Assembly (NCBI GenBank): GCA_009664345.1
Contig: CP043547.1
Coordinates: 2,072,709 to 2,136,708 of the forward strand
DNA from: Planctomycetales bacterium 10988
Lineage (GTDB): Bacteria; Planctomycetota; Planctomycetia; Pirellulales; Pb10988
Direction of reading: 5' to 3'
DNA: 64,000 nt
Shown: piece after piece, positions 1-64,000 of the stretch
How positions within the stretch are numbered: position 1 is the first letter of the stretch
How the letters are laid out: every line of letters starts with the position of its first letter
The notes under the pieces: generated by a model
Told to the model about the DNA's origin: nothing
Databases searched by the model: none
The model's input: only the letters and a program-made list of their open reading frames with translations
Position numbers and translations under genes: made by a program

Positions 1-73
1 CCTCAAGCCCTACTTCCAAGCCCCCTCCACCCAACAGGCCGAGATCCTTTCCGAACCGGTTCGCGTAGAATAA
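1..73 (+). CDS. 3' end of an unidentified upstream gene (partial; reads ...LKPYFQAPSTQQAEILSEPVRVE*)
   Basis: Open frame from the window edge to TAA at 71-73. No identifiable domain in 23 aa. Confidence 0.3.
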   Translation, partial: LKPYFQAPSTQQAEILSEPVRVE

Positions 74-203
74 AGACAGTCTTACAGGAGTTCGTTCCCG
101 TGGTGGCAAGAAAAAACAAGCCGACGGATTGACGAATTTTCTGCTTCCTTTCTAATGAAAGTCCCCCCTGCTCTATTATTCTTATGCAAGAAAGCCGCCT
201 CTG

Positions 204-1304
204 ATGTCTTCGTTTCCCAGTTCAACCTCTGAGAAATCCTCTTCGAATGCTTCCCTTCCCTGGCTCGCTCTGACGATGGGCGACCCGGCAGGAGTTGGTC
301 CCGAAATCTTGGTCCGTTGTTGGCAAGACCCCGCTTTTCATCAAATGGGGAATCTGCTTGCGGTTGGACATCCGGAAATCTTCCGCCAAGCCGCTCACCT
401 CTTTGCCCCTGGCTTACGTGTGGTCGAAGTCTCGGACCCCCACGAAATCCAACCAAGCTGTGAAATGATGCCCTGTTTGGGAATTGGCCTCGATGCGGAT
501 TTCACTTTCGAACCGAAACAAGTCAGCGCGGCAGGCGGTGAAGTGGCCTATCGTGCCTTGGTGCGAGCGGCCGAACTCGCCCAGTCAGGCGAAGTGCAAG
601 CCATTACGACTGCCCCGCTTTGCAAAGAATCGCTCCACGCCGCTGGACATTTTTACCCTGGCCATACCGAACTACTGGCCGAGTTATGTGGCATTGAAGA
701 AGTCGCCATGATGCTCTACTTAGCACCCGATGAATTGGTGAAGGCTCCCGCCGGACTCGGCATCGCTCACGTCACGTTGCATACGGCGATGCGGAATATC
801 TTCGACCAACTCACCCAAGAGGCGATTGCCGCGAAGATTCAACTCACCCATCAAGTGATGCACTGGTTGAAAGGCTCCGCTCCGCGTATCGGTGTGGCCG
901 CCCTCAATCCCCATGGGGGAGAAAACGGCCTCTTCGGCGAGGAAGAAATCCAACAGATTCAGCCAGCCGTCACTGCCATGCAGTCCCAAGGTATTAATGT
1001 GCAAGGGCCTTTCCCGACGGACACCTTGATCTATTCCGCCGCTCGCGAAGGTACCTACGATGGCCTCGTCGCCATGTATCATGATCAGGGGCATATTGCT
1101 TTGAAGTTGCTCGGATTTCATCGGGCGGTGAATATCACCTTGGGCCTGCCAATTGTGCGAACGAGTGTCGCTCACGGCACGGCATTTGATTTGGCCTGGC
1201 AAGGAAAAGCGGAATTGAATAGTCTGCGAGAAGCGGTCCGCGTGGCGGTGATTTTAGCGAATTGTCGGGCAGCCGAACGCCTTCAACTCGCCAAGACTCC
1301 GTGA
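204..1304 (+). CDS. pdxA: 4-hydroxythreonine-4-phosphate dehydrogenase
   Basis: TMGDPAGVGPEI N-terminal signature, HDQGHIALK and VRTSVAHGTAFD metal/active-site motifs typical of PdxA. ATG at 204; an internal M at about 276 is an alternative start. Confidence 0.85.
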   Translation: MSSFPSSTSEKSSSNASLPWLALTMGDPAGVGPEILVRCWQDPAFHQMGNLLAVGHPEIFRQAAHLFAPGLRVVEVSDPHEIQPSCEMMPCLGIGLDADFTFEPKQVSAAGGEVAYRALVRAAELAQSGEVQAITTAPLCKESLHAAGHFYPGHTELLAELCGIEEVAMMLYLAPDELVKAPAGLGIAHVTLHTAMRNIFDQLTQEAIAAKIQLTHQVMHWLKGSAPRIGVAALNPHGGENGLFGEEEIQQIQPAVTAMQSQGINVQGPFPTDTLIYSAAREGTYDGLVAMYHDQGHIALKLLGFHRAVNITLGLPIVRTSVAHGTAFDLAWQGKAELNSLREAVRVAVILANCRAAERLQLAKTP

Positions 1305-1337
1305 GCCGAACAAAAACCTGAACGCGAAGGAGCCCTC

Positions 1338-1988
1338 ATGAGCGGACATTTTCCGCAGCCCAACGATCAGACATGCTATCTCATCTTGGTCCGGCATGGA
1401 GCCACGGACAACAACCTGGCCAATCCCCCTGTCTTGCAAGGGGGCAAGATGAACCCGCCGCTTTCCAAAGAAGGCGAACGCCAAGCGAAATGCCTGCACA
1501 AGCTTTTGGAAAGCGAAAAGATCGCGGCCTTCTATTCCAGTCCACAACACCGGGCTCGTCAAACCGCCGCGATTGCCGCTGGCTGTTCGATTGAAGAAAT
1601 CCCTACCTTCGATGCTTTGGTCGAATGTGATTTAGGAGATTGGGAAGGCCGCTCTTGGCTGGAAATTCAAGAGACGGAACCGGAAGCCTACCGGCAATTC
1701 ATGGATGATCCGGGCATTTATCCGTATGCCGGTGGCGAAAGCTTTGGAGATGTGCAGAAACGCGCCGCCCCGGTGATTCGCGAATTGGTCTCCAAGCACC
1801 TTGGCGAAACGATTGTGATCGTCGCCCATAATATCGTGAACCGCGCGATGCACGCCGAGGCGATGGATTTCCCTTTGAAGTATGTCCGTCGCATTCACCT
1901 CGACAACTGCGGATTCAGCCTCTTCCGCTTCCGCGACGAAACTTTCCGTCAAATCACCATCAATTCGACGATGCATTTGGGAACTTAA
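1338..1988 (+). CDS. histidine phosphatase family protein (phosphoglycerate-mutase-like)
   Basis: LVRHGATDNN RHG catalytic motif and later HN..NRA segment; 34 bp after pdxA, probably co-transcribed. Confidence 0.75.
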   Translation: MSGHFPQPNDQTCYLILVRHGATDNNLANPPVLQGGKMNPPLSKEGERQAKCLHKLLESEKIAAFYSSPQHRARQTAAIAAGCSIEEIPTFDALVECDLGDWEGRSWLEIQETEPEAYRQFMDDPGIYPYAGGESFGDVQKRAAPVIRELVSKHLGETIVIVAHNIVNRAMHAEAMDFPLKYVRRIHLDNCGFSLFRFRDETFRQITINSTMHLGT

Positions 1989-2027
1989 TATTGACGAGCT
2001 TTGGCGAGCCAGCACGAACACCAGGGA

Positions 2028-2105
2028 GACGAAGCGTGATCGGTGTTCGGTTTTCAGTGTTCGGTACTTGATGCGAACACCGCAGCCAGGTGAATGTCGG
2101 TCTGG
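2028..2105. repeat. Minimal copy of the GTGTTCGGTTTTCAG hairpin repeat (left arm plus short complementary tgcgaacaccg)
   Basis: gaagcgtgatcggtgttcggttttcagtgttcggtacttga is nearly identical to the left arms of the 9.27 kb and 10.32 kb copies. The following cgaacaccg can pair with cggtgttcg. It sits just after the stop of the phosphatase gene. Confidence 0.6.
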
Positions 2106-2285
2106 AAGCTGGTGAGTTAGGAAAAGATATTAAAATGCCTCTGCGTTCGATTTTCAGCATTTGATAAGTGTATGGTCTTCGGGAGATCTTCACCCCAAGT
2201 ACCGAAAACCGAACACGCTTCGTTACCTTCTCCTTACACGTCGCAGCTCCTTCAATCCACGTCGCCAGCTTCTTTGATCTTGTTC

Positions 2286-3620
2286 TTATCGAACAAGACA
2301 CCTAAACCGAAGAATCCCCCCTTCGCCGGGTTTGAGGGGTTCGGCGAGTTCCCAACGGAGAACCGAAGAGTCGGCTTCGTTGACGGTGTAGCTGAAGGCG
2401 ACTAGGTTCTGTTTCCAGCGGGGATTGCCTTCTTCGTCGCGAAGAACTTCACCTGCCTCATCACGAAGATAGCCGTTCTTCACACTTGCTTGTGAGCTTT
2501 CCGGGACATAGGCCAAGCGAGGGCTGAGGTTATCCATGATAACGACGTTGTTGATGGTTTTGTCCCCGATGTTATCAAATCGCAACGTAAAATCGACGAA
2601 TTCGCCAGGGTTGGTCGCGTTCTTGGAAGCCACTTTGACGAGCCGCAGTTTCGAGATGCCGCATTCATAGACGACATAGGTTTCTTGGGCCTGCTCGTCA
2701 GTCGCGACTTCGGCGGCCTTCTCTTCATCGATCAGCACCACGGCGGCTTCGGTCGATTCCCAAGTAACGGCCGCATCAATCGACTGGGCTAAGAACGGTT
2801 CTTCGGACTGTTCAAAAATCCCATAGCGAATGAGCGAATAGTTCTCGTGGGCTTTGAAACTGTTGTCAAATCCAACCGCTGCCAGGTACTTGGTCGCGAT
2901 TCCCGCCCAGCGATCGCCGAGATAAGCTTGCGGCGACACTCTGGTGACTTGCCGTCCCAAGGGTACGTTCGCTTGCCGGGACAAGACCTCTTGATCGTCT
3001 TGCATGGCCAACGTCGGCAGACTTTCACGTGTGCCAACAGGATTGATGATCTGTTCGTTCAAGCCGACGCCACTGACCGTGCGAACTGCGGCAAATCGCG
3101 GAGCATAAATCGTGACACGGTTGGAAGGTTGGACGACCAGTTCGCCATCTTCGGTTTCAAAGTGTGCCACGGTATCTTCGATATCGAGACCATCGACTTC
3201 GTCCGCTCGATTGACACCAACTGGCGGACCAATGTCACCACCATCGTAAATGTATTCATCCGCAGGCCAAGGACCAGCCACGCCTGGAGGTGCCCAAGGC
3301 CCAACGGGAATCGGCGTTGGTGCTAAAGTATGTCCTTCCGGCGGAACGGGCGGAGGCCCATTCATAAGCGGTTGGCCAGGCATCATCCCTGGTCCAAGCA
3401 TTCCCGGAGGCATCCCACCCGGAAATCCACCTGGTGGACAATTTGCTGGCATGCCCGCCATCGGATAACCAGGCATCCCTTGCGGTCCGGGCAGTCCAGC
3501 CATCTCCGGCGACATCGGGCCAGGTGCTTGGCAAGAGCAGAAAAAGAGCAACAACGATGCGGCGGTTCCTCGCACGGGCAACGTCAGCCAGCGGTAGATA
3601 GTTGATTTTCGATCCATCAT
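2286..3620 (-). CDS. secreted Pro/Gly/Met-rich protein with DUF11-like C-terminal domain
   Basis: N-terminal hydrophobic signal, then GMPGYPMAGMP...PGMLGPGMMPG low-complexity segment. C-terminal FVDFTLRFDNIGDKTINNVVIMDNL resembles the DUF11 conserved repeat. Last gene of a three-gene minus-strand cluster. Confidence 0.6.
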   Translation of the reverse strand: MMDRKSTIYRWLTLPVRGTAASLLLFFCSCQAPGPMSPEMAGLPGPQGMPGYPMAGMPANCPPGGFPGGMPPGMLGPGMMPGQPLMNGPPPVPPEGHTLAPTPIPVGPWAPPGVAGPWPADEYIYDGGDIGPPVGVNRADEVDGLDIEDTVAHFETEDGELVVQPSNRVTIYAPRFAAVRTVSGVGLNEQIINPVGTRESLPTLAMQDDQEVLSRQANVPLGRQVTRVSPQAYLGDRWAGIATKYLAAVGFDNSFKAHENYSLIRYGIFEQSEEPFLAQSIDAAVTWESTEAAVVLIDEEKAAEVATDEQAQETYVVYECGISKLRLVKVASKNATNPGEFVDFTLRFDNIGDKTINNVVIMDNLSPRLAYVPESSQASVKNGYLRDEAGEVLRDEEGNPRWKQNLVAFSYTVNEADSSVLRWELAEPLKPGEGGILRFRCLVR

Positions 3621-3635
3621 GAAAACCTGTTTCTC

Positions 3636-4625
3636 TTATCGAAAGAACCGTACAGTAGGTCGCTCACTCATCGTCCCGGACTCGGTCGCGGGAGCGATGG
3701 GATTGGCTGGATACGTTTGATTATAGGGTTGCCCAGTTTGCGGATTCACGGGTTCCGAGGGAGGAAGCGTCCCCGGCTGACGTGGTCCATTCAGCATCGT
3801 GGGGACTTTCGCAGGGGGCATCGAAACCGGCGGAAGTTCATCCTTGGCAGCATCGCGGGAATAGTAAGGATGCGGTGGCGTCGGGGCCGCTGGTTGATTG
3901 AAGCGAATGAACGGCACATTCGGTCCAATGAAATCGGCTTCGTACATGCCGGGTTGCGTCGGTTGCCGACTTCCAATTCGCAAGATAGCCACTGGTCTGC
4001 CCAAGGTATCCGCCACTTGAATCGGATTGGCTCCCGTCCCGGCATCGAACCAGCGTTGCTTGGCAGGGTTGTCGGCTACCGGCATGGCGTTGTTGGGATT
4101 TTCTAGATAAATCACCCTGGTGACAAACTGCCCATTGAGAGCCAAAGTCAAATCTTCAATCGAAAGATCAATCGGAATCGGGAACTCCCGCTCGCGTCCA
4201 ACCGGCGGATAGATACGATCGATCAATTCAATCGTCGGGTATATCGCTTGATTTTCGGCAAAAGGAATATTGGAAACCTTCAGGCGATAAACAGCTCCGA
4301 CCAACAGCCCGACTTCTCGTGGCAAGGCCGTTAACGGCTCAAACTGTCCATTCACTGCCATGGCGACCGTGAGCGGTCCTTCGGATTGCAGGCGAATGGG
4401 TTGATAATATCCTTGCACAGGATAACCGCGTTGCACGGCCGTTCCTCCAACCACCCCCGGTGGCGGAGTCGGCGACCAGCGATAATTCACCGGGTCATTG
4501 ATTTGGGCAACTGCGAGCGAGGTCGCAAAGGTCGTCAGCAGGAAACTACTCCAACCGACCAATAAAGAACAAACAGGAAATGATGGTTTGAGCCGGATGT
4601 GAGACATGACGTGAAGACTCCTCAA
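3636..4625 (-). CDS. secreted hypothetical protein, paralog A of tandem pair
   Basis: Signal-like N-terminus and Pro-rich C-terminus. Core motifs AVYRLKVSNIP...YPTIELI and GQFVTRVIYLENP...AILRIGSRQ align with the upstream paralog. Only 15 bp separate it from the downstream gene. Confidence 0.6.
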   Translation of the reverse strand: MRSLHVMSHIRLKPSFPVCSLLVGWSSFLLTTFATSLAVAQINDPVNYRWSPTPPPGVVGGTAVQRGYPVQGYYQPIRLQSEGPLTVAMAVNGQFEPLTALPREVGLLVGAVYRLKVSNIPFAENQAIYPTIELIDRIYPPVGREREFPIPIDLSIEDLTLALNGQFVTRVIYLENPNNAMPVADNPAKQRWFDAGTGANPIQVADTLGRPVAILRIGSRQPTQPGMYEADFIGPNVPFIRFNQPAAPTPPHPYYSRDAAKDELPPVSMPPAKVPTMLNGPRQPGTLPPSEPVNPQTGQPYNQTYPANPIAPATESGTMSERPTVRFFR

Positions 4626-4826
4626 TATTTTCTATCCGGCGATGCGAAGCGTTTCGAAGGAACGCTTCACACGCAAAAGGCCGCAGGCTTCTACGGCTGA
4701 ACCTGCCTCCCTCGATATCCAGGGACCGAAGGAGGCAAGCTTTCTCGAAGGCAACTTTTTCCTCTGCCGAGGCCTAACCCAACGTGGTCCTCAGCCCCGA
4801 CAGAGATTCGATCTCCTCAGCTCGCC

Positions 4827-5870
4827 TTACTTGCCGAACTCGTGAACATGCACGCGATCAACAGGTTTCGGATAGCTGTAACCCGGCGATTCCTTGATGT
4901 TGTACTTCATGTGATCGACCGGCAACGGAATATGATGCGGGGTGTAGTTTCGCATCGTATGTTGTTGCAAGCCGGCAGGAGCACCCAAAGGAAGATGCGG
5001 AGGTCCAGGAAGTCCGATCGGAGTTCCGGTGCGGGGAAGTCCCCATTGCGGACCCGGAGCACCAACGGCTCCCGGAGGCACAGCCGCCATCGGCATGCCG
5101 CCTGGTCCCATCGGTCCCATCATGCCGGCACCACCGACCATTTGGCCGTCAGGTCCAGGCAGTTGGAAATCTTTGTTCCCCAAGCGAACGATAGCCAAGA
5201 TAGCTCCGCGGCGATCGGCTTCGACAATCGGATCGACACCCGGATCAAGTCGCGTGCTGACGAGTGTTTCCACCCCAGCGATGGCCAGTTCTTGGAATTC
5301 AGGATCGGGAAGATAGATGACCTTGGTGACAAAGTGTCCGGTTTGGACTTGGTCGAAATCTTCCGGAGTGAACTGAATCGGAATCGAGTTGTGCGACAAG
5401 TAAGCAGCCGTTCGCGGCAAGACCGGAGCCACTTCCAACGAAGGATAGAGTTCCAATCCAGGACGATTCGGAATGTTGGTCAATTTCAAGCGGTAGATCG
5501 CCCCTTGGCCGAAATTGAAACGACCCGGCACGATAAGCGGTTGCGAATCGAACATGCCCGGTTGGATAGCATCCCATTGGACTTGCATCCCCGCGGGGCC
5601 AATGAAGGCAACTTGCGAAGTCGGAGGTGGTCCAGGCGGTCTCATGGGGGGCATCGGCGGAATGACACCAGGCCCAGGTCCAGCAACTCCGGGACCAGGG
5701 TGCATCAGCCGTTCGGCCGGAGGTAATTTATTCGCCGCATGGGCGAGGCCCGCAGCTCCATTACAATCTCCCCCCGGTCCGCAGGTAGGATTGAATAACA
5801 TACGCGAATGGACGCAACCGACGCCTGTCAGTGCGAGCCAAGTAAATGCCAAAGCCAGTAGATATCTCAT
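4827..5870 (-). CDS. secreted hypothetical protein, paralog B of tandem pair
   Basis: [19 protein letters not shown] signal, Cys-containing N-region, [18 protein letters not shown] and C-terminal [15 protein letters not shown] low complexity. Core [11 protein letters not shown]...YPSLEVA and [13 protein letters not shown]...[12 protein letters not shown] are shared with paralog A. Confidence 0.6.
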
Positions 5871-6317
5871 CAGTCTTTCCCTCGGGACAAGCTAGCGTCA
5901 TCCTTAGCGCCACGTCTTCCGGCAAATCGGCATCAAACCGATCCGGATTGGCATGGACCCCTGCCGCCGCCCGCCCTATAGTGGGCTCGCGAACCGGCAC
6001 TTTTGTACTCTGGACAGCTTCGACCCAACCATTACGCGTCGAGTGCGTCCACCATTGTTGGTTTCAGGATCGGTCGATCTCGGAAAAAGGCATTTGTGAT
6101 CCATCTCAAATTACCTCGAATATCTCGACTCTCCATGACCCATGCGGGGAGAACGACAACGTAGGCATTTGTCATTCGGCATGAATCAATCGTTCCCCTT
6201 CTTGCGTGGAAGGAGCGGGGTGAGGCCTCCAGGTGATCCTGCGTGAGGATCTTCCTCTGCATCCTAGTTCGGTCCGTTGCCATGCGAATCTTTGGAAAAT
6301 CCGTCAGAACCGTAGTG

Positions 6318-7298
6318 ATGAAAAATTTTGATAACTTGAGAATGTCGTTCCCAAGCCTATTTTTGGCTGTCTTAGGGCTATCTTTTTTTCTTGGCTGGTC
6401 CCCACTTTTTGGTCAGCAGGACGCTCCACAAGCGGCTCCGCTGGAAGGTCACCAGCTTCTCCAAATTGCCCTCGATCGCCTAAATGCCACGCCGGAACTC
6501 ACCGTCCGCTTTCGCCAAGAGGTCAAAACCTTCGGCCCAGTCGTACGAGGAGCAGGCATCTATGTGAAAGGCTCCGGCAACCGTTCTTACTTTGAACTCA
6601 AAATCCAAGGCGAACACGGACAGCCACCGACCGTCGTGCAACAAGTCTGCGATGGCAAGACGCTCTGGGAATTCCGCGACATCTTGGGCAAAACGGAACT
6701 GGTCCGCGTTGAGCGTGCCCATGTCGAAGAAGTCCTCAAAGCCAATCCTCACCATCTCCCCCAGCCTCTGCAACTTCAAGGCATCGGCGGACTTGCTCGC
6801 ATGCTTTCCGGATTGCAAGCGGCTTTTCGATTTCATCGACCACGAAGGGTCGTTCGCTCAAGCCAAGATCAACAAAAGCAAGATGTCGCGGTCTTGCGAG
6901 GCACTTGGAAAACGGAATCGTGGATGCGTCTGCTTCCCGAACAGGCCGAAGCAATCGCCCAGGGACAGCCGCCGAACCGCGATTCCTTGCCCGATTATTT
7001 GCCCACAGAGGTTGAACTTCACCTCCGCTCCAAGGACCTCTTGCCGGTCTATCTGGAGCTTTCTCGCCTGGAAGAAGTGGAATGGGCCTGGCCTTGGCAA
7101 GAGAAAGAAAAACTCCCACTGCGGCGGGTTCCCTTCGTCACCATGCACTTTTTCGGACATCTACCGCGCGTCGAGGACGAAACCGTCTTCCAAATCGATC
7201 CCCACGATCCCCGCCTTCAAGCGGCCGAAGACCGCACCGAAACCTTCTTGCACCAACTCGATATGCACATGATGGTGAATCCGGAAGGAATGGAGTGA
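6318..7298 (+). CDS. hypothetical secreted protein
   Basis: Long ORF. The likely start is MKNF (6318) or MSFPSLF (6342), ahead of the hydrophobic signal LFLAVLGLSFFLGWSPLFG. No recognisable domain. Confidence 0.5.
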   Translation: MKNFDNLRMSFPSLFLAVLGLSFFLGWSPLFGQQDAPQAAPLEGHQLLQIALDRLNATPELTVRFRQEVKTFGPVVRGAGIYVKGSGNRSYFELKIQGEHGQPPTVVQQVCDGKTLWEFRDILGKTELVRVERAHVEEVLKANPHHLPQPLQLQGIGGLARMLSGLQAAFRFHRPRRVVRSSQDQQKQDVAVLRGTWKTESWMRLLPEQAEAIAQGQPPNRDSLPDYLPTEVELHLRSKDLLPVYLELSRLEEVEWAWPWQEKEKLPLRRVPFVTMHFFGHLPRVEDETVFQIDPHDPRLQAAEDRTETFLHQLDMHMMVNPEGME

Positions 7299-7344
7299 GT
7301 GGCTGGTGAACCATTGTTAATAGTTTTGAAGGAATGAAAAAGTA

Positions 7345-7400
7345 AGGAATCGGTTTCAGGGTTCGGGTTTCGGTACTTGGAGTGAACATTTCCCGCCAGT
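7345..7400. repeat. Degenerate relative of the GGTTTCAG/GTTCGG repeat family
   Basis: ggctggtgaa...cggtttcagggttcgggtttcggtacttggagtga shares the ggctggtgaa and GTTTCAG-GTTCGG-TACTTGGAGTGA segments with the full copies. It lies between convergent gene ends. Confidence 0.4.
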
Positions 7401-7428
7401 GAAACAGATTCCCGTCTTTTACCAGGAC

Positions 7429-7935
7429 TTAGATCATTTCAGCAGGGAGGCTATGTCGATAATTTTTTTCCCAAGTTTTGAAGGCTTGATAGCTTTCTGC
7501 TGACTGTTGAGCTTGGTCGATGATCTCTACGATTTTGGCGGAATCGGGATAATGAAGTAGCTCTGCTAACTGTGTTACTTTCTCTTTGCTTAAGTCCATT
7601 TCAGCACGAAACCAAACGAGAAGATGAGCGACAATGGCGAAAATCGAATAGCCTAACAATTCATACTCCTCTGGAAGTTCGGTATCGAACTTAAAATATT
7701 CGCGTCGACCCGCTTCTTCCCAAAAAGCGAAGATTCGTCCATTGTTTTCCCACAAGGGAGTGAGTTTTCTGCCATGCGGGGTAACGTCCTCTTCGTAGAC
7801 AATCCAAGGAACTTGACAGCGATGGGCAAACACTCGATCCATCTCTCCTCCCCTTCCTTGTGTTAACTTCAAGAGATTCTCAGGAAGATTCAACTCCGCT
7901 ATTTCCTTCTCAACCATCGCCTTATCCAAAATCAT
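7429..7935 (-). CDS. hypothetical cytoplasmic protein
   Basis: 168-aa ORF with no overlap and plausible composition. No confident family assignment; the Trp/Glu-rich core is vaguely SMI1/KNR4-like. Confidence 0.45.
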   Translation of the reverse strand: MILDKAMVEKEIAELNLPENLLKLTQGRGGEMDRVFAHRCQVPWIVYEEDVTPHGRKLTPLWENNGRIFAFWEEAGRREYFKFDTELPEEYELLGYSIFAIVAHLLVWFRAEMDLSKEKVTQLAELLHYPDSAKIVEIIDQAQQSAESYQAFKTWEKNYRHSLPAEMI

Positions 7936-8106
7936 TTTCGCATCCTTTTCTAGATTCCCTTGTCACAAGAATAAGAGAACCAGCCAATCTCTCGCCCCTC
8001 GCCTCTAATCCCTTGCCCCTTCCCCGCCTCCTAGGATTTTCCAGCGTTCTCGTTACAATAGACAGGCTGGAAACAAATTGCACGTCAACAATCTCTTGGG
8101 GAAGGT

Positions 8107-9228
8107 ATGTCTGGAATGGTCGAAGGGTGGATTGCCGATCGTATGGCCGGAATCGATAGCTCGGGGATTCGCAAGGTCTTTGACCTGGCCGCGAAGATGT
8201 CCAACCCGGTGAATCTCTCGATCGGACAACCTGATTTTGATGTCCCCGAGTCCGTCCGCGAGGCCGCGATCGAGGCCATTCAAAGCCGCAAAAATGGCTA
8301 CGCCCTCACCCAGGGGATGCCGCAATTACGCGAAAAATTACAAGCTCGCGTCGATAAAATCGGCCACGAAGACCGCTCGGTGTTTGTCACCAGCGGAACA
8401 AGCGGGGCCTTGCAACTCTCGCTGATGGCCCTCGTCAATCCTGGAGATGAAGTCATCTTTTTCGATCCCTATTTCGTCATGTATCCGGCCTTGGTCCGCC
8501 TCGCAGGGGGCGTTCCGGTGATCATCGACACCTATCCCGATTTCAAAATCCCGATCGAAAAGGTCGAAGCCGCCATCACCCCGAAGACCAAAGCGATTCT
8601 CTTCAATAGCCCTGCCAATCCGACGGGGGTGGTCAATTCCAAGGAAGAGATCAAAGCCCTGGCAGAATTGGCACAAAAACACAACCTCGCCCTGATCAGC
8701 GATGAGATTTACAGCACTTTTTGCTATGAAGATAACTTCGCTTCGCCAGCGGATTATTATCCTCAAACCATTGTCATTGATGGTTTTAGCAAATCGTATG
8801 GCATGACGGGTTGGCGAGTTGGTTGGATGCATGGACCGAAGGCACTCATGGAAGCGATGATTCGTTTGCAGCAATATTCCTTTGTCTGTGCCCCGCATCC
8901 GTTCCAGCTTGCTGCGGTGACGGCACTCGATATTGACCAGTCTAAAGAAGTTGACAACTACCGCAAAAAACGGGATATGATTCTCGACGGTCTCAAGGAT
9001 CATTACGAAATCCCGCATCCCGGTGGAGCTTTTTACATCTTTCCCAAACTACCTTGGGGACCCGGCGAAAAGTTCATCAAAACCGCGATCGACAACAATC
9101 TCCTCATCATTCCCGGCTCCATCTTCAGCAACAAAGACACCAACTTCCGCATCTCCTACGCTGCCAGCGACGAAACCATTCAAAAAGGAATCGACATTTT
9201 GGTGAAGTTGGCGAAGGAAGGGAAATAA
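8107..9228 (+). CDS. pyridoxal-phosphate-dependent aminotransferase, class I/II (aspartate aminotransferase-like)
   Basis: GQPDF, ...NPTG, and SKSYGMTGWRVGW with the PLP-lysine context. RBS-like ggggaagg sits before the ATG. Confidence 0.85.
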   Translation: MSGMVEGWIADRMAGIDSSGIRKVFDLAAKMSNPVNLSIGQPDFDVPESVREAAIEAIQSRKNGYALTQGMPQLREKLQARVDKIGHEDRSVFVTSGTSGALQLSLMALVNPGDEVIFFDPYFVMYPALVRLAGGVPVIIDTYPDFKIPIEKVEAAITPKTKAILFNSPANPTGVVNSKEEIKALAELAQKHNLALISDEIYSTFCYEDNFASPADYYPQTIVIDGFSKSYGMTGWRVGWMHGPKALMEAMIRLQQYSFVCAPHPFQLAAVTALDIDQSKEVDNYRKKRDMILDGLKDHYEIPHPGGAFYIFPKLPWGPGEKFIKTAIDNNLLIIPGSIFSNKDTNFRISYAASDETIQKGIDILVKLAKEGK

Positions 9229-9258
9229 GGATTTTCCTTGCTTGGCAAGGAAAGTTGC
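9229..9258 (+). terminator. Stem-loop ttccttgcttggcaaggaa immediately after the aminotransferase stop
   Basis: 7-8 bp GC-containing stem directly after TAA, with a weak U-tract (gttgcttg). The same hairpin, inverted, follows the DUF1080 gene at 10527-10546. Confidence 0.4.
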
Positions 9259-9261
9259 TTG

Positions 9262-9482
9262 AGGATGGAACGAAGCGTGTTCGGTGTTCGGTTTTCAGTG
9301 TTCGGTACTTGAGGTGAAAACCGGAGGCTAGTGAAGGTCGAGTCAGTTTCAATCCAAGTTTAAGATGGGTCTTTAAAGACCTTCAGAGTTTGAGAACGGG
9401 ACAGTCTTCGGAAATTTTCACCCTGGGACCGAACACTGAAAACCGAACACTGAAAACCGAACACTGAAAACCGAACACGACC
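9262..9482. repeat. ERIC/MITE-like hairpin repeat, full copy A
   Basis: The left arm cgtgttcggtgttcggttttcagtgttcggtac is the reverse complement of the right arm gaccgaacactgaaaaccgaacac, with three tandem ccgaacactgaaaa units on the right. About 110 bp core contains the small palindrome ggtctttaaagacc. Confidence 0.7.
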
Positions 9483-9537
9483 CCGTCACCCTGGTCATGG
9501 TGAAATCCCGCCAAGGCGGGCTTCCCTACCCTCAAAC

Positions 9538-10164
9538 TCAATAACTCATCCGAATCCCACGTTTGCGGATTTCTTCGACAAGTTGCGGGGTGTTGCGGTA
9601 TTGAACCGCATCGATGCCAATGGCTTTGGCCCCTTCCACATGTCCCGCGATGTCATCGATATAAAAAATGTCTTCCGGAGGGACTTTGGCGGTTTCACTC
9701 GCAAGATGAAAAATCTCGGCAGCGGGTTTGATGGAGCCAGCTTCATAGCTCAAGATGCAAACCTCAAACACGCTGGGGATCAGGCTGTATTGGTGCTTGC
9801 AAATCCATTGCCAATGCAATTCGTTGGTGTTGGACAGAAGGCCCAATCGATAACCAGCCAAGGTCAAATGCCCGAGAATAGGCAAAATGGAAGGGTTGAG
9901 TTCAAAAATATCCCCGGCGGCTTCGGCAACGTTCTCAAAGGGAGGTTTTTTCCCAAACCGTTCGCACATCGTTCGATAGAGCGATTGGGCCTTCACTTTG
10001 CCTGCCTCAAAACGCAACTCGACAGGGTCTTCCGCATTGAACAGGAATTGCCGGATCGCTTCTTCCGAAACGCCGAACTGCTCCCCGATTTGGCGGCACA
10101 TCAAGGCATGGTCAAAAAAGAGCAAGACATTGCCCAAGTCAAAATAGATAAACTTCGGCGGCAT
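9538..10164 (-). CDS. HAD-superfamily phosphatase, YihX-like
   Basis: N-terminus MPPKFIYFDLGNVL matches the YihX-type motif I (FDLGNVI). The later YIDDIAGHVEGAKAIGIDAV region is a HAD motif III/IV. Confidence 0.8.
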   Translation of the reverse strand: MPPKFIYFDLGNVLLFFDHALMCRQIGEQFGVSEEAIRQFLFNAEDPVELRFEAGKVKAQSLYRTMCERFGKKPPFENVAEAAGDIFELNPSILPILGHLTLAGYRLGLLSNTNELHWQWICKHQYSLIPSVFEVCILSYEAGSIKPAAEIFHLASETAKVPPEDIFYIDDIAGHVEGAKAIGIDAVQYRNTPQLVEEIRKRGIRMSY

Positions 10165-10312
10165 AAGTGAGGAGCCAAAAGGAGTCGAGGAAAGAAGAAA
10201 GCTAAAACTTCAACTGTAGGGAAAAGTCCGTCTAGCTGTCTAGTACACTTTCGGGGAAGAAGGGGAGAAATTTGGTTGGAGAGAGTATTCTTTGGCAAAA
10301 TTACCCGCGAGA

Positions 10313-10500
10313 AAGGGAACGAATCGTGTTCGGTGTTCGGTTTTCAGTGTTCGGTACTTGGAGTGAGAGTCAGAGGCTGGTGAAAGTCGAATCAGTTTCA
10401 ATCCAAGTTTAAGATGGGTCTTTAAAGACCTTCAGAGTTTGAGAACGGGACGGTCTTCGGAGATTTTCACTCCGGGACCGAACACTGAAAACCGAACACA
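10313..10500. repeat. ERIC/MITE-like hairpin repeat, full copy B
   Basis: About 90% identical to copy A across arms and core. The right arm carries only two ccgaacactgaaaa units. The flanking hairpin tttccttgccaaacaaggaaa abuts the DUF1080 stop. Confidence 0.7.
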
Positions 10501-10547
10501 ATTCGCTCCATTCTCAAGTCGCTTTCCTTGCCAAACAAGGAAACTTT

Positions 10548-11273
10548 TTAATTCCCTATTTTCAAAATCCTAATATCCTTATATCTCGCTTCCATCGGTG
10601 GGCCGCTGTGGATTTGGAGGCCGATCAGACCTGTGAGGGGGATTTCATCGTCGGTTTCGGTATAATCGACGGTTTGGAAACCATTGATCCAAAGTTGAAT
10701 GCGTTTGCCTTCACAGAGAATGCGGTAGTCATTCCACTCCTCTTCCTTAAGATGCTCCATGATGGCGTCGTTTTCTGGCTGTTGGAGCACTTTGCGACGG
10801 CGGGATTCATCGTAAAGGGCTCCCCAGTAGTTATCGCCAAGATCGGCCTGATAGCCAATCATTTCATGATGATCAGGGATGCGTTCGCTGCGGATTTGAA
10901 TGCCGGCGTTGACCTTCTTTTCCCCTACGAGCTTGAATTTGAGCCGGAGTTCGAAGTCATCAAATCGCTCCTTGGTGCAGAGAAATTCATTTTGAGGAAT
11001 AGGATTTTCGAGAGAACCAGCGACAATCGCCCCATCTTCGACGCGAAATGTTTCCAGGTCCCCTTCCCATCCATCCAAGGATTCTCCATCAAAAAGCAAC
11101 TGAAAACCGGCTTCTTTTTCTTCCTCGGAAAGAAGGCTTTCTCCCTCATCGGCATGTCCGGGACCGGCTTGAACTGTAGGAATCGCGGTCGGCGGAGCTT
11201 CCACACAGCCTAATAAACCAACGAAAAGAAGCGAACAAAGAAGCACCAGCCGACAAGCAAACGGAATGGGCAT
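10548..11273 (-). CDS. DUF1080 (3-keto-disaccharide hydrolase family) lipoprotein
   Basis: Lipobox-like LLGC. LLFDGESLDGWEGD...GAIV...GIQIRSE...IGLQIH is the characteristic DUF1080 beta-sandwich pattern. Confidence 0.7.
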   Translation of the reverse strand: MPIPFACRLVLLCSLLFVGLLGCVEAPPTAIPTVQAGPGHADEGESLLSEEEKEAGFQLLFDGESLDGWEGDLETFRVEDGAIVAGSLENPIPQNEFLCTKERFDDFELRLKFKLVGEKKVNAGIQIRSERIPDHHEMIGYQADLGDNYWGALYDESRRRKVLQQPENDAIMEHLKEEEWNDYRILCEGKRIQLWINGFQTVDYTETDDEIPLTGLIGLQIHSGPPMEARYKDIRILKIGN

Positions 11274-11317
11274 GGGGATACCTTTTCACATGTTTTCAAA
11301 GAAATTGCGTAAGATGC

Positions 11318-12856
11318 CTAAAAGCTGGGACCAAAGGCATGCGGGGCGAGGGTCTTTAGCGGATTGCTTAGCTCGACGGATTGTAAATGATACCTTCGTG
11401 AGCCGAGAAGTTCCCCAGGGTTGGCGAAGTAATTATCGAGCGTAATCCTGTCTTGATCGGAGATGGCTTCCACATCCGTCCTTCGCGTATGCCGCGAGAT
11501 ATAAAGCACTTGATAGGTGCCGACACGGGGAAGATTCAGCAAATAATTGCCATCCAGATCGGCCTCGATGAGGCTTCCGCCGAGGCGTTCGATGCGGCGT
11601 TTGACCTCTTCCGGAGTCTCTCCGATTCCTCCTTGTGGCCAAACCTCTTGCGGATCAAGCTTCGGGGCTGGCCATTGAAACTCCGGTAAAATGAGAACTA
11701 GGGAGCCGGAATCGCCTTCAACGCGGCCAGGTTGCGATTCGTAAACGACCCGGCCTTCGAGGACAGTGCTCTCGACGACGCGTTCCAGTCCGCTGCTCAA
11801 CTCCTGGGCCTCTTGCTTCCCGGCATACCAGCCCCAAGCAAAGAGGGCGACCATCATGCCGGCAAAAATGAAGTACTGTAGGTAAAACCAAGTAATCAAA
11901 CCATTTTTCGACTGCGGGGCCGGTTTGGATTTTTTACGAACCGAGGATCGCGAGCGATACGATGGCGAATCGGGAATGATTAGCGGACTCGTCCCGGTCG
12001 CAATCGGGGTAGCCAGCGGGGGACCTGCCGGTTGCGTTGGTGGATGCTTGGGCGATGGCAAGAGTGTTCCTGAAGGCGGACCGGAAAGCGTTTCGACCGC
12101 TTGTGAGGTCGCTCGCTCGGGCTGTTTGTCGGGTTCAGTCTGGGCGGCCTTTGCCTCTACAGGAGCGGCTGGCTCGGGGCCGGGTTGTGAATTGGGGAAA
12201 AATCCCTCTTTAGGAGCCACCGGCGGAAGCGTGGCGGCAGGTGCGGAAGCCGGCGTTTCCGCTTGCGTCGAGTAGCGATCTCCGGGACGAACCGGATTGG
12301 CAGGGACTTTGTGGCGGGATTCGACCAGTGGCAAACGTCGCCAATCTTCTTCCTCACTGACCTCCTCATCTTCTTCGTCTTCATCATAGACGATGAATTC
12401 TTCGAAAAGGGTCTCCTCGGAATGGTCCTCTTCCGGTTGAGGAGAAGGAGCAAAGACCACTTCGCCAGAGAGGGATTCGCTTTCAGAGGTATCCTCGCTG
12501 GCCTCAATCGCCTCTTTCGTATCGGCTTCGCCAGTCGCTTCGTCCGCCGATTGGGAATCCCGAGGGCTCTCAAAGCGAATCGATTCTAAATTATCTTGCC
12601 CGTAAAGATGGAATTCCGAAGTGTCTTGTACCTGCAAATCTGGCGAAGATGAAGTGTTCTCTTCAGCAGAAATCGTCTCGGGACTCGGGTCTTGTTTCTT
12701 CGACGACTTTAAGGGCACCAAGGCACCAGAAACCGCATCTCGTTGAGGAACAACGACTTGCGATTCGCATTTCGGACAGGTGACCGCTTGTCCAATTTTC
12801 TTGCGGCCAACGCGAAGCAATTTTTGACACTGCGTACAGACAAAGCGGACGGGCAT
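11318..12856 (-). CDS. membrane protein with N-terminal C4 zinc ribbon and acidic low-complexity linker
   Basis: VCTQCQ...CPKCES zinc ribbon, then a long E/D/S/P-rich region, then one TM (WFYLQYFIFAGMMVALFAWGWY), then a 170-aa C-terminal domain of unknown function. Confidence 0.6.
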   Translation of the reverse strand: MPVRFVCTQCQKLLRVGRKKIGQAVTCPKCESQVVVPQRDAVSGALVPLKSSKKQDPSPETISAEENTSSSPDLQVQDTSEFHLYGQDNLESIRFESPRDSQSADEATGEADTKEAIEASEDTSESESLSGEVVFAPSPQPEEDHSEETLFEEFIVYDEDEEDEEVSEEEDWRRLPLVESRHKVPANPVRPGDRYSTQAETPASAPAATLPPVAPKEGFFPNSQPGPEPAAPVEAKAAQTEPDKQPERATSQAVETLSGPPSGTLLPSPKHPPTQPAGPPLATPIATGTSPLIIPDSPSYRSRSSVRKKSKPAPQSKNGLITWFYLQYFIFAGMMVALFAWGWYAGKQEAQELSSGLERVVESTVLEGRVVYESQPGRVEGDSGSLVLILPEFQWPAPKLDPQEVWPQGGIGETPEEVKRRIERLGGSLIEADLDGNYLLNLPRVGTYQVLYISRHTRRTDVEAISDQDRITLDNYFANPGELLGSRRYHLQSVELSNPLKTLAPHAFGPSF

Positions 12857-13032
12857 CGAACGGCATATCCCAATTGAGAGAAACGCAAAAGAACAAAGTC
12901 AGACGAATCAAGGAACTCGATGATTCTTCAGTCTAGCAATTTGGAAAGTCTATTGCCAGAAAAAAGCCTTGTTTTCTGCGGTAGCCACTTTTTGGGAAGG
13001 GTCAGATCTGGCGACTTCGATCACTCGCCGGA

Positions 13033-13308
13033 TTATTGATCTCCTTGTGGAATCGACCCTTGAGCGGCCCAGAGGTCTTGTGGAAGAGAAAATCCTAATT
13101 GACCGGCGGCCATGACGAAGACTAAGCCGATCAGCATTCCCATCCAACCGACTCCGGTAACTTCGGCAAAAGAGAGAAAGATGGCATTCATTTCACTATC
13201 TCCCACCCGCCGGCAGAGCCAAGCCGCTCCTTCCCAAAGCAAAGAAAGTGGCAAGAGAAAACAAGCTCCCGTTAAGAAAAACGCAATCAATCGTCGATTG
13301 TCCATCAA
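13033..13308 (-). CDS. possible small two-TM membrane protein
   Basis: 91-aa ORF with two hydrophobic helices in an otherwise empty 700 bp gap. No homology evidence. Confidence 0.3.
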   Translation of the reverse strand: MMDNRRLIAFFLTGACFLLPLSLLWEGAAWLCRRVGDSEMNAIFLSFAEVTGVGWMGMLIGLVFVMAAGQLGFSLPQDLWAAQGSIPQGDQ

Positions 13309-13570
13309 GAGAGTCTCCGAATTTGAGATTTGGGAAACATTTGCCTTTACATTTGCAGCGCCGGTGGGCAGCGGTCAAGAGCAATCTCACCGGCAAGCCG
13401 AAGACGTAAACCGGCTTGGTGAGAAAATAGCAAGGAAATAAGGAAGATTTATTGACGGATCCCCTCTTGCTGCGCCATAACGAATAGAAGAACCCCACTG
13501 AATCTGGCAGAGGTTTGCAGGAAGTTCCTCTCCAAATGATGAACATAGCCATAGACGCGATGAAGAAGAA

Positions 13571-16414
13571 ATGAGTATGCGAATGAATCAACAACTCCCG
13601 CCCTGCCCTGGTTTCGTTTTTGGCCTCTTCTCTCGCACTCTCGGAAGCCTCTGTTTAACAGCCCTCTTTCTCTTCGGGGCTTCCTCTTTCACACAAGCCG
13701 CCAAGATCGAACTTCAAGACGGTCGGGTGTTGGAAGGAAATCTAGGTCGCCTCGGCTCAATGATGTCGAACCGGACGGCAGCCCAGGCTGCGGAAGGGCC
13801 GAAGAGTATCTTGATGGTCGATACCGGTCTCAAGCGGGTTTTTATGCCGGATCGCCGCGTGCAAGAAGTCCTTAATGCCCCGGATACCGTTTGGGAACGG
13901 TTTGCGATTCCGCAACGTGGCGGCAATCGAGCCAGCCGTATTTCCAATGTCGGCGGAGTCCTCCGCGTCACTCCTTTTGACAAATGGGGACGTCGGACGT
14001 TCACGATCTCCAGCGCCGGTGGAGCGATTCCGGTTGTGCAAGGAATCACGCGGATTACTCCGAATTACACCCAAGTCGATGGGATTTCGCACAAGTGGGA
14101 TATGCGGATTGCGACCTCCTCCATTCCGATGGAGAAACTCAAAGAGGTCATCTATCAAAGCATCGATCCTACCGATGTCGAGCATCGCCTCCGGGTGGCT
14201 CGGTTCTATATTCAAATGGAACGCTATACCGAAGCGAAGGACGAACTGGCCAAAATTCAACGCGACTTTCCTAATCAACAAGGCCTCCCGCAGCAAATCG
14301 ACAGCGTCATTCAAGAGCTGACTCAGCTTCGCTCCCGTCGGATTTTGCAAGAAATCGAACTTCGACAAGAAGCCGCTCAGCATCAACTTGCCTATTCCAT
14401 GCTCGATTCCTTTCCCGTCGAAGGCGTTGCCGGAGCAATTTTGGCTCAAGTCCGCGACTATCTCGAAGAATATCGCAACGAAGGCAAACGCGCCGAACAG
14501 GCGTGGACGAAATTCAATCAACTGATGAAAGCTATTCCCGAAGCAGATCGCCGCCGTTTGGAGCCTTATCTCGATGAGATTTTCGGTCGGCAATATCTAC
14601 TCACTCCCAAGGAAACGATCAACTACTTGCGGCTTTGTACCTTGATTGAACAAGAAGCAATGCAGATGGACCCGTTGCGTTTTCCGCAAGAATCGGTCCT
14701 GCCCAGCCCTGGCCGCCGTATTGCCGAGTTGATTTCGCCTGCGGACAAGGCGTTGATTTTCAATGTCGCTTTTGAAGGAAATATCAGTCGGCTCGATCAA
14801 CAAGTCGTCATGCTGGCATTGAACGAAGTCTTGCAAAATCCGGACTTTTACACCGAAGCCGATTTCGCCGCCTTGAGCCTTCCGGTGGATGCCGAAGAGA
14901 TTCTCGCCATGCCCCCGAATGAACGGACCGAGGCGGAAACGACTCGGCTTAATCGGCTCTTGCTGCATGCTGCTTATCCCGAAGAGATCGGACCTTCACG
15001 CTTTGATGGGCTGACGATGGCGGGCTTGTTGCGACTCGAAGCCTTTTTGCAATTTGCGGATTCCAATCAACTTCCGCAAGAAAAACTCGCCCTGGCCGTC
15101 AGTGGTTGGCTGATGGGAAGTAATGCCGCGACGACGAATCTTCCGGTCGCTCTGTCCTTGGGGAAAGTTCGCGATTTGATTCGTGATTACATGAACGCGA
15201 ATTTTCAATTCGAACGCAAAAAGATCTTGGATGAGATGCGAACGCTGGAAGGTTCGACGCCGGAACAAGTCGCCCGCTTGCTCAAGAATATGCAGCCGAT
15301 TCTACGGACCTTGCCACAACAGCTTGAAGGTTTTTATGAGTTTGAAATTCCCACTGTCCAAGGGGAAGAGAACATCCATTACTTCGTGCAACTCCCGCCG
15401 GAGTACGATCCGAATACGAATTATCCGGCGATTGTGACTTTGCACGGAGTCGGAACCGTGGCCGCCCATCCGCTCTCCGATCGACTACCTGGAGACCTGC
15501 AACAACTGCCCAGCCAAATGGATTGGTGGGCCGGTCGTCCAGATGAACGGGGCGTTCGCTCCGGCCAAGCGATGCGAAATGGCTACATTGTGATTGCCCC
15601 TGAATGGGCGAAAGCGGGGCAAAAGTCGTACGAATATTCTCTCCGCGAACATGCCGCGGTTCTCGGTTCGCTACGAGATGCCTGCCGCCGTTTTGCTATC
15701 GACACAGACCGCGTTTTCCTCTCCGGTCACTCGATGGGAGGCGATGCCGTTTGGGACTTGAGCATGGCTCATCCTGACCTCTGGGCAGGCGTCATTCCGA
15801 TCGTCGGCGTGGCCGATTATTATACTGCTTTTTATTCAAAGAACGTCGAGGATTTGCCTTACTATATCATCAGCGGCGAACTCGATGGCGATAAGATGGT
15901 CCGCAACTCCCGAGAACTCGATCGGTTCATGAATCGAAATTATGATGTGACGTATGTAGAGTTTCTTGGCCGAGGGCATGAACATTTTGGCGATGAAATC
16001 CTGGAACTCTTCGAATGGATGAAACGCCGCCGCCGTGATTTTTCTCCATTGGAAATCGCAGCCGATACGATGCGGCCGTGGGATGATTTCTTCTGGTGGG
16101 TAGAGATCGGTGGTATGCCGAGAAATTTGATCGCCTACCCGAATGAATTTCCCATCCAACGCGGACAGCGAGTTGGCGATGTCGAGGCGAGAGTCCTCAA
16201 TAACAATAGCGTGCGAGTCAAAACCGCCGCGAATAACGTCACCGTGTGGCTCAGCCCAGATGTCATCGACTTCGGGGAACCTTGTGATGTCTTTGTCAAC
16301 AATCGCCGCATCAATAAGGAACGCTATGCCAAACCGGACATCGAAGTGCTGCTTGAAGATGTACGTACTCGCGGCGATCGGCAGCATCCTTTCTGGGCAA
16401 AAATCGCCAACTAA
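13571..16414 (+). CDS. secreted TPR/helical-repeat protein fused to a C-terminal alpha/beta-hydrolase (esterase/peptidase S9-like) domain
   Basis: N-terminal signal (LCLTALFLFGASSFTQA), a long helical middle, and a C-terminal GHSMGGDAVWD nucleophile elbow (GxSxG) with downstream Asp/His candidates. Confidence 0.75.
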   Translation: MSMRMNQQLPPCPGFVFGLFSRTLGSLCLTALFLFGASSFTQAAKIELQDGRVLEGNLGRLGSMMSNRTAAQAAEGPKSILMVDTGLKRVFMPDRRVQEVLNAPDTVWERFAIPQRGGNRASRISNVGGVLRVTPFDKWGRRTFTISSAGGAIPVVQGITRITPNYTQVDGISHKWDMRIATSSIPMEKLKEVIYQSIDPTDVEHRLRVARFYIQMERYTEAKDELAKIQRDFPNQQGLPQQIDSVIQELTQLRSRRILQEIELRQEAAQHQLAYSMLDSFPVEGVAGAILAQVRDYLEEYRNEGKRAEQAWTKFNQLMKAIPEADRRRLEPYLDEIFGRQYLLTPKETINYLRLCTLIEQEAMQMDPLRFPQESVLPSPGRRIAELISPADKALIFNVAFEGNISRLDQQVVMLALNEVLQNPDFYTEADFAALSLPVDAEEILAMPPNERTEAETTRLNRLLLHAAYPEEIGPSRFDGLTMAGLLRLEAFLQFADSNQLPQEKLALAVSGWLMGSNAATTNLPVALSLGKVRDLIRDYMNANFQFERKKILDEMRTLEGSTPEQVARLLKNMQPILRTLPQQLEGFYEFEIPTVQGEENIHYFVQLPPEYDPNTNYPAIVTLHGVGTVAAHPLSDRLPGDLQQLPSQMDWWAGRPDERGVRSGQAMRNGYIVIAPEWAKAGQKSYEYSLREHAAVLGSLRDACRRFAIDTDRVFLSGHSMGGDAVWDLSMAHPDLWAGVIPIVGVADYYTAFYSKNVEDLPYYIISGELDGDKMVRNSRELDRFMNRNYDVTYVEFLGRGHEHFGDEILELFEWMKRRRRDFSPLEIAADTMRPWDDFFWWVEIGGMPRNLIAYPNEFPIQRGQRVGDVEARVLNNNSVRVKTAANNVTVWLSPDVIDFGEPCDVFVNNRRINKERYAKPDIEVLLEDVRTRGDRQHPFWAKIAN

Positions 16415-16444
16415 CGCGATTTGATTAGCTGCTGACAAAAGAAA

Positions 16445-16486
16445 ACGAGCAAGGCACAGCGATTTGCACCTTGCTCGTTTGGTTCT
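16445..16486 (+). terminator. Rho-independent terminator-like hairpin
   Basis: acgagcaagg-cacagcgatttgca-ccttgctcgt followed by tttggtt. It sits between the convergent 13571..16414 and 16533..18398 genes. Confidence 0.5.
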
Positions 16487-16532
16487 CTTCTTCAAAAGTA
16501 CTTTTTGCAAAGAACGTGAAAAGTACTTTTGA

Positions 16533-18398
16533 CTATTTTCTCAACGTAAATCCAAAGACGGACCAGCCCCAATCTTCGGTCTTGCCGGAAAAGCCACCCG
16601 GTCCCAGGAAGCGGCGGACCACTTCATAGTCGGGAAGAAGTTCGCCTTTGATCTTGCGGAAGCGGTCTTCGTCATCGATCGCCAGTTGCAAGATACGACC
16701 CAAAAGCGAATCATCGTCGCGAAGATTTCCTTGCTTGATCAGCTCATAAGTCGGTTGCACGCTTTGCGTCACTCGATCGAAACCGCGGAAACTCTCAGGC
16801 CCTTCGACCTTTTGATCGAGCAGCTTCATGACGAAATTGTATTCCGTATCGTCCGGTCCCAGGGCTTTCCAATCGCTGCTTTGTTCCCCTTCGGAATATT
16901 GCAGAATCTTTTCCATCATCGGAATATGCGAACTGATCAGCAAATGCCCAAAGGCAACCGCCACGCCGGTCGGAGGCAAAGGCTTCGGATTCGGGTCTTC
17001 CGGAGTCGGTGGTGGCGGCTCATCGGAGACTTCATAAAAGAGATGCCCATTGACCGTGCGGGTCTTTGTATTGGGGTCTCCTTTAAAGGATTTGGCGATA
17101 TTGGCCGCAAGACGTTCCGGATCGGTGGTTTGAATCGCCATGATATTTTGACGGCTGTTCGTTGTGACCGGCAAGCGGACATCGCCGATGAACAGGGCTT
17201 GATTGCCGGTCAGTCCGGCTAAATCTTCCCGCATATCAATCCCGGTGCCGTACTCTTCATCCTTTTGGCTTTCGATCAAATCTTCAAAGGCGTTCGGTTC
17301 TTCGATATAAGCATCAAAGACCGAGGCAAACCCTTCGAAGGCTTCTTTCACATCCCAAAAGACCGTCACCACCGAGGCGACATCCGCCGGGACAAAGCCA
17401 GGGAGTTTGAACATTTCCCCAGCCGGAGTCTTCATCATTCGCATCCCTTTTTCATACGGCGGCTTGGCAATGACCATCGCTCGCCACATGGTATCGTAGG
17501 TGCGATCAATGTCGAGATTGAGATATCCCCCGATTGCTTCCAGCTTGAAGAAGCCTGCTTCACGGGCAATTCGCAAGGGATCGGGGCCATCTTCGTATTC
17601 GTCCCAAGGTTCATCGCGTTCCGCCCGCGAGGCTTCCGCCAAGGGAAAAGGACGTACAAAGCCCCGAGCATCGGGATTCAAATCGCCGGCCTGAGCGGCA
17701 CATGCTTTCATAATGCGGCTGAATTCCGCATCATCTTCCAGATTGAACGGCTTTTCAGGATTCTTTAAACGCTCAATAATGGCCGTCAGCAATGGCTTAT
17801 TGGTGGCCATCGCGAGGCAGTCTTCGGCATAGAAATAATAAAGCGATCCCTTTTCGCCGGCTTTTCGCAAGAGGCCATCGGTCTCGGGAGCGGGCACGTC
17901 ATAGAAAACGATTTCGATGCCACTAACGGTGCTGGTCGATTTCTTTGCCCCTTCCGCGATGAGGGAGTTTTCAGCTTTCTTCAAGAAATCATCGACTTCG
18001 GCCTTCCGATCGGTGACATCGAGAATCATGCTCGAACCGATCGTGCCATCTTCCAGTTTGGAAAGAATCATGGCCGCTTCACCGCTGGGCAATTTAACCA
18101 AGTCTTCAAACGTCACATCCGGTTCGGAATGCCGGGCGGTCCATTCATCCCAAATCAACTGTTCAAGATGATCGGTGAAAGGCTTCATCGACTCATCAGC
18201 GAAGAGCTTCCCCAAGTTTGTATTGTCGGCTTTTTCGCGGAATTCCGGCATATTGACAGCGTGAGTAAAAAACAAGGTGGACTCCGCATCCACCAAGGTC
18301 GCTGTCGCAGGAATCTCCGCCCGCAGTCCTCCTGTCATCAGCAAGCCCACCATCGCGACAACCGCCCAGGCTTGCTGTTTCCACCAAACGCAAGTCAT
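16533..18398 (-). CDS. hypothetical secreted protein
   Basis: Signal peptide (AVVAMVGLLMTGGLRA). 621-aa ORF with no recognisable domain. It lies downstream of the S1 protease gene on the same strand. Confidence 0.65.
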   Translation of the reverse strand: MTCVWWKQQAWAVVAMVGLLMTGGLRAEIPATATLVDAESTLFFTHAVNMPEFREKADNTNLGKLFADESMKPFTDHLEQLIWDEWTARHSEPDVTFEDLVKLPSGEAAMILSKLEDGTIGSSMILDVTDRKAEVDDFLKKAENSLIAEGAKKSTSTVSGIEIVFYDVPAPETDGLLRKAGEKGSLYYFYAEDCLAMATNKPLLTAIIERLKNPEKPFNLEDDAEFSRIMKACAAQAGDLNPDARGFVRPFPLAEASRAERDEPWDEYEDGPDPLRIAREAGFFKLEAIGGYLNLDIDRTYDTMWRAMVIAKPPYEKGMRMMKTPAGEMFKLPGFVPADVASVVTVFWDVKEAFEGFASVFDAYIEEPNAFEDLIESQKDEEYGTGIDMREDLAGLTGNQALFIGDVRLPVTTNSRQNIMAIQTTDPERLAANIAKSFKGDPNTKTRTVNGHLFYEVSDEPPPPTPEDPNPKPLPPTGVAVAFGHLLISSHIPMMEKILQYSEGEQSSDWKALGPDDTEYNFVMKLLDQKVEGPESFRGFDRVTQSVQPTYELIKQGNLRDDDSLLGRILQLAIDDEDRFRKIKGELLPDYEVVRRFLGPGGFSGKTEDWGWSVFGFTLRK

Positions 18399-18516
18399 GC
18401 GTTTCTCCTTTTTTGTATTCGAATGGTCTCAACCAAAGTTGTTCGTAAACATACTAGGGCAATTCTAGCGAAAGCACGGCATTTGACTATGGCACTTTGA
18501 TTCGGTCGCGATGTGT

Positions 18517-19485
18517 TTACGAAGAAGATTCCGTGACAGGCAAACCTTCGGTTCGTTTTGTTTTGCGACGAGGGGCATCTAAATAGCGAAAACCACTATT
18601 TGGATTATTCCGGTCATAGCTAAAGGCCTCCCGATTGTCCAAGAAGTGACGGACATACGAAATCGGAATTGCAAAGCCAAGCCCTTCGCCACCGAGGACC
18701 TTCATGCTGGTCACCCCGATTACTTGCCCGCGGAGATTAAAGAGAGGACCTCCCGAGTTGCCAGGGTTGATTTGAGCGGTCGTTTGTAGATAGATCAGCC
18801 CTCGCAGATTGCGATTTTTGGTACTGATAATCCCTTCGGAAACGGATCGTTCGAGACCCAACGGACTCCCAATGGCGAACGCCGGATCGCCCACGCGGAC
18901 TTCCTGTTCGGATTCCGCCAAGTACACCGGCTTAAAAGTTAAATCGTCTTGCTCCGGGATTTGGATCAAAGCTAAATCAAGAAAGGGATTGAGGGCGACA
19001 ATTTTGACCTTCTCAATCTGCCGGCGTTCGAAGCCAGAATTGCCTCGGCGGTAGATGGTGACAGCGATGCGGGTTTCGCCGGCAATCACATGATGATTGG
19101 TCATGCAATAACCCATCTCATTGATAATAAAGCCCGATCCCAACCCGCTGGGCGTTTGCACAAGGACGACCCCTTCGCCGAAACGGGCCGCTAAGTCACG
19201 AACATTGCTTTGCGGGAGATTGGCCGAACGATAAAAGCCGTTGGTTTCCGTCTCGCCTAGACCGGTCTCTTCCGCATCGGGATCACGGCGTCGGGCGATC
19301 TTTTCGGTAGGAATTCGCAGAATGGCTACGCCGACATCGATGATCACTTCATCCGGCCGATCCCGAATGATTTCCCCTTCCAAAGAATGCCCGCTTTTGA
19401 GTTCCAGAATCTCACCTGCTGAAAGCGAAGGTACCAACGAAAGCAAGACGACAAGCGAAACGGCAATCAAAGCAAAGCGATTCAA
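18517..19485 (-). CDS. trypsin-like serine protease (S1C/HtrA-like catalytic domain, no PDZ seen)
   Basis: Signal peptide; catalytic His context MTNHHVIAG; GNSGGPLFNLRGQVIGV Ser-195 motif. Confidence 0.8.
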   Translation of the reverse strand: MNRFALIAVSLVVLLSLVPSLSAGEILELKSGHSLEGEIIRDRPDEVIIDVGVAILRIPTEKIARRRDPDAEETGLGETETNGFYRSANLPQSNVRDLAARFGEGVVLVQTPSGLGSGFIINEMGYCMTNHHVIAGETRIAVTIYRRGNSGFERRQIEKVKIVALNPFLDLALIQIPEQDDLTFKPVYLAESEQEVRVGDPAFAIGSPLGLERSVSEGIISTKNRNLRGLIYLQTTAQINPGNSGGPLFNLRGQVIGVTSMKVLGGEGLGFAIPISYVRHFLDNREAFSYDRNNPNSGFRYLDAPRRKTKRTEGLPVTESSS

Positions 19486-19718
19486 AGGAAACCTCCGGAT
19501 AGGGATGGTGAGTGGAGTGTGAAGAGTGGAGAGAGTCCGATTGCTAAAGTATTCAAAATCTCGAACTCTCTCCGGTCGATCGCACCAACAAAGTTTCAGT
19601 GAGAAGAGGAAAAAGGGACTTGATAGAGTTATTCAGGCCAGTTCGTTCACCAATCAATGGCTTTTTCACAGGAAACTAGCCCCTGATTCCTGGCCCCTAA
19701 CCCCTTCCATTCCCCTCC

Positions 19719-20717
19719 CTACTTGTCCGCGAACGCCGCATCGAAGGCGACGCCACTTGGCTTGAAGTCCAAGCGTTTGACAAACTGAGCGGCTTCGGCG
19801 GCCCCCATTTCGCGGTCCATGCCGATATCTTCCCATTCAACCGAAAGCGGACCTTGGTAATTGATGATATTGAGGGCACGAATGATCTCTTCGAACTTCA
19901 CATCGCCACGCCCCGGCGAACGGAAATCCCAACCGCGACGCGGATCGCCGAAGTTCAGATGACTGGCCAAGATGCCCGTTTTTCCATTCAACGTGACGCT
20001 GGCATCCTTGATATGGACGTGATAGATACGATCGGCAAAGGTACGGATGAACTCGACCGGATCGACCATCTGCCAAAGCAAGTGGCTCGGATCGAAGTTG
20101 AAACCGAATTCTTCGCGATGTTCCAATGCTTCCAGGGCGGTCTCCGCCGAATACAGATCGAAGGCAATTTCGGTAGGATGCACTTCGAGAGCGAACTTGA
20201 CGCCGCATTCGCCGAAGACATCCAGAATCGGATTCCAGCGATCGGCCAGAAGTTGGAAACCGGCATCAATCGTGGCCGGAGAGACTGGCGGAAACGAGTA
20301 GAGAAGCGGCCAGATGCTCGAACCAGTAAAGCCATTGACGACTTCAACGCCCAGCTTTTGAGCGGCCCGGGCAGTATTCTTCATCTCTTCGGCAGCTCGA
20401 CTGTTCACCCCATCGGGGTCGCCATCGCCCCAGATATAACTGGGCAAAATCTCTTGGTGGCGGCTGTCAATGACATCAAGAACCGCCTGCCCAACAAGGT
20501 GATTACTAATGGCATACAATTGCAAACCGTGTTGTTCCAAAAGATCGCGTTTGGCTTGGCAATAACCATCTTGCTCCAGGGCCTTATCAACTTCAAAGTG
20601 ATCGCCCCAGCAGGCAAGTTCCAAACCATCATAGCCAAATTGCTTGGCCATCTTGCACATGGTTTCCAAAGGAAGGTCGGCCCATTGGCCAGTAAAGAGG
20701 GTAACCGGGCGTGCCAT
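19719..20717 (-). CDS. sugar phosphate isomerase/epimerase (xylose-isomerase-like TIM barrel)
   Basis: Family-typical N-terminus [41 protein letters not shown] and conserved His/Glu/Asp positions. I placed the start at the internal ATG preceded by aaggag; the track's longer ORF begins at a non-ATG codon. Confidence 0.75.
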
Positions 20718-21078
20718 TGTCGTTCTCCTTGATGGGGGGTTCTTTTGATTCCAGTCAGTACTCAAGCCATCAATCGATCGAGTCTGAATTTGGAACGGTT
20801 TTACTTAATTAGCTTCTAATCAATTACCGCCTGAGTTCGCAAGGAAACCAGGTGGAAAGTAAGCAAATGAAATGTCGTTATTGTGGCAGAAGCGACGACC
20901 GATGCAACCCTCGGCAAGCCTGGGCAGAGGGAACTTTTCCGATTGTCACGAGGAACGCAAAAGAGGAATCGTCTCCTGTCAATTTTCAATCTTTGCTATA
21001 CTCGGAAAATACGAGCCCGATTTTGAAAGCAATTCATCCCCTACTCACATGGAAGCTGGCATCATGAAAGGAAGCACT

Positions 21079-22131
21079 ATGAATTCGCTCTTTCGCACGA
21101 AGTCCCTTTTTCCCCTGGTAATCTTCCTCTGTTTACTTCCTTGCACTCTCCTATTCGCTGCCCCTCCTGCCTCGGTTCGTTTTGAATTGGCAACGCAAGG
21201 GCGTTTCTCCCCGCAAGACGCCCATGCCTGGAATCAACTTCTTTCAAATCTTCATGCCAGCGGAATTCGAATTACCGGGCAGGCGTATGGCAATCATGTC
21301 GAAGTAATCAACGAAGGGACCGAGCGTTCGCCTCGGTATTTGGTCAAAGGAGTGTTGAATGATCGCCGGGAATTAGTTGTGCCAGGCGGCCGCTTTCGCC
21401 TTTCGGATGGGACCAAACTCGCCGCGTGGCTGGATGAGCTTCGCAAGTGGGGTCCGCAAGGTTCTCCCTCCGGGCAAGCTCAGTTCGGTCTGAATGCCAG
21501 CCAGTTTGCTCAAGTCAAACGCGATCTCTCCGCCCAAGTGCTGTGGTCCACCAAAGGCAAATCTCGTATCGAACAGTTCGAACGCATTCAACAGCAGCTT
21601 GATCACCGCCTGCAAGTTTCTCGGTTTGTGAAAGAAGCAATCGAAGCCGAAGAAGTGATGCAAGACGAATTGAAAGGAATCACCAGCGGAACGGCCTTGG
21701 CGGCCTTGTTGCGTCCGTGTGGACTCGGTTTTCGTCCAGCGAGACTACCCGGTGGGGAAATTGAATATCAAGTCGAAACCGTAGAACAACTCGGCCAGGT
21801 GTGGCCTCTCGGTTGGGAATTGGACGGCAAGCGAGCGGAAGCAATTCCGCTGTTGCTAACGTTTCTCGATGTGGAAATCGATCCGACTCCGCTGGAAGAT
21901 ATCTTTGTGGTTCTCTCGGGCCCGGACCATTTGAATGTCCCGATCTTGTGGGATCACAATCAAATCGCCCGGCATCAGGTTAATCTCCGTCAGCCAGTTT
22001 CGCATCCGCCGAAGCGAACTTATTACGATAGTATCTTGCGAACGCTGCTCTCGCAGGCACAACTCACCCGAGAAGTCCGGCAAGATGAAGGCGGCAAACC
22101 GTTTCTCTGGATCACCACCATGAAGCGATAA
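21079..22131 (+). CDS. hypothetical secreted protein
   Basis: Start moved to MNSLFRTKSLFPLVIFLCLLPCTLLFAAPPA (aggaag RBS 6 nt upstream); signal peptide; no domain recognised. Confidence 0.55.
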   Translation: MNSLFRTKSLFPLVIFLCLLPCTLLFAAPPASVRFELATQGRFSPQDAHAWNQLLSNLHASGIRITGQAYGNHVEVINEGTERSPRYLVKGVLNDRRELVVPGGRFRLSDGTKLAAWLDELRKWGPQGSPSGQAQFGLNASQFAQVKRDLSAQVLWSTKGKSRIEQFERIQQQLDHRLQVSRFVKEAIEAEEVMQDELKGITSGTALAALLRPCGLGFRPARLPGGEIEYQVETVEQLGQVWPLGWELDGKRAEAIPLLLTFLDVEIDPTPLEDIFVVLSGPDHLNVPILWDHNQIARHQVNLRQPVSHPPKRTYYDSILRTLLSQAQLTREVRQDEGGKPFLWITTMKR

Positions 22132-22133
22132 CG

Positions 22134-22517
22134 CTACTCGACCACGCCACGGACAACGAGGTACATGATCAACACCGCCCAACAGACAAGCGAGATCAGC
22201 ACCACATTTCCGTAATACATCGGACCACCCGCTCTGACGATCATCAGAAAGAGACTCACCGCGATCAGCATCGGCAAATAAATTTTGATCGTAAATTGCT
22301 GCCGATGCCAGACAATCACGCCCCAGCAAGCCAGCAGCCAAAGCGTCATCCCCACTACCAAGAAGCCCCAAAAGGTGCCATTGAACTCCTCAAGCGACCG
22401 AGAGATCACACTGGTAATGCCCAACGTTGCCCCCAATAGCAAGGACAGCCCGATCAAAAAGAATAAGGGAATCGGGCTGCCCGCTGGTGGCCGCGTTAGC
22501 GAAAATGAGGGAGACAC
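22134..22517 (-). CDS. small four-TM membrane protein
   Basis: 127 aa with four hydrophobic helices, immediately downstream of pepF on the same strand. Confidence 0.5.
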   Translation of the reverse strand: MSPSFSLTRPPAGSPIPLFFLIGLSLLLGATLGITSVISRSLEEFNGTFWGFLVVGMTLWLLACWGVIVWHRQQFTIKIYLPMLIAVSLFLMIVRAGGPMYYGNVVLISLVCWAVLIMYLVVRGVVE

Positions 22518-22576
22518 GTCGTTGGTGATGCCTTCGTTTTCAGAGGGATCTGACTTTCCTGACCGATGACGACCGC

Positions 22577-24475
22577 TTAGATTAGCGAATCGAGTTCATC
22601 CACTAAGGACTCAAAACGTTCCAAAGCCGTATTCACCGGCGTCGGCTCTTCCAAGTCCACCCCGGCATCGCGAAGCAAATCGAGCGGGAACTTCGAGCAT
22701 CCTCCTTTGAGAAAGGAAAGATAATCCGTCAATTCTTGGTCGCCACCAGAGATCACACGTTCGGCCAATGCGACCGCCGCCGAAATCCCCGTGGCATATT
22801 TATAGACATAAAACGCTCGATAGAAGTGCGGAATCCGCAAACATTCCAGCGACAATTGCGGGTCGATCGTAAAGTCAGGGCCAAAGTACAACTCCAACAA
22901 TGTTTGATATTCATCGCGGAACCGGCCCAAGGTCAGCGGCTCGTTCGCCTCGGCAATGGCATGGGTGATCTTTTCGAACTCCGCGAACATCGCCTGGCGA
23001 ATCAAAGTTCCCCGCAATGAATCGATCTCTTTATTGATCAAGTACGCCCGCATTTGATCATCGCCAGCGGCATCCATCAGATAACGACCGAGCAACTGTT
23101 CGTTGAAGGTACTCGCCACTTCCGCCACGAAAATCGTGTAATTGTAATACTGGAAGGGCTGATGGGCCGCCGAGTAATACGAGTGCATCGAGTGACCCGC
23201 TTCATGCGTCAGCGTAAAGACATGGTCAAGCACATCGTCTTGATAATTCATCAAAATGTAAGGATCGCCATCGAACGAACCGCAACTAAACGCCCCGCTC
23301 TGCTTCCCTTTGTTTTCGTAACGATCGCACCACCGCCCTTGCAGCCCTTTTTCCAAGGCCCCGCAATACTCACTGCCCAGCGGTTCCAGCGACTTCGTGA
23401 CGACCTCGACGGCTTCATCCCAAGAATAATGCGTCGAAAGATCGCTCAGAATCGGCACATAGGTATCATAGTGATGAATCGTTTCCAAGTTCATCTTTCG
23501 GCGGCGGACTTCATAATACCTATAAAGAGCCGGCAAATGCTGATGAACCGCCTCGATCAAGTTGTCATAGACCGTGACCGGCACATTATCGGTAAAGAGG
23601 GAAGCTTCCAAGGCACTTGGGTAATTCTTCGCTCTGGCGTAATAAATATCTCCTTGAATCGAACCGGAAAGCGTCGCGGCAATCGTGTTCTTGTGGGCTT
23701 CATATTCTTGATAATATTGATCGAAAGCCTTTTGTCGCAACTCGCGATTCGCGTGATGTAAACAGCGACTGAAACTCGCATGGCTGAGTTCGATCGACTT
23801 GCCCGATTCCAGCTCGATCTCTCCAAAATCCAAGTCGGCATTGTTAAGTTGTCGGAAAGTTTGACTCGCGGTGGAGGCCATTTCCGATTGCATCGCCAAC
23901 AGCCGTTCTTCCGACCCACTGAGCGTATGCGGTTTGTAACGCAAGATGCGATCGAGCAAGAGTTGATAAGGCTCAAGCTCCTCCGACTTCAGCATCTCCT
24001 GCATTTTCTCTTCAGGAATCGCAAGCAATTCGGGACGGAAGAAACTGGCCGCCTGCGCCGCCCGACTGCCGGCGTTTTGAATGCGGCCCATCATCGTTTG
24101 ATATTTCCCTTCGGAAACATCTTCCGCCGTTTTCAAAAAGGCGTACGTTTGCAATCGCTCGGCTTGGCGATCAAACTTGTTATCAAAATCAAGGAAGGAA
24201 GCCAGTTGATGAGCCCCTTGCTCCATCGTTCCCTGGTATTCCTCGTATTTTGCGATACTCTTTTGCCACTCCTGAAATTCCTCTTCCCACGCTTCATCGT
24301 TGGGAAAAAGGCTCGACAGGTCCCAGGTATCCTCGGTAGGAACTTCACTCCGTTTTGGCAGTCGCGTCACCGTACTCATGGCTGTATCTCTTCTAGCTGT
24401 GGTCTCTTCTGATCGATAGCGAACTCGTCGCCGGGGGAGGTATCCATTCAAAGCAGTTTCCAGAAAATCAACCAC
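22577..24475 (-). CDS. pepF: oligoendopeptidase F (M3B)
   Basis: HEAGHSMH zinc-binding HExxH plus downstream E. Length and overall organisation match PepF. Confidence 0.85.
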   Translation of the reverse strand: MVDFLETALNGYLPRRRVRYRSEETTARRDTAMSTVTRLPKRSEVPTEDTWDLSSLFPNDEAWEEEFQEWQKSIAKYEEYQGTMEQGAHQLASFLDFDNKFDRQAERLQTYAFLKTAEDVSEGKYQTMMGRIQNAGSRAAQAASFFRPELLAIPEEKMQEMLKSEELEPYQLLLDRILRYKPHTLSGSEERLLAMQSEMASTASQTFRQLNNADLDFGEIELESGKSIELSHASFSRCLHHANRELRQKAFDQYYQEYEAHKNTIAATLSGSIQGDIYYARAKNYPSALEASLFTDNVPVTVYDNLIEAVHQHLPALYRYYEVRRRKMNLETIHHYDTYVPILSDLSTHYSWDEAVEVVTKSLEPLGSEYCGALEKGLQGRWCDRYENKGKQSGAFSCGSFDGDPYILMNYQDDVLDHVFTLTHEAGHSMHSYYSAAHQPFQYYNYTIFVAEVASTFNEQLLGRYLMDAAGDDQMRAYLINKEIDSLRGTLIRQAMFAEFEKITHAIAEANEPLTLGRFRDEYQTLLELYFGPDFTIDPQLSLECLRIPHFYRAFYVYKYATGISAAVALAERVISGGDQELTDYLSFLKGGCSKFPLDLLRDAGVDLEEPTPVNTALERFESLVDELDSLI

Positions 24476-24638
24476 TCTGATTTCTGAACTCGCTGAATCC
24501 CTAAATTACCAAATGCTCAGAGAAGTTACTACTACTCCCAAAATGGCGAAAGGAAGCTTGATAACCCCAAAAACAAAGGGCTTGGAATCGCTTTCAATTC
24601 CAAGCCCTTCATAATTATCTACTTGATTAAGTGCGAGA

Positions 24639-25727
24639 CTACCACTTCATCAAAGCGGTTCCCCAGGTTAATCCTGCTCCAAAGCCACAGACCAAAACCA
24701 GGGAATCGCGATCAAAACGATCGTGCAACCAGGCTTCGTCCAATGCCAAAGGAATGCTAGCTCCCGAGGTGTTGCCATAACGATCGAGATTGATAAAGAT
24801 TTGATCGTCTCGCATGCCGAGTTCGCTGGCTGCCGCCCGGATAATGCGTTGATTCGCTTGATGGAAGACAAAAAGATCGACATCTTCAATCCCCACGCCG
24901 GTGGGGGCCAGGACTTCTCGAACCGTTTGGCTGACCAATCGCACAGCCCATTTGAAGACCGCTCGACCATCCATTTGCAAGTAGTGCATATCTTCGTCGA
25001 TTAAGGAAGCCGCCGCTGGCATCCGCGTACCACCCATCGGCCGCGTCAAGAGGTCGGCACCCGATCCATCCGAACCGAGACTATACGACATCAAACCTTG
25101 ATGATCATCGCCAGGAGCCAACAAGACGGCCCCGGCTCCATCACCAAAGAGCGGATAAGTCCGCTGATCGCGAGGGTTGATGATGCGGCTGTTACAGTCG
25201 GCACCGACGATCAAAGCCTTTTGACTGCAACCATTTGCGACATACTGCATCCCGGTGACCATCGCATACATAAAGCCGGCACAAGCCGCTTGCAGGTCCA
25301 TCGCCGGGGCTTGGATACCCAAACGATCTTGCAACATGCAGGCCGTCGAAGGACATAACCGATCCGGAGTAAACGTCCCCACAATCACGAGATCGATCTC
25401 ATCGGGGCTAACTCCGGCTTGTTCAAGGCAGCACTTGGAAGCCTCATACGCCATGTCGCTTGTCGCCATATCTTGCGGAGCAAAACGGCGTTCGCGAATC
25501 CCCGTTCGTTGCACAATCCAATCTGGATCGAACCCCAAACGACGTTTTAAATCTTCATTCGTAACGATTTGTTCCGGGATATAACTTCCCGTGGCAAGCA
25601 CCTGGACGCCGAGTAAACTTCGAACAGGCATCGAGACGACCGGTTCATGTTTCTGTTGAACCGCACCATTTTCTGTGATCATGCCATCTCCCGACCGCTG
25701 TCGTGATTGCAAAGATTGAGTACTCAT
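24639..25727 (-). CDS. fabH: 3-oxoacyl-ACP synthase III
   Basis: GSYIPEQ, ACAGFMYA (active-site Cys), FHQANQRII, GNTSGASIPLAL. The true start is probably internal (MPVRSLLGVQVLATG). Confidence 0.85.
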   Translation of the reverse strand: MSTQSLQSRQRSGDGMITENGAVQQKHEPVVSMPVRSLLGVQVLATGSYIPEQIVTNEDLKRRLGFDPDWIVQRTGIRERRFAPQDMATSDMAYEASKCCLEQAGVSPDEIDLVIVGTFTPDRLCPSTACMLQDRLGIQAPAMDLQAACAGFMYAMVTGMQYVANGCSQKALIVGADCNSRIINPRDQRTYPLFGDGAGAVLLAPGDDHQGLMSYSLGSDGSGADLLTRPMGGTRMPAAASLIDEDMHYLQMDGRAVFKWAVRLVSQTVREVLAPTGVGIEDVDLFVFHQANQRIIRAAASELGMRDDQIFINLDRYGNTSGASIPLALDEAWLHDRFDRDSLVLVCGFGAGLTWGTALMKW

Positions 25728-25729
25728 TC

Positions 25730-26416
25730 AATAAGGCTTGCCTAGTAGGAAAGATCATTATTCGTTAGGAAGAGCAGACTCGAAGAAGCTCCATTCCCAG
25801 CTCCTCCGGAAATAAGCGATCCTCATCGCGTCTGAATGTCTTGCCAATTCACAATGGGAAATCGGAAGGTGTCGCATCCATCAAATCTTCCAGATTGCTT
25901 TTCCCAGGCAAAGAAATACCGACAGGAAGATACAAGCCCCTGTTTGTAGAGACAAACCGTTTCAAAGGTAAGGTTTCCGAGAGTATCTCTCAAGCGGACC
26001 CCGCTTGAAAATTTCAATACTTTTTCACCTTTTTCGAGGACTTGGCTAGTCGTGCAATTCCTTTCATCTCGGTAATTTAAAGGAAATATAGACAGTTTAC
26101 TGGTTTCATGGAACACCAATTGTCTGTATTCCCCCTACATCTACTAGATTCCCATTATTTTTTATTTTCTGGCTGAATCCGACAATCGTCGCCTCTTATG
26201 AACGGATAAAATTGCCAATTTGCTTATTATTGATTGATAATGCGATTATGAGAACGAAGACCCAGAATAGTTAGGTGTACACACAATCTTCTCACCCACC
26301 TATCTCAAAATCAATCAATAATGATCATTCAATATATTGTAGCGCCGAAATTTCGCCACCCTATATATCGACATACTAAAAGTTTATTCGCGCATTATCA
26401 ATCGATAATGTGCTAA
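25730..26416. promoter_or_regulatory. AT-rich fabH upstream region carrying three CATTATTGATTGATAATG-like palindromes and a TATATA element
   Basis: Sites at about 26225-26250, 26297-26324 and 26390-26413. ccctatatatcg lies at about 26361. GC is far below that of the flanking genes. Confidence 0.4.
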
Positions 26417-27103
26417 CTACTTGAGACTTAGAGAAGATTCAAACAGACGATAGCAATGGGCATTCCCTCGTTTAGAGACGCGGTCGATCGCACCTGCATG
26501 ATAGAGACAATAGGCGATCTTTTGAGCAAACCAGCGAGGAATCTGTAAGGCGGAAGCGAATTCGGAGGTATCAAAGGTCTCCGGAAGGGAATCGAACTCT
26601 AAGAGTTCCAATAGATCGCTACTTGCCTGAAGTCGTTGACTTGAATGAACTTCCAGCAATTCGACATTTTGAAGCTGATAAACCGCTCGGCGGCGTCTTC
26701 GTGTTTTTTTCGCTGGAAGTCGCCATTCTTCGATGTCTACGAAGGGAACTTCTATTTGCAAGGCAGGATGGGGAAAGAGTGAGGTGAAATAAATAAAATC
26801 AGAGAAGAAATCGAGCATCGTACCACGAGATGGACTCCATCTTCGTGAAATCGCCGGACCGCCGGGCTTTTGCTGGCGAACGATTTTTTTGCGATGGACA
26901 ACCGGTTTTACCACCAAGATTTCTTGATCGTTCGCCAATAAGTGGGCAATTTTCTTCCGAATCGCCCCCAAGGAGCTCGTTTGGACTTCAACCCAAATGT
27001 GCCCCTGCCGGGTGTCCATGCGATAGTTGCGGAAAGGAATTTCAAATTCCTGGGCCTCATCCGCATAATGCTGTTTGAGGGTGCGATGAAGAGAACTTTC
27101 CAT
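26417..27103 (-). CDS. hypothetical protein, possible PD-(D/E)xK nuclease-like core
   Basis: 228 aa. RMDTRQGHIWVEVQTS resembles the D...(E)V(K/Q) core of YraN/restriction-endonuclease-like folds, but the canonical Lys is Gln. It lies 37 bp downstream of pyrE on the same strand. Confidence 0.45.
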   Translation of the reverse strand: MESSLHRTLKQHYADEAQEFEIPFRNYRMDTRQGHIWVEVQTSSLGAIRKKIAHLLANDQEILVVKPVVHRKKIVRQQKPGGPAISRRWSPSRGTMLDFFSDFIYFTSLFPHPALQIEVPFVDIEEWRLPAKKTRRRRRAVYQLQNVELLEVHSSQRLQASSDLLELLEFDSLPETFDTSEFASALQIPRWFAQKIAYCLYHAGAIDRVSKRGNAHCYRLFESSLSLK

Positions 27104-27139
27104 GTTCTTATATGGTTCATTTTTAGAGGCGGGGGAAGA

Positions 27140-27718
27140 TTATTCTTTGGGAGGCTCGATGCCAAAGTCGCGAATCGTCAGTAAGCTTTGTAACGTAATT
27201 CCTTCTGCAGCAAAGGCTTCCGCTCCTCCTTGCAGACGATCAACAACCGCAATGACCGATCGGACCTTGCAACCGAACTCCTTGACTCGCTCGATTGCCA
27301 GGAGAGAAGAACCGCCAGTGGTGACCACATCTTCGACAATCACGACCTCTTGGCCAGCGACAAGCGGCCCTTCAATGAAGCGTTGTGTGCCGTGTCCCTT
27401 GGCTTCCTTTCGCACCATAAACCCAATCAGAGGAAGGTTTTGCACTCCGGCTATCGTGACCACCGCGGCGGTGATCGGATCGGCCCCGATCGACATCCCT
27501 CCGACTGCGTCAGGGAGATCGTCTCCCAACAGGTCCAGGATTCCTTCCGCGATCAGCTTCGAACCTTGGGCATCAAGCGTAACCTGTTTGCCATCAAAGT
27601 AATACGTGCTTTTTTTCCCAGATGCGAGGGTGAAATCACCCCGCTTGAGGGCTTTTTCTTCACAAAGGTCCCGCAACGCCTCTCGATCGAACATGGCAAA
27701 CACTTTCACTTGCAGCAA
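27140..27718 (-). CDS. pyrE: orotate phosphoribosyltransferase
   Basis: Type I PRTase PRPP-binding motif VVIVEDVVTTGGS. The likely start is MFDREAL at about 27694. Confidence 0.85.
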   Translation of the reverse strand: MLQVKVFAMFDREALRDLCEEKALKRGDFTLASGKKSTYYFDGKQVTLDAQGSKLIAEGILDLLGDDLPDAVGGMSIGADPITAAVVTIAGVQNLPLIGFMVRKEAKGHGTQRFIEGPLVAGQEVVIVEDVVTTGGSSLLAIERVKEFGCKVRSVIAVVDRLQGGAEAFAAEGITLQSLLTIRDFGIEPPKE

Positions 27719-27809
27719 GAAAAGGAAATCTTTCCCTGTCTTACTGACTCTGCATCTGCTTGAAAAGAGGGTCGCCGGAGAAAAGAACGTACGGAGAATC
27801 GCGGAGTGA

Positions 27810-29201
27810 CTAACGAGGGCCTAAATAACTAGGCGAAGAAGAGCGTTCAGCGACATTGGCTGGTTCTTCGGCAGGCACTTCGCCTACCAAAACGACTTTG
27901 GAGCCTACGGTCAGAATATCGAACAGATCCCGCATTTCTTGTGATTTCAAACGAACACAGCCCTGCCCTCGATGCTCCCCGATGAGTGTTTCGTCTTGCG
28001 TTGCATGCAGTCCAAGATGAGCCCCTAAATCGATCCAATATCCAGCAAGTGGATTTTCAGGATGATCCGGCCCTAAAATCCCAGATGCTCCATAATACGT
28101 TGGCTGGAGCATTTTGAGCTGCACCACGCGTGTACCAGCTTGCAGCTGCTGATCGCGTCCGAATCCGACCTGAAATTGTCCGGCGTAAAGATCCCCTAAC
28201 TTTAGACTCAGTCGATAGTTGCTTAAATCAAGATAGGCATCGAATGGCCCTGGCAGGACTTTCAATTGATCCCCTGGACGTAACTGATTGGGGTCTGCGA
28301 TGCCGTTGATCTTTGCCAAAATCTGCCAACTTACTTGATACCTCTGAGCAATTTGCTCCAAGGAATCCGCCGGCTGTACTTGATAAGGTGGTTCCAACAA
28401 ATGGCGTCGGGAATAGAGGACCGTCCCTGCTAGCTGGCTCAAAATGGCTTCAATTTCCCGCTGCTTTTCAGCAGGTAGCCGCGATTCGCCTTCCCAGGGA
28501 TACCAAGCAGAGAGACTCCGCAAGGCTTCATGAAAGCGGCCCATTTGCAAATGCCGCCCTACTTCCGCTTCGGCCGCTTGGAAGTCCGCCAACGATTGCG
28601 GGTCCCATTGAGAGTTGATCTCCGTAACCTGTTGCTGATCATTACCTTCCATCAATGTCGTATCTTCACGAACCAACCCGGCGCGACGAATCGGTCCTTC
28701 CTCAGAAATCGCAGAACCTTGACCATAGATCGAAGCCTGTACCGCTGGAGGAGGTTCCGTTTTCGTCAGTTGCGCCCCATCGGGAAAGATGGATTCTCCT
28801 GTTGGATCACCAATCGAAGCCCCAGACTCTACTTCTGTCTCGAAGAAAGGATTCGTAAATTCCGTTGCCAGTTTTTCCTGGGGAATTTTAGTGGCAGCTG
28901 GGTCTTCAACAGAGGGTGCGATCTCCGGTGAATTGATGTTCTTCTTTTCAAAGGGAGAAGGCAATTCGGTACCAGATGTTTGAGCCGGAGCTTTTCGAAA
29001 GGGATTCGAAAGGGGCGAGTCAACTAATAAGGGAAATGTCTCCTCCGCTTCGGCCACTTCTTCTTCCATTGTGGAAGCATTCTGAGAGAACAAGCTCGCT
29101 AAAGAAAGCGACTTTCCTTCAGGGGTCGCGATGGTGACATAAACGGCGTACGCTGCCCCTGCCAATGCCAAAATCGCAAACATTGTCTTGAGAGTATTCA
29201 C
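27810..29201 (-). CDS. LysM-domain L,D-transpeptidase (YkuD family)
   Basis: LysM YQVQPADSLEQIAQRYQVSWQILAKINGI...LRPGDQLKV, and the YkuD catalytic HRGQGCVRL (His/Cys). N-terminal signal/anchor present. Confidence 0.8.
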   Translation of the reverse strand: MNTLKTMFAILALAGAAYAVYVTIATPEGKSLSLASLFSQNASTMEEEVAEAEETFPLLVDSPLSNPFRKAPAQTSGTELPSPFEKKNINSPEIAPSVEDPAATKIPQEKLATEFTNPFFETEVESGASIGDPTGESIFPDGAQLTKTEPPPAVQASIYGQGSAISEEGPIRRAGLVREDTTLMEGNDQQQVTEINSQWDPQSLADFQAAEAEVGRHLQMGRFHEALRSLSAWYPWEGESRLPAEKQREIEAILSQLAGTVLYSRRHLLEPPYQVQPADSLEQIAQRYQVSWQILAKINGIADPNQLRPGDQLKVLPGPFDAYLDLSNYRLSLKLGDLYAGQFQVGFGRDQQLQAGTRVVQLKMLQPTYYGASGILGPDHPENPLAGYWIDLGAHLGLHATQDETLIGEHRGQGCVRLKSQEMRDLFDILTVGSKVVLVGEVPAEEPANVAERSSSPSYLGPR

Positions 29202-29506
29202 GCTCAGGATCTCCCTGCGTACCGAATGCGGATGCGAGGCATCCTCGCGAAATTCGATGACTCAAGTGATAAAAGAAGATATGCTTTAGACTTGCAACTT
29301 CAAGAGAGCTTCTTGAATTTGTTTCGCTGGCAGAGTTTCCTACATTCTGCGATGCAAAGCAAGAGCAATCTTTGCCTCAGCAAATCAGAGCTTATTAAAG
29401 AGTGAGAAACAGCCCGATTGAAATGTTCAAACACGACAAAATAATCAATTCTGATTAATAATGCGCAAGCAGCTTTCTATCTAAAACAGCTCCATATATC
29501 GAGCTA

Positions 29507-30850
29507 TTACTCAAAGTTATTGCTCTCTGAATCTGTTTCTTCGCCTGAAAGAATTTGACGGAAATATGCCAAGCGTTCCTGCAAAGTTCGCTCGAAGCCT
29601 CGGGCGGGTGGATCGTAATAGGTTCGTTTTTCCCCTAAATAATCTTGGGAAAGTACTCCGCGAGGGTCATTGTGTGGATAAAGGTATCCTTCGCCATGCC
29701 CCGCTTCGCGAGCCGCTTTGGAGTGGCCATCCCGCAGAGCTTTGGGAACCGGCAAGATAGGATTCTCCCGTACGTCCTTCCGAGCTGAACGAATCGCTAC
29801 CGTACAGGCGTTGGATTTCGGAGCCAAGGCCAAATAGATGGTTGCTTGGGCCAAGGCAAATTCACATTCAGGAAGTCCTACCGCCTCGCAGGCTTGCCAG
29901 GCCGCCATCGCCAGCGGGAGGGCCTGTGGGTCGGCATTTCCAATATCCTCACTTGCTAAGATCACCAGCCGACGGGCCAGAAAGCGGACTTCTTCACCGG
30001 CTTCGAGCATTCGAGCCAGCCAATAAATGGCGGCATCCGGATCGCTCCCGCGGACACTCTTGATTAATGCACTGATCACATCGTAATGTTCATCGCCGGT
30101 CGCATCATGAGGCAGGGCCTTGCGTTGCAACGATTCGCGGGCTAAAGCGAGATCGAAGGTCAATGGCCGTTTGAGCGAGGAAAGTACTCCGATTTCCAAC
30201 GCGGAGAGAGCCTGACGGGCATCCCCATCGACATTGGCCGCCAGAAAATTGGCAGCTTCTTCCGTCAGAGTAATCCTCTGTTTTCCGAAGCCCCGCTCTT
30301 TGTCGGTAAGTGCTTGCTGGAGAAGTTGCTTCACTTCATCAACTGACAACGGCTCGAAACGAAACAAACGGCTGCGGCTGACGATGGCATTGGTCAGCGC
30401 GAATGAGGGGTTTTGCGTCGTGGCTCCGACCAGAATCAAGGTGCCATTTTCCACCGCGGGCAAAAGGACATCTTGTTGGGCTTTGTTGAAGCGATGGATT
30501 TCATCGAGAAAAAGGAGCGTCCGATCTCCCCCGGAGGCCACGTGATTGTGGGCGGCTTGCAGGATTTTACGGACTTCCGCGGTACTGCTTTCCGTTGCAT
30601 TCAAGCTTTGAAAAGTCGCATTCGTCTCGCTGGCCAACAACCTCGCCAAGGAAGTTTTCCCGGTCCCCGGCGGTCCGTAGAAGATCAGCGAACCCAACCG
30701 ATCCGACTTGATCATTCGCCATAATAACTGCCCCGGAGCGAGAAAATGTTGCTGACCGATGAACTCCTCCAATGTGCGTGGCCGCATCCGAGCGGCAAGC
30801 GGTAGGACTCGCTCTAGGTTTTCGGCTTCTTCATTTTCGAACAGGGACAT
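29507..30850 (-). CDS. rarA: replication-associated recombination protein A (AAA+ ATPase)
   Basis: Walker A GPPGTGKTSLARL, Walker B LFLDEIHRFNK, and the RarA/MgsA C-terminal helical domains. Confidence 0.9.
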   Translation of the reverse strand: MSLFENEEAENLERVLPLAARMRPRTLEEFIGQQHFLAPGQLLWRMIKSDRLGSLIFYGPPGTGKTSLARLLASETNATFQSLNATESSTAEVRKILQAAHNHVASGGDRTLLFLDEIHRFNKAQQDVLLPAVENGTLILVGATTQNPSFALTNAIVSRSRLFRFEPLSVDEVKQLLQQALTDKERGFGKQRITLTEEAANFLAANVDGDARQALSALEIGVLSSLKRPLTFDLALARESLQRKALPHDATGDEHYDVISALIKSVRGSDPDAAIYWLARMLEAGEEVRFLARRLVILASEDIGNADPQALPLAMAAWQACEAVGLPECEFALAQATIYLALAPKSNACTVAIRSARKDVRENPILPVPKALRDGHSKAAREAGHGEGYLYPHNDPRGVLSQDYLGEKRTYYDPPARGFERTLQERLAYFRQILSGEETDSESNNFE

Positions 30851-30904
30851 GGGGTGGTTGGCTGGTGAAAAGGGGTTGGAAGGGGTGATGGTTAAGGAGG
30901 AACT

Positions 30905-30950
30905 TGAGAGTTAGGTTTCAGGTTTCGGGGTTCGGGTTTCAGGGGCTGGG
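30905..30950. repeat. Degenerate tandem GGTTTCAGG/GTTCGGG element related to the hairpin-repeat family
   Basis: ggctggtgaaaa...ggtttcaggtttcggggttcgggtttcagggg parallels the degenerate copy at 7345. Confidence 0.35.
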
Positions 30951-30966
30951 GATGAGCGAGAATAGA

Positions 30967-31010
30967 AAACGAAACTCCTTCTCTTAGGATAACCGAGGAG
31001 AAGGAGTTTC
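30967..31010 (-). terminator. Rho-independent terminator of the flotillin gene
   Basis: Minus-strand reading: gaaactccttctcctcggttatcctaagagaaggagtttc (12 bp stem) followed by gttttctattc. Confidence 0.5.
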
Positions 31011-31043
31011 AGAATAGTTTATAGATTGATAGTAAATAGAGTG

Positions 31044-32987
31044 TTAGACGACGGGGTCGTCGGTTGAAGGTTTCGGCGTTGTCCCGTTCTTCTTGGCTTT
31101 GGAAGATGGTTTTGTAGTGGTGGTTTTCTCGGTGGAGCCATTCGGGGTTTCCGATTTTCCGAAACGTTGATTGGCTTCGGAAAGGAATGAGTCCAAGAGT
31201 TGCTTGGCTTCACCAGGGAGCGTGTCGAGGAACCCATCGGCAGCGATCCCGACGCTGGCGGCTCGCATGAAGTTTTGCGACATTTTGCCCATCGTTTCGG
31301 GATCGCCAAAGATTTGCATATTCGCTTTGGAAAGCATTTGGCTCATTGCTTCGGCGGAACGGACACGGACATCGCGTTCGGCGTCGATGCGGAGTTTTTC
31401 CAACTCGAAATTGAGGGCGGCTTCTTCGAACTCTTGCTTGTTGGCCAGGCTTTCGCGTTCGACTTCCACCCGGGATTGCTCGACTTTGACGCGTTCGGAA
31501 TCGACTTGGACATCGACCATCTTAAGGGCTTGTTCCCCTTCGGCTCGTTTCTTGGCTGATTGGGAATCCCCTTCGGCGAGACGGAGCTTGGCCTCGTATT
31601 GCATATCGGCGGCTTGGCGTTCGGCTTCGGCTTCCTTCACTTTCATATAAGCCATGACGTCGGCTTCGGTCTCCTCGCGAATCCGGTTTTCTTCGATCGT
31701 TTGCTTGGCGGCGATCAATTTCTTTTCGGCTTCGCGACGGGCTTCGGCGGTGACTTCGACGGTCTTCACCTCTTGGTTGGCCGATTCCCGTTCCGATTCG
31801 GCTTTGAGCATTTCAGCTTCGGCCGCGGCTCGCTCGCGTTCCTTCATCGCCACGGCGACTTCTTGCGAACGCTTGGCGACTTCGACGGCTTGACCTTTTT
31901 CAATCTCGGCCGTTTCAAAATCGCGGGACTTGGCGACGAGGGCGATTTCTTTATCTTTCTCGGAAGCCTCGACCGCGAGGGTTCGTTCGACGTCGGAAAG
32001 CTCGATGGCCTTGCGTTTGGCAATTTCGCGTCGAGCGACGACTTCTTCTTGTTCGATGGAGTATTCGCGGGTTTCGCGGTCTTTACCTGATCGGAAGTTG
32101 GCCACCTGCATCCGTTGTTCGGCTTCGAATTCGGCCTCGTCCCGCTCCATGTCGAGGACCCGTTTGCGGGTTTCCACGTTCGTGGCGACGACTTCTTGTT
32201 CGGAAGAACGCTCGATATTATTGCGTTCGACACGGGCACGCTGGGTGATCTCGGCAATCTTTCGTAACCCTTGAGCGTCGAAAACATTATTCTCTTCAAG
32301 GCTGGCGGAGTTCGTTTGATCAAGGGCGGAGATCGTGACCGATTCCAAAGTGAGACCGTTGGAGGAAAGATCATGCGTGACAATTTGCTGCACGGCGGAG
32401 GCAAATTCATCTCGTTTTGAGTGCAATTCGACCAAGTCCTTCGTGGCGGCCACCGTTCGCAAGGCACTGATTAATTTTTCTTGAACAAGTTCGCTGACTC
32501 CACCGGGATCGATACTGCGGCCCCCAAGCGATCGGGCGGCTTGCAAAATATCTTCAGTGTTTGCTTGGACTTTGATATAAAATTCCGCCGAGAGATCGAC
32601 GCGAAGATTGTCCTTCGTAATCAAGGCATGCGGGCCACGACGTTCGACATTCAGCCGCATGGTCTCGAGAGAAATCGGAATGATTTGGTGCATGACGGGA
32701 ATGAACAAAGCCCCGCCATCGAGAATCACCTTGGCTCCGCCTTGGCCAGTTCGGACAAAGGCCTGATTCGCCGAAGCCTTGCGATAAAGCCGCGTAAAGA
32801 CAAAGATCGCAAAGGTCGCCAGCACGAGCAATGCCCCGAAGAGGCTGATCAGAACTTTGACCGTGGTTGGAATGGATTGAACAGTTTCATCCGTCAAAAC
32901 CCACGGCGCGAAGATCAAACCTACGCCCGCTAACATCAAAAACAACAGACTTCCCATGGTGCAGTCCCCCCAATGGTGTTCCCTCAA
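31044..32987 (-). CDS. flotillin-like SPFH/band-7 protein with long coiled-coil tail
   Basis: N-terminal TM, SPFH domain (AFVRTGQGGAKVI...ETMRLNVE), then a roughly 300-aa E/A/K/R-rich coiled coil. The likely start is MGSLLF at about 32957. Confidence 0.8.
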   Translation of the reverse strand: MREHHWGDCTMGSLLFLMLAGVGLIFAPWVLTDETVQSIPTTVKVLISLFGALLVLATFAIFVFTRLYRKASANQAFVRTGQGGAKVILDGGALFIPVMHQIIPISLETMRLNVERRGPHALITKDNLRVDLSAEFYIKVQANTEDILQAARSLGGRSIDPGGVSELVQEKLISALRTVAATKDLVELHSKRDEFASAVQQIVTHDLSSNGLTLESVTISALDQTNSASLEENNVFDAQGLRKIAEITQRARVERNNIERSSEQEVVATNVETRKRVLDMERDEAEFEAEQRMQVANFRSGKDRETREYSIEQEEVVARREIAKRKAIELSDVERTLAVEASEKDKEIALVAKSRDFETAEIEKGQAVEVAKRSQEVAVAMKERERAAAEAEMLKAESERESANQEVKTVEVTAEARREAEKKLIAAKQTIEENRIREETEADVMAYMKVKEAEAERQAADMQYEAKLRLAEGDSQSAKKRAEGEQALKMVDVQVDSERVKVEQSRVEVERESLANKQEFEEAALNFELEKLRIDAERDVRVRSAEAMSQMLSKANMQIFGDPETMGKMSQNFMRAASVGIAADGFLDTLPGEAKQLLDSFLSEANQRFGKSETPNGSTEKTTTTKPSSKAKKNGTTPKPSTDDPVV

Positions 32988-33146
32988 GGTGTGAATAGAT
33001 CAAGATTAGCCCTTTAGAGAATTTTTCCTCGCCCAATCCTTACGATCACTCCATGTGTCTCCGACAGCGGATCGAGGAAGAAACCTTCTACGCTTCAAAA
33101 TCGTCGGGCTTCTTGTATAACGCGGAATAAGGAGAACAGGATCAGA

Positions 33147-34151
33147 TTATTCGTCAGGCAAATCCCCACGAACGACCCAATAAAACCCTCCTTCTTCATC
33201 ATAGTCCACAGTTAGGACCGTGCTGTTTTTTGGTAAAGGTTCTCGGTCGGGATAGGTGCGACATTGAATCTGTTGCAGGCCGCCATCGCGGGCACGAATC
33301 TGAGCGAGGCCGAATTTGTCGTCAATCGCAAAGACCGCCGTTCCGGTAATTCCGGTCATTTGACGACGTTTCTGAGCACTTGAATAGGTTGTCGGGACGA
33401 GATGCCCCATCCATTCGGCCAGATAGTGCGTGCCTAAAAGAGAGCCAAACATGGCCAGAGGCAGAGAGAAAAAGACGACCACTGCGGGCAGATGTTCAAC
33501 AGCCCCGGCCGTCAGTGGATTGGTTGCCAAGAGGACATTGACCGAAAAACCGATCGCCGTCCATAAAAAACATAGCAGGGCCAGAAGGATACTGAGCGGC
33601 GTTTTACCGACGCCCAGCCACATCAATCCTCGCAACCAGGGATTGGTAATGACCCGTTCGCGTGCCATTTTCGCTCCGGTTTCGGCAGCGTCAAGCGGAT
33701 GATGTTGCGAAGAGACCGAGGCCGTCGAAGGGTTCTCCTGCCCCAAAGGCGTGTTCCCAAGCGGATGATAATCCTCGATCGATTCGAACGTTCCGGTAAG
33801 GTGCATGTCGGGACCGGTTTCTTGATCGTAATCGGGTGACATGGCGGTATTGATGCTCATGTCGTTATCCATAACTGGGGAATAGTGCTGCATGGTGGAA
33901 GGTTCCGCCTCCACGCTGCTGGCCGTTTCCATCTCCCCATTCGCTTCGACTTCCGCTGGTGCCTCGACTTCGGCAAGCTCCGCCGTTTCCATTTCGGCCT
34001 CGGCAGCGGCTTCCAGCTCGGATTCAAGTGCTTCTCCAAAACTAATCCCGGTTGCCGCGTAGAGGACCATATAGATCAACGCCACGAAAAAAGGCAGTAG
34101 GAAAATTAAATTCCACCAACCGGCGAACCAAGCATAGTCTAGCGATTCCAT
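33147..34151 (-). CDS. YqiJ/NfeD-like membrane protein (flotillin partner)
   Basis: Multi-TM protein whose C-terminus GITGTAVFAIDDKFGLAQIRARDGG...TVLTVDYDEEGGFYWVV looks like the NfeD OB-fold. It is directly upstream of the flotillin gene, as in yqiJ-yqiK pairs. Start placed at MESLDYAWF (gagga RBS 7 nt upstream). Confidence 0.5.
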   Translation of the reverse strand: MESLDYAWFAGWWNLIFLLPFFVALIYMVLYAATGISFGEALESELEAAAEAEMETAELAEVEAPAEVEANGEMETASSVEAEPSTMQHYSPVMDNDMSINTAMSPDYDQETGPDMHLTGTFESIEDYHPLGNTPLGQENPSTASVSSQHHPLDAAETGAKMARERVITNPWLRGLMWLGVGKTPLSILLALLCFLWTAIGFSVNVLLATNPLTAGAVEHLPAVVVFFSLPLAMFGSLLGTHYLAEWMGHLVPTTYSSAQKRRQMTGITGTAVFAIDDKFGLAQIRARDGGLQQIQCRTYPDREPLPKNSTVLTVDYDEEGGFYWVVRGDLPDE

Positions 34152-34682
34152 CGAAGAATCCTCGTCGTCTAAAAGCCACTCGTTGGCGAGTCTTACCTGA
34201 AAGGTCTTTCTTTCCACTAGGGAGAGAGCCAATCGTCCAATGGTCCAGACTATCAAACCCAGAAGCCACAGGGGTTCCTAACCGGGACCGCCTACAATCG
34301 AAAACCGTACCCGTCTGGAGGATACCCGATTCCCTAGCACGCTTGAAGTTTCTGAAGGCGGGATTTTTGCTAAATCCTAGCTTTTTTCATCGGGCTTGGT
34401 TGTGCAAACGGCTAGAAAGAGAGCAGTGGGCAACTTTTCAAAAGGGTTGGCTTCCATTCTAAATAGAAAGCTTTCCCAAAGGAAAATAGTTTTCGAGAAA
34501 TTCTCTCTCTGGATTCGATCCGAAAGAGACCTTTTCTGTGAAAACGAAGCAGAACGGCATTTGGATCAAGCCCTGGTTCTGTTTCCCCCATTCTCAAGCG
34601 AATCGAGATCTTTTATAGTAAACAGATCATCGTTCCTTGTTGTAAAACGCAGGGAACGCCTTCTTCCCCACGTTAAACTTTC

Positions 34683-35156
34683 TTGATAGAGGGCCTCGCA
34701 CTCATGGCGGAGAGCAGAAGTCGAATCCTGATCGCGGATGATCATGAAGCCAATGTCGAACTCTTGGAAGCTTATCTGGCAGGGCTCGATTGCGACGTCG
34801 ATATTGCCACTGACGGTCAAGAAACGCTGGAAAAGGTGGCTTCGTTCAAGCCGGACCTGATTTTGCTCGACGTGATGATGCCCAAACGAAGCGGCTTTGA
34901 AGTTTGTGAACAAATCAAAAAGAACCCGGAAACCCGCGGCATCATGATTTTGATGGTCACCGCCCTCAATCAACTGGGCGACATTGAACGGGCCGTTTCC
35001 GCGGGCACCGATGATTTTCTCAGCAAGCCTGTCAATAAAGTGGAATTGATCAAACGGATCGAAAACATGCTCAAACTCCGACATGTGACCGATGAGCTGG
35101 AACGGTTACGCCGTTACATTCAGCAAGTCGATCGTGATCGCGATCCAAATGCCTGA
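34683..35156 (+). CDS. stand-alone response-regulator receiver domain (CheY-like)
   Basis: ILIADDHE, phospho-acceptor LLDVMMP, T (LMVTA) and K (SKP) positions. No output domain. Confidence 0.8.
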   Translation: MIEGLALMAESRSRILIADDHEANVELLEAYLAGLDCDVDIATDGQETLEKVASFKPDLILLDVMMPKRSGFEVCEQIKKNPETRGIMILMVTALNQLGDIERAVSAGTDDFLSKPVNKVELIKRIENMLKLRHVTDELERLRRYIQQVDRDRDPNA

Positions 35157-35251
35157 GTGCATCGAAGGTCAAAACTCAACAGAAACAGAAAGGCACTTGG
35201 CAAAGGTGACTTTCAAGTACTTTTTGACCACCAACACGAAAAAGGCTTTTC

Positions 35252-36496
35252 ATGTCTTCCTCTGATCCTTCTGAATTAGAATCCGAACGCGAATCGACCT
35301 CCGCGGCGGGATTGCCCCAGGTGCGGATTCGCCCTCGGAAAGAAGGAACGTTTCTCGCCGGGCATCCTTGGGTGTTGGCTCGCTCCATCGGCAAAATCAA
35401 CGGAGCCCCCAAACCCGGCGATGAGGTCGAGGTTTGCCGACATGATGGCCGGTTTATCGCGTATGGCATCTTCAATCCACTAAGCCGCATTCGCGTGAGG
35501 CTCTATAGTCGCGACACCGAGCAGCCATTGGACGAGACCTTTTGGAAAGGTTCCATCCAGCGAGCCATCAGCTTACGCGAGCAACTTGGTTTGCTGGAAC
35601 CCCATGGAGCTTGCCGCTTAATCTTTAGTGAAGCCGACGGCCTGAGCGGATTGATTGTTGATCGCTATGCCAAGCATTTGGTCATTCAATTGACCTCGCT
35701 GGCATGGTATTTACGACGTGAGTCACTCCTTCAGGTTCTGGAAAAATTGCTCCAACCGGAATCGGTTCGTATTCTCTGCGATCCAAGCATTCAACGGGTC
35801 GAGGGCATCGTCGATTTTGAAGAAGAGCTTTATGGCGAAGAGGCATCCGGTCCGCTGTTCATCGAAGAACACGGTATTCAATATGGGATCGATTTGCAGC
35901 AAGGTCAAAAGACCGGCTTCTATCTCGATCAACGCGACAACCGCCGAGAGGCCGCCGCCTTCACGGAAGGAAAGGAAGTTCTCGATATTTGCTGTTATTC
36001 AGGGGGCTTCAGCTTATGTGCCGCCAAGCTCGGAGGGGCCGCATCCGTATTGGGGGTGGATACGAGTCAACGGGCGGTCGATATGGCCAGGGCGAATGCG
36101 GAACTGAATGAACTTCGCCAAGTGCAATTCGAAGCCGGCGATGCCTTCAAGACACTCGACAATCTGCAAAAGCAAGGCAGAACATTCGATGTGGTCATGC
36201 TCGATCCGCCGAAGTTCGCCGGTTCCCACCATCAAGTTCCTTCAGCGTTGCGGGCGTATCATCGGCTCAACCGCCTAGGCGTTTCCTTGCTGAAACCGGA
36301 AGGAATCTTGATCACAAGCAGTTGTTCCGGGCATGTCACCGCGGAAGATTTTCAAGAGATGCTTGCCGGGGTTTCGCAGAAAAGCCGCCGTGAAATCCAA
36401 GTCCTGCAACAAAAAGGAGCCGCCCCTGATCACCCTGTTTTGCTGGGGTGTCCCGAGACGGCTTATCTCAAATGTTTCTTCTGCCGAGCTTGGTAA
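35252..36496 (+). CDS. rlmI: 23S rRNA (cytosine-C5)-methyltransferase RlmI-like (PUA plus class I SAM MTase)
   Basis: N-terminal PUA-like region, SAM motif VLDICCYSGGFS, and VVMLDPPKFA motif IV. Confidence 0.75.
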   Translation: MSSSDPSELESERESTSAAGLPQVRIRPRKEGTFLAGHPWVLARSIGKINGAPKPGDEVEVCRHDGRFIAYGIFNPLSRIRVRLYSRDTEQPLDETFWKGSIQRAISLREQLGLLEPHGACRLIFSEADGLSGLIVDRYAKHLVIQLTSLAWYLRRESLLQVLEKLLQPESVRILCDPSIQRVEGIVDFEEELYGEEASGPLFIEEHGIQYGIDLQQGQKTGFYLDQRDNRREAAAFTEGKEVLDICCYSGGFSLCAAKLGGAASVLGVDTSQRAVDMARANAELNELRQVQFEAGDAFKTLDNLQKQGRTFDVVMLDPPKFAGSHHQVPSALRAYHRLNRLGVSLLKPEGILITSSCSGHVTAEDFQEMLAGVSQKSRREIQVLQQKGAAPDHPVLLGCPETAYLKCFFCRAW

Positions 36497-36551
36497 CGGA
36501 ACCGAAAAGTCCCCTGTTCTAATCTACTTTCCAGGCTTTCCAAAAGTAGTT

Positions 36552-39011
36552 TTAGGATTCTTCGCCGTTTGAAGCTGCTTCCTGCTCTTCGCTTTCGGTC
36601 CCTTCCGCAGGAGATTCCGTTTCTTCAGGATCGAGTGTGGCAACTTCGACCATCAGGACTTCGACGGTAATCGGGCCATCGGCAGTCGCCGCGCGATCGA
36701 CATCGCCCTTTTTCTCCAAGACAATTTCGCAAACCCGTTGACGCCCAGGGGCACTGCCTGGCATGCGACGACTATCAAGCCATCGGGTGGCGTCCCGCCC
36801 TTCTCTTTCCATGGGTACGCCTTCTTTGTCGAAGTAACGCTTCCGGGGTTGAGGAGAAAATTGACCCGCTAATTGATTGGAAACCGCTGCGTAACTCGCT
36901 TCGCCTTCCAATTTCAGATAATGAACCACCAGCGGCTGGGCTTCAAAGTCGGAGCTAGAATATTCCCAAGCGTGTCGATGTTCGGCAGTCACTCGCAACC
37001 CTTCGGGAACTTCGGTCGGTCGTTGATTTTCGGAAGAATCTTGCAGGAACATCGCCCCGGTAGCACTCATCAAGAACAGTTCGCCATAGCTCGCAGGCAA
37101 AGCAAAAGCGGTCTGAATCGAATTCGATGGACGCTCTAAAAAGCTAAGCCGATTAGGAGAATTTGCTGCTTTCTCGAAGCGATCCATTTGAAATTGGACA
37201 AAATCCCAAGACGCATCATACCAATGATTGAGTGGATTATTTGAAGTTTCCGGATCGATATTCACGCGACGAAAGTAAGGGCGGCGGACAAGCTCGGGCA
37301 ACTTCAAAACCAACAACATGCCGGGATCGGACCATTGAAGCGGAGTACCGCTGGAACCGCCAGAGCCAAAAGCCCCGCCTGAACCTCGAGCGGCAAAGTA
37401 GGTTGCGAAGCCTTCGAAGTCACGGCGATAACGATAAACTTTCCCTTCCATCTGCTTGCGGGAAGTTGTCACCGGCATCGTCGTGACGAGTTGCAAAAGC
37501 TCAGAAGCCTCGGCAGAGGAACGGTTGTTTGCATCGTCCTTTTCGGACTCCTCGACCATATTTTCCAGCCGGGTCCAAAAGTAATCGACCGTCTCGGGTT
37601 GCCATAATGTTTCAGCGGTCGCCTGAACTTCTTTTTGTTGTTGCTGGGCGATCGCTTCCGGCGAACGCTGCCGATTATTTCCTCTGCCGAAGGAGCTAGA
37701 GCCACCCCCGGAAAACGCCGAATTCGTGGAAGAAATATTCTCTGCCAGTCCCGCCGCAAGATTGAGAGCGGATTCACTTTGTTGCTTGAAGAAGGAAGGA
37801 TAACGCTTTTCCTCTTCATCACTCAAACGACCCTCACGATACAGGGCGATCTGCACGGAGAGAAAACCGGGGTGCGGTTGTTTGAGCATTTCCTTGACTT
37901 TCCGCCCGACCTGTTGCGGTAATTCTTTATCCAGATAGGCCTGGGCGAGTGACTGGCGAAGTCCAATCGAATCCGTCCGCGAAAGCTGATCCAACGTCCA
38001 ATTCACCAGGGATTGCGTCGAAAAGCCGGAAGTTCCTTGACGAAGTTCATCCGGCTTGATCATGACATCCAACCAGATTTGTTCTCGGGCTTCGCTCCAA
38101 TCTCGGCTCATTGATTCCAGGGCCAATTGCACCGCAGGCAGGTCTTTGCCGAGGGTACCAAATTTCCCCGCGACGACATCACCCAAAGCCTGGTCGGAAA
38201 CGTTCGTACTATCGTCTCCCAGTGCCTCAATGATCGGTCGGGCCAAGGCTAAGTCCGCACCGCTCGAAGGGGTCGAAGGTGCCGAAGGTGCCCCAAAGGG
38301 ATTGTTTTGGGCAGGCTTCGGCGGGGCACTTCCAATCGCTTCTAACAATTCAACCAAAAACGCTTGGGATTTTTCGTCGGAATCCGCGGTATTGATATAG
38401 GACTGAATTGCATTGCCAAAGCGGGAATCATTCTGCTTGATCGCGGTAAGAAAATCCTCCGGCTGTTTCCACTCCTCTACATTTTGCGGAAGGCTGACTT
38501 GCGACTGCCCATCCGTTCCTGTTGATCCCTCCATCCGAGGAGCAAAGGGATTCTCTCCATAAGCCGGTGCCGAAGGAGTGAAAGGACTGTCACCTGCGGT
38601 TGGGGCTTGCGGGAGGCTCGAAGTCGGAGGATTGACCGGCGTAGAGGTTGGGGGATTAGGAGTTTCCGGAGTTGCGGTGGGAGGATCGCCTTCGGGAGGG
38701 GTCATTGAATTCTCCGTAGGTGCCGTTGGGGGGCCACCAAATGGGGACGTAGAATTCTCTCCCGCCCGAGGGGCTTTCGCTGACGGAGCCACTGGGGTTT
38801 CCGGTTGAACTTGTGAAGCTTCGGTCAACGAATCATCGACCGATGAAGAACTTCCCGCAGAAAAGATAATATAAACGACAATCAATAGCGAAAGTGCCAC
38901 CAAGACTCCCAGTCCCCCGAGGACCGCGGGATGCTTGATCAAGTTGACTTCTTCGGCAGGTTGAGAAGGATGTGTAGGCATGAGGGCGGACTCCTTCGCA
39001 TCTGAATGCAA
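36552..39011 (-). CDS. large membrane-anchored hypothetical protein with Pro/Thr-rich stalk
   Basis: One N-terminal TM (VLVALSLLIVVYIIF), about 150 aa of P/T/S-rich linker, then about 600 aa of unknown domain. Confidence 0.6.
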   Translation of the reverse strand: MHSDAKESALMPTHPSQPAEEVNLIKHPAVLGGLGVLVALSLLIVVYIIFSAGSSSSVDDSLTEASQVQPETPVAPSAKAPRAGENSTSPFGGPPTAPTENSMTPPEGDPPTATPETPNPPTSTPVNPPTSSLPQAPTAGDSPFTPSAPAYGENPFAPRMEGSTGTDGQSQVSLPQNVEEWKQPEDFLTAIKQNDSRFGNAIQSYINTADSDEKSQAFLVELLEAIGSAPPKPAQNNPFGAPSAPSTPSSGADLALARPIIEALGDDSTNVSDQALGDVVAGKFGTLGKDLPAVQLALESMSRDWSEAREQIWLDVMIKPDELRQGTSGFSTQSLVNWTLDQLSRTDSIGLRQSLAQAYLDKELPQQVGRKVKEMLKQPHPGFLSVQIALYREGRLSDEEEKRYPSFFKQQSESALNLAAGLAENISSTNSAFSGGGSSSFGRGNNRQRSPEAIAQQQQKEVQATAETLWQPETVDYFWTRLENMVEESEKDDANNRSSAEASELLQLVTTMPVTTSRKQMEGKVYRYRRDFEGFATYFAARGSGGAFGSGGSSGTPLQWSDPGMLLVLKLPELVRRPYFRRVNIDPETSNNPLNHWYDASWDFVQFQMDRFEKAANSPNRLSFLERPSNSIQTAFALPASYGELFLMSATGAMFLQDSSENQRPTEVPEGLRVTAEHRHAWEYSSSDFEAQPLVVHYLKLEGEASYAAVSNQLAGQFSPQPRKRYFDKEGVPMEREGRDATRWLDSRRMPGSAPGRQRVCEIVLEKKGDVDRAATADGPITVEVLMVEVATLDPEETESPAEGTESEEQEAASNGEES

Positions 39012-39273
39012 AGCCTTTCAGATAGAAGTTTCCACGGAAACCGCCGGGACTAAGCCCAATAATCAGGGCGGAACTTCACCAAAAGGCTTGGGGGAAACCA
39101 ACGATCTCAAGCCCGATCGTCGGTGTTAAATATCTCTGCAAAAACAAGCCGGAAGCGAATTCTCTCGATCACTACCACGAGAATCCCGGCGTTTTGATCC
39201 AATCAATTATGGATGATAAATCATCTCAAGGAGCGAAAGGAATTGCAGGGCCACCTGTTGGGATTCAGGACAC

Positions 39274-40722
39274 TCAATTCCCAGCTACCAGTAAGACTAT
39301 GATGGTGAGCAGTGAAAGGAGAATCAAGACCCCCAAAGCAATGATTAGAAGCGGAGGCTTACTGGAAGAACTTTCCTTTTCCACTTTTGCGGTAGAAGTC
39401 TTCGCAGCTTGGGCGGCTTTCTTTAATTTATTGCCAGGAACCGCCGACCCGGTGGCGATCTCCTCTTGAACCGAGGCACCTTCGGCTGCGGCCTGCTTTT
39501 CCGGGCGAGGCGAATGAGTAGGGGTCGATTGGGCCATTTGGGCTGGTTCATCCGCCGGAGTCGGCTCCGCCTTGGCGACCATGGTATCGGCCTGCGATCC
39601 TTTGATCGTATCGCTTTCGGTTTTCGTGGGATTTTTTTGAGGAGCCGGCGAAATTCGGGAGTAAAGGGCCGGCGACCCGCTTTGATTGATCGAGAAATTA
39701 TTCAACGCCTCGATCACTTCTTCCATCGTCTGGTAGCGATGTTCCCGTTTCTTGGCCATCATCTTGTTGAGAATCTCCTCCAGTTCATCCGGCAAATCGG
39801 AGCGATCATCTCGAATCGGCAGTGGAGTCCCTACTTGATGACACATCAACTTCTTCGCCAAATTTTTTTCATTGGCGTAAGGGGCATGCCCGCACAGTAT
39901 ATAATAAAGGGTACAACCCAGGGCATAGACATCGGCCCGGCTATCGACGTGGTGACTATTGAGGGCTTGTTCCGGGGCCAAGAAATCCGCGGTTCCCAAC
40001 ACGTCTTCGTTATGAGCCAAGGTCAAAGAGGACTCATCGTCCGAGTTGGTAATGCGGGCCACCCCGAGGTCGAGAACTTTGATGGATTTTCGCTTGTCCA
40101 ACATCAAGTTGGCCGGTTTCATATCCCGGTGAACCATGCCTTGATCGTGGGCATGTTGCAGAGCCGAGGCGGCTTGAGCAATGTAAGTGGCTGCTTCGAC
40201 ATAATCCAAGACGCCCCCATCATCGACCAAACGTTGCAAATCTTTACCGTCGATGAATTCCAACACCATGTAATAAAGGCGTTCTTTTTCGCAATCGAAG
40301 TCGTGCGCCCGCACGATATTCGGGTGATCGAGCGAAGCCATCACCTGACATTCGCGGTGAAAACGCTCTAGGAACGAAGAGTCGTCCTTGCGGGCAGGCG
40401 GTAAGATTTTGATCGCGACTTGACGACGCATCATGGTATGCTCCGCCAAGTAAACGCTACTCATTCCCCCGCTGGAGATATGCCGTAAAAGCTTATATTT
40501 GCCGAGGAAAAAACCTTGGTGTTTCCCCTGCATGAGCTTTTCGTTTTGCCAATCGGTGATGAGATCCTTCTCGATTAAGCGGTTGGCGATTTGCCGCGCA
40601 TTGGTTGGAGCCTCGCCAATCTCGCGTTCCAATTCCGCGAGAGCAGCTTGCAATTCGGCTTCCGGCACGAGTTTACTTTTTCGCACCAGTTCGGGATAAT
40701 TCTTAACCGCTGAGGTAGACAT
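39274..40722 (-). CDS. Ser/Thr protein kinase with C-terminal TM anchor
   Basis: HRDMKPANLML, DLGVAR, APEQA. Conserved roughly 90-aa pre-kinase domain and a C-terminal hydrophobic helix (LLIIALGVLILLSLLTIIVLLVAG). Confidence 0.85.
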   Translation of the reverse strand: MSTSAVKNYPELVRKSKLVPEAELQAALAELEREIGEAPTNARQIANRLIEKDLITDWQNEKLMQGKHQGFFLGKYKLLRHISSGGMSSVYLAEHTMMRRQVAIKILPPARKDDSSFLERFHRECQVMASLDHPNIVRAHDFDCEKERLYYMVLEFIDGKDLQRLVDDGGVLDYVEAATYIAQAASALQHAHDQGMVHRDMKPANLMLDKRKSIKVLDLGVARITNSDDESSLTLAHNEDVLGTADFLAPEQALNSHHVDSRADVYALGCTLYYILCGHAPYANEKNLAKKLMCHQVGTPLPIRDDRSDLPDELEEILNKMMAKKREHRYQTMEEVIEALNNFSINQSGSPALYSRISPAPQKNPTKTESDTIKGSQADTMVAKAEPTPADEPAQMAQSTPTHSPRPEKQAAAEGASVQEEIATGSAVPGNKLKKAAQAAKTSTAKVEKESSSSKPPLLIIALGVLILLSLLTIIVLLVAGN

Positions 40723-41289
40723 GCAGATCGGACCGAAATGTCTAGAGAAGAAAAGGTCGTTAACCAGCCTAAGCGAAGAAACGGTACTCGAAGCAACCTT
40801 CCTACACCAAGCTTATCATCGAACGAGAACGCCCCTGAAAGATTCTTTCAGGAGGATAAACTGATCCGCAGAAATGCGAGTTAGGGAGAAAACTTCTTTC
40901 CTAAAATTCTAAATGGAATTTCGTCGGATCGCAATTCCCTCGCTCGATTCCGTACCGTTATTTCCTTGAGAAACTTAGCCGCTGAACGAAAGAAAGGCTC
41001 GGAAAGAGTTCGTTCAAGGCTAACTTCAGCTTCTTCAAGAAAAGCCCCATCGTCCACAACTCAAGGAGAGCATTTCGGCCCTCTTGAAATCTGCTCGGTC
41101 AGAGCCACGACTTGAATTACAACGTAACTTTCGCACCCCCGGCAATCAACTCCCCGCTGGTCGGAATTCCGAAAAAACGACCTTTCTCAAGGAGTCCTCC
41201 CTTACGCAATCGATTCGATGCACAAAAGAAGAACCTCCTGCAAGGACCCCGAGTCGGAGTGCAGCGTATACATCACACCGCGGAATCGT

Positions 41290-42591
41290 TTACGGTTCAA
41301 TAATCTCTTTATTCGGAGGCGGAATGAAGATCGGGGTTTTACATTTCGGGCAGCGAACGCGGCGGTTGGCAAGCTGAAAAGGTGCTCCAAAGGCCGACTT
41401 ACATCCACCACATAACACCCGCAACATCGGGCGATCATTCATAACGACCGTGTTTCTGTCCACATTCGAACTGGTCTCCCCGACAGGGTCCGATTTCTTC
41501 GGAGTCGTTGCATCGAAGACCGTTTTCCCTTTAATTTCAAACTTGCTGGGATTCGCCCAAGGCTCTAAAAGATCGACCACTTCTTGCATGTCGTGAGGGC
41601 GATCATCGGGAGCTTTTGCCATCATCTGTTCGACAATTTGGGCCAAGGGATGAGGAACGTCAGGTCGAATTTCCTCAATTTTTTCCGGCTTTTGCAGCTG
41701 ATGAGCAAGCAGTTTTTGGGCTTGATGGCCATCTGGGAACGGTGGGTGCCCAGCCAGCAAGGCATAAAAGGTACAGCCCAGACTATAGATATCCGCTCGA
41801 TGATCGACTTCGTGGCTGTTCATGGCTTGTTCGGGTGCCAAGTAATCGATCGTTCCCAAGAGATTTTGATTGCTCGTCAAGGTCAGCGAATCATCGAATC
41901 CCGTAATCCGGGCGATTCCCATGTCCAGAACTTTCAAGGTTCCTTGACCATCCACTAAGAGATTCGCCGGTTTGATATCCCGGTGAACCATTTCAAGCCG
42001 ATGAGCCTCGGACAATCCCAATGCTGCTTGACGGATATAATCCGCAGCCGTTCCAAAATCGAGCTTTCGTTTATTAATAAGATATTTTTCTAGGCTGTGA
42101 CCGGCAACATACTCCATCACTAAATAATGAAATTTGCCGTCCGAATCAAAATCAAACGCCCGGACAATATTAGGGTGATCGAGCAAAGCAACCGCTTGGC
42201 ATTCCCGACGAAATCGCTCTAGGGCAATATTGTCAACCCTGGCTTCCAGCAAGACCTTGATGGCAACCTTGCGACGCATCATGACATGTTCGGCCAAATA
42301 GACCGTACTCATGCCACCGGTGCCGAGAAAATCGAGCAGTTTATATTTGCCAAGGAAAAACCCCTTGGAACGCCCATCCATCAAATGACGATTTTGCCAT
42401 TTAGTAATGAGTTGCAGGTCTCGTAAACGGTCCGCCAGAATGATGCTATCACTCGGGGTTGATCCCCCGCTCTCTTGTTCCAAATCGGACATGATCGCAT
42501 CAAGAGAGTCCTTCTCGACGATCCCGCTTCGACGAACAAGTTCAGCATATTCGTTTAGATGACGAACTTTGCCTTTTTGTTGTTTAGCCAT
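41290..42591 (-). CDS. Ser/Thr protein kinase with C-terminal C4 zinc ribbon
   Basis: HRDIKPANLLV, DMGIAR, APEQA. Same N-terminal pre-kinase domain as the neighbouring kinase. C-terminus LCGGCK...RCPKCKTPIF. Confidence 0.85.
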   Translation of the reverse strand: MAKQQKGKVRHLNEYAELVRRSGIVEKDSLDAIMSDLEQESGGSTPSDSIILADRLRDLQLITKWQNRHLMDGRSKGFFLGKYKLLDFLGTGGMSTVYLAEHVMMRRKVAIKVLLEARVDNIALERFRRECQAVALLDHPNIVRAFDFDSDGKFHYLVMEYVAGHSLEKYLINKRKLDFGTAADYIRQAALGLSEAHRLEMVHRDIKPANLLVDGQGTLKVLDMGIARITGFDDSLTLTSNQNLLGTIDYLAPEQAMNSHEVDHRADIYSLGCTFYALLAGHPPFPDGHQAQKLLAHQLQKPEKIEEIRPDVPHPLAQIVEQMMAKAPDDRPHDMQEVVDLLEPWANPSKFEIKGKTVFDATTPKKSDPVGETSSNVDRNTVVMNDRPMLRVLCGGCKSAFGAPFQLANRRVRCPKCKTPIFIPPPNKEIIEP

Positions 42592-43352
42592 CTATATTGA
42601 ATCCTAATCTCCGTGGAGGAGGGTTGGGAGCAACTCGCTCCGATAGGGTCCCGACCTAAACACTCCCACACAAAGTTATTCTGTCTTCGTGACAGAGGCC
42701 ATAGTTGTGCCGAATCCAAGGTGATTGACACCAAGTTCGTGCATTATAGCTTTTCTTGCCTAATTAACAAGGAATAATCCATCAGCCCCTGACCATCTTC
42801 AAGAGGATTTTTTTCCTTTCGAAAGACGGAGAGCATTGCAACGATGTTCAAAAATGCGTATCCCAAAACGATTTTGTTCTAAGTTCTTGCACAAGAAAAT
42901 TCTTTAGGAGACACTTTTTTCAATCTTCGCTCGAATCGCGAAACCGTGATAAGAACCCAATTGACTCCATCTTTTTCCTGGTTGCGGACATTGAAGTTCC
43001 TTCAACCCATAAAAGATGAGAAGTAGGAAAAAGATGTCTAGTCGTTAGCTGAGTCATATTAAGAATCCTTTCTTAATAAGAGTCAAAGAGTAAACGCATC
43101 AAATAATGCCATTGAAGAGAAGAGTCTCAAAACGATTTTTACTCAAAAACCCAACTTAGTTCTGCCAACTTCGTTGTTGTCAGCTTGTTACTGAGGTTAT
43201 TATGATACATAAATGTCCTCAAAGTAAAAGAAAAATTTTGAATTTCTCCATAATAATCAAAAACTCAGAGATAAATCGGTTCCGAGCCTAAATCACGCGA
43301 GTGGAATGCACGGGTACATTTCGGTTCGCAAGCCTTACAATTCTAGGACGCT

Positions 43353-46028
43353 TTGCTGGTTCCGATGAAAATACGGATGGGAGTTCCGACCATGATGATC
43401 GCGAGACGACTACCTTTCTCTTGGAGGCTTTTCGGCTTCCCCTTGGTGATCATCGTCCTCTTGGGCGTTCAGCCAGAGCTTCTTCTTTTTGGACAAGAGC
43501 CGCTGAATCGAATCCCCAACCTCATCGAGCAGCTTGGTGACCCTGATTATTTCATCCGGTCTCAAGCCCAAGAAGAATTGAGCCGCTTCGGGGCGGATGC
43601 CATTGATGCACTGAATGTCGCCATTCAGCCCGGTCAAGACCTGGAAGTACAAAAACGGGCCCGTTATCTACTGAATAGTATTCATGCGGATTATCTCCAA
43701 GGGGGAGAATCCAAGGAAATCCGCGAAATTTTGGAAGATTATCAGCAGCAAGACCCCGAGAGCCGACGGTTGCGAATCGAGCAGCTTTCCCAACTCCCTG
43801 AAGAAGCCGGCTTGGTCTCCCTCTGCCGGATCGTGCAATTTGATCATTCTTCGGTGCTTTCCAAGTGGGCCGCAGTCACGATCATGGAGATGCCGGCCAG
43901 CGAGGAAGAGGCCAGCGGTTCACGAATCACACGAATTCAAGAGGCCCTTGATCAGAGTCTCCGCCCTGGTGCCCGTTGGTTGCGTCTTTCGCTACAGGCA
44001 GAAGAGGGAAATCAAAAGGCATTCAATCAGTTTCTTGATGCAGTTCAGGCAGAACGACGCCTGTTTAGTCTTTCGCCTGTGGAGACCTCCCGGCCGATTG
44101 TCCTTTCTCTCTTATCGACGCAAGTACGCCTGCAACGAGCCCAAGGACTCGACCTTGCCGCCCGGGCCACCATGATGGAGATGATCGAACTTGAAATTGA
44201 AGAAGATACCACGCTCACTCGGTTGATTGATGAATCGATTGAACAAGCCGATTGGGCCTCGCTCGATCAAGTGGTGGATCGCTTTGAACAACGCATCGAC
44301 CAATCCCCGATTCTGCTTTATCGCTTGGCGGAAGTGCAGCAATTGCAAGGAAACCTGCAAAAAGCGAAGGACCTCGCCGATCGGGCCTTGCAGCTCAATC
44401 CCGAAGACCCCCGCAGCCATTTCCTCATGGCCTATGAACTTGGCAAGCGAGGACTCTGGAAATGGTCGCAGCAAGAAGCGGAACTCCTCCAGAAGCAACC
44501 TTCTCTGGTACTTCCTTATGATCTAAGTTTGCCGGAAGACCCCATCGAACCCGTTGGTAATTACTTGCGAGATTTTCTCGAACAAGAAGAAACGAATCAG
44601 ATTCAAAGAGTGGAAAAGCTGGCCTCGCTGCATCCCTCTCAAGGACTTTCCGCGTTAAGCCGCATCGTCCGCTTCACACCGGAAGAGAAAATCTCGAAGC
44701 TCGCTGCGTTGGGAATCATTGAGCAAGCCCAAGTCGATCCTGTCTCCTGGCCCTGGCGAGCCGAGCTCCTTTCGCAAACCATCGGCCGCGAAGATCGCAC
44801 CGGAATTCAATGGGTCCAAGTTTATTTACTGGCTCAGGAAGAGCCTGCTCAAGCCGCCGAGAAATGGCTCACTTGTATTCAAGATGAAATCAAATTCATG
44901 GCGGAAAACCGCAACAATGTCGCGAGCCAACAGTTTATCAATGTCCTCAGGCAGAACCGTTATCATTTATTGCGCGAGCTAGATGAGACGGCGATGGCCA
45001 AAGAGGAATTGCTGCTCATGGTCGAGGAAGTCCCCGCGATGGCTCCTTCCCTGGTTGCCTTGAAAGAACTCATGATCAAGAAGCAAGAATGGGAGATGCT
45101 TGACCTTCTTGGACAAAAAAACGACCGCATCTTTAAGAGCGTTCCGATGTTGCTGTATGCCTGGGCTGCCGCCAAGAAACATCTTGGGAATGAAGACGCC
45201 GCCAAGCAATTCGCAAAACAAGCCCTCGGCTTCAAGATGGGAGAGCGTGCCGAACACTGGTCGCGTGCGGTGGAACTGAAAGAAGACGGCATGACCGACT
45301 GGGCCGAAGTCGAATTCCGTGAAACGATTGACCGCGACGAACGGGGCGGGATTTATGCCATCAATGCCATGTTCCGCTTAGCCGAGATTTGGCATGAACA
45401 AGAGCGACACATGGAAGCCGCCGATTTATTGCAAGAAGCGATCGAAGATCAACGGGCCAACGCCCAACGGCGAGACATCTTCTCCGCCAATTTCTTTCCA
45501 ACACGGATCGAGTATTTCAAAGGTTTGCATCATCTCAAACAGGGCGACCTTGATCAAGCAAATGAACATTTAGAAAAAGCCGTGAAGCTCTGTGAGGAGG
45601 AACCGGATGCTGATGTGCTCATTGCCTTCTATCGACTTCCCAACCTAACCGCTCAACAGAGCAAGTGGATTAAGGCCCTCATTCAAAAGACCGCTGCGAG
45701 TTTTGAAAAAGAGATTGCTTTACGGGAGCGTGAAGATAACGGCATGCTGAAGTCTACTCCTTATAATCAATATGCTTGGCTCATCAGCAATACCGAAGGG
45801 GACTACGAACAGGCATTAAAGTATTCAAGAAAATCTTTGGAACTTCGGCCCGGTATGTCAGGTTATCTCGATACATTGGGCCGAGCTTACTTTGCCATCG
45901 GGGACCTCGACCAGGCGATCGCGATTCAAAAAGAAGCCGTCAAACGTGACCCTTACTCCCCGCCGCTTGTTAATCAATTAGAGTATTTTCAAAAAGAAAA
46001 GCAAAATTCCAAAGAGTCAAAAAGTTAA
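43353..46028 (+). CDS. TPR-repeat protein with N-terminal membrane anchor/signal
   Basis: Hydrophobic N-terminus (FGFPLVIIVLLGV) and numerous TPR-like helical pairs (e.g. AKDLADRALQLNPEDPRSHFLMAYELGKRG; ALKYSRKSLELRPGMSGYLDTLGRAYFAIGDLDQAIAIQKEAVKRDP). Confidence 0.75.
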   Translation: MLVPMKIRMGVPTMMIARRLPFSWRLFGFPLVIIVLLGVQPELLLFGQEPLNRIPNLIEQLGDPDYFIRSQAQEELSRFGADAIDALNVAIQPGQDLEVQKRARYLLNSIHADYLQGGESKEIREILEDYQQQDPESRRLRIEQLSQLPEEAGLVSLCRIVQFDHSSVLSKWAAVTIMEMPASEEEASGSRITRIQEALDQSLRPGARWLRLSLQAEEGNQKAFNQFLDAVQAERRLFSLSPVETSRPIVLSLLSTQVRLQRAQGLDLAARATMMEMIELEIEEDTTLTRLIDESIEQADWASLDQVVDRFEQRIDQSPILLYRLAEVQQLQGNLQKAKDLADRALQLNPEDPRSHFLMAYELGKRGLWKWSQQEAELLQKQPSLVLPYDLSLPEDPIEPVGNYLRDFLEQEETNQIQRVEKLASLHPSQGLSALSRIVRFTPEEKISKLAALGIIEQAQVDPVSWPWRAELLSQTIGREDRTGIQWVQVYLLAQEEPAQAAEKWLTCIQDEIKFMAENRNNVASQQFINVLRQNRYHLLRELDETAMAKEELLLMVEEVPAMAPSLVALKELMIKKQEWEMLDLLGQKNDRIFKSVPMLLYAWAAAKKHLGNEDAAKQFAKQALGFKMGERAEHWSRAVELKEDGMTDWAEVEFRETIDRDERGGIYAINAMFRLAEIWHEQERHMEAADLLQEAIEDQRANAQRRDIFSANFFPTRIEYFKGLHHLKQGDLDQANEHLEKAVKLCEEEPDADVLIAFYRLPNLTAQQSKWIKALIQKTAASFEKEIALREREDNGMLKSTPYNQYAWLISNTEGDYEQALKYSRKSLELRPGMSGYLDTLGRAYFAIGDLDQAIAIQKEAVKRDPYSPPLVNQLEYFQKEKQNSKESKS

Positions 46029-46087
46029 TTTCAAGTGTCAGATTTTCTTCTATTACATTTTATTGTTTACAACAACAATTTTAACGC

Positions 46088-46594
46088 TTGCTATTGGAAC
46101 GATGTTCGTTGAATACTGTCGAACCTAGGCAACCGTCTTTGAAGAAAGAAAAGCCTCCCCGCCCTCTTTCTGAACAACCAACAAATCCCTGGAAGAATCA
46201 CTTTCTGCTTTTTGTATCTTATAGTTGTGTTCTACTTTTAGCTGCGACATTAAAAATTAAACAAAATGCTTTTGTGGTTTTACCTGGAAATCTGTGGCAA
46301 CTTCCCGAACTTTGCTTTGCTAAAAGAGTTTATGGTCTCCCCTGCCCTGGCTGCGGAACGACAAGGGCGTTTATCTCGATGGCGCATGGAGATTGGTTCT
46401 CTGCTTTTCATTACAATGTCGTCGGCACTTTGTTATTTCTATTTGTATGTATACAAATTCCCTATCAACTTTTTCAATGTATTCGTTGTTGGCAAGGAAA
46501 ATCCCCCTACAAAACTTTTCCCTACTGGTTCTGGGTTTATATTTGTATCATTCCAATCATGCTCATTCAATGGGTTGAAAAAGTTTGGTTATAA
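46088..46594 (+). CDS. DUF2752-like membrane protein
   Basis: YGLPCPGCGTTRAF is the DUF2752 signature, followed by hydrophobic helices. The gene is markedly AT-rich relative to its neighbours. Confidence 0.5.
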   Translation: MLLERCSLNTVEPRQPSLKKEKPPRPLSEQPTNPWKNHFLLFVSYSCVLLLAATLKIKQNAFVVLPGNLWQLPELCFAKRVYGLPCPGCGTTRAFISMAHGDWFSAFHYNVVGTLLFLFVCIQIPYQLFQCIRCWQGKSPYKTFPYWFWVYICIIPIMLIQWVEKVWL

Positions 46595-46773
46595 GTTGGA
46601 ATATTTTTCTATACGACACTTGTTGTAGAAACACTTCTACTTTTTGACATCTTTGATCAAAGGCTAATTTTTACCTTTCCCCCCTTTTATCTTTGTTCAT
46701 TCGCGGTTACAAAGTGAACACGGTATCGTTGTGAACTCAAAGCTTTCAACTTCTCGATCGTTCGGGATAATTC

Positions 46774-48699
46774 ATGTCGGAGACCTCGCTCTCCTCAGCT
46801 TCTGCTTCCGATCCCCCTCCTCCTCGCGAAAAAGCAAAACGCGCGTGGTGGAAACCGCTGCCGCTAGGGCTCCATCTTGACCCGGCATTATTTTCCGGGG
46901 CGAATATTCATATCTTAGGTTCGCTGCTGCTTTCTTTTTTGGTCGGTCCCTTGGTCGGCTTGTCGGCGGTTTTCTTTGCTCTGTGGATTCATTGGGTTCG
47001 CGCTTACACAGTCGAACCTTTGCGGGCCTTTGAACCTTTATATCCCTTGATGACGCCAGGTTGGCATTGGCTGATTCCCTTGGTTCCCGTCGCTGGATTG
47101 TTGGTGGTTTCCGGCATTACTCGCTTCTATGCCGCTGAGGTCCGCGGTAGTGGCGTGCCGGAAGTTATCTCCGCGGTCGCTTGCCGACATGGCATCATTC
47201 GTCAACGGGTGATGTGGCTCAAGGCCCTCTTGAGTGGTTTAACGGTTGGAACAGGCGGTTCGGTCGGAACGGAAGGCCCGATCATTCAAACCGGAGCTGC
47301 CCTCGCCAGCCAATTCGGGCAGACCTTCAAAATCAGCGAGCGGAATATGAAAATCCTGGTCGCCAGTGGTGCGGCTGCCGGGATTAGTGCCAGTTTCGGG
47401 GCTCCCTTGGCGGGAGTCTTGTTCGCCTGCGAAGTCATTTTGGGAAACTTCGCCTTGAATAGTTTGACGCCGATTGTGCTGGCGGCGGTTCTTTCGAATC
47501 TCACCTTTGAATTAGGCATCTCTTACTTTGATCCCCATGGTGTCAACGTTGCCGGCGAAGTTCGCCCTCTGCTGGGTTTGGCGGAATATCGCCTCGAAAA
47601 CCCTTTCGCTTTGCCTCTCTATTTGATTTTGGGAGTATTGAGCGGTTTCGTGGCGGTCAGTTTCAATCATGCCATTTATCGCACGGAAGATTTCTTTCAA
47701 AAGTATCTGCCGAAGTGGTGGCAACGGGCACTCGTGGGCGGTCTCGCGGTTGGTCTGATTGGGATGCCCCCGGTAATGCATAGTCTCAATGGCAATGGCT
47801 ATGAAACGATTCAGGCCTGCCTCGAAGCTACTAGTATGGATGCCGTGGAGCTAAGCGCCGGGATTCTGTTGATCCTACTGGTCTTCAAAATCACGATCAC
47901 AAGCATCACGCTCGGCGGCGGAGGCTCAGGCGGGATTTTCGCTCCATCGCTTTTTTTAGGGGCCGTCCTCGGGGGCATCTTTGGGCAAGTCCTTTGTTGG
48001 ATTTCGCCCGAGTTGGGCTTTCGCCCCGGCTCCTTTAGTGTGGTCGGCATGGCTGCCGTGGTCGCTGGGACAACGCATGCCCCGATCAGTACCGTGCTGA
48101 TCTTGTTTGAAATGACCTTGAATTACAGCATCATCTTGCCCCTGATGTGTGCCGCCGTCTTGGCCAGTGTGACCAGTAGTTATCTCGATCCGGAAAGTAT
48201 TTACTTAAAGAAACTTGCTCGACGTGGGGAACTGGCGACCTTTAGCCATCATACAACGAGCCTCGAAGATATCTATGTGCGGGATTTAATGATCCGCAAC
48301 TTTCCCACCGTTCCGCTGGATGCCAACTTGACGGATATGGTCCGGGCGGCGACTTCGCACCCAAATCTGGAAGCCCTGCCGGTGGTTGATCGCCAAGGAA
48401 AGTTAACCGGAATCATTGGAAGTGAGGACTTACACCGGATGCTTGATTCCGACCTGCAACCGAGCTTGGTGCGGGCGGATGATCTGGTTCGAGAAACGCC
48501 GACGGTCCTTTCTCCGGAAGATAATCTTCTGCTCGCTTTGGGCGGTTTTGGGGAGCGCGACCTGGAGGTCTTGCCGGTAATGTCGCTGGCCACCACCGGA
48601 CCGCGACGCTTGGTAGGACTCTTAACGCGGGAAGATGCCATTCGACGTTATCGCGAAGAACTCCGGCGACATCATCACCGTCAACGCAAGGCCTTTTAG
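46774..48699 (+). CDS. ClC-family chloride channel / H+-Cl- antiporter with C-terminal CBS pair
   Basis: Selectivity-filter motifs GSGVPEV, GSVGTEGP, GIFAPSLFLG; two CBS-like segments at the C-terminus. Confidence 0.85.
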   Translation: MSETSLSSASASDPPPPREKAKRAWWKPLPLGLHLDPALFSGANIHILGSLLLSFLVGPLVGLSAVFFALWIHWVRAYTVEPLRAFEPLYPLMTPGWHWLIPLVPVAGLLVVSGITRFYAAEVRGSGVPEVISAVACRHGIIRQRVMWLKALLSGLTVGTGGSVGTEGPIIQTGAALASQFGQTFKISERNMKILVASGAAAGISASFGAPLAGVLFACEVILGNFALNSLTPIVLAAVLSNLTFELGISYFDPHGVNVAGEVRPLLGLAEYRLENPFALPLYLILGVLSGFVAVSFNHAIYRTEDFFQKYLPKWWQRALVGGLAVGLIGMPPVMHSLNGNGYETIQACLEATSMDAVELSAGILLILLVFKITITSITLGGGGSGGIFAPSLFLGAVLGGIFGQVLCWISPELGFRPGSFSVVGMAAVVAGTTHAPISTVLILFEMTLNYSIILPLMCAAVLASVTSSYLDPESIYLKKLARRGELATFSHHTTSLEDIYVRDLMIRNFPTVPLDANLTDMVRAATSHPNLEALPVVDRQGKLTGIIGSEDLHRMLDSDLQPSLVRADDLVRETPTVLSPEDNLLLALGGFGERDLEVLPVMSLATTGPRRLVGLLTREDAIRRYREELRRHHHRQRKAF

Positions 48700-48904
48700 C
48701 AAAAAAATCCCTGAAACTTTTGAACGCACGCTCTTCTTGTGTTGGATAAAAGTTAAGTAAAATGCCCCCTCTCTCTTGCGATAACAACAGGGCTTTGCTA
48801 AGTTTCCGACGCCAGAGGCAAAGGGAAACAACCTACTTCGGCCCAGGCCGCCGAAGAATACATTTACCGATTTTTTTGATCCATAGTCCGAGGGGTAAGG
48901 AACG

Positions 48905-49684
48905 ATGTCGAACGATAATCCATTTTCAAGTTCTTCCAATCCATTTGAGACACCTGCTTCGAATTTCTCTCCACACGCCCCTGGCGAAGCCGTCCCGATC
49001 TCTCCTCAGATCTTTACGCTCGACTATGTCGTTCAGACAACCAAAGAGATCTATATGGAGCGTTTCGCCCCGGTTTTTTTCAGTACACTTATTTTCTGGG
49101 GGGTTAGCTTTGTAGGTGGGCTCCCCGCTCAGTTCGCACAAGGGTTGATGAACCCAGAACTCGGAATCGTGAAGGATGAAGCCGGCTTGCTGCTGATGGC
49201 CGCTCTTTGGTTTTTCTTTTACATCATCTCGTTAGTCATCAACGTTTGGATTTTGGCCGGGCACACGAAATTTTTAATGCAAGTTGTCCGGGGTGAAACA
49301 GAAAATTACGGAGTGATATTTTCCGGACCAAATTTTCTTTCCCTCTTGGGAACGTCCCTTCTTTATTACCTCATGCTGGGCTTTGGGATGGTCTTTTTCA
49401 TTCTCCCTGGGATTTTTCTCTTTACGGCCCTCTGGCCTTGTATTTATTTAGTCATTGACGATCGCACGAATACCTTGGGCTCTTTCGGAACGGCCTGGGA
49501 ATATACCGAAGGAAATCGTCTTACAGTGTTCTTGCTTGCCTTGGTCATGATCTTGGTAAGTCTTTGTGGTTTGCTGCTCTGCTGCATCGGGGTGATCTTT
49601 GCTTTCCCGGCGATTCTGCTTGGATACGTGGTCGCTTACTTTGCCATTACAGGCCAACCGACGTTCTTGGATGCTAGAAAATAA
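48905..49684 (+). CDS. multi-pass membrane protein, tandem paralog 1 of 4 (MSNDNPF... family)
   Basis: Motifs shared with the three following genes: N-terminal DNPF, FLMQVVRGE, LPGIFLFTALWP, LGSFGTAWEYTEGNRL, ITGQPTFL. Confidence 0.65.
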   Translation: MSNDNPFSSSSNPFETPASNFSPHAPGEAVPISPQIFTLDYVVQTTKEIYMERFAPVFFSTLIFWGVSFVGGLPAQFAQGLMNPELGIVKDEAGLLLMAALWFFFYIISLVINVWILAGHTKFLMQVVRGETENYGVIFSGPNFLSLLGTSLLYYLMLGFGMVFFILPGIFLFTALWPCIYLVIDDRTNTLGSFGTAWEYTEGNRLTVFLLALVMILVSLCGLLLCCIGVIFAFPAILLGYVVAYFAITGQPTFLDARK

Positions 49685-49835
49685 TTGATCAAAGCGAATT
49701 GAATGATTCCAATTAAAGGGTTGTGCTTAGCGGAATTCACTGCTATTCATAACCCTTTTGCTATTGATCCTTGTTTCATTCACTCTGTGATGCATGAATC
49801 CCTGCTCTACTCTTCCTCCAAGTTGGCAATCAACC

Positions 49836-50690
49836 ATGAGCGGTGACCCTCAAGAAAACTTCTTGCAAGGTGATTCAAATCCTTTCAAATCACCCGAATC
49901 CGAATATGGTCAGGTATCGGTAGAAGTTGATAAGGAACTGGATGTTCGCCACGTCCTTAGGAAATCCCTCGATATTTGCAAAGGGAACCTCAGAGTCATT
50001 ATTGTCGGCAGTTGGATGATGGCAGTTAGTTTCGCTGTTTGTTTTTATGCACTTATGGCGATTCCTTTCATGATCTTTGTTGTTTTTAACGAGATCATAA
50101 AAACCAACGTAGGAATCCACCCATTAGATTTTTTACTCTTCAGTGCGCTTCTTATTATATTTTTCTATCTACCTGCAGCGATTCTATTTCTTTCGAGTTG
50201 GTTGATCACAGGTCTGAATCGCTACCTGATGGCAGTAGTGCGAGGGCAGCGACTTGACTACAAAATGATTTTCGAAGGAAAAAAGCTCTGGCCGTTATTT
50301 GGGACTTTCTTCCTTCTATTTTTGGTGATCGTTGCCGGCTTATTGCTGCTCGTTGTTCCTGGAATCTTTTTGGCACTCTGCCTTTGGCCTGCTCCCTATT
50401 TAATCTCTGAGAATCGCTATCGGGCGATCGATTCTTTTAAAGTGGCGTGGGAATTAATGGAAGGGAACCGTCGGGCGATGCTACTGCTTGCCCTGGCGTT
50501 GCTCCTTATCAATGCGGTTGGAGCCTTACCGGCCTATGTTGGGCTTCTATTTACGGTGCCGTATACGCTTGTTGTTCTGGTGGTCAGTTACTTCGAACTC
50601 ACCGACCAACCGACTTATCTTGATCTAAAAGAAGAATCGGATGCTTTGGGCACAACCGATGTTCCTCCTGAGGCTCCCCCTCTTTCTTAA
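49836..50690 (+). CDS. multi-pass membrane protein, tandem paralog 2 of 4
   Basis: Start moved to MSGDPQENFLQGDSNPF by analogy with the paralogs. Motifs YLMAVVRGQ, VPGIFLALCLWPAPYL, IDSFKVAWELMEGNRR, LTDQPTYL. Confidence 0.65.
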   Translation: MSGDPQENFLQGDSNPFKSPESEYGQVSVEVDKELDVRHVLRKSLDICKGNLRVIIVGSWMMAVSFAVCFYALMAIPFMIFVVFNEIIKTNVGIHPLDFLLFSALLIIFFYLPAAILFLSSWLITGLNRYLMAVVRGQRLDYKMIFEGKKLWPLFGTFFLLFLVIVAGLLLLVVPGIFLALCLWPAPYLISENRYRAIDSFKVAWELMEGNRRAMLLLALALLLINAVGALPAYVGLLFTVPYTLVVLVVSYFELTDQPTYLDLKEESDALGTTDVPPEAPPLS

Positions 50691-50825
50691 TCTTTCGCAA
50701 GAAATTGACGTGCTCGCTTGTGAGTGGTAGCTCGCTTTGCTAGGTTCAGGGCATTTCGACAGGTATATTCTATTGACCGTTATTAGTTTGCCTATCATCC
50801 TTGTAGAACCAGAGGAACCAAACGA

Positions 50826-51620
50826 ATGAGCGGCGACAACCCCTTTCAGACCCCACAAGCTGGGCCATTTCACTCCGAGCAAGGTGTTCCCATCCCCGCT
50901 GAGGTGACGAAGAACACCTTGGATTTTGGCCAGGTACTCGGCGACTCGGTTAAAATCTATCAAGAAAAATTTGTACCGCTGTTTGTTAGTAATTTGATTC
51001 TACTGGGATGGATACTGCTGGTGCTCGCAGTACTCTTCGGCATCCCGACTGCGGTTGCTGCCGCGATGGTCGACTCGAACCCAAACGGCGGACCTCCGGG
51101 AGAACCTTCCGGTGCCGTATTGCTGGTGATCATGGTTTTCGGCTTCTTCTCGGTGATTCTCTATCCCCTTGCCCTCTGCTGGATGCTGGCGGGTTTCAAC
51201 ACATATCTCTTTCAACTCGTCCGCGGCGAGCAACCTTCGTTTGGGGTCCTTTTTAGTGGAACAAATTTTCTGCCTTACCTCGGGGTGTTACTTCTGCTTT
51301 CGATCGCAGTCAATTTGGGGATGTGTCTATTGATCATTCCGGGCCTGTTCCTGGCGTTGTCGCTGTGGCCTGCTCCTTTTCTGGTATTGGAAAACCGCTA
51401 TAGCGTGATGAACTCCTTCAAGAAGGCATGGGAACTTACGGAAGGCAACCGCCTGACGATGCTACTCATTGCCTTTATTCTCGGCTTGATTAATGGAGCA
51501 GGTGCCCTTTTGCTCTATGTCGGAATGCTATTCACCCTGCCCTTTGTGAATCTCGCAGTGATTGTTGCCTATTTTATGATCACCAGCCAACCGACTTATC
51601 TCCAAGCTGAGGGGAAATAA
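50826..51620 (+). CDS. multi-pass membrane protein, tandem paralog 3 of 4
   Basis: MSGDNPFQTP; YLFQLVRGEQP, IPGLFLALSLWPAPFL, MNSFKKAWELTEGNRL, ITSQPTYL. Confidence 0.65.
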   Translation: MSGDNPFQTPQAGPFHSEQGVPIPAEVTKNTLDFGQVLGDSVKIYQEKFVPLFVSNLILLGWILLVLAVLFGIPTAVAAAMVDSNPNGGPPGEPSGAVLLVIMVFGFFSVILYPLALCWMLAGFNTYLFQLVRGEQPSFGVLFSGTNFLPYLGVLLLLSIAVNLGMCLLIIPGLFLALSLWPAPFLVLENRYSVMNSFKKAWELTEGNRLTMLLIAFILGLINGAGALLLYVGMLFTLPFVNLAVIVAYFMITSQPTYLQAEGK

Positions 51621-51846
51621 AAACTCCTTCTCTAGCAACAATCCAGCTTCCACCAAGACCCAAAACCATCCACGGCTTCTGGGTCTTTTTCGTTGATCGC
51701 ATCAGAAAAAAGCTAAGATAAGATTGTAATGTTCTTGGGGAGACACCTTGAGGAGATGCTGAAATTTTGTTAACTTTTAACAGTTATCACCTAGACTTTA
51801 GAGCGATTTCGATCCCAGCTAACGACTTACTAAATAGGACCAAGGA

Positions 51847-52764
51847 ATGAGTGGGGCCAATCCATTTCGAAATGAATCTGATCCGTCTGACTTCCATTTC
51901 TCCAATAATCTCTTTCCCAATTCCGAACCGCAGGTGCCTAACTTTTCGCAATCAGCACCTTCGCAACCGGTATCCGACCAAGGAAGTTCCGAGGGACCCG
52001 TTCTTGGCGTTCCTCGCCCTGAGGAACTGACGCCCTGCAAGCTTGATATCAATGAGGTCATGGGGCATGCCTTTACAATCTATCAAGAACAATTTCTCTC
52101 CATCCTCGGTGGGCTGATGCTTCTTCTTGCCAGCTTCTCCGCGGTGGCCGTCTTCATCCCTCAAGTGATTTTCATTTTTGGAGCCCTCTTAATCTCCGAC
52201 CCTGAAACGGCCTCGCCTGTTGGAGAATTTTTCAACGTCATCGGTGCGGGAATTTCCATGTTCGGGATCGTATGGTTGACCGCGGGGAATTTTCTCATTT
52301 TTTGCTATTTCATGCTGGGATATCAACAGTTTCTGCTCAACATCGTTCGAGGGAGAAAGCCCCAGTTCCGTTCTATTTTTCAAGGGAAAAATTTTATCAA
52401 TTACGTGGTGATCGGCGTTTTGATGACGCTGCTCGTTCAAATTGGGAATTGTCTCTTGCTTCTGCCTGGAATTCTCATCGCAATGACCTTTTGGCCTACG
52501 GGCTATCTTATTATTGATCGAAGATGCACGGTATTTGAATCCTTTGGAATTGCATCGAGTTTAACGGACGGCTCCCGACTCAATTTCTTCCTCATGATGA
52601 TCATTCTTACCTTTATGAATGCGTGCGGATTCTTGTTAGTCGGGATCGGTTATGTCTTTACCATGTCCATCACGTTTCTCGCATTCATTCTCGCCTACTT
52701 AGCGATCTCGGGCCAACCAAATTATTTGCAGTCAGAACAGTATCAGTCGAAGTACTATTCATAA
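51847..52764 (+). CDS. multi-pass membrane protein, tandem paralog 4 of 4
   Basis: MSGANPFRNE; FLLNIVRGRKP, LPGILIAMTFWPTGYL, FESFGIASSLTDGSRL, ISGQPNYL. The most diverged member. Confidence 0.65.
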   Translation: MSGANPFRNESDPSDFHFSNNLFPNSEPQVPNFSQSAPSQPVSDQGSSEGPVLGVPRPEELTPCKLDINEVMGHAFTIYQEQFLSILGGLMLLLASFSAVAVFIPQVIFIFGALLISDPETASPVGEFFNVIGAGISMFGIVWLTAGNFLIFCYFMLGYQQFLLNIVRGRKPQFRSIFQGKNFINYVVIGVLMTLLVQIGNCLLLLPGILIAMTFWPTGYLIIDRRCTVFESFGIASSLTDGSRLNFFLMMIILTFMNACGFLLVGIGYVFTMSITFLAFILAYLAISGQPNYLQSEQYQSKYYS

Positions 52765-53087
52765 CCACTTCAAAAATCACATTGAAAGTTCATTGAAAAC
52801 TAAAGCGGCTGCGGAGGCGGTGCCTTGCGGACTTCTAGGTGGTTTGTTAAGTTTCGTTCGTACAGCACCCCCGAGGCGAGACCGGGGTGACCTCTTGGCG
52901 ATTTTCTATCGCTCGAAGTCAATCCTCCTCTGGTTCTCGCGGCTTGCAAAGACGATTTCTCCCCCCGTTGCATCCTTTCAATCGAGGTAGGCTTTCGAGC
53001 CCATCTTTCGATTTTATCTAAGCCACGAAGAATTGCTGCTAATTCCCTTGGTTTGCCGATCCGCTTTGCCCCTCTTTCAGGAAAACT

Positions 53088-53882
53088 ATGAACGACGCCT
53101 ATCAAGCTCGCTTGGAAGTTGCCCTCGCCGCTGGCCAGGAAGCCGGCCAAATCACCCTTCACTACTTTCAACAAAAATCCCTGGTGGTCGAAACGAAGGA
53201 CGACCAATCTCCTGTCACGATTGCCGACCGGGAAGCCGAACAATTTCTCCGCAAGGAAATTCTCAAGGCCTTTCCCGAAGATGGAATCTTGGGCGAGGAG
53301 TTTCCCGAGCACGAAGGAAGTTCTGGATATCGCTGGATTCTCGATCCCATCGATGGCACGAAGTCCTTTATTTACGGAGTTCCCCTCTACGGCACGATGA
53401 TTGGGATCGAAAAAGACGGCGACCGCAGCGTTGTCGGCGTGGTCGATCACGCCCCTCTTGGTGAAACGGTCTATGCCGCCGATGGCATGGGAGCTTGGTT
53501 GATTCGCAAAGGTCAAGCCGCGATCCCTGCGAAAGTTTCCGAAGTCAGCACCCTGGTTGAAAGCCTCTTCGTTTCGACTTCACCGCCGAGTTATTATCAA
53601 TTCAACCGGGAAGCCGTTTGGCAAGCCTTGATGAAACAGTCGAAATATACCCGGACTTGGGGCGATTGTTATGGATATACCTTGGTTGCGACCGGTCGCG
53701 CGGAAGTGATGCTCGATCCGGCGATGAATCTGTGGGACAATGCCGCCTTGCAACCGATTCTCGAAGGAGCTGGCGGAACCTTTACGGACTGGAACGGAAA
53801 ACCGACCATCCACACCGGCGAGGGCTTAGCCACTAACGGGAAGATCTTCGAAGAAGTCTTGGCGCTTACTCAAGGAAAATAG
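53088..53882 (+). CDS. inositol-monophosphatase-family phosphatase (HisN/SuhB-like)
   Basis: EEF...WILDPIDGTKSF metal-binding motif and WGDCYGYTLVATG C-terminal motif. Confidence 0.8.
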   Translation: MNDAYQARLEVALAAGQEAGQITLHYFQQKSLVVETKDDQSPVTIADREAEQFLRKEILKAFPEDGILGEEFPEHEGSSGYRWILDPIDGTKSFIYGVPLYGTMIGIEKDGDRSVVGVVDHAPLGETVYAADGMGAWLIRKGQAAIPAKVSEVSTLVESLFVSTSPPSYYQFNREAVWQALMKQSKYTRTWGDCYGYTLVATGRAEVMLDPAMNLWDNAALQPILEGAGGTFTDWNGKPTIHTGEGLATNGKIFEEVLALTQGK

Positions 53883-53894
53883 CAGGCAGAAAAC

Positions 53895-53926
53895 CTAACC
53901 AAGAGGGAATCATTCTTGGTTTTCCT
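53895..53926 (+). terminator. Rho-independent terminator after the IMPase-family gene
   Basis: ccaagagggaatcattcttgg stem-loop followed by ttttcc. Confidence 0.5.
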
Positions 53927-54129
53927 GGTCTCATGGCTTGGGCAGAATTGGAATCCGCGATTGGATTGACTATAATAATAGTGCGCTGAATGCATGAAGA
54001 AAATGTTGTTCGGTGCTTGTTTACAGGTGTTTGCGAAACGATTTGCATTCACCTTCAATCCGGTCGATCCGGTTCGTCCTCCTATCCTTCAGGTCCCGAT
54101 GGACCGATTTTCCCCAGAGGGAGGCCCCC

Positions 54130-54588
54130 ATGAACGCCAAAACGATTCTCTTTCCCACGGATTTCTCTCGACTCAGCGATAATGCTCTGCACCGTGCCAC
54201 GGTGTTAGCCAAGGAATCCAATGCGAAGTTGTTGATTCTTCACGTGGAAGAACCCCCTTCGGCCTATGCGGGAGGGGAAATGTATTATGGAATGCCAGAG
54301 CCTGATCACGAGGCCCTCAAGGAGATGCTGGCTAGAATTACTCCGCACGATCCAGACCTTGCGTTCGAACGTCGTTTGGAAATCGGCGATCCTGCCAGCG
54401 AGATCGTTCGTGTTGCGGAAGAAGAAGACGTTGATATGATCGTGATGGCAACGCACGGCCGCACCGGACTTACCCGGCTGTTAATGGGAAGTGTCGCAGA
54501 ATCCGTCGTTCGCCATGCTCCATGTGCGGTGCTTTCGTTAAAAGAGCCGCATCGAGCGAAGGATGCCCAGGAAGAGTCGGTTCGTTGA
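54130..54588 (+). CDS. uspA: universal stress protein
   Basis: MNAKTILFPTDFS...LHV...MATHGRTGLTRLLMGSVAESVVRHAPCAVL, the USP ATP-binding G-2x-G-9x-G(S/T) motif. ATG at 54130 with gggagg RBS. Confidence 0.8.
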   Translation: MNAKTILFPTDFSRLSDNALHRATVLAKESNAKLLILHVEEPPSAYAGGEMYYGMPEPDHEALKEMLARITPHDPDLAFERRLEIGDPASEIVRVAEEEDVDMIVMATHGRTGLTRLLMGSVAESVVRHAPCAVLSLKEPHRAKDAQEESVR

Positions 54589-54718
54589 GTTAAACGCGAA
54601 CAGCGTTCCTGCTTTTGAGCGTCTCTCTTGTCTAGTACAATCGTCTGTCCTAGAGATTGAGAGGCCGCTTCTCTACTTCCCTCCAATCATCGTACCTGTT
54701 TCACCAGGGAGTCGAACG

Positions 54719-55195
54719 ATGGATCAAGTGCTTCAACGCCTGAGTACGCTTGTGGCAGCCGATGTAATGAACCGTGAGGTCGTCGAAATCGGCTCCACGG
54801 AACGCCTTTCGCAGGCGGTTTCAACCTTGCGACAACATGCCGTTACGGGGGCTCCTGTTCTTGACCCGGAACACCGCTGTATCGGGGTGCTGAGTGGGGC
54901 GGACCTCGTTCGCTGGGCAAGCCTTTTCTTCTATGCCCTCGATGGAAATTCTACCTCCAACCATGGCGAGCTAAGCCTGAATCCCAAAGTGTCCGACTTG
55001 TTATCTCCGGACCTTTCGGCAATTCCTTCAGAAACTCCGCTGTTGGAAGTTGCTCAACGAATGTGTCGTTCCCACGTGCATCGGATGGTCGTCGTTGACC
55101 ACCAAGGGAAAATTCAAGGGATTGTCAGTACCATGGATGTGGTGGCGGCCCTGGTGAATGCCTTGGCGGAAGCAGGCCTGACTGATCCTGCCTAA
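54719..55195 (+). CDS. CBS-pair domain protein
   Basis: Two CBS-like units (VADVMNREVVEI...GAPVLD and RMVVVDHQGKIQGIVSTMDVV). Start placed at MDQVLQ with gggag RBS. Confidence 0.7.
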   Translation: MDQVLQRLSTLVAADVMNREVVEIGSTERLSQAVSTLRQHAVTGAPVLDPEHRCIGVLSGADLVRWASLFFYALDGNSTSNHGELSLNPKVSDLLSPDLSAIPSETPLLEVAQRMCRSHVHRMVVVDHQGKIQGIVSTMDVVAALVNALAEAGLTDPA

Positions 55196-55245
55196 GTCAT
55201 GAATTTCGAATAACTTACCGCATTTCTCTCCCGGAAAGAAACGGC

Positions 55246-56046
55246 ATGCCCGAGACCCTCCTTTCCCAAGGCAAGCTCCATTTCGAACGCCAAGGTGCCG
55301 GCCCTCCCCTGCTCTTGATCCATGGCTTTCCTTTCGATCACCGGATGTGGCAATCCCAGCTAGCCGAACTTCGCACTTCTTTCGATGTCATCGCTCCCGA
55401 CCTGCGAGGATTTGGGGATAGCCCGCTTCATAGTGGTGAGTTTTCGGAAGAACCTTCCCTGCTCAACTATGCCCATGAGTTGATAGAGCTGCTGGATGCC
55501 CTTCATATCAAAGAACAAATCACCCTCTGTGGGCTCTCCATGGGTGGTTATATCGCCTGGGATTTTTGCGAGGTGGCGCTTCACCGGCTGGAAAGGCTGA
55601 TCATTTGCTCCTCCAAAGCGAGTGCGGACCCCAAAGAAGTGGTTGAAAATCGCCATCAAGTCGCGGAACGCGTGATGGAAATCGGACCGCATTTCTTGAT
55701 TGAGGGAATGCTTCCGAAAGTTTTGGGAAAAACAAGCTTACAGTCACGGCCAAGTGTCAAAGAATTGACCGAGGCGATGATCATGAAGTCTTCGCCACTA
55801 GGGATAGCGACTGCTCAAAGGGCGATGGCGGCTCGGGTGGATCGAGAAGATTTTTTACCTCAGATCGCAATCCCCACGCTGTTGGTCTCGGGGGAGGAAG
55901 ACCCTTTAACTCCGCCGGAATTGATGAAAAAAATGACGGGGAAGTTGCCAAATTCAGAATTGAAAACGATTTCCTCCGCAGGACACTTAGCTCCAATGGA
56001 GTGCCCTGGCGAATTCAATCAGATCGTCAAAGCGTTTCTGCAATAG
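55246..56046 (+). CDS. alpha/beta-fold hydrolase
   Basis: HGFPF oxyanion region, LCGLSMGGYIA nucleophile elbow, C-terminal His (SSAGHLAPME). Confidence 0.8.
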   Translation: MPETLLSQGKLHFERQGAGPPLLLIHGFPFDHRMWQSQLAELRTSFDVIAPDLRGFGDSPLHSGEFSEEPSLLNYAHELIELLDALHIKEQITLCGLSMGGYIAWDFCEVALHRLERLIICSSKASADPKEVVENRHQVAERVMEIGPHFLIEGMLPKVLGKTSLQSRPSVKELTEAMIMKSSPLGIATAQRAMAARVDREDFLPQIAIPTLLVSGEEDPLTPPELMKKMTGKLPNSELKTISSAGHLAPMECPGEFNQIVKAFLQ

Positions 56047-56206
56047 AAATCTACGGATTCGAAGGGGAATATCTCGAACCCCACGTCTGTCCGTTTACCT
56101 CAAAAAAACGGACAGACGCCCTCTCAATGAACGAAATTAGCATTGTTCCAACCCGATCAATGGGTTATTTTCTGCCAATTAACTGTGAACAGGTTAAGAA
56201 CCCATT

Positions 56207-56647
56207 CTAGAGGTTCATCGAACTTTCTTCTTCTTTGTAAATCTTGGTTTTGCTACCAGACATCAAGTCGGTAAGACGGATGGAGCTAAGCTCAACGCGA
56301 AGTTGTTCATTGACGCGTTCAATCGCTTCATGAAGCTTTTTCGCCGAAGCCGCGTCCATGCCTTCGTCCCGAGGAAGATCGGAATCGAGCGGACCATCGA
56401 TGGCTTCAATGATATCGAGCAGGGTAATTTGATCTGGTTGGCGATGTAACGAATAGCCACCATCAACCCCGCGAGTAGAACGCAAAAGACCGTGAGTAAC
56501 CAAGTTGCGTAAAATTTGAAGCAGGAAGCGTTCCGGCATTTTCCCAGCTTCAGCTAAGCGGCTGCAAGGAATCGGAGCCTGTGGGCCAGCTTCCGCAAGT
56601 TGCAGGGTTGCTTGCAAAGCATAGAGGATGGTTCTAGAAAGCTTCAT
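56207..56647 (-). CDS. Rrf2-family transcriptional regulator
   Basis: MKLSRTILYALQATLQLA HTH start and the GLLRSTRGVDGGYSL wing region typical of Rrf2/IscR/NsrR proteins. No three-Cys cluster seen, so probably a non-Fe-S member. Confidence 0.8.
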   Translation of the reverse strand: MKLSRTILYALQATLQLAEAGPQAPIPCSRLAEAGKMPERFLLQILRNLVTHGLLRSTRGVDGGYSLHRQPDQITLLDIIEAIDGPLDSDLPRDEGMDAASAKKLHEAIERVNEQLRVELSSIRLTDLMSGSKTKIYKEEESSMNL

Positions 56648-57568
56648 TCTTGTCTCCAGCTACTTGAGAAAATGGGACTTACTACGAAGTCACCAAAGGT
56701 ATTCAAACATTGAATGCGGGTAAATCCAGGCACAGCCTGGGAAACTATTGATCGAATCAACCGTCGAAGATTCAGCCAAGGTAATGAGAAAATCCGATGA
56801 CTCTCAGCCTTACCTACAAAAAACATATCCCTAATGTCTAATATACAAATCATTCCATTTAGACAAGGACTAAAATCTCAACAAACCGATTACGGATCAA
56901 AATTATCGGAAAATCGACCGTGGAGTTAACGAACGATTATTTTCTGATAGAGATTTATCCCAACGATGGGAAGAAACAGAATTTTGAGATTATGAAATCT
57001 ATCCTCCGTACTATTCACTTCAGAAGCCAAAGTACGGGACGAAAAGAATCTGGAAGAGTCGCGTATACTTAAGCGTAGACGCGGGATACGTCAGATCGTA
57101 AATTCTCGGCAGAATGAATCTGATCGTTCCTAAATTATAATTGTAAGTGTAAGCGGTTCTTAAGGACTTCTCAAGGAAAATTCAAGCGAAAGTACAGAAT
57201 TTCTGCAAAAAAATGACGAAAAAAATTGAATTGAGAGGAATCATTCCCCGAAGAGGTCCTTCATTTCCCGTCAAAGTTTCCTTGAACTCGCTTGCTTGAT
57301 GTCCTTGCTAGTCTTGTTAAACTATTATTTGTAAATCAATCGAAGAGGGAACGACGAATATTTCATCTAGTTTGCCTCAAAAGTCGAATACTGACAACTG
57401 AACGGAACTGCACTCTTTCAATTTCCTGGCACATTGTCTTCAAACTTTGCCTGATTTACCGAAAAAGCGAACCCTTTGACCACTTCGTTGGTCCTTTATT
57501 ATTGGTCCTTATCTATTACTTTGGGCTGAACGACTTCGGCGTTAGCAATCACCCCAGGTACCGCTGCT

Positions 57569-59002
57569 TTGGGAAAGGGAACCCCTGTGACCACTTCTAC
57601 TTCAACGCGTGCCGATGTGGCTTTTCAACGTTGTATTTCTCCGCATTGCGAAGCCACCTATGGGGTCGATGAGGTCCTCACGGCCTGCCCTGCCTGCGGA
57701 CAACTCCTCGATGTGGCCTATGATCCCGATCAACTGAACCTTCCCAAAAGCCTCTCTTTTTTCGAGAAAAAATGGTCGCAGCGTACCGATCCGTTGGCGT
57801 TTAGCGGGGTTTGGCGATTCCATGAACTGCTCCCTTTTGCCAGTCGCGAAAAGATCGTTACCATCGGTGAGGGGCAAACTCTCTTACAGCAAGCCGATTC
57901 GGTCGCGAAGTTCACCGACATGCTGCCCGGCAATCTTTACTTGCAATACGAAGGGATGAATCCTTCCGGGAGTTTCAAAGATAACGGGATGGCGGCGGCC
58001 TTCTCGCACGCCCACAGCGTCGGAGCCAAGCGGGCCGCGTGTGCTTCCACCGGAAATACAAGTGCTTCCTTGGCCGCGTTTTGCTCGGTCACTGGCTTAA
58101 TGAAAGCGATTATCTTTGTCGGAGCTGGCAAAATCGCTTATGGAAAGCTGTCACAAGCCCTCGATTATGGGGCACTCACGGTTGCTATCGCTGGGGATTT
58201 TGACGATGCCATGTTGCGTGTGAAAGAAGTCTCCAAGCAACTGGGAATCTACCTCGTCAACAGCGTCAATCCATTCCGACTCGAAGGTCAAAAGACGATC
58301 ATGTATCGGATTCTTGAAGCCCTGCAATGGGAAGTTCCCGATTGGATCGTGGTTCCTGGCGGAAACTTGGGCAACTCGAGTTCCTTCGGAAAAGCCTTTG
58401 CGGAACTTTATGAATGGGGCCTGATTGACCGGATTCCTCGCCTGGCGGTGATCAATGCCCAAGGTGCGAACACGCTCTATGAACTGTACGAGCGACGTGG
58501 ACTTCGTTGGAATGGAGGTTCGCCCAATCAACAAATCATCGATGATTATTACACAGAACTCGATCGCGATCACAAACGGGCCTCCACGATTGCCAGTGCC
58601 ATCGAAATCAATCGCCCTGTGAACTTGATGAAGTGCTTGCGAGCCTTGGAAACCTGCCGCGGCGTCGTGCGAGAGATTCATGATCAAGAGATTCTTGATG
58701 CCAAGGCCCAAGTCGGTGCAGGTGGTTTTGGATGCGAACCGGCCAGTGCCGCGAGTGTGGCCGGCGTCAAACTTTTGCGACAACAAGGGGTGATTCAGAA
58801 GGATGAAAAAGTCGTCTGCATTTTGACCGGGCATCTCCTTAAAGACCCCACCGCGACGGTCGCTTACCATGGAACGGATCAAGATCAGTTCAATAAGGTT
58901 CTTGGTAGCCGCGGGGTGAAGCGAGCCGGCTTTGCCAACCGCGCGGTCCAAGTTGCCAACAATTTGGAAGAGATCGTCCGCTCCATTCAGATGTATAGCT
59001 AA
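57569..59002 (+). CDS. thrC: threonine synthase
   Basis: PLP-lysine motif [20 protein letters not shown], and the C-terminal fold. The N-terminus carries C-x4-C...C-x2-C. The track start is TTG (57569); GTG at 57587 with aaggga RBS is an alternative. Confidence 0.85.
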
Positions 59003-59282
59003 CCGTCAAACCTGCCATTCATTTTCCCTCAGTTCAAAAATCACTTTTTGGATTGAGGGATTGATTTTAGAGCCAGTGGTCAGAACCCGACGGAAGCGGA
59101 GTAATGCCTGGTAATCGTGACACTCACGTAACTATTGACCACGAACTCTTAGTGGCTCGGACAAAACCTATAATGACTTGGAGCAAAATCGCTCACGTTT
59201 GAGTGTTATCGACGTTCTCAAATCAGTTCTGTCAGAGCTTCCTATAACTTCCTCCCTCCTTTTGATCGATTGAAGGAACCCG

Positions 59283-60083
59283 ATGCCCCCGATTCAACTT
59301 GCCGTTCACGGTGCTGCCGGCCGTATGGGCCAACGTGTGATCGCGCTTGCCCACGCCAATCCTGAGTTCGAAATTGTCGCTGCGTTGGAAAGTGCCGAAC
59401 ATCCGCAACTCGGTCAAGATGCCGGGACCATCAGCGGAGTTGGCGAAATCGGGATTCCGCTGACGAGTGAAATCGATGGGGTGGTAGAGGTCTTGATTGA
59501 CTTTTCCGTGCCCGAGGCTTCCTTGAAGATTGCTCAAACTTGCAAGGCTTCGGAAATCCCCTTGGTTGTCGCGACGACGGGCTTTAATGAAGACCAAAAG
59601 AAAGAAATGCAGGCGATCGCTCACCATATCCCCTTGTTGTGGGCACCGAGCATGAGCTTGGCGGTGAACCTCGTGATGAAGCTCTCCGCGATTGCCGCGG
59701 AAGCGGTGAAAGACCATGCCTCCGGGGTCGATGTGGAAATCATCGAGCGGCATCACCGCTTCAAGGAAGATGCTCCCAGTGGAACGGCCTTGCGATTCGG
59801 GGAAATCATTTCTTCCATCATGAAGCAATCGGATCATCAACACGGGCGACACGGCCGCGACGCCAAACGGATGCCGACCGAACTCGGTTATCATGCCGTC
59901 CGCACCGGCGATAATCCCGGCGAGCATACCATCATCTTTGGATTTCTTGGCGAAACGATCGAGCTTTCTGTCAAAGCAACCAATCGAGATTGCTATGCTC
60001 ACGGAGCGCTCGCCGCGGCGAAATATCTTTACGCTCAAGAGGCCGGGATTTACTCGATGCAAGAAGTTTTAGGGCTGGAATAA
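59283..60083 (+). CDS. dapB: 4-hydroxy-tetrahydrodipicolinate reductase
   Basis: N-terminal Rossmann LAVHGAAGRMGQ and the E(R)HHRFKEDAPSGTA catalytic motif. Confidence 0.9.
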   Translation: MPPIQLAVHGAAGRMGQRVIALAHANPEFEIVAALESAEHPQLGQDAGTISGVGEIGIPLTSEIDGVVEVLIDFSVPEASLKIAQTCKASEIPLVVATTGFNEDQKKEMQAIAHHIPLLWAPSMSLAVNLVMKLSAIAAEAVKDHASGVDVEIIERHHRFKEDAPSGTALRFGEIISSIMKQSDHQHGRHGRDAKRMPTELGYHAVRTGDNPGEHTIIFGFLGETIELSVKATNRDCYAHGALAAAKYLYAQEAGIYSMQEVLGLE

Positions 60084-60463
60084 TGGCCAAATGCGACGAA
60101 GGCTACCGCTGCGAAGTCTGCGGGGAAGATGTCGAATCGATCACCGAGAGCGACCTTTATTTGCGGTACGTTCTTGGACAGGTCGATCCAGAAACGCTCC
60201 ACACTTCACCGGAACGTCACCTTCGCTGTAATCCAACGCTTTCGCAATTCATTGTGGCCGATCGATTCGAGCCGGTGGTGGTCGACGGGCCTTTCGACAA
60301 GCGAACGCTTGATCCCGAGTATGTTCGCCAGCAAGAAGAATGGGTGACGCGGGGGTATTTGCGACTTCGCGAAGTGCTGAAGCTCCAACTTCCCGTGACC
60401 GAATATCCCTTGCCGGAGGCTTTGGAAAAGCTGAAGCGTCTGGCCAATCAGTCGCTTTCTTGA
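60083..60463 (+). CDS. small Cys-containing hypothetical protein, start overlaps dapB stop (TAATG)
   Basis: MAKCDEGYRCEVCGED... 126 aa. ATG at 60083 overlaps the dapB TAA (60081-60083). Confidence 0.5.
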   Translation: MAKCDEGYRCEVCGEDVESITESDLYLRYVLGQVDPETLHTSPERHLRCNPTLSQFIVADRFEPVVVDGPFDKRTLDPEYVRQQEEWVTRGYLRLREVLKLQLPVTEYPLPEALEKLKRLANQSLS

Positions 60464-61491
60464 TGCTGTTGCTTGGCCAAGAGAATCGCTCCTTGCAAGG
60501 CCGCGTTGTCTCGGATCGGAGCCCCGATCACGGTGTATTTTCCCAAAAAGGCGGGATTTACATAGCGGGCGATCTCATGCCGAAGCGGCTCCAAGAATCC
60601 CATCTCTCCGAGGCTTAAAAGTTCACCAGAGAGAATGACATTTTGCGGAGCTAAGAGCGTGATCGATTGTGCAATCGCCCAGGCCAGAACTTCGCGGGTG
60701 TGATCCAAGATTTCAACCGCGAACGCATTGCCACTGAGGGCCGCCTCTAAAATCGTCGTGGTGGAGAGCTTTTCCAAATCGAAATCGCACAACTGCAACA
60801 ATTCTTCCGCTGCCAAATGCAACCGCTTCGCCGCTTGATCGAGGTTTCGTTTTCTTGCGGAAAGATTCGAAGAGGAACCTTCCTCACTTGGCCGCAAGCG
60901 TTGAATGGCACTTTGCCCAGAAAGCCGCTGCCGGGTGGTTTCTACAATGCCGAGATGGCTGACGACCGCCGCGACGTTGGTTTCCGCATGAATCGCCTGC
61001 AAGCCGGGACGCAAATGCCCGATGGCCATGGCCCCGATTCCCTGGCCGGAATAAATCTTGCCATCCAGAATGAACGCGCCGCCAAGTTCCTCTCCGAGGG
61101 AAAGATAAAGAACCGGGTTATTCCCCTTCCCGACTCCATAGTTCGCTTCCGCCAAGGCCGCCGTCTCGCAAGCCTGTCGGATTTTTGCCGGGAGATGAAA
61201 GTGCTGTTCCAACCAGTTTTGAAAGGCAATGCCCTCCCAAACCTCAAATCGAGGGCATTTCAGCAAGGTGCCCCCGTCGGAATCGACTGAGCCTCTGAAA
61301 GCAACGCCGATTCCACGGCACCCGTGCGTTTCAATCAATTCGCCTGCAATGGGCAGCAGTTTCTCAAGATTCCGCTCGATGGAAGATTCGCTTTGGAACA
61401 AAACCTCGGTGGAGACTTCCAGCGGTCCGCCACTGCCAGCGGAAACCCCCAGTTGCAGCTTCTCTCCTTCAATCGCAATTCCTAGGAACAT
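60448..61491 (-). CDS. ROK/BadF-type sugar kinase family protein
   Basis: N-terminal ATPase phosphate-1-like LGIAIEG and a GGYLNL-like glycine motif. No ROK Cys-zinc motif seen, so a BadF/NagK-like kinase is as likely as a ROK protein. Confidence 0.6.
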   Translation of the reverse strand: MFLGIAIEGEKLQLGVSAGSGGPLEVSTEVLFQSESSIERNLEKLLPIAGELIETHGCRGIGVAFRGSVDSDGGTLLKCPRFEVWEGIAFQNWLEQHFHLPAKIRQACETAALAEANYGVGKGNNPVLYLSLGEELGGAFILDGKIYSGQGIGAMAIGHLRPGLQAIHAETNVAAVVSHLGIVETTRQRLSGQSAIQRLRPSEEGSSSNLSARKRNLDQAAKRLHLAAEELLQLCDFDLEKLSTTTILEAALSGNAFAVEILDHTREVLAWAIAQSITLLAPQNVILSGELLSLGEMGFLEPLRHEIARYVNPAFLGKYTVIGAPIRDNAALQGAILLAKQQHQESD

Positions 61492-61536
61492 TGCTTTTCA
61501 ACATCGGGGGTTAAAGGAACAGACCCAATCGAACAA

Positions 61537-62163
61537 TTAGGCGGCCATCTTCCGCATGGTTTGATAACGTCCTTCGCCATTGATGCGGGCAAAGACATCG
61601 TTGAGCACCCAGTGATAAACGGCCAAGTGCAGGCTTTCAACCATGCCCATATCATCAAGCGGACAATGCAAGCACCCATGAGCCATTTGCTTGAGCTTGC
61701 CGCCATTGAATCCGGTGAAGCCGAAGGTTTTCAGCCCATGACGATTGGCCCAATCGATCGCATTGAGGACATTGCCCGAATTTCCCGAGCCACTGATCCC
61801 CACGGCGAGATCGCCCGGCTGGCCAAAATTCATCAACTGCTGGACAAAGATTTGATCGTAATCAAGATCGTTCGCAATGGCTAGCATCCACCCGACATTA
61901 TCCGTCAAACTCATCACTCGCAAGCGTTTGCGGTTCTCATCGTGCAGGTCTTCTTCGCGAAGGGAGCTTTTGCCAAGGTCCTCGCTCATGTGCGTGGCCG
62001 TGGTAGCCGAACCGCCATTGCCGAAGAAATAGACGGTATTGCCCTGTTCATAGGCCTGATAAATCCAGTCGGCCAACTGTCGCATGGCACTGGGATCAAT
62101 CTGTGTCAGTTCGGAATGCAATCGTTGAAGATACGCTTCGGCGGTTAAATGAGCACCAAGCAT
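61537..62163 (-). CDS. SIS-domain sedoheptulose-7-phosphate isomerase (GmhA-like)
   Basis: FGNGGSATTATHMSEDL and GISGSGNSGNV SIS motifs, about 190 aa. Confidence 0.75.
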   Translation of the reverse strand: MLGAHLTAEAYLQRLHSELTQIDPSAMRQLADWIYQAYEQGNTVYFFGNGGSATTATHMSEDLGKSSLREEDLHDENRKRLRVMSLTDNVGWMLAIANDLDYDQIFVQQLMNFGQPGDLAVGISGSGNSGNVLNAIDWANRHGLKTFGFTGFNGGKLKQMAHGCLHCPLDDMGMVESLHLAVYHWVLNDVFARINGEGRYQTMRKMAA

Positions 62164-62426
62164 GGGTTCTAACCTCTTCCCTGATCAATAGTTATAAGAA
62201 ATGCCGTCAAGAGAATGAAGTGGGCTTCTTGAAGTGAGTCGGCCACTGCGAATCCTTCCCAGGGCCATGAAGCGGGGTGAGTATAGTTGAGAACCTATTC
62301 CATGGCTAGAGCGATCTTGATTCCTTTCTAGGTCACCGTACTTCTATATTTCACCAAAAAAGGCTCTCAACTACGAAGAGCCGAGAGCCTTGGGAATTTC
62401 ATAAAAAGTAGTTTTTAGAAGTAAAT

Positions 62427-63960
<1,534 letters not shown>

Positions 63961-64000
63961 TTCTTGGAGAACTTTCGACAGGAAAGGCCTTCCCTTCCCT

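Follow-up and report, generated by a model that had tools for sequence, protein, structure and literature searches.

Heptad-armed intergenic hairpin repeats in Planctomycetales bacterium 10988, a candidate foldback/MITE-like family

The repeat and its copies

The window analysed here is a stretch of 64,000 nucleotides from the 6.65-Mb genome of Planctomycetales bacterium 10988; the 48 of its ORFs that were inspected are all either of housekeeping type or of unknown function. Four of its intergenic sites carry a repeat, three as full copies (A, B, C) and one as a decayed copy (D), which together span 8.3 kb (Table 1) and are clustered within the 64-kb window rather than dispersed (p about 0.003-0.004). 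The genes on either side are convergent at copies A, C and D and tandem at copy B; there is no consistent orientation relative to the neighbouring genes, and the chromosomal orientation of A, B and C is identical. A first-pass annotation, made from the letters alone, had described the element we call copy A, and each feature it listed is indeed present: arms that are reverse complements of each other (30 nt, 93% complementary, with a perfect 23-nt core), a palindrome in the core and tandem units in the right arm, which form a perfect 14-nt array (Table 1). The second copy it proposed, our copy B, is likewise real and 92% identical to A over 184 nt (10316-10499 vs 9267-9450); the limits drawn for it were, however, too short for the palindrome found here.

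Table 1. Positions of the repeat copies, their parts and associated features in the window
Feature	Position	Strand	Details
Copy A	9262..9482	no strand	left terminal motif 9267-9284; left heptad arm 9277-9306
Copy A, core	9307-9427		palindrome GGTCTTTAAAGACC inside at 9368-9381
Copy A, right arm	9428-9478		3.6 perfect 14-nt units; right terminal motif absent
Copy B	10309..10515	no strand	most complete palindrome of the copies
Copy B, parts			terminal motifs 10316-10333 and 10492-10509; heptad arms 10326-10355 and 10477-10499
Copy C	2026..2226	no strand	terminal motifs 2026-2043 and 2209-2226; arms 2043-2065 and 2201-2216
Copy D	~7338..7405	no strand	decayed, with internal deletion; found by profile search
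Hairpin module 1	9233..9254		TTTCCTTGCTTGGCAAGGAAAG; starts 5 nt past the aminotransferase stop codon; left of A
Hairpin module 2	10522..10543		inverted, 21/22 identical; 2-4 nt past the DUF1080 stop codon; right of B
DUF1080-to-HAD intergenic region	10165..10547	-	383 nt, comprising hairpin module 2, copy B and another ~150 nt
Four-gene block, apparently inverted	2286..7298		444, 329, 347 and 351 aa; reversed vs four relatives; bounded by C and D

The unit of ~200 bp is built in four layers, namely a terminal inverted repeat, heptad arms, inner flanks and a centre. The outermost layer, a terminal inverted repeat, is unique and measures about 18-25 nt (GAGRANGGAACGAAGCG), and the terminal motif GGAACGAAGCGTGTTCGG (allowing up to 3 mismatches) is found at five of the six ends against 0.09 expected, the exception being the right end of A. 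The arms consist of 3-7 contiguous heptads that read G-K-N-T-T-C-R on the 5' arm and its complement on the 3' arm; TRF reports the arrays with period 7 (4.3 copies) and period 14 (3.6 copies), and among the copies the inverted arms are 23-36 nt long and 81-100% complementary. Within the window, the arm 23-mer GTGTTCGGTTTTCAGTGTTCGGT occurs seven times and the 9-mer GTGTTCGGT 15 times, with 0 and 0.3 expected, respectively. Polymerase slippage at heptamers is frequent in bacteria, and it is by slippage that the arms change, as the perfect 3.6-copy array of 14-mers in the right arm of A illustrates. Further in, the flanks are conserved and lengthen the stem, whereas the centre diverges fast. Copy C has arms and termini as in A and B and a core just ~55% identical; in the comparison of A with C, identity is 82% over arms and termini but 57% over the core (p = 3e-4). 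What homology the A and C cores have is in direct orientation (z = 13, vs z = 0.3 for the reverse complement) and confined to the inner flanks, the central 70 nt being not significant (z = 1.4). A repeat family thus exists, and its termini and arms are far better conserved than its core. As for copy D, the left terminus, degenerate heptads and the inner-left flank are clear and the right terminus is tentative; because it folds no better than shuffles (z = -0.45), we call it decayed.

Folding of the full units predicts long and very stable hairpins, with -88.7 kcal/mol for copy A (z -5.3 vs shuffles) and -97.6 kcal/mol for the + strand of copy B (z -8.0 vs shuffles), in line with the stem that the first-pass annotation had anticipated. 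The other strand of B reaches -84.8 kcal/mol, a difference in which G-U pairs favour the + strand and the z-scores are equal, and the element in single-stranded DNA form is also predicted to fold into a hairpin (-53 kcal/mol, z = -7.2). Since the reverse strand and single-stranded DNA fold stably too, folding cannot separate DNA-level from RNA-level roles.

A 22-nt hairpin module (TTTCCTTGC..GCAAGGAAAG) accompanies copy A on its left side and copy B on its right side, in opposite orientations, and both module copies sit directly behind the stop codon of the neighbouring gene. Module and linker (CTTGAGGATGGA) both belong to the repeated unit (repeat I1: 81 nt, 80%). Terminator scoring picks up the small flanking hairpin in one direction only, outwards from the element, and a sigma-54-like TGGCA-N-TTGC in the module was rejected by eye, its GG-to-GC spacing being 1 base too long.

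With 200-220 bp and stops in all six frames, the units do not code for protein: a six-frame check found no ORF or peptide conserved across copies, the small candidates MGL* (A, B) and MPLRSIFSI* (C) being dissimilar, and the six-frame peptides of the element, used as protein queries for mis-annotated ORFs over other copies, gave no matches. Nor does the 64-kb window encode a transposase, integrase, Y1/HUH enzyme or reverse transcriptase; the absence of a nearby transposase, already remarked on in the first-pass annotation, makes 'non-autonomous element' the best reading. Target-site duplications were sought by inspection at the borders of A, B and C, which are approximate, and no direct repeats were identified there. 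Blastn against plasmids and phages returned no match and a virus scan with the arm 23-mer 0 matches. All in all, the notion finds support that these intergenic repeats form a family, able to fold into hairpins, conserved in their inverted termini and devoid of coding capacity.

Elsewhere in the window, three AT-rich palindromic boxes (TTATTGATTGATAATG-like; 26219-26416), direct and inverted, give a 689-nt intergenic region the look of an operator array, and the box presumably resembles a Fur box. Four tandem paralogous genes (48905-52764; 259-305 aa, 27-39% identity) belong to no Pfam family, have a weak YciC-like match as their sole one in NCBIfam and look like a membrane protein putatively expanded in this lineage. 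At 39274-42591, two neighbouring paralogues of a Ser/Thr protein kinase, 51% identical over 340 aa, are separated by a gap of 567 nt. Long intergenic regions at 56648-57568 (921 nt, with an Rrf2 regulator gene on one side and a PLP-dependent enzyme gene on the other), 42592-43352 (761 nt) and 40723-41289 (567 nt) have no Rfam match at the gathering threshold.

Gene order around copies B, C and D

Copy B separates a DUF1080 gene from a HAD gene, the latter located between A and B. In three relatives (L151, L152, L153), whose orthologues are 60-73% (DUF1080 hydrolase) and 54-56% (HAD) identical, the DUF1080 gene lies directly upstream of the HAD gene on the same strand with gaps of merely 35, 9 and 9 nt, and the junction has no heptad arrays. 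Compared with this spacing of 9-35 nt, the strain 10988 junction holds ~350 nt of extra DNA, and the 92% identity between the B and A cores argues that it was copied in rather than grown in place. Judged by gene order, copy B is thus an apparent insertion relative to the ancestral arrangement. The interpretation in the first-pass annotation is thereby supported in part, B seeming to split an ancestrally adjacent DUF1080-HAD pair. No target-site duplication was seen at it. Growth in situ plus local duplication is an alternative to insertion that might still apply.

A second rearrangement is suggested at copies C and D. Four relatives (L155, L156, L157, L159) have the order HisPhos(+), 351h(-), 347h(+), 329h(+), 444h(+), with HisPhos-351h gaps of 5-101 nt, and in the window this block is exactly reversed, with C at the left breakpoint and D at the right. 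By this comparison, C and D bound an apparent inversion of 5.3 kb; the chance of both breakpoints falling into element-bearing gaps is, by rough arithmetic, (4/47)(3/46) or ~0.006. The relatives on which both the empty site and the inversion rest are distant, with 45-73% protein identity, and, with a next best homologue of the HAD protein that is 56% identical, no close relative is available; hence, the insertion boundaries are not base-exact and the direction of change rests on parsimony. On the contig of another distant relative (L160, 17523-18194) we noticed a Y1_Tnp gene (PF01797, IS200/RAYT-type); there are no heptad arrays there.

Heptad-armed hairpins elsewhere and related repeats

The exact arm 23-mer was found in 32 metagenome contigs, many of which carry heptad-armed hairpins in intergenic DNA; their cores (10-200 nt) are unrelated, and the two arms differ in heptad count. 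A genome scan with the degenerate pattern GTGTTCGGT-N5-GTGTTCGGT gave, among the matches listed, mostly plain (GTGTTCG)n microsatellites. Polarity is strict in that a G/T-rich array is followed by its complement within 300 nt 19 times and the opposite order is seen 0 times. Where both flanks could be resolved (12 hairpins), six lie between convergent, five between tandem and one between divergent genes, and in 11/12 a gene 3' end adjoins the hairpin, often 5-20 nt past the stop codon. Solo arrays are a median 36 nt away from the ORF on their 5' side and 140 nt from that on their 3' side, and they adjoin an ORF and point away from it in 21 cases as opposed to 5 (21/26; p = 0.0025). This polarity is independent of ORF direction (17 face a 3' end, 21 a 5' end), which rules out GT-richness of the sense strand after stop codons as its source. 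A purine-rich GAAG lies just outside arrays in other organisms, too, at 7/26 ends vs 4.9% background, a motif that was selected post hoc after inspection of the data and stems mostly from one metagenome. One contig (L130) considered as a core homologue was dismissed as its alignment is limited to the arms.

Several of these loci deserve description in their own right. A contig with a different heptad (L158, 1733-2113) has divergent (GTCTTCG)n arrays at a distance of 318 nt, which face the divergent genes that flank them, and is a counter-example to the convergent-polarity rule. In a Fimbriimonadales MAG (L117, 3066-3144), a heptad-armed hairpin fills the gap of two tandem genes, beginning 8 nt past a stop codon and ending 29 nt before an ilvC-like ORF (MATIFYDKDVN). 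Contigs from a freshwater metagenome (L129, L131, L132, L139, L144, L148) show a heptad arm followed by a different composite repeat, a ~150-nt tandem unit with hairpin GAGCCGCGGACGGAAGTCTGCGGGTG, (CGCGAAGA)x3 and (GTCGGTC)n arrays. Beside heptad arrays, two further contigs have hairpins with arms of tandem 8-9-mers, ATGGGACGC... / ...GTCCCAT (L146, ~1160-1298) and GTATGGGN... / ...CCCATAC (L122, reverse strand, ~5100-5240), from which it follows that tandem-repeat-armed palindromes are not restricted to the G-K-N-T-T-C-R heptad. The window itself also contains a solo array (AGGTTTC/GGGTTCG, 4.4 copies) at 30913-30943 (and 30971-31010) without an inverted partner, ~60 nt upstream of an MgsA-like gene start and pointing away from it; the upstream SPFH-domain gene has a conventional T-run terminator hairpin beside the array.

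Bacterial MITEs and intergenic palindromes such as Correia, ERIC, RUP and Nezha resemble our element in size (100-300 bp), terminal inverted repeats and lack of coding potential, as well as in being intergenic, often by 3' ends, in forming long hairpins and in occurring at sites of insertion or rearrangement. They differ from it in having a fixed terminal inverted repeat in place of arms made of variable-number heptad arrays; moreover, the planctomycete element shows no target-site duplication and has no known cognate IS. ERIC itself, a label the first-pass annotation had used, can be set aside: ERIC-bearing E. coli genomes, 5,426 of which were compared by blastn, gave no match, and the host, a planctomycete, has a different unit. 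The MITE-like part of that label fares better, as inverted termini, small size, noncoding character and the filled/empty site at B all fit; of two further hallmarks, no target-site duplication was seen at A, B or C, and no cognate transposase was found in the 64-kb window.

Integron attC sites are recognised by a 5' RYYYAAC and a 3' GTTRRRY, a length of 57-141 nt and an integrase nearby. The element was rejected as an attC since its core-like heptads come in reverse order (GTTCGGT ... ACCGAAC), its length is at least 200 nt and the window lacks an integrase. Comparable in architecture are eukaryotic Foldback (FB) transposons, whose long terminal inverted repeats are built from short tandem repeats, with arm repeat numbers that vary, a middle that is variable or absent and ties to inversions and other rearrangements. 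The likeness is one of structure; FB elements are eukaryotic and kilobase-sized, and nothing points to common ancestry.

REP/REPIN sequences mobilised by RAYT share with the element inverted hairpin pairs in strict relative orientation, intergenic location, no target-site duplication and, as proposed for them, recognition of a single-strand hairpin. We nonetheless rejected this assignment because REP units measure 20-40 bp and bear a GTAG or CGTC tag (PMC3733652), whereas the unit here is ~200 bp long, has the termini GGAACGAAGCG and no such tag, and lies in a window without RAYT or any other Y1_Tnp domain.

Similar as regards the arms are the heptamer arrays of Xanthomonas and Nostoc (PMC4692102). 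Rehm et al. 2015 counted ~185 (GGGAATC)n arrays per Xanthomonas genome, including 70-75 convergent pairs; they are a mean 28 nt away from the upstream ORF, mostly transcribed and without an identified function, and between species their positions are kept while their length is variable (PMC4692102). There, too, heptamers are heterogeneous and intergenic, pairs are frequent and always convergent near the end of the upstream ORF, and it is the G-rich strand that runs outwards from the neighbouring ORF. The arrays described here are likewise intergenic tandem heptamers of at least two units, form convergent pairs and point off the ORF. They differ in that their heptads (GTGTTCG, GTTTTCA) have no G3 run, hence no quadruplex potential, and in that the pair sits inside a copied unit whose termini are unique and whose core is homologous; also, relatives of strain 10988 have no arrays at equivalent sites, whereas Xanthomonas arrays keep their positions. 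The excess of heptameric repeats in bacteria is ascribed to slippage (PMC4692102, citing Mrazek 2007). TAACTGA repeats of Beggiatoaceae, Cyanobacteria and Bacteroidetes (MacGregor 2015, PMC4679880) are comparable as abundant intergenic heptamers scattered over phyla with no link to gene function; their heptad differs, and they are nearly all direct (1 inverted among 170) and placed just upstream of start codons (PMC4679880).

A foldback/MITE-like unit and its rivals

From the above, we consider it on balance probable that the element represents a small family of non-coding, non-autonomous foldback/MITE-like repeats, a reading with which the rivals weighed below are not mutually exclusive and beside which they may hold. 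It behaves like a small mobile or recombination-prone unit and not like a gene. One may envisage an enzyme, its gene located in another part of the 6.65-Mb genome, that copies the unit into further intergenic positions and would recognise the termini together with the inward-pointing heptad arrays; such recognition of inward-pointing heptads would account for the strict polarity. Movement would leave no target-site duplication, which is less in keeping with a DDE transposase than with a hairpin/single-strand-DNA mechanism. Recombination between the long inverted arms, giving rise to inversions for instance, may follow and could have caused the C-D inversion. Transcription from either side would yield a stem of at least 45 bp beside gene 3' ends, probably a passive barrier or insulator and as such a secondary effect.

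Rather unlikely, to our minds, is a scenario without mobility, where convergent arrays grow in place from neighbouring gene ends into a REP-like hairpin that serves, in RNA or DNA, as a barrier at 3' ends or between cistrons, be it as terminator, as insulator or by blocking exonucleases, the likeness of A, B and C being due to local duplication or gene conversion. Consistent with it are the 3' ends that adjoin 11 of the 12 resolved hairpins, often 5-20 nt past the stop codon, the solo arrays that mostly point away from their ORF (21 vs 5, p = 0.0025), the unrelated cores within one metagenome and the very stable folds of both strands. Xanthomonas (GGGAATC)n arrays show the same pairing at a mean 28 nt, are transcribed and hold fixed positions (PMC4692102), and the latter suggests that the class as a whole may arise in place and not by transposition. 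Such growth does not, however, explain how B brought an A-like core (92%), termini and hairpin module into a junction of 9-35 nt, and hairpin stability alone leaves the absence of the opposite polarity unaccounted for. By inspection, most of the hairpins have no T-run behind them, hence they are not canonical intrinsic terminators.

A broader version of the foldback idea, which we regard as doubtful, would make heptad-armed hairpins a cross-phylum foldback or gene-boundary class whose arrays are laid down or recognised by conserved machinery, with the planctomycete unit as a copyable version that drives insertions and inversions. If arrays always start by an ORF and point away from it, pairs would always be convergent. 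Were this true, the excess of heptamers that has long been noted in the intergenic DNA of bacteria would acquire a mechanism.

Alternatively, the arrays might be iteron-like sites for an oligomerising protein (ribbon-helix-helix or nucleoid-associated, for example) that sits on convergent 7-bp units, so that the hairpin would be incidental. The omega repressor of pSM19035 binds contiguous heptads, direct or inverted, and the strict 7-nt phasing and contiguity of the arrays, the far better conservation of heptads than of the core, the partnerless solo arrays (at 30913-30943 and at many other loci) and a polarity independent of the adjacent gene direction (17 vs 21) would all suit such a protein. 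We nevertheless think this quite unlikely given that no candidate binding protein was identified, that heptad sequence and number vary freely across sites and arms and that there is no tie to particular gene functions in the window.

Even less do we favour an RNA family, be it of structured small RNAs or of cis-regulatory 3'-UTRs, whose fold is conserved and which is transcribed from one strand, an option that the first-pass annotation had left beside the mobile element and that appears very unlikely. RNAalifold of the three copies retains the long stem with a few compensatory pairs (A and B differ by one such change, G-C to A-U, and C differs from A/B by several), all three copies conserve a C(UUCG)G-like motif and share their chromosomal orientation, and G-U pairs favour the + strand of B. 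On the other hand, the covariation term is positive (+2.46) and many inner-stem pairs are broken in copy C, so that with n=3 sequences a conserved RNA fold beyond the arms is not supported. The central 70 nt are unconserved, orientation relative to genes is inconsistent, the + strand of B is antisense to both neighbours with z-scores equal on the two strands, and a search for a sigma-70-like promoter on the + strand found none that was convincing. Rfam 15 has 0 matches in the window at the gathering threshold, and the sole hit at the E-value threshold, to the plant miRNA hairpin MIR5998, is meaningless with 31.7 bits vs a gathering score of 180.

We give least credence to a neutral by-product of polymerase slippage at heptamers plus palindrome-templated correction, with neither function nor dedicated machinery: it would suit the perfect recent expansion in the right arm of A, the unequal heptad numbers between arms at many loci and the slippage to which the bacterial heptamer excess is ascribed (PMC4692102, citing Mrazek 2007), but it leaves unexplained the 19:0 polarity, the placement at gene ends, the conserved unique termini and how a homologous core came to lie in the DUF1080-HAD junction.

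Returning to the foldback/MITE-like reading, small palindromic repeats shape bacterial genomes and, to our knowledge, almost nothing is known of them in Planctomycetota. The element joins two things that are usually separate, a MITE-like copied unit and heptamer microsatellite arrays, and it is tied to concrete changes in the genome, one being the split of an operon junction and the other the apparent 5.3-kb inversion. That the polarity rule independently reproduces the Xanthomonas pattern with another heptad and in other phyla suggests a general process behind the excess of heptameric repeats in bacteria. The termini and heptads of the element provide a defined sequence with which that process may be tested.

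What the first reader, a model, noticed from the sequence alone, without database searches (positions are those of the whole stretch)
48905..52764. Four tandem paralogs of an uncharacterised multi-pass membrane protein family with N-terminal NPF tails
Four consecutive same-strand genes of 259-305 aa share one architecture. Each has a cytoplasmic N-tail beginning MS(G/N)(D/A)NPF, often with a second NPF/NLF; four or more TM helices; and conserved blocks (Y/F)L(M/F)xVVRG(E/Q/R), (L/I)PG(I/L)F(L/I)A, WP, SF(G/K)xAWE(L/Y)TEGNRL and (T/S)GQP(T/N)YL. They are clearly homologous but diverged (roughly 30-45% identity by eye). Each has its own 135-226 bp upstream region, so each may carry its own promoter, which argues against a recent duplication. 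I cannot assign a Pfam family with confidence; they may be distantly DUF975/UPF0259-like. NPF is the ligand of eukaryotic EH domains, which is at least curious in a Planctomycete-like genome; this point is speculative.
Basis: seen in the sequence. Interest (0 to 1): 0.7.

Follow-up and report, generated by a model that had tools for sequence, protein, structure and literature searches.

The report
Four tandem DUF975-like membrane protein genes
Four old, diverged tandem copies of a DUF975/YciC-type inner-membrane protein in a planctomycete are predicted to fold like the sulfate channel CysZ, and their cytoplasmic tails carry a short NPF/NPY motif that is conserved across the family and also occurs on unrelated small membrane proteins.

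Summary
Four intact, same-strand genes encode homologous membrane proteins of 259, 284/298, 264 and 305 aa. They are 27-39% identical (92-172 bits, against at most 26.6 bits for shuffled controls). The genome is Planctomycetales bacterium 10988.

They are not a new family. They form a divergent branch, lacking the usual zinc ribbon, of a very large DUF975/UPF0259 (YciC) superfamily. An exhaustive search found 11,949 cluster representatives. HHalign to E. coli YciC gives 95.9% probability, and 83 of 140 relatives hit DUF975.

The NPF tail is a real conserved short linear motif, N-P-[YF]-x-[AST]-P. It occurs in 89 of 139 relatives' tails, against 3.4 expected. It usually sits in a disordered linker between an N-terminal zinc ribbon or GYF domain and the first TM helix, often in several copies. 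It also occurs on Yip1- and RDD-family membrane proteins. A link to eukaryotic EH domains is unsupported.

Function remains inferred. The best guess is small-solute channels or facilitators that are regulated or positioned through a tail-docking partner. A four-copy array is unusual: three of about 41 other distinct loci held a tandem pair and the rest a single copy.

The parts
48905..49684 (+). Paralog P1, 259 aa. It has a disordered N-tail (about aa 1-37) followed by the DUF975/YciC-like membrane core.
   Evidence: The core-HMM score is 210 bits.
49836..50690 (+). Paralog P2, 284 aa from the ATG at 49836. This matches the database protein. The longer ORF from 49794 would give 298 aa.
   Evidence: P0005 is 284 aa. 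The core-HMM score is 179 bits.
50826..51620 (+). Paralog P3, 264 aa. It is the most central copy and is identical to PBC10988_13060. It was the sequence modelled at pLDDT 93.
51847..52764 (+). Paralog P4, 305 aa. It has the longest N-tail (about 80 aa), which contains NPF plus NLFP and PNFS variants.
48917..48925 (+). First NPF motif of P1 (aa 5-7). A second copy lies at 48938-48946 (aa 12-14, NPFETP).
   Evidence: Translation.
49878..49886 (+). NPF motif of P2 (NPFKSP, aa 15-17 counted from the 49836 start).
50838..50846 (+). NPF motif of P3 (NPFQTP, aa 5-7).
51859..51867 (+). NPF motif of P4 (NPFRNE, aa 5-7).
48792..48804 (+). A 13-mer, GCTTTGCTAAGTT, lying 113 nt upstream of the P1 start. 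It is shared exactly, apart from one R position, with the region upstream of P3. It is a candidate common regulatory element.
50734..50746 (+). A 13-mer, GCTTTGCTAGGTT, lying 92 nt upstream of the P3 start.

Best explanation
**What is shown**
- The locus is an old tandem expansion of one gene into four intact genes. It appears to be specific to this lineage.
- The gene belongs to the DUF975/UPF0259 (YciC) superfamily of bacterial inner-membrane proteins, in a branch that is very abundant in Planctomycetota.
- Each predicted protein has this order of elements: a disordered cytoplasmic N-tail; a short amphipathic helix; two long TM helices; a helical hairpin kinked at an invariant Pro-Gly; a second amphipathic helix (SFxxAWExTxGNR); a second helical hairpin; and a cytoplasmic C-terminus (GQPxYL).
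- This helix order is the same as in the sulfate channel CysZ. The model is also closest in 3D to CysZ and to the core of SLC44/CTL choline transporters.
- The tail carries a conserved short linear motif, NP[FY]x[AST]P. In most relatives it sits between an N-terminal zinc ribbon or GYF domain and TM1.

**What is inferred**
- The core most likely forms a channel or facilitator for a small polar solute. The four copies may differ in specificity or may co-assemble.
- The tail motif most likely docks a cytoplasmic protein module that gates, localises or assembles the protein. Candidates are zinc-ribbon or GYF domains, which would act in cis in relatives and in trans here, because these four proteins lack both domains. 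The precedent is the zinc-ribbon/linker/GYF switch of Myxococcus GltJ.
For: **Paralogy**
- Pairwise scores are 92-172 bits, against at most 26.6 bits for shuffles.
- Each copy's best hit is another copy.
- The four form a clade in a neighbour-joining tree, with bootstrap support of 96/200.

**Family assignment**
- The exhaustive profile search found 11,949 representatives.
- DUF975 is hit by 83 of 140 relatives and UPF0259 by 36 of 140.
- HHalign to E. coli YciC gives 95.9% probability, with the PG motif aligned.
- All 39 loci recovered from named genomes are Planctomycetota.

**Fold**
- The AlphaFold2 model has pLDDT 93 and pTM 0.86.
- The four top Foldseek hits are all CysZ chains, with probability 0.97-0.99 and TM-score 0.43-0.52.
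- The published CysZ helix architecture matches the model helix for helix.

**Transport hint**
- Overexpressed E. coli YciC lowered intracellular D-alanine (PMC10299036).

**Motif**
- NP[FY] is found in 89 of 139 relatives' tails, against 3.4 expected (maximum 9 in shuffles).
- N, P and Y are at least 90% conserved inside an otherwise unconserved linker.
- 33 of 38 tails from named Planctomycetota carry the motif, often as 1-4 NPF copies followed by a final NPY.
- The same motif occurs on Yip1-domain and RDD-family membrane proteins.

**Topology**
- K+R residues are concentrated on the N-tail side.

**Precedent for docking**
- In GltJ, the zinc ribbon binds a linear motif in its own linker and GYF binds a proline-rich sequence (PMC11135422).
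- Bacterial GYF domains are commonly fused to TM modules flanked by proline-rich stretches (PMC2034487).
Against: **Transport function**
- There is no direct functional evidence for any close relative.
- The YciC result comes from overexpression only.
- Profile-profile comparison with CysZ shows no sequence homology (probability below 1%). Foldseek E-values are only 0.08-0.26. The fold match may therefore be convergence among small helical membrane proteins.
- The CysZ sulfate-binding GLR(R) motif and its dual topology are absent.
- No conserved gene neighbour points to a substrate.

**Tail docking**
- No binding partner for the motif was identified.
- The motif also occurs in relatives with no zinc ribbon in cis (26 of 40). 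It is absent from all 27 double-zinc-ribbon relatives. The zinc-ribbon docking idea is therefore only one option.
Confidence: 0.45

Rival explanations
1. The proteins are membrane scaffolds or adaptors. The membrane core is mainly an anchor or oligomerisation platform. The real function lies in the tail, which recruits a cytoplasmic partner to the membrane, as GltJ or ZitP do. No solute is transported.
For: - Relatives nearly always carry protein-interaction modules (zinc ribbon in 99 of 139, GYF_2 in 5 of 140) plus the linear motif.
- GltJ is a precedent.
- The same motif on unrelated membrane cores (Yip1, RDD) suggests that the tail function does not depend on the core.
Against: - The core is much better conserved than a passive anchor needs to be. 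G123, F143, G165, P172, G173, D189, G233, P239 and Y249 are nearly invariant across relatives that share only 20-38% identity with the query.
- The conserved polar residues cluster on a cytoplasmic 'head', as in CysZ.
- The fold neighbours are all transporters.
Confidence: 0.25
2. The four paralogs are subunits of one hetero-oligomeric complex and are not independent, functionally diverged proteins.
For: - The genes are adjacent on the same strand, all four are retained intact, and all key residues are conserved.
- CysZ works as a hexamer and SLC44A1 as a dimer.
- Tandem pairs also occur in other Planctomycetota (L001, L017, L042).
Against: - Most relatives are single-copy at their locus, so the fold does not require hetero-oligomers.
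- Spacers of 109-226 bp, and a 13-mer shared only by the P1 and P3 upstream regions, suggest at least partly separate regulation.
- All four have the same predicted orientation, so they are not antiparallel pairs.
Confidence: 0.2
3. The NPF/NPY arrays are bacterial counterparts of eukaryotic EH-domain ligands. They would mark these membrane proteins for an endocytosis-like or membrane-trafficking system in Planctomycetes.
For: - The motifs lie in disordered, Pro/Gly-rich cytoplasmic regions and are often multivalent, with up to four NPF copies plus one NPY. This resembles eukaryotic NPF arrays.
- They occur on several families of small polytopic membrane proteins, including Yip1.
Against: - Across the family, Y is preferred over F (75 vs 38 instances). 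The conserved context is x-[AST]-P, which is not the EH consensus.
- The motif was also found on RDD-family and unclassified small membrane proteins in diverse metagenomes whose source organisms are unknown. The motif has not been shown to be confined to Planctomycetes.
- No EH-like partner was seen or could be searched for, and no literature links the two.
Confidence: 0.05
4. The core is a membrane domain that serves an enzyme acting on lipid head groups or cell-envelope polymers. This would resemble the related GPDPase_memb domain fused to glycerophosphodiester phosphodiesterases. It would not be a stand-alone transporter.
For: - P3 has a weak hit to PF10110 GPDPase_memb (E 2e-5, below threshold), and 5 of 140 relatives hit it.
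- SLC44/CTL proteins handle choline and ethanolamine, which are products of such phosphodiesterases (established knowledge; inference).
Against: - No enzyme domain is fused to these proteins, and none is conserved next to them in about 40 loci.
- Matches to DUF975 and YciC are stronger than those to PF10110.
Confidence: 0.1

Closest known systems
DUF975 (PF06161) / UPF0259 YciC (PF06790, NF002774) superfamily, including GPDPase_memb (PF10110) and DUF7847
   Same: - Homology is detectable at profile level: HHalign to E. coli YciC gives 95.9% probability over 169 columns, and relatives hit DUF975 down to E 3e-19.
- The size is the same (about 250 aa).
- The six-helix layout is the same, including the Pro-Gly kink in the third membrane helix.
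   Different: - The four proteins fall below the Pfam and NCBIfam thresholds.
- They belong to a Planctomycetota-rich branch with cytoplasmic N-terminal extensions (zinc ribbon or GYF, plus an NP[FY] linker) that E. coli YciC lacks.
- Within that branch they are unusual in lacking the zinc ribbon, in using only NPF rather than NPY, and in forming a four-gene array.
CysZ sulfate channel/permease (EI24 family, PF07264; PDB 3tx3, 6d9z)
   Same: - The helix order is identical: a short H1, two long TM helices, a hairpin, a short amphipathic H6, a second hairpin, and both termini in a cytoplasmic hydrophilic head.
   Different: - There is no sequence similarity, even profile to profile.
- The GLR(R) sulfate-binding motif is absent.
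- Charge bias indicates a single N-in orientation and not CysZ's dual topology.
- The TM-score is only about 0.5.
SLC44/CTL choline-transporter-like proteins (human CTL1 7wwb; yeast PNS1 9f63)
   Same: - The authors of the SLC44A1 structure also found CysZ to be its nearest PDB neighbour.
   Different: - SLC44 proteins have 10 TM helices and a large extracellular domain.
- Identity is 8-9%.
- They are eukaryotic.
GltJ-type N-terminal zinc-ribbon/linker/GYF cytoplasmic switch (Myxococcus xanthus; PDB 7zok)
   Same: - Relatives of the four proteins have the same modular logic: an N-terminal zinc ribbon or GYF domain, a disordered linker holding a short conserved motif, then a membrane module.
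- The zinc-ribbon part of the family profile weakly matches the GltJ/AgmX zinc ribbon (E 0.013).
- In GltJ the zinc ribbon binds a linker motif and GYF binds a proline-rich sequence.
   Different: - The four window proteins have neither a zinc ribbon nor a GYF domain. Only the motif remains.
- The membrane module is unrelated.
- No binding has been shown for NP[FY]x[AST]P.

Membership tests
DUF975 / UPF0259 (YciC) superfamily | Significant sequence-profile similarity to the family | tested here: met
   - HHalign of the family profile against E. coli YciC gives 95.9% probability, E 5.6e-9.
- 83 of 140 relatives hit PF06161 and 36 of 140 hit PF06790.
- Precomputed Pfam annotations of relatives list PF06161.
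- The four proteins alone reach E values of only 9e-5 to 2e-3, below the gathering scores. Membership is therefore at superfamily level.
DUF975 / UPF0259 (YciC) superfamily | A polytopic inner-membrane protein of about 250 aa with six membrane helices and a conserved Pro-Gly in the third | tested here: met
   - The model has pLDDT 93, with helices at 49-83, 96-132, 148-168/170-179 and 209-228/234-252.
- The PG motif aligns with YciC VPGI.
CysZ / EI24 (PF07264) | Sequence-profile match to the family | tested here: not met
   - HHalign probability is 0.5% against E. coli CysZ and 0.1% against a 16-sequence CysZ profile.
- No EI24 hit appears among the 140 relatives.
CysZ / EI24 (PF07264) | The CysZ fold: two long TM helices, two helical hairpins and a hydrophilic head | tested here: met
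   - Foldseek probability is 0.97-0.99, with TM-score 0.43-0.52.
- The helix order matches the published description.
CysZ / EI24 (PF07264) | GLR(R) sulfate-binding motif between H1 and H2, and dual (inverted) topology | tested here: not met
   - The H1/H2 junction in P3 reads ...IYQEKFVPLF..., with no G-L-R (direct reading).
- The K+R distribution is one-sided in all four proteins.
SLC44 / CTL transporters | Ten TM helices with a large extracellular loop domain | tested here: not met
   - The proteins are only 259-305 aa with six membrane helices.
- The similarity is limited to a core of about 195 residues.
Eukaryotic-type EH-domain ligand (NPF motif) | An NPF tripeptide in a disordered cytoplasmic region, often multivalent | tested here: met
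   - NPF is present in all four tails.
- Relatives carry up to five NP[FY] copies.
Eukaryotic-type EH-domain ligand (NPF motif) | Strict requirement for Phe at the third position | tested here: not met
   - Across the family there are 75 NPY and 38 NPF instances.
- The terminal, best-conserved copy is NPY.
Eukaryotic-type EH-domain ligand (NPF motif) | Presence of an EH-domain partner in the same organism | not testable with these tools
   Only 64 kb of the 6.65 Mb genome is available, and no EH or EF-hand protein is encoded in the window.
GltJ-type zinc-ribbon/linker/GYF module | An N-terminal zinc-ribbon and/or GYF domain preceding the membrane module | tested here: not met
   - The four window proteins have no CxxC pairs and no GYF hit.
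- Relatives do have them: 99 of 139 carry a zinc ribbon and 5 of 140 carry GYF_2.

The most novel reading that the evidence does not exclude
NP[FY]x[AST]P is an undescribed, widespread bacterial short linear motif. It marks the cytoplasmic N-tails of many unrelated small polytopic membrane proteins (DUF975-like, Yip1, RDD and others) for one common cytoplasmic reader. On this reading, the four zinc-ribbon-less paralogs here are 'bare ligand' clients of that system. If so, bacteria would have a generic, multivalent tail-motif/adaptor code for membrane-protein sorting or regulation, comparable in logic to eukaryotic NPF-EH or PPxY-WW systems.
Probability: 0.2. Interest if true: 0.75.

Novelty: new member of a known kind. 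Interest (0 to 1): 0.4.

Why it matters
**The genes**
- On their own the genes are ordinary. They are a divergent tandem expansion of a very large, known but uncharacterised DUF superfamily.

**By-products worth keeping**
- The DUF975/YciC superfamily has thousands of members and no known mechanism. It is predicted with high confidence to share the fold of CysZ and the SLC44 core. This gives a concrete, testable hypothesis that its members are channels or facilitators.
The motif is shared by several unrelated families of small bacterial membrane proteins and usually sits beside zinc-ribbon or GYF interaction modules.
- Identifying the motif's reader could reveal how many small membrane proteins are regulated or positioned. 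This would apply especially in Planctomycetota, whose cell biology is still debated.

Tried and rejected
- **Direct family scans.** Pfam, NCBIfam and PADLOC scans of the four proteins gave only sub-threshold hits, and PADLOC gave none. A defence role is not suggested.
- **Word-indexed homologue search with P3.** It found essentially only P3 itself. The exhaustive profile search was needed.
- **First structure prediction.** The run with four sequences was poor (pLDDT 61.7) and was replaced by the 140-sequence run.
- **Sequence profile against PDB.** No membrane-core hit was found. Only weak zinc-ribbon matches appeared.
- **Homology to CysZ.** This was rejected at sequence level.
- **Genome-collection scans.**
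  - The scan with the four-paralog alignment found nothing.
  - The 140-sequence alignment was too diverse to use.
  - A 10-sequence subset worked.
- **AFDB fold library.** It was unavailable.
- **Conserved gene neighbourhood.** None was found.
  - The ClC, DUF2752, IMPase, Usp and CBS neighbours do not recur elsewhere.
  - Recurrent neighbours elsewhere are just abundant planctomycetal families: PQQ propeller, DUF1501 and sulfatase.
- **Promoter and terminator scans.** Results were no better than shuffles.
- **RNA families.** No Rfam RNA lies in the region.
- **Recent duplication or assembly artefact.** Rejected, because the copies are only 27-39% identical.
- **TM composition bias.** Rejected by the shuffle control.
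- **Literature.**
  - Nothing links NPF motifs to Planctomycetes.
  - Almost nothing functional is published on DUF975, PF10110 or PF06790.
  - The only functional lead is the YciC D-alanine export screen.

Full report

Yes. The window has four consecutive + strand ORFs at exactly the stated coordinates:
- P1: 48905-49684, 259 aa
- P2: 49794-50690, 298 aa
- P3: 50826-51620, 264 aa
- P4: 51847-52764, 305 aa

The public protein for P2 is 284 aa. This matches the internal ATG at 49836, so all four then begin MS(G/N)(D/A).

Pairwise BLASTP gives 27-39% identity over nearly the full length, at 92-172 bits. The best score of any paralog against 800 composition-preserving shuffles is 26.6 bits. The similarity is therefore homology and not hydrophobic composition.

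The spacers are:
- 205 bp upstream of P1
- 109 bp from P1 to P2 (151 bp to the 49836 start)
- 135 bp from P2 to P3
- 226 bp from P3 to P4

NPF is at residues 5-7 of P1, P3 and P4 and at residues 15-17 of P2. P1 has a second copy, and P4 has NLFP and PNFS variants.

**2. Source organism and family**

P3 is 100% identical to 'Hypothetical protein PBC10988_13060' of Planctomycetales bacterium 10988, on a 6.65 Mb contig.

Scanned directly, the four proteins give only sub-threshold hits to UPF0259/YciC, DUF975 and GPDPase_memb.

An exhaustive HMMER search with the four-paralog profile against 1.84 billion cluster representatives found:
- 11,949 proteins at E<=1e-3
- 3,408 proteins at E<=1e-10

The best non-self hit scores only 167 bits, against 391-414 bits for the four paralogs themselves, which were used to build the profile. 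The family is therefore huge, but this organism has no sequenced close relative.

Family assignment rests on three results:
- Of 140 aligned relatives, 83 match DUF975 (best E 3e-19), 36 match UPF0259, 5 match GPDPase_memb and 5 match DUF7847.
- Profile-sequence HHalign against E. coli YciC gives 95.9% probability (E 5.6e-9, 169 columns), with the invariant Pro-Gly aligned to YciC's VPGI.
- All 39 loci recovered from a species-representative genome collection with a subfamily alignment belong to Planctomycetota: Pirellulaceae, Pirellulales, Planctomycetaceae and Anatilimnocola.

The proteins are divergent members of a known but uncharacterised superfamily.

**3. Age and rarity of the array**

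Evidence on the age of the duplication:
- Each paralog's best BLASTP hit is another paralog, with P3 as the hub. Outside relatives reach only 28-34% identity.
- In a neighbour-joining tree of 140 sequences on 218 core columns, the four form a clade. Bootstrap support is modest, at 96/200.
- All four keep the residues that are nearly invariant across the family (G123, F143, G165, P172-G173, D/E189, G233, P239 and Y249 in P3 numbering). All four are therefore probably functional.

A core-only HMM scan of all fetched loci shows how unusual the array is:
- Single copies occur almost everywhere.
- Tandem pairs occur only at the L001-L003 locus, at L017 and at L042.
- No other four-gene array was found.

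This is an old, apparently lineage-specific expansion. It is not a recent duplication or an assembly artefact.

**4. Structure**

A first model built from only four sequences was poor (pLDDT 61.7). With the 140-sequence alignment, the AlphaFold2 model of P3 reaches pLDDT 93 and pTM 0.86. Its elements are:
- residues 1-33: no regular structure
- 34-47: short amphipathic helix
- 49-83 and 96-132: two long TM helices, the second ending in the VRGE block
- 148-168 and 170-188: a hairpin kinked at Pro172-Gly173
- 194-205: amphipathic helix (SFKKAWELTEGN)
- 209-228 and 234-252: a second hairpin
- GQPTYL: a short C-terminal helix

Lys and Arg lie almost entirely in the N-tail, the two inter-hairpin loops and the C-terminus. 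The TM1-TM2 loop has none or one. All four proteins are therefore N-in/C-in, and the tail is cytoplasmic.

Fold searches gave a consistent answer:
- Foldseek independently ranks four CysZ chains first, with probability 0.97-0.99 and TM-score 0.43-0.52.
- The published CysZ protomer has a short H1, two long TM helices, two helical hairpins separated by a short H6, and both termini in a hydrophilic head (PMC5967866). This is the same order of elements as in the model.
- The SLC44A1 authors also reported CysZ as its nearest PDB neighbour.

There are limits to this resemblance:
- HHalign of the family profile against E. coli CysZ, or against a 16-sequence CysZ profile, finds nothing (probability below 1%).
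- The GLR(R) sulfate-binding motif is absent.
- The charge bias argues against CysZ-like dual topology.

I therefore describe these proteins as having a CysZ-like fold. I do not claim they are members of the CysZ family.

**5. The tail motif**

Among the 139 relatives with a tail of at least 30 aa:
- 89 contain NP[FY], against 3.4 expected from shuffled tails (maximum 9).
- The 113 motif instances give the consensus N-P-[Y75/F38]-[A/Q]-[A/S]-P.
- The last copy lies a median of 41 residues before TM1.

Other supporting observations:
- In a 10-sequence subfamily at 43-48% identity, N, P and Y are at least 90% conserved while the flanking linker has no consensus. This is the signature of a short linear motif in a disordered region.
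- In tails from named Planctomycetota genomes, 33 of 38 carry the motif. The typical layout is a zinc ribbon, a Pro/Gly-rich linker, 0-4 NPF copies, a final NPY[AS][SA]P, about 40 residues, and then TM1.

Relationship to the N-terminal domains:
- 99 of 139 relatives have an N-terminal CxxC...CxxC zinc ribbon.
- Five of the 140 aligned relatives have a GYF_2 domain.
- 63 of 72 single-zinc-ribbon proteins have the motif.
- None of the 27 double-zinc-ribbon proteins has it.

A minority of relatives begin directly with MSxxNP[FY], as the four window proteins do. Examples are P0035, P0054, P0072, L030 and L045.

The motif is not confined to this family:
- In the flanks of the fetched loci, NP[FY].[AST]P occurs three times in non-family ORFs, against 0.42 expected. 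Two of the three are a tandem pair of Yip1-domain membrane proteins with N-tails DNPFAAPQ and DNPYAAPQ.
- A metagenome scan for an ATG-anchored MSxxNPYx[AS]P returned mostly noise. Of the roughly 16 ORFs of at least 100 aa that really start there, 11 are small polytopic membrane proteins.
  - Two of these belong to the RDD family.
  - One is DUF7847-like.
  - Eight match no Pfam family.

**6. What the motif might do**

I found no literature describing this motif. There is, however, a close mechanistic precedent for the surrounding architecture.

In Myxococcus GltJ, an N-terminal zinc ribbon binds a short motif in its own disordered linker, in competition with MglA-GTP. The adjacent GYF domain binds a proline-rich sequence of AglZ. 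The authors note that zinc-ribbon/GYF modules fused to membrane modules are common in myxobacteria and planctomycetes (PMC11135422). Balaji and Aravind had already noted that bacterial GYF domains are fused to TM domains and flanked by proline-rich stretches (PMC2034487). The zinc-ribbon part of the family profile weakly matches the GltJ/AgmX zinc-ribbon structure (E 0.013).

My inference is that NP[FY]x[AST]P is a docking site for a cytoplasmic module. This is not shown. In the four window proteins, which have neither a zinc ribbon nor a GYF domain, any such reader must act in trans. The same window encodes an unrelated single-TM protein with this kind of zinc ribbon (11318-12856, minus strand).

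- Tyr is preferred over Phe across the family.
- The conserved context differs from the EH consensus.
- The motif also occurs on small membrane proteins in diverse metagenomes of unknown taxonomy.
- No EH-like protein could be sought in 64 kb of sequence.

**7. What the core might do**

The only experimental datum in the superfamily concerns E. coli YciC. It was one of five hits in a D-alanine exporter screen, and it lowered intracellular D-alanine when overexpressed (PMC10299036). All three fold neighbours are small-solute channels or transporters. Together these make a channel or facilitator the best-supported function, at perhaps 30-35% probability.

Gene context gives no help:
- The window neighbours are a TPR protein, DUF2752, a ClC channel with CBS domains, an inositol monophosphatase, Usp, a CBS pair and an alpha/beta hydrolase. 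They do not recur next to relatives.
- The neighbours that do recur are simply abundant planctomycetal families.

**8. Regulation**

- Promoter and terminator consensus scans are no better than shuffles.
- No Rfam family matches the region.
- The regions upstream of P1 and P3 share an exact 13-mer, GCTTTGCTARGTT, at 113 and 92 nt before the start codons. It has no other exact copy in the window. This is a candidate common regulatory element, but it is unproven.

**9. Verdict**

The family guess is right.

The claim of novelty for the genes shrinks to 'divergent members of a known DUF superfamily in an unusual four-copy array'.

- a CysZ/SLC44-like fold for the DUF975/YciC superfamily
- a robust, apparently undescribed NP[FY]x[AST]P tail motif shared by several families of small bacterial membrane proteins

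Function and mechanism remain inferred.

Noticed in passing
window 48792-48804 and 50734-50746 (+): An exact 13-mer, GCTTTGCTARGTT, lies 113 nt upstream of the P1 start and 92 nt upstream of the P3 start. It has no other exact copy in the 64 kb window. It may be a shared promoter or operator element of the two most similar paralogs.
   Followed up: partly
window 11318-12856 (-): This 512-aa protein begins with MPVRFVCTQCQKLLRV...CPKC, the same kind of N-terminal zinc ribbon found on most relatives of the four paralogs. Here it is attached to a long acidic, Pro-rich linker, a single TM segment and an unrelated C-terminal domain. It has no Pfam hit.
   Followed up: partly
window 36552-39011 (-): This 819-aa protein has no Pfam hit. 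It has an N-terminal TM segment followed by a Pro-rich region with repeated SPF/NPF motifs (SPFGGPP, SPFTPSAP, ENPFAPR, NNPFGAPS). It is another carrier of NPF-type motifs in the same genome.
   Followed up: partly
L039 10577-11308 and 11326-12063 (+): This is a tandem pair of Yip1-domain (PF04893) membrane proteins in a Planctomycetota MAG. Their N-tails carry DNPFAAPQ and DNPYAAPQ. They lie 2-3 kb downstream of a DUF975-like family member. The same motif therefore occurs on an unrelated membrane family.
   Followed up: partly
L092 92-583 (-), L098 7041-7559 (+), L065 7832-8611 (+), and L051, L079, L081, L082, L086, L096, L102, L116: These small polytopic membrane proteins from metagenomes begin with MSxxNPYx[AS]P. 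Two belong to the RDD family, one is DUF7847-like and eight match no Pfam family. The N-terminal motif appears to be a general feature of small bacterial membrane proteins.
   Followed up: partly
relatives P0007, P0008, P0012, P0013 and others; L042 2616-3656 and 3660-4763: Relatives with two zinc ribbons never carry NP[FY] (0 of 27), whereas 63 of 72 single-zinc-ribbon relatives do. The second zinc ribbon and the motif-bearing linker seem to be alternatives.
   Followed up: partly
window 46088-48699 (+) and 53088-55195 (+): The array is flanked upstream by a DUF2752 protein and a ClC channel with CBS domains. Downstream lie an inositol monophosphatase, a universal stress protein and a CBS-pair protein. 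This looks like an ion or stress neighbourhood, but it is not conserved next to relatives elsewhere.
   Followed up: yes
proteins P0167, P0168, P0169: Three 222-aa DUF975 relatives carry a precomputed Pfam hit to Voltage_CLC (PF00654) in addition to DUF975. This is unexplained. It may be a spurious overlap between TM helices.
   Followed up: no
window 27810-29201 (-): This LysM plus YkuD (L,D-transpeptidase) protein has an N-terminal region containing SNPFRKAP. It is an NPF but does not fit the x-[AST]-P context.
   Followed up: no
L001 7176-7850 (+): This double-zinc-ribbon protein is fused to a different small four-TM module. It lies immediately upstream of a tandem pair of DUF975-like genes. 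The same N-terminal modules are therefore reused on different membrane cores within one locus.
   Followed up: no
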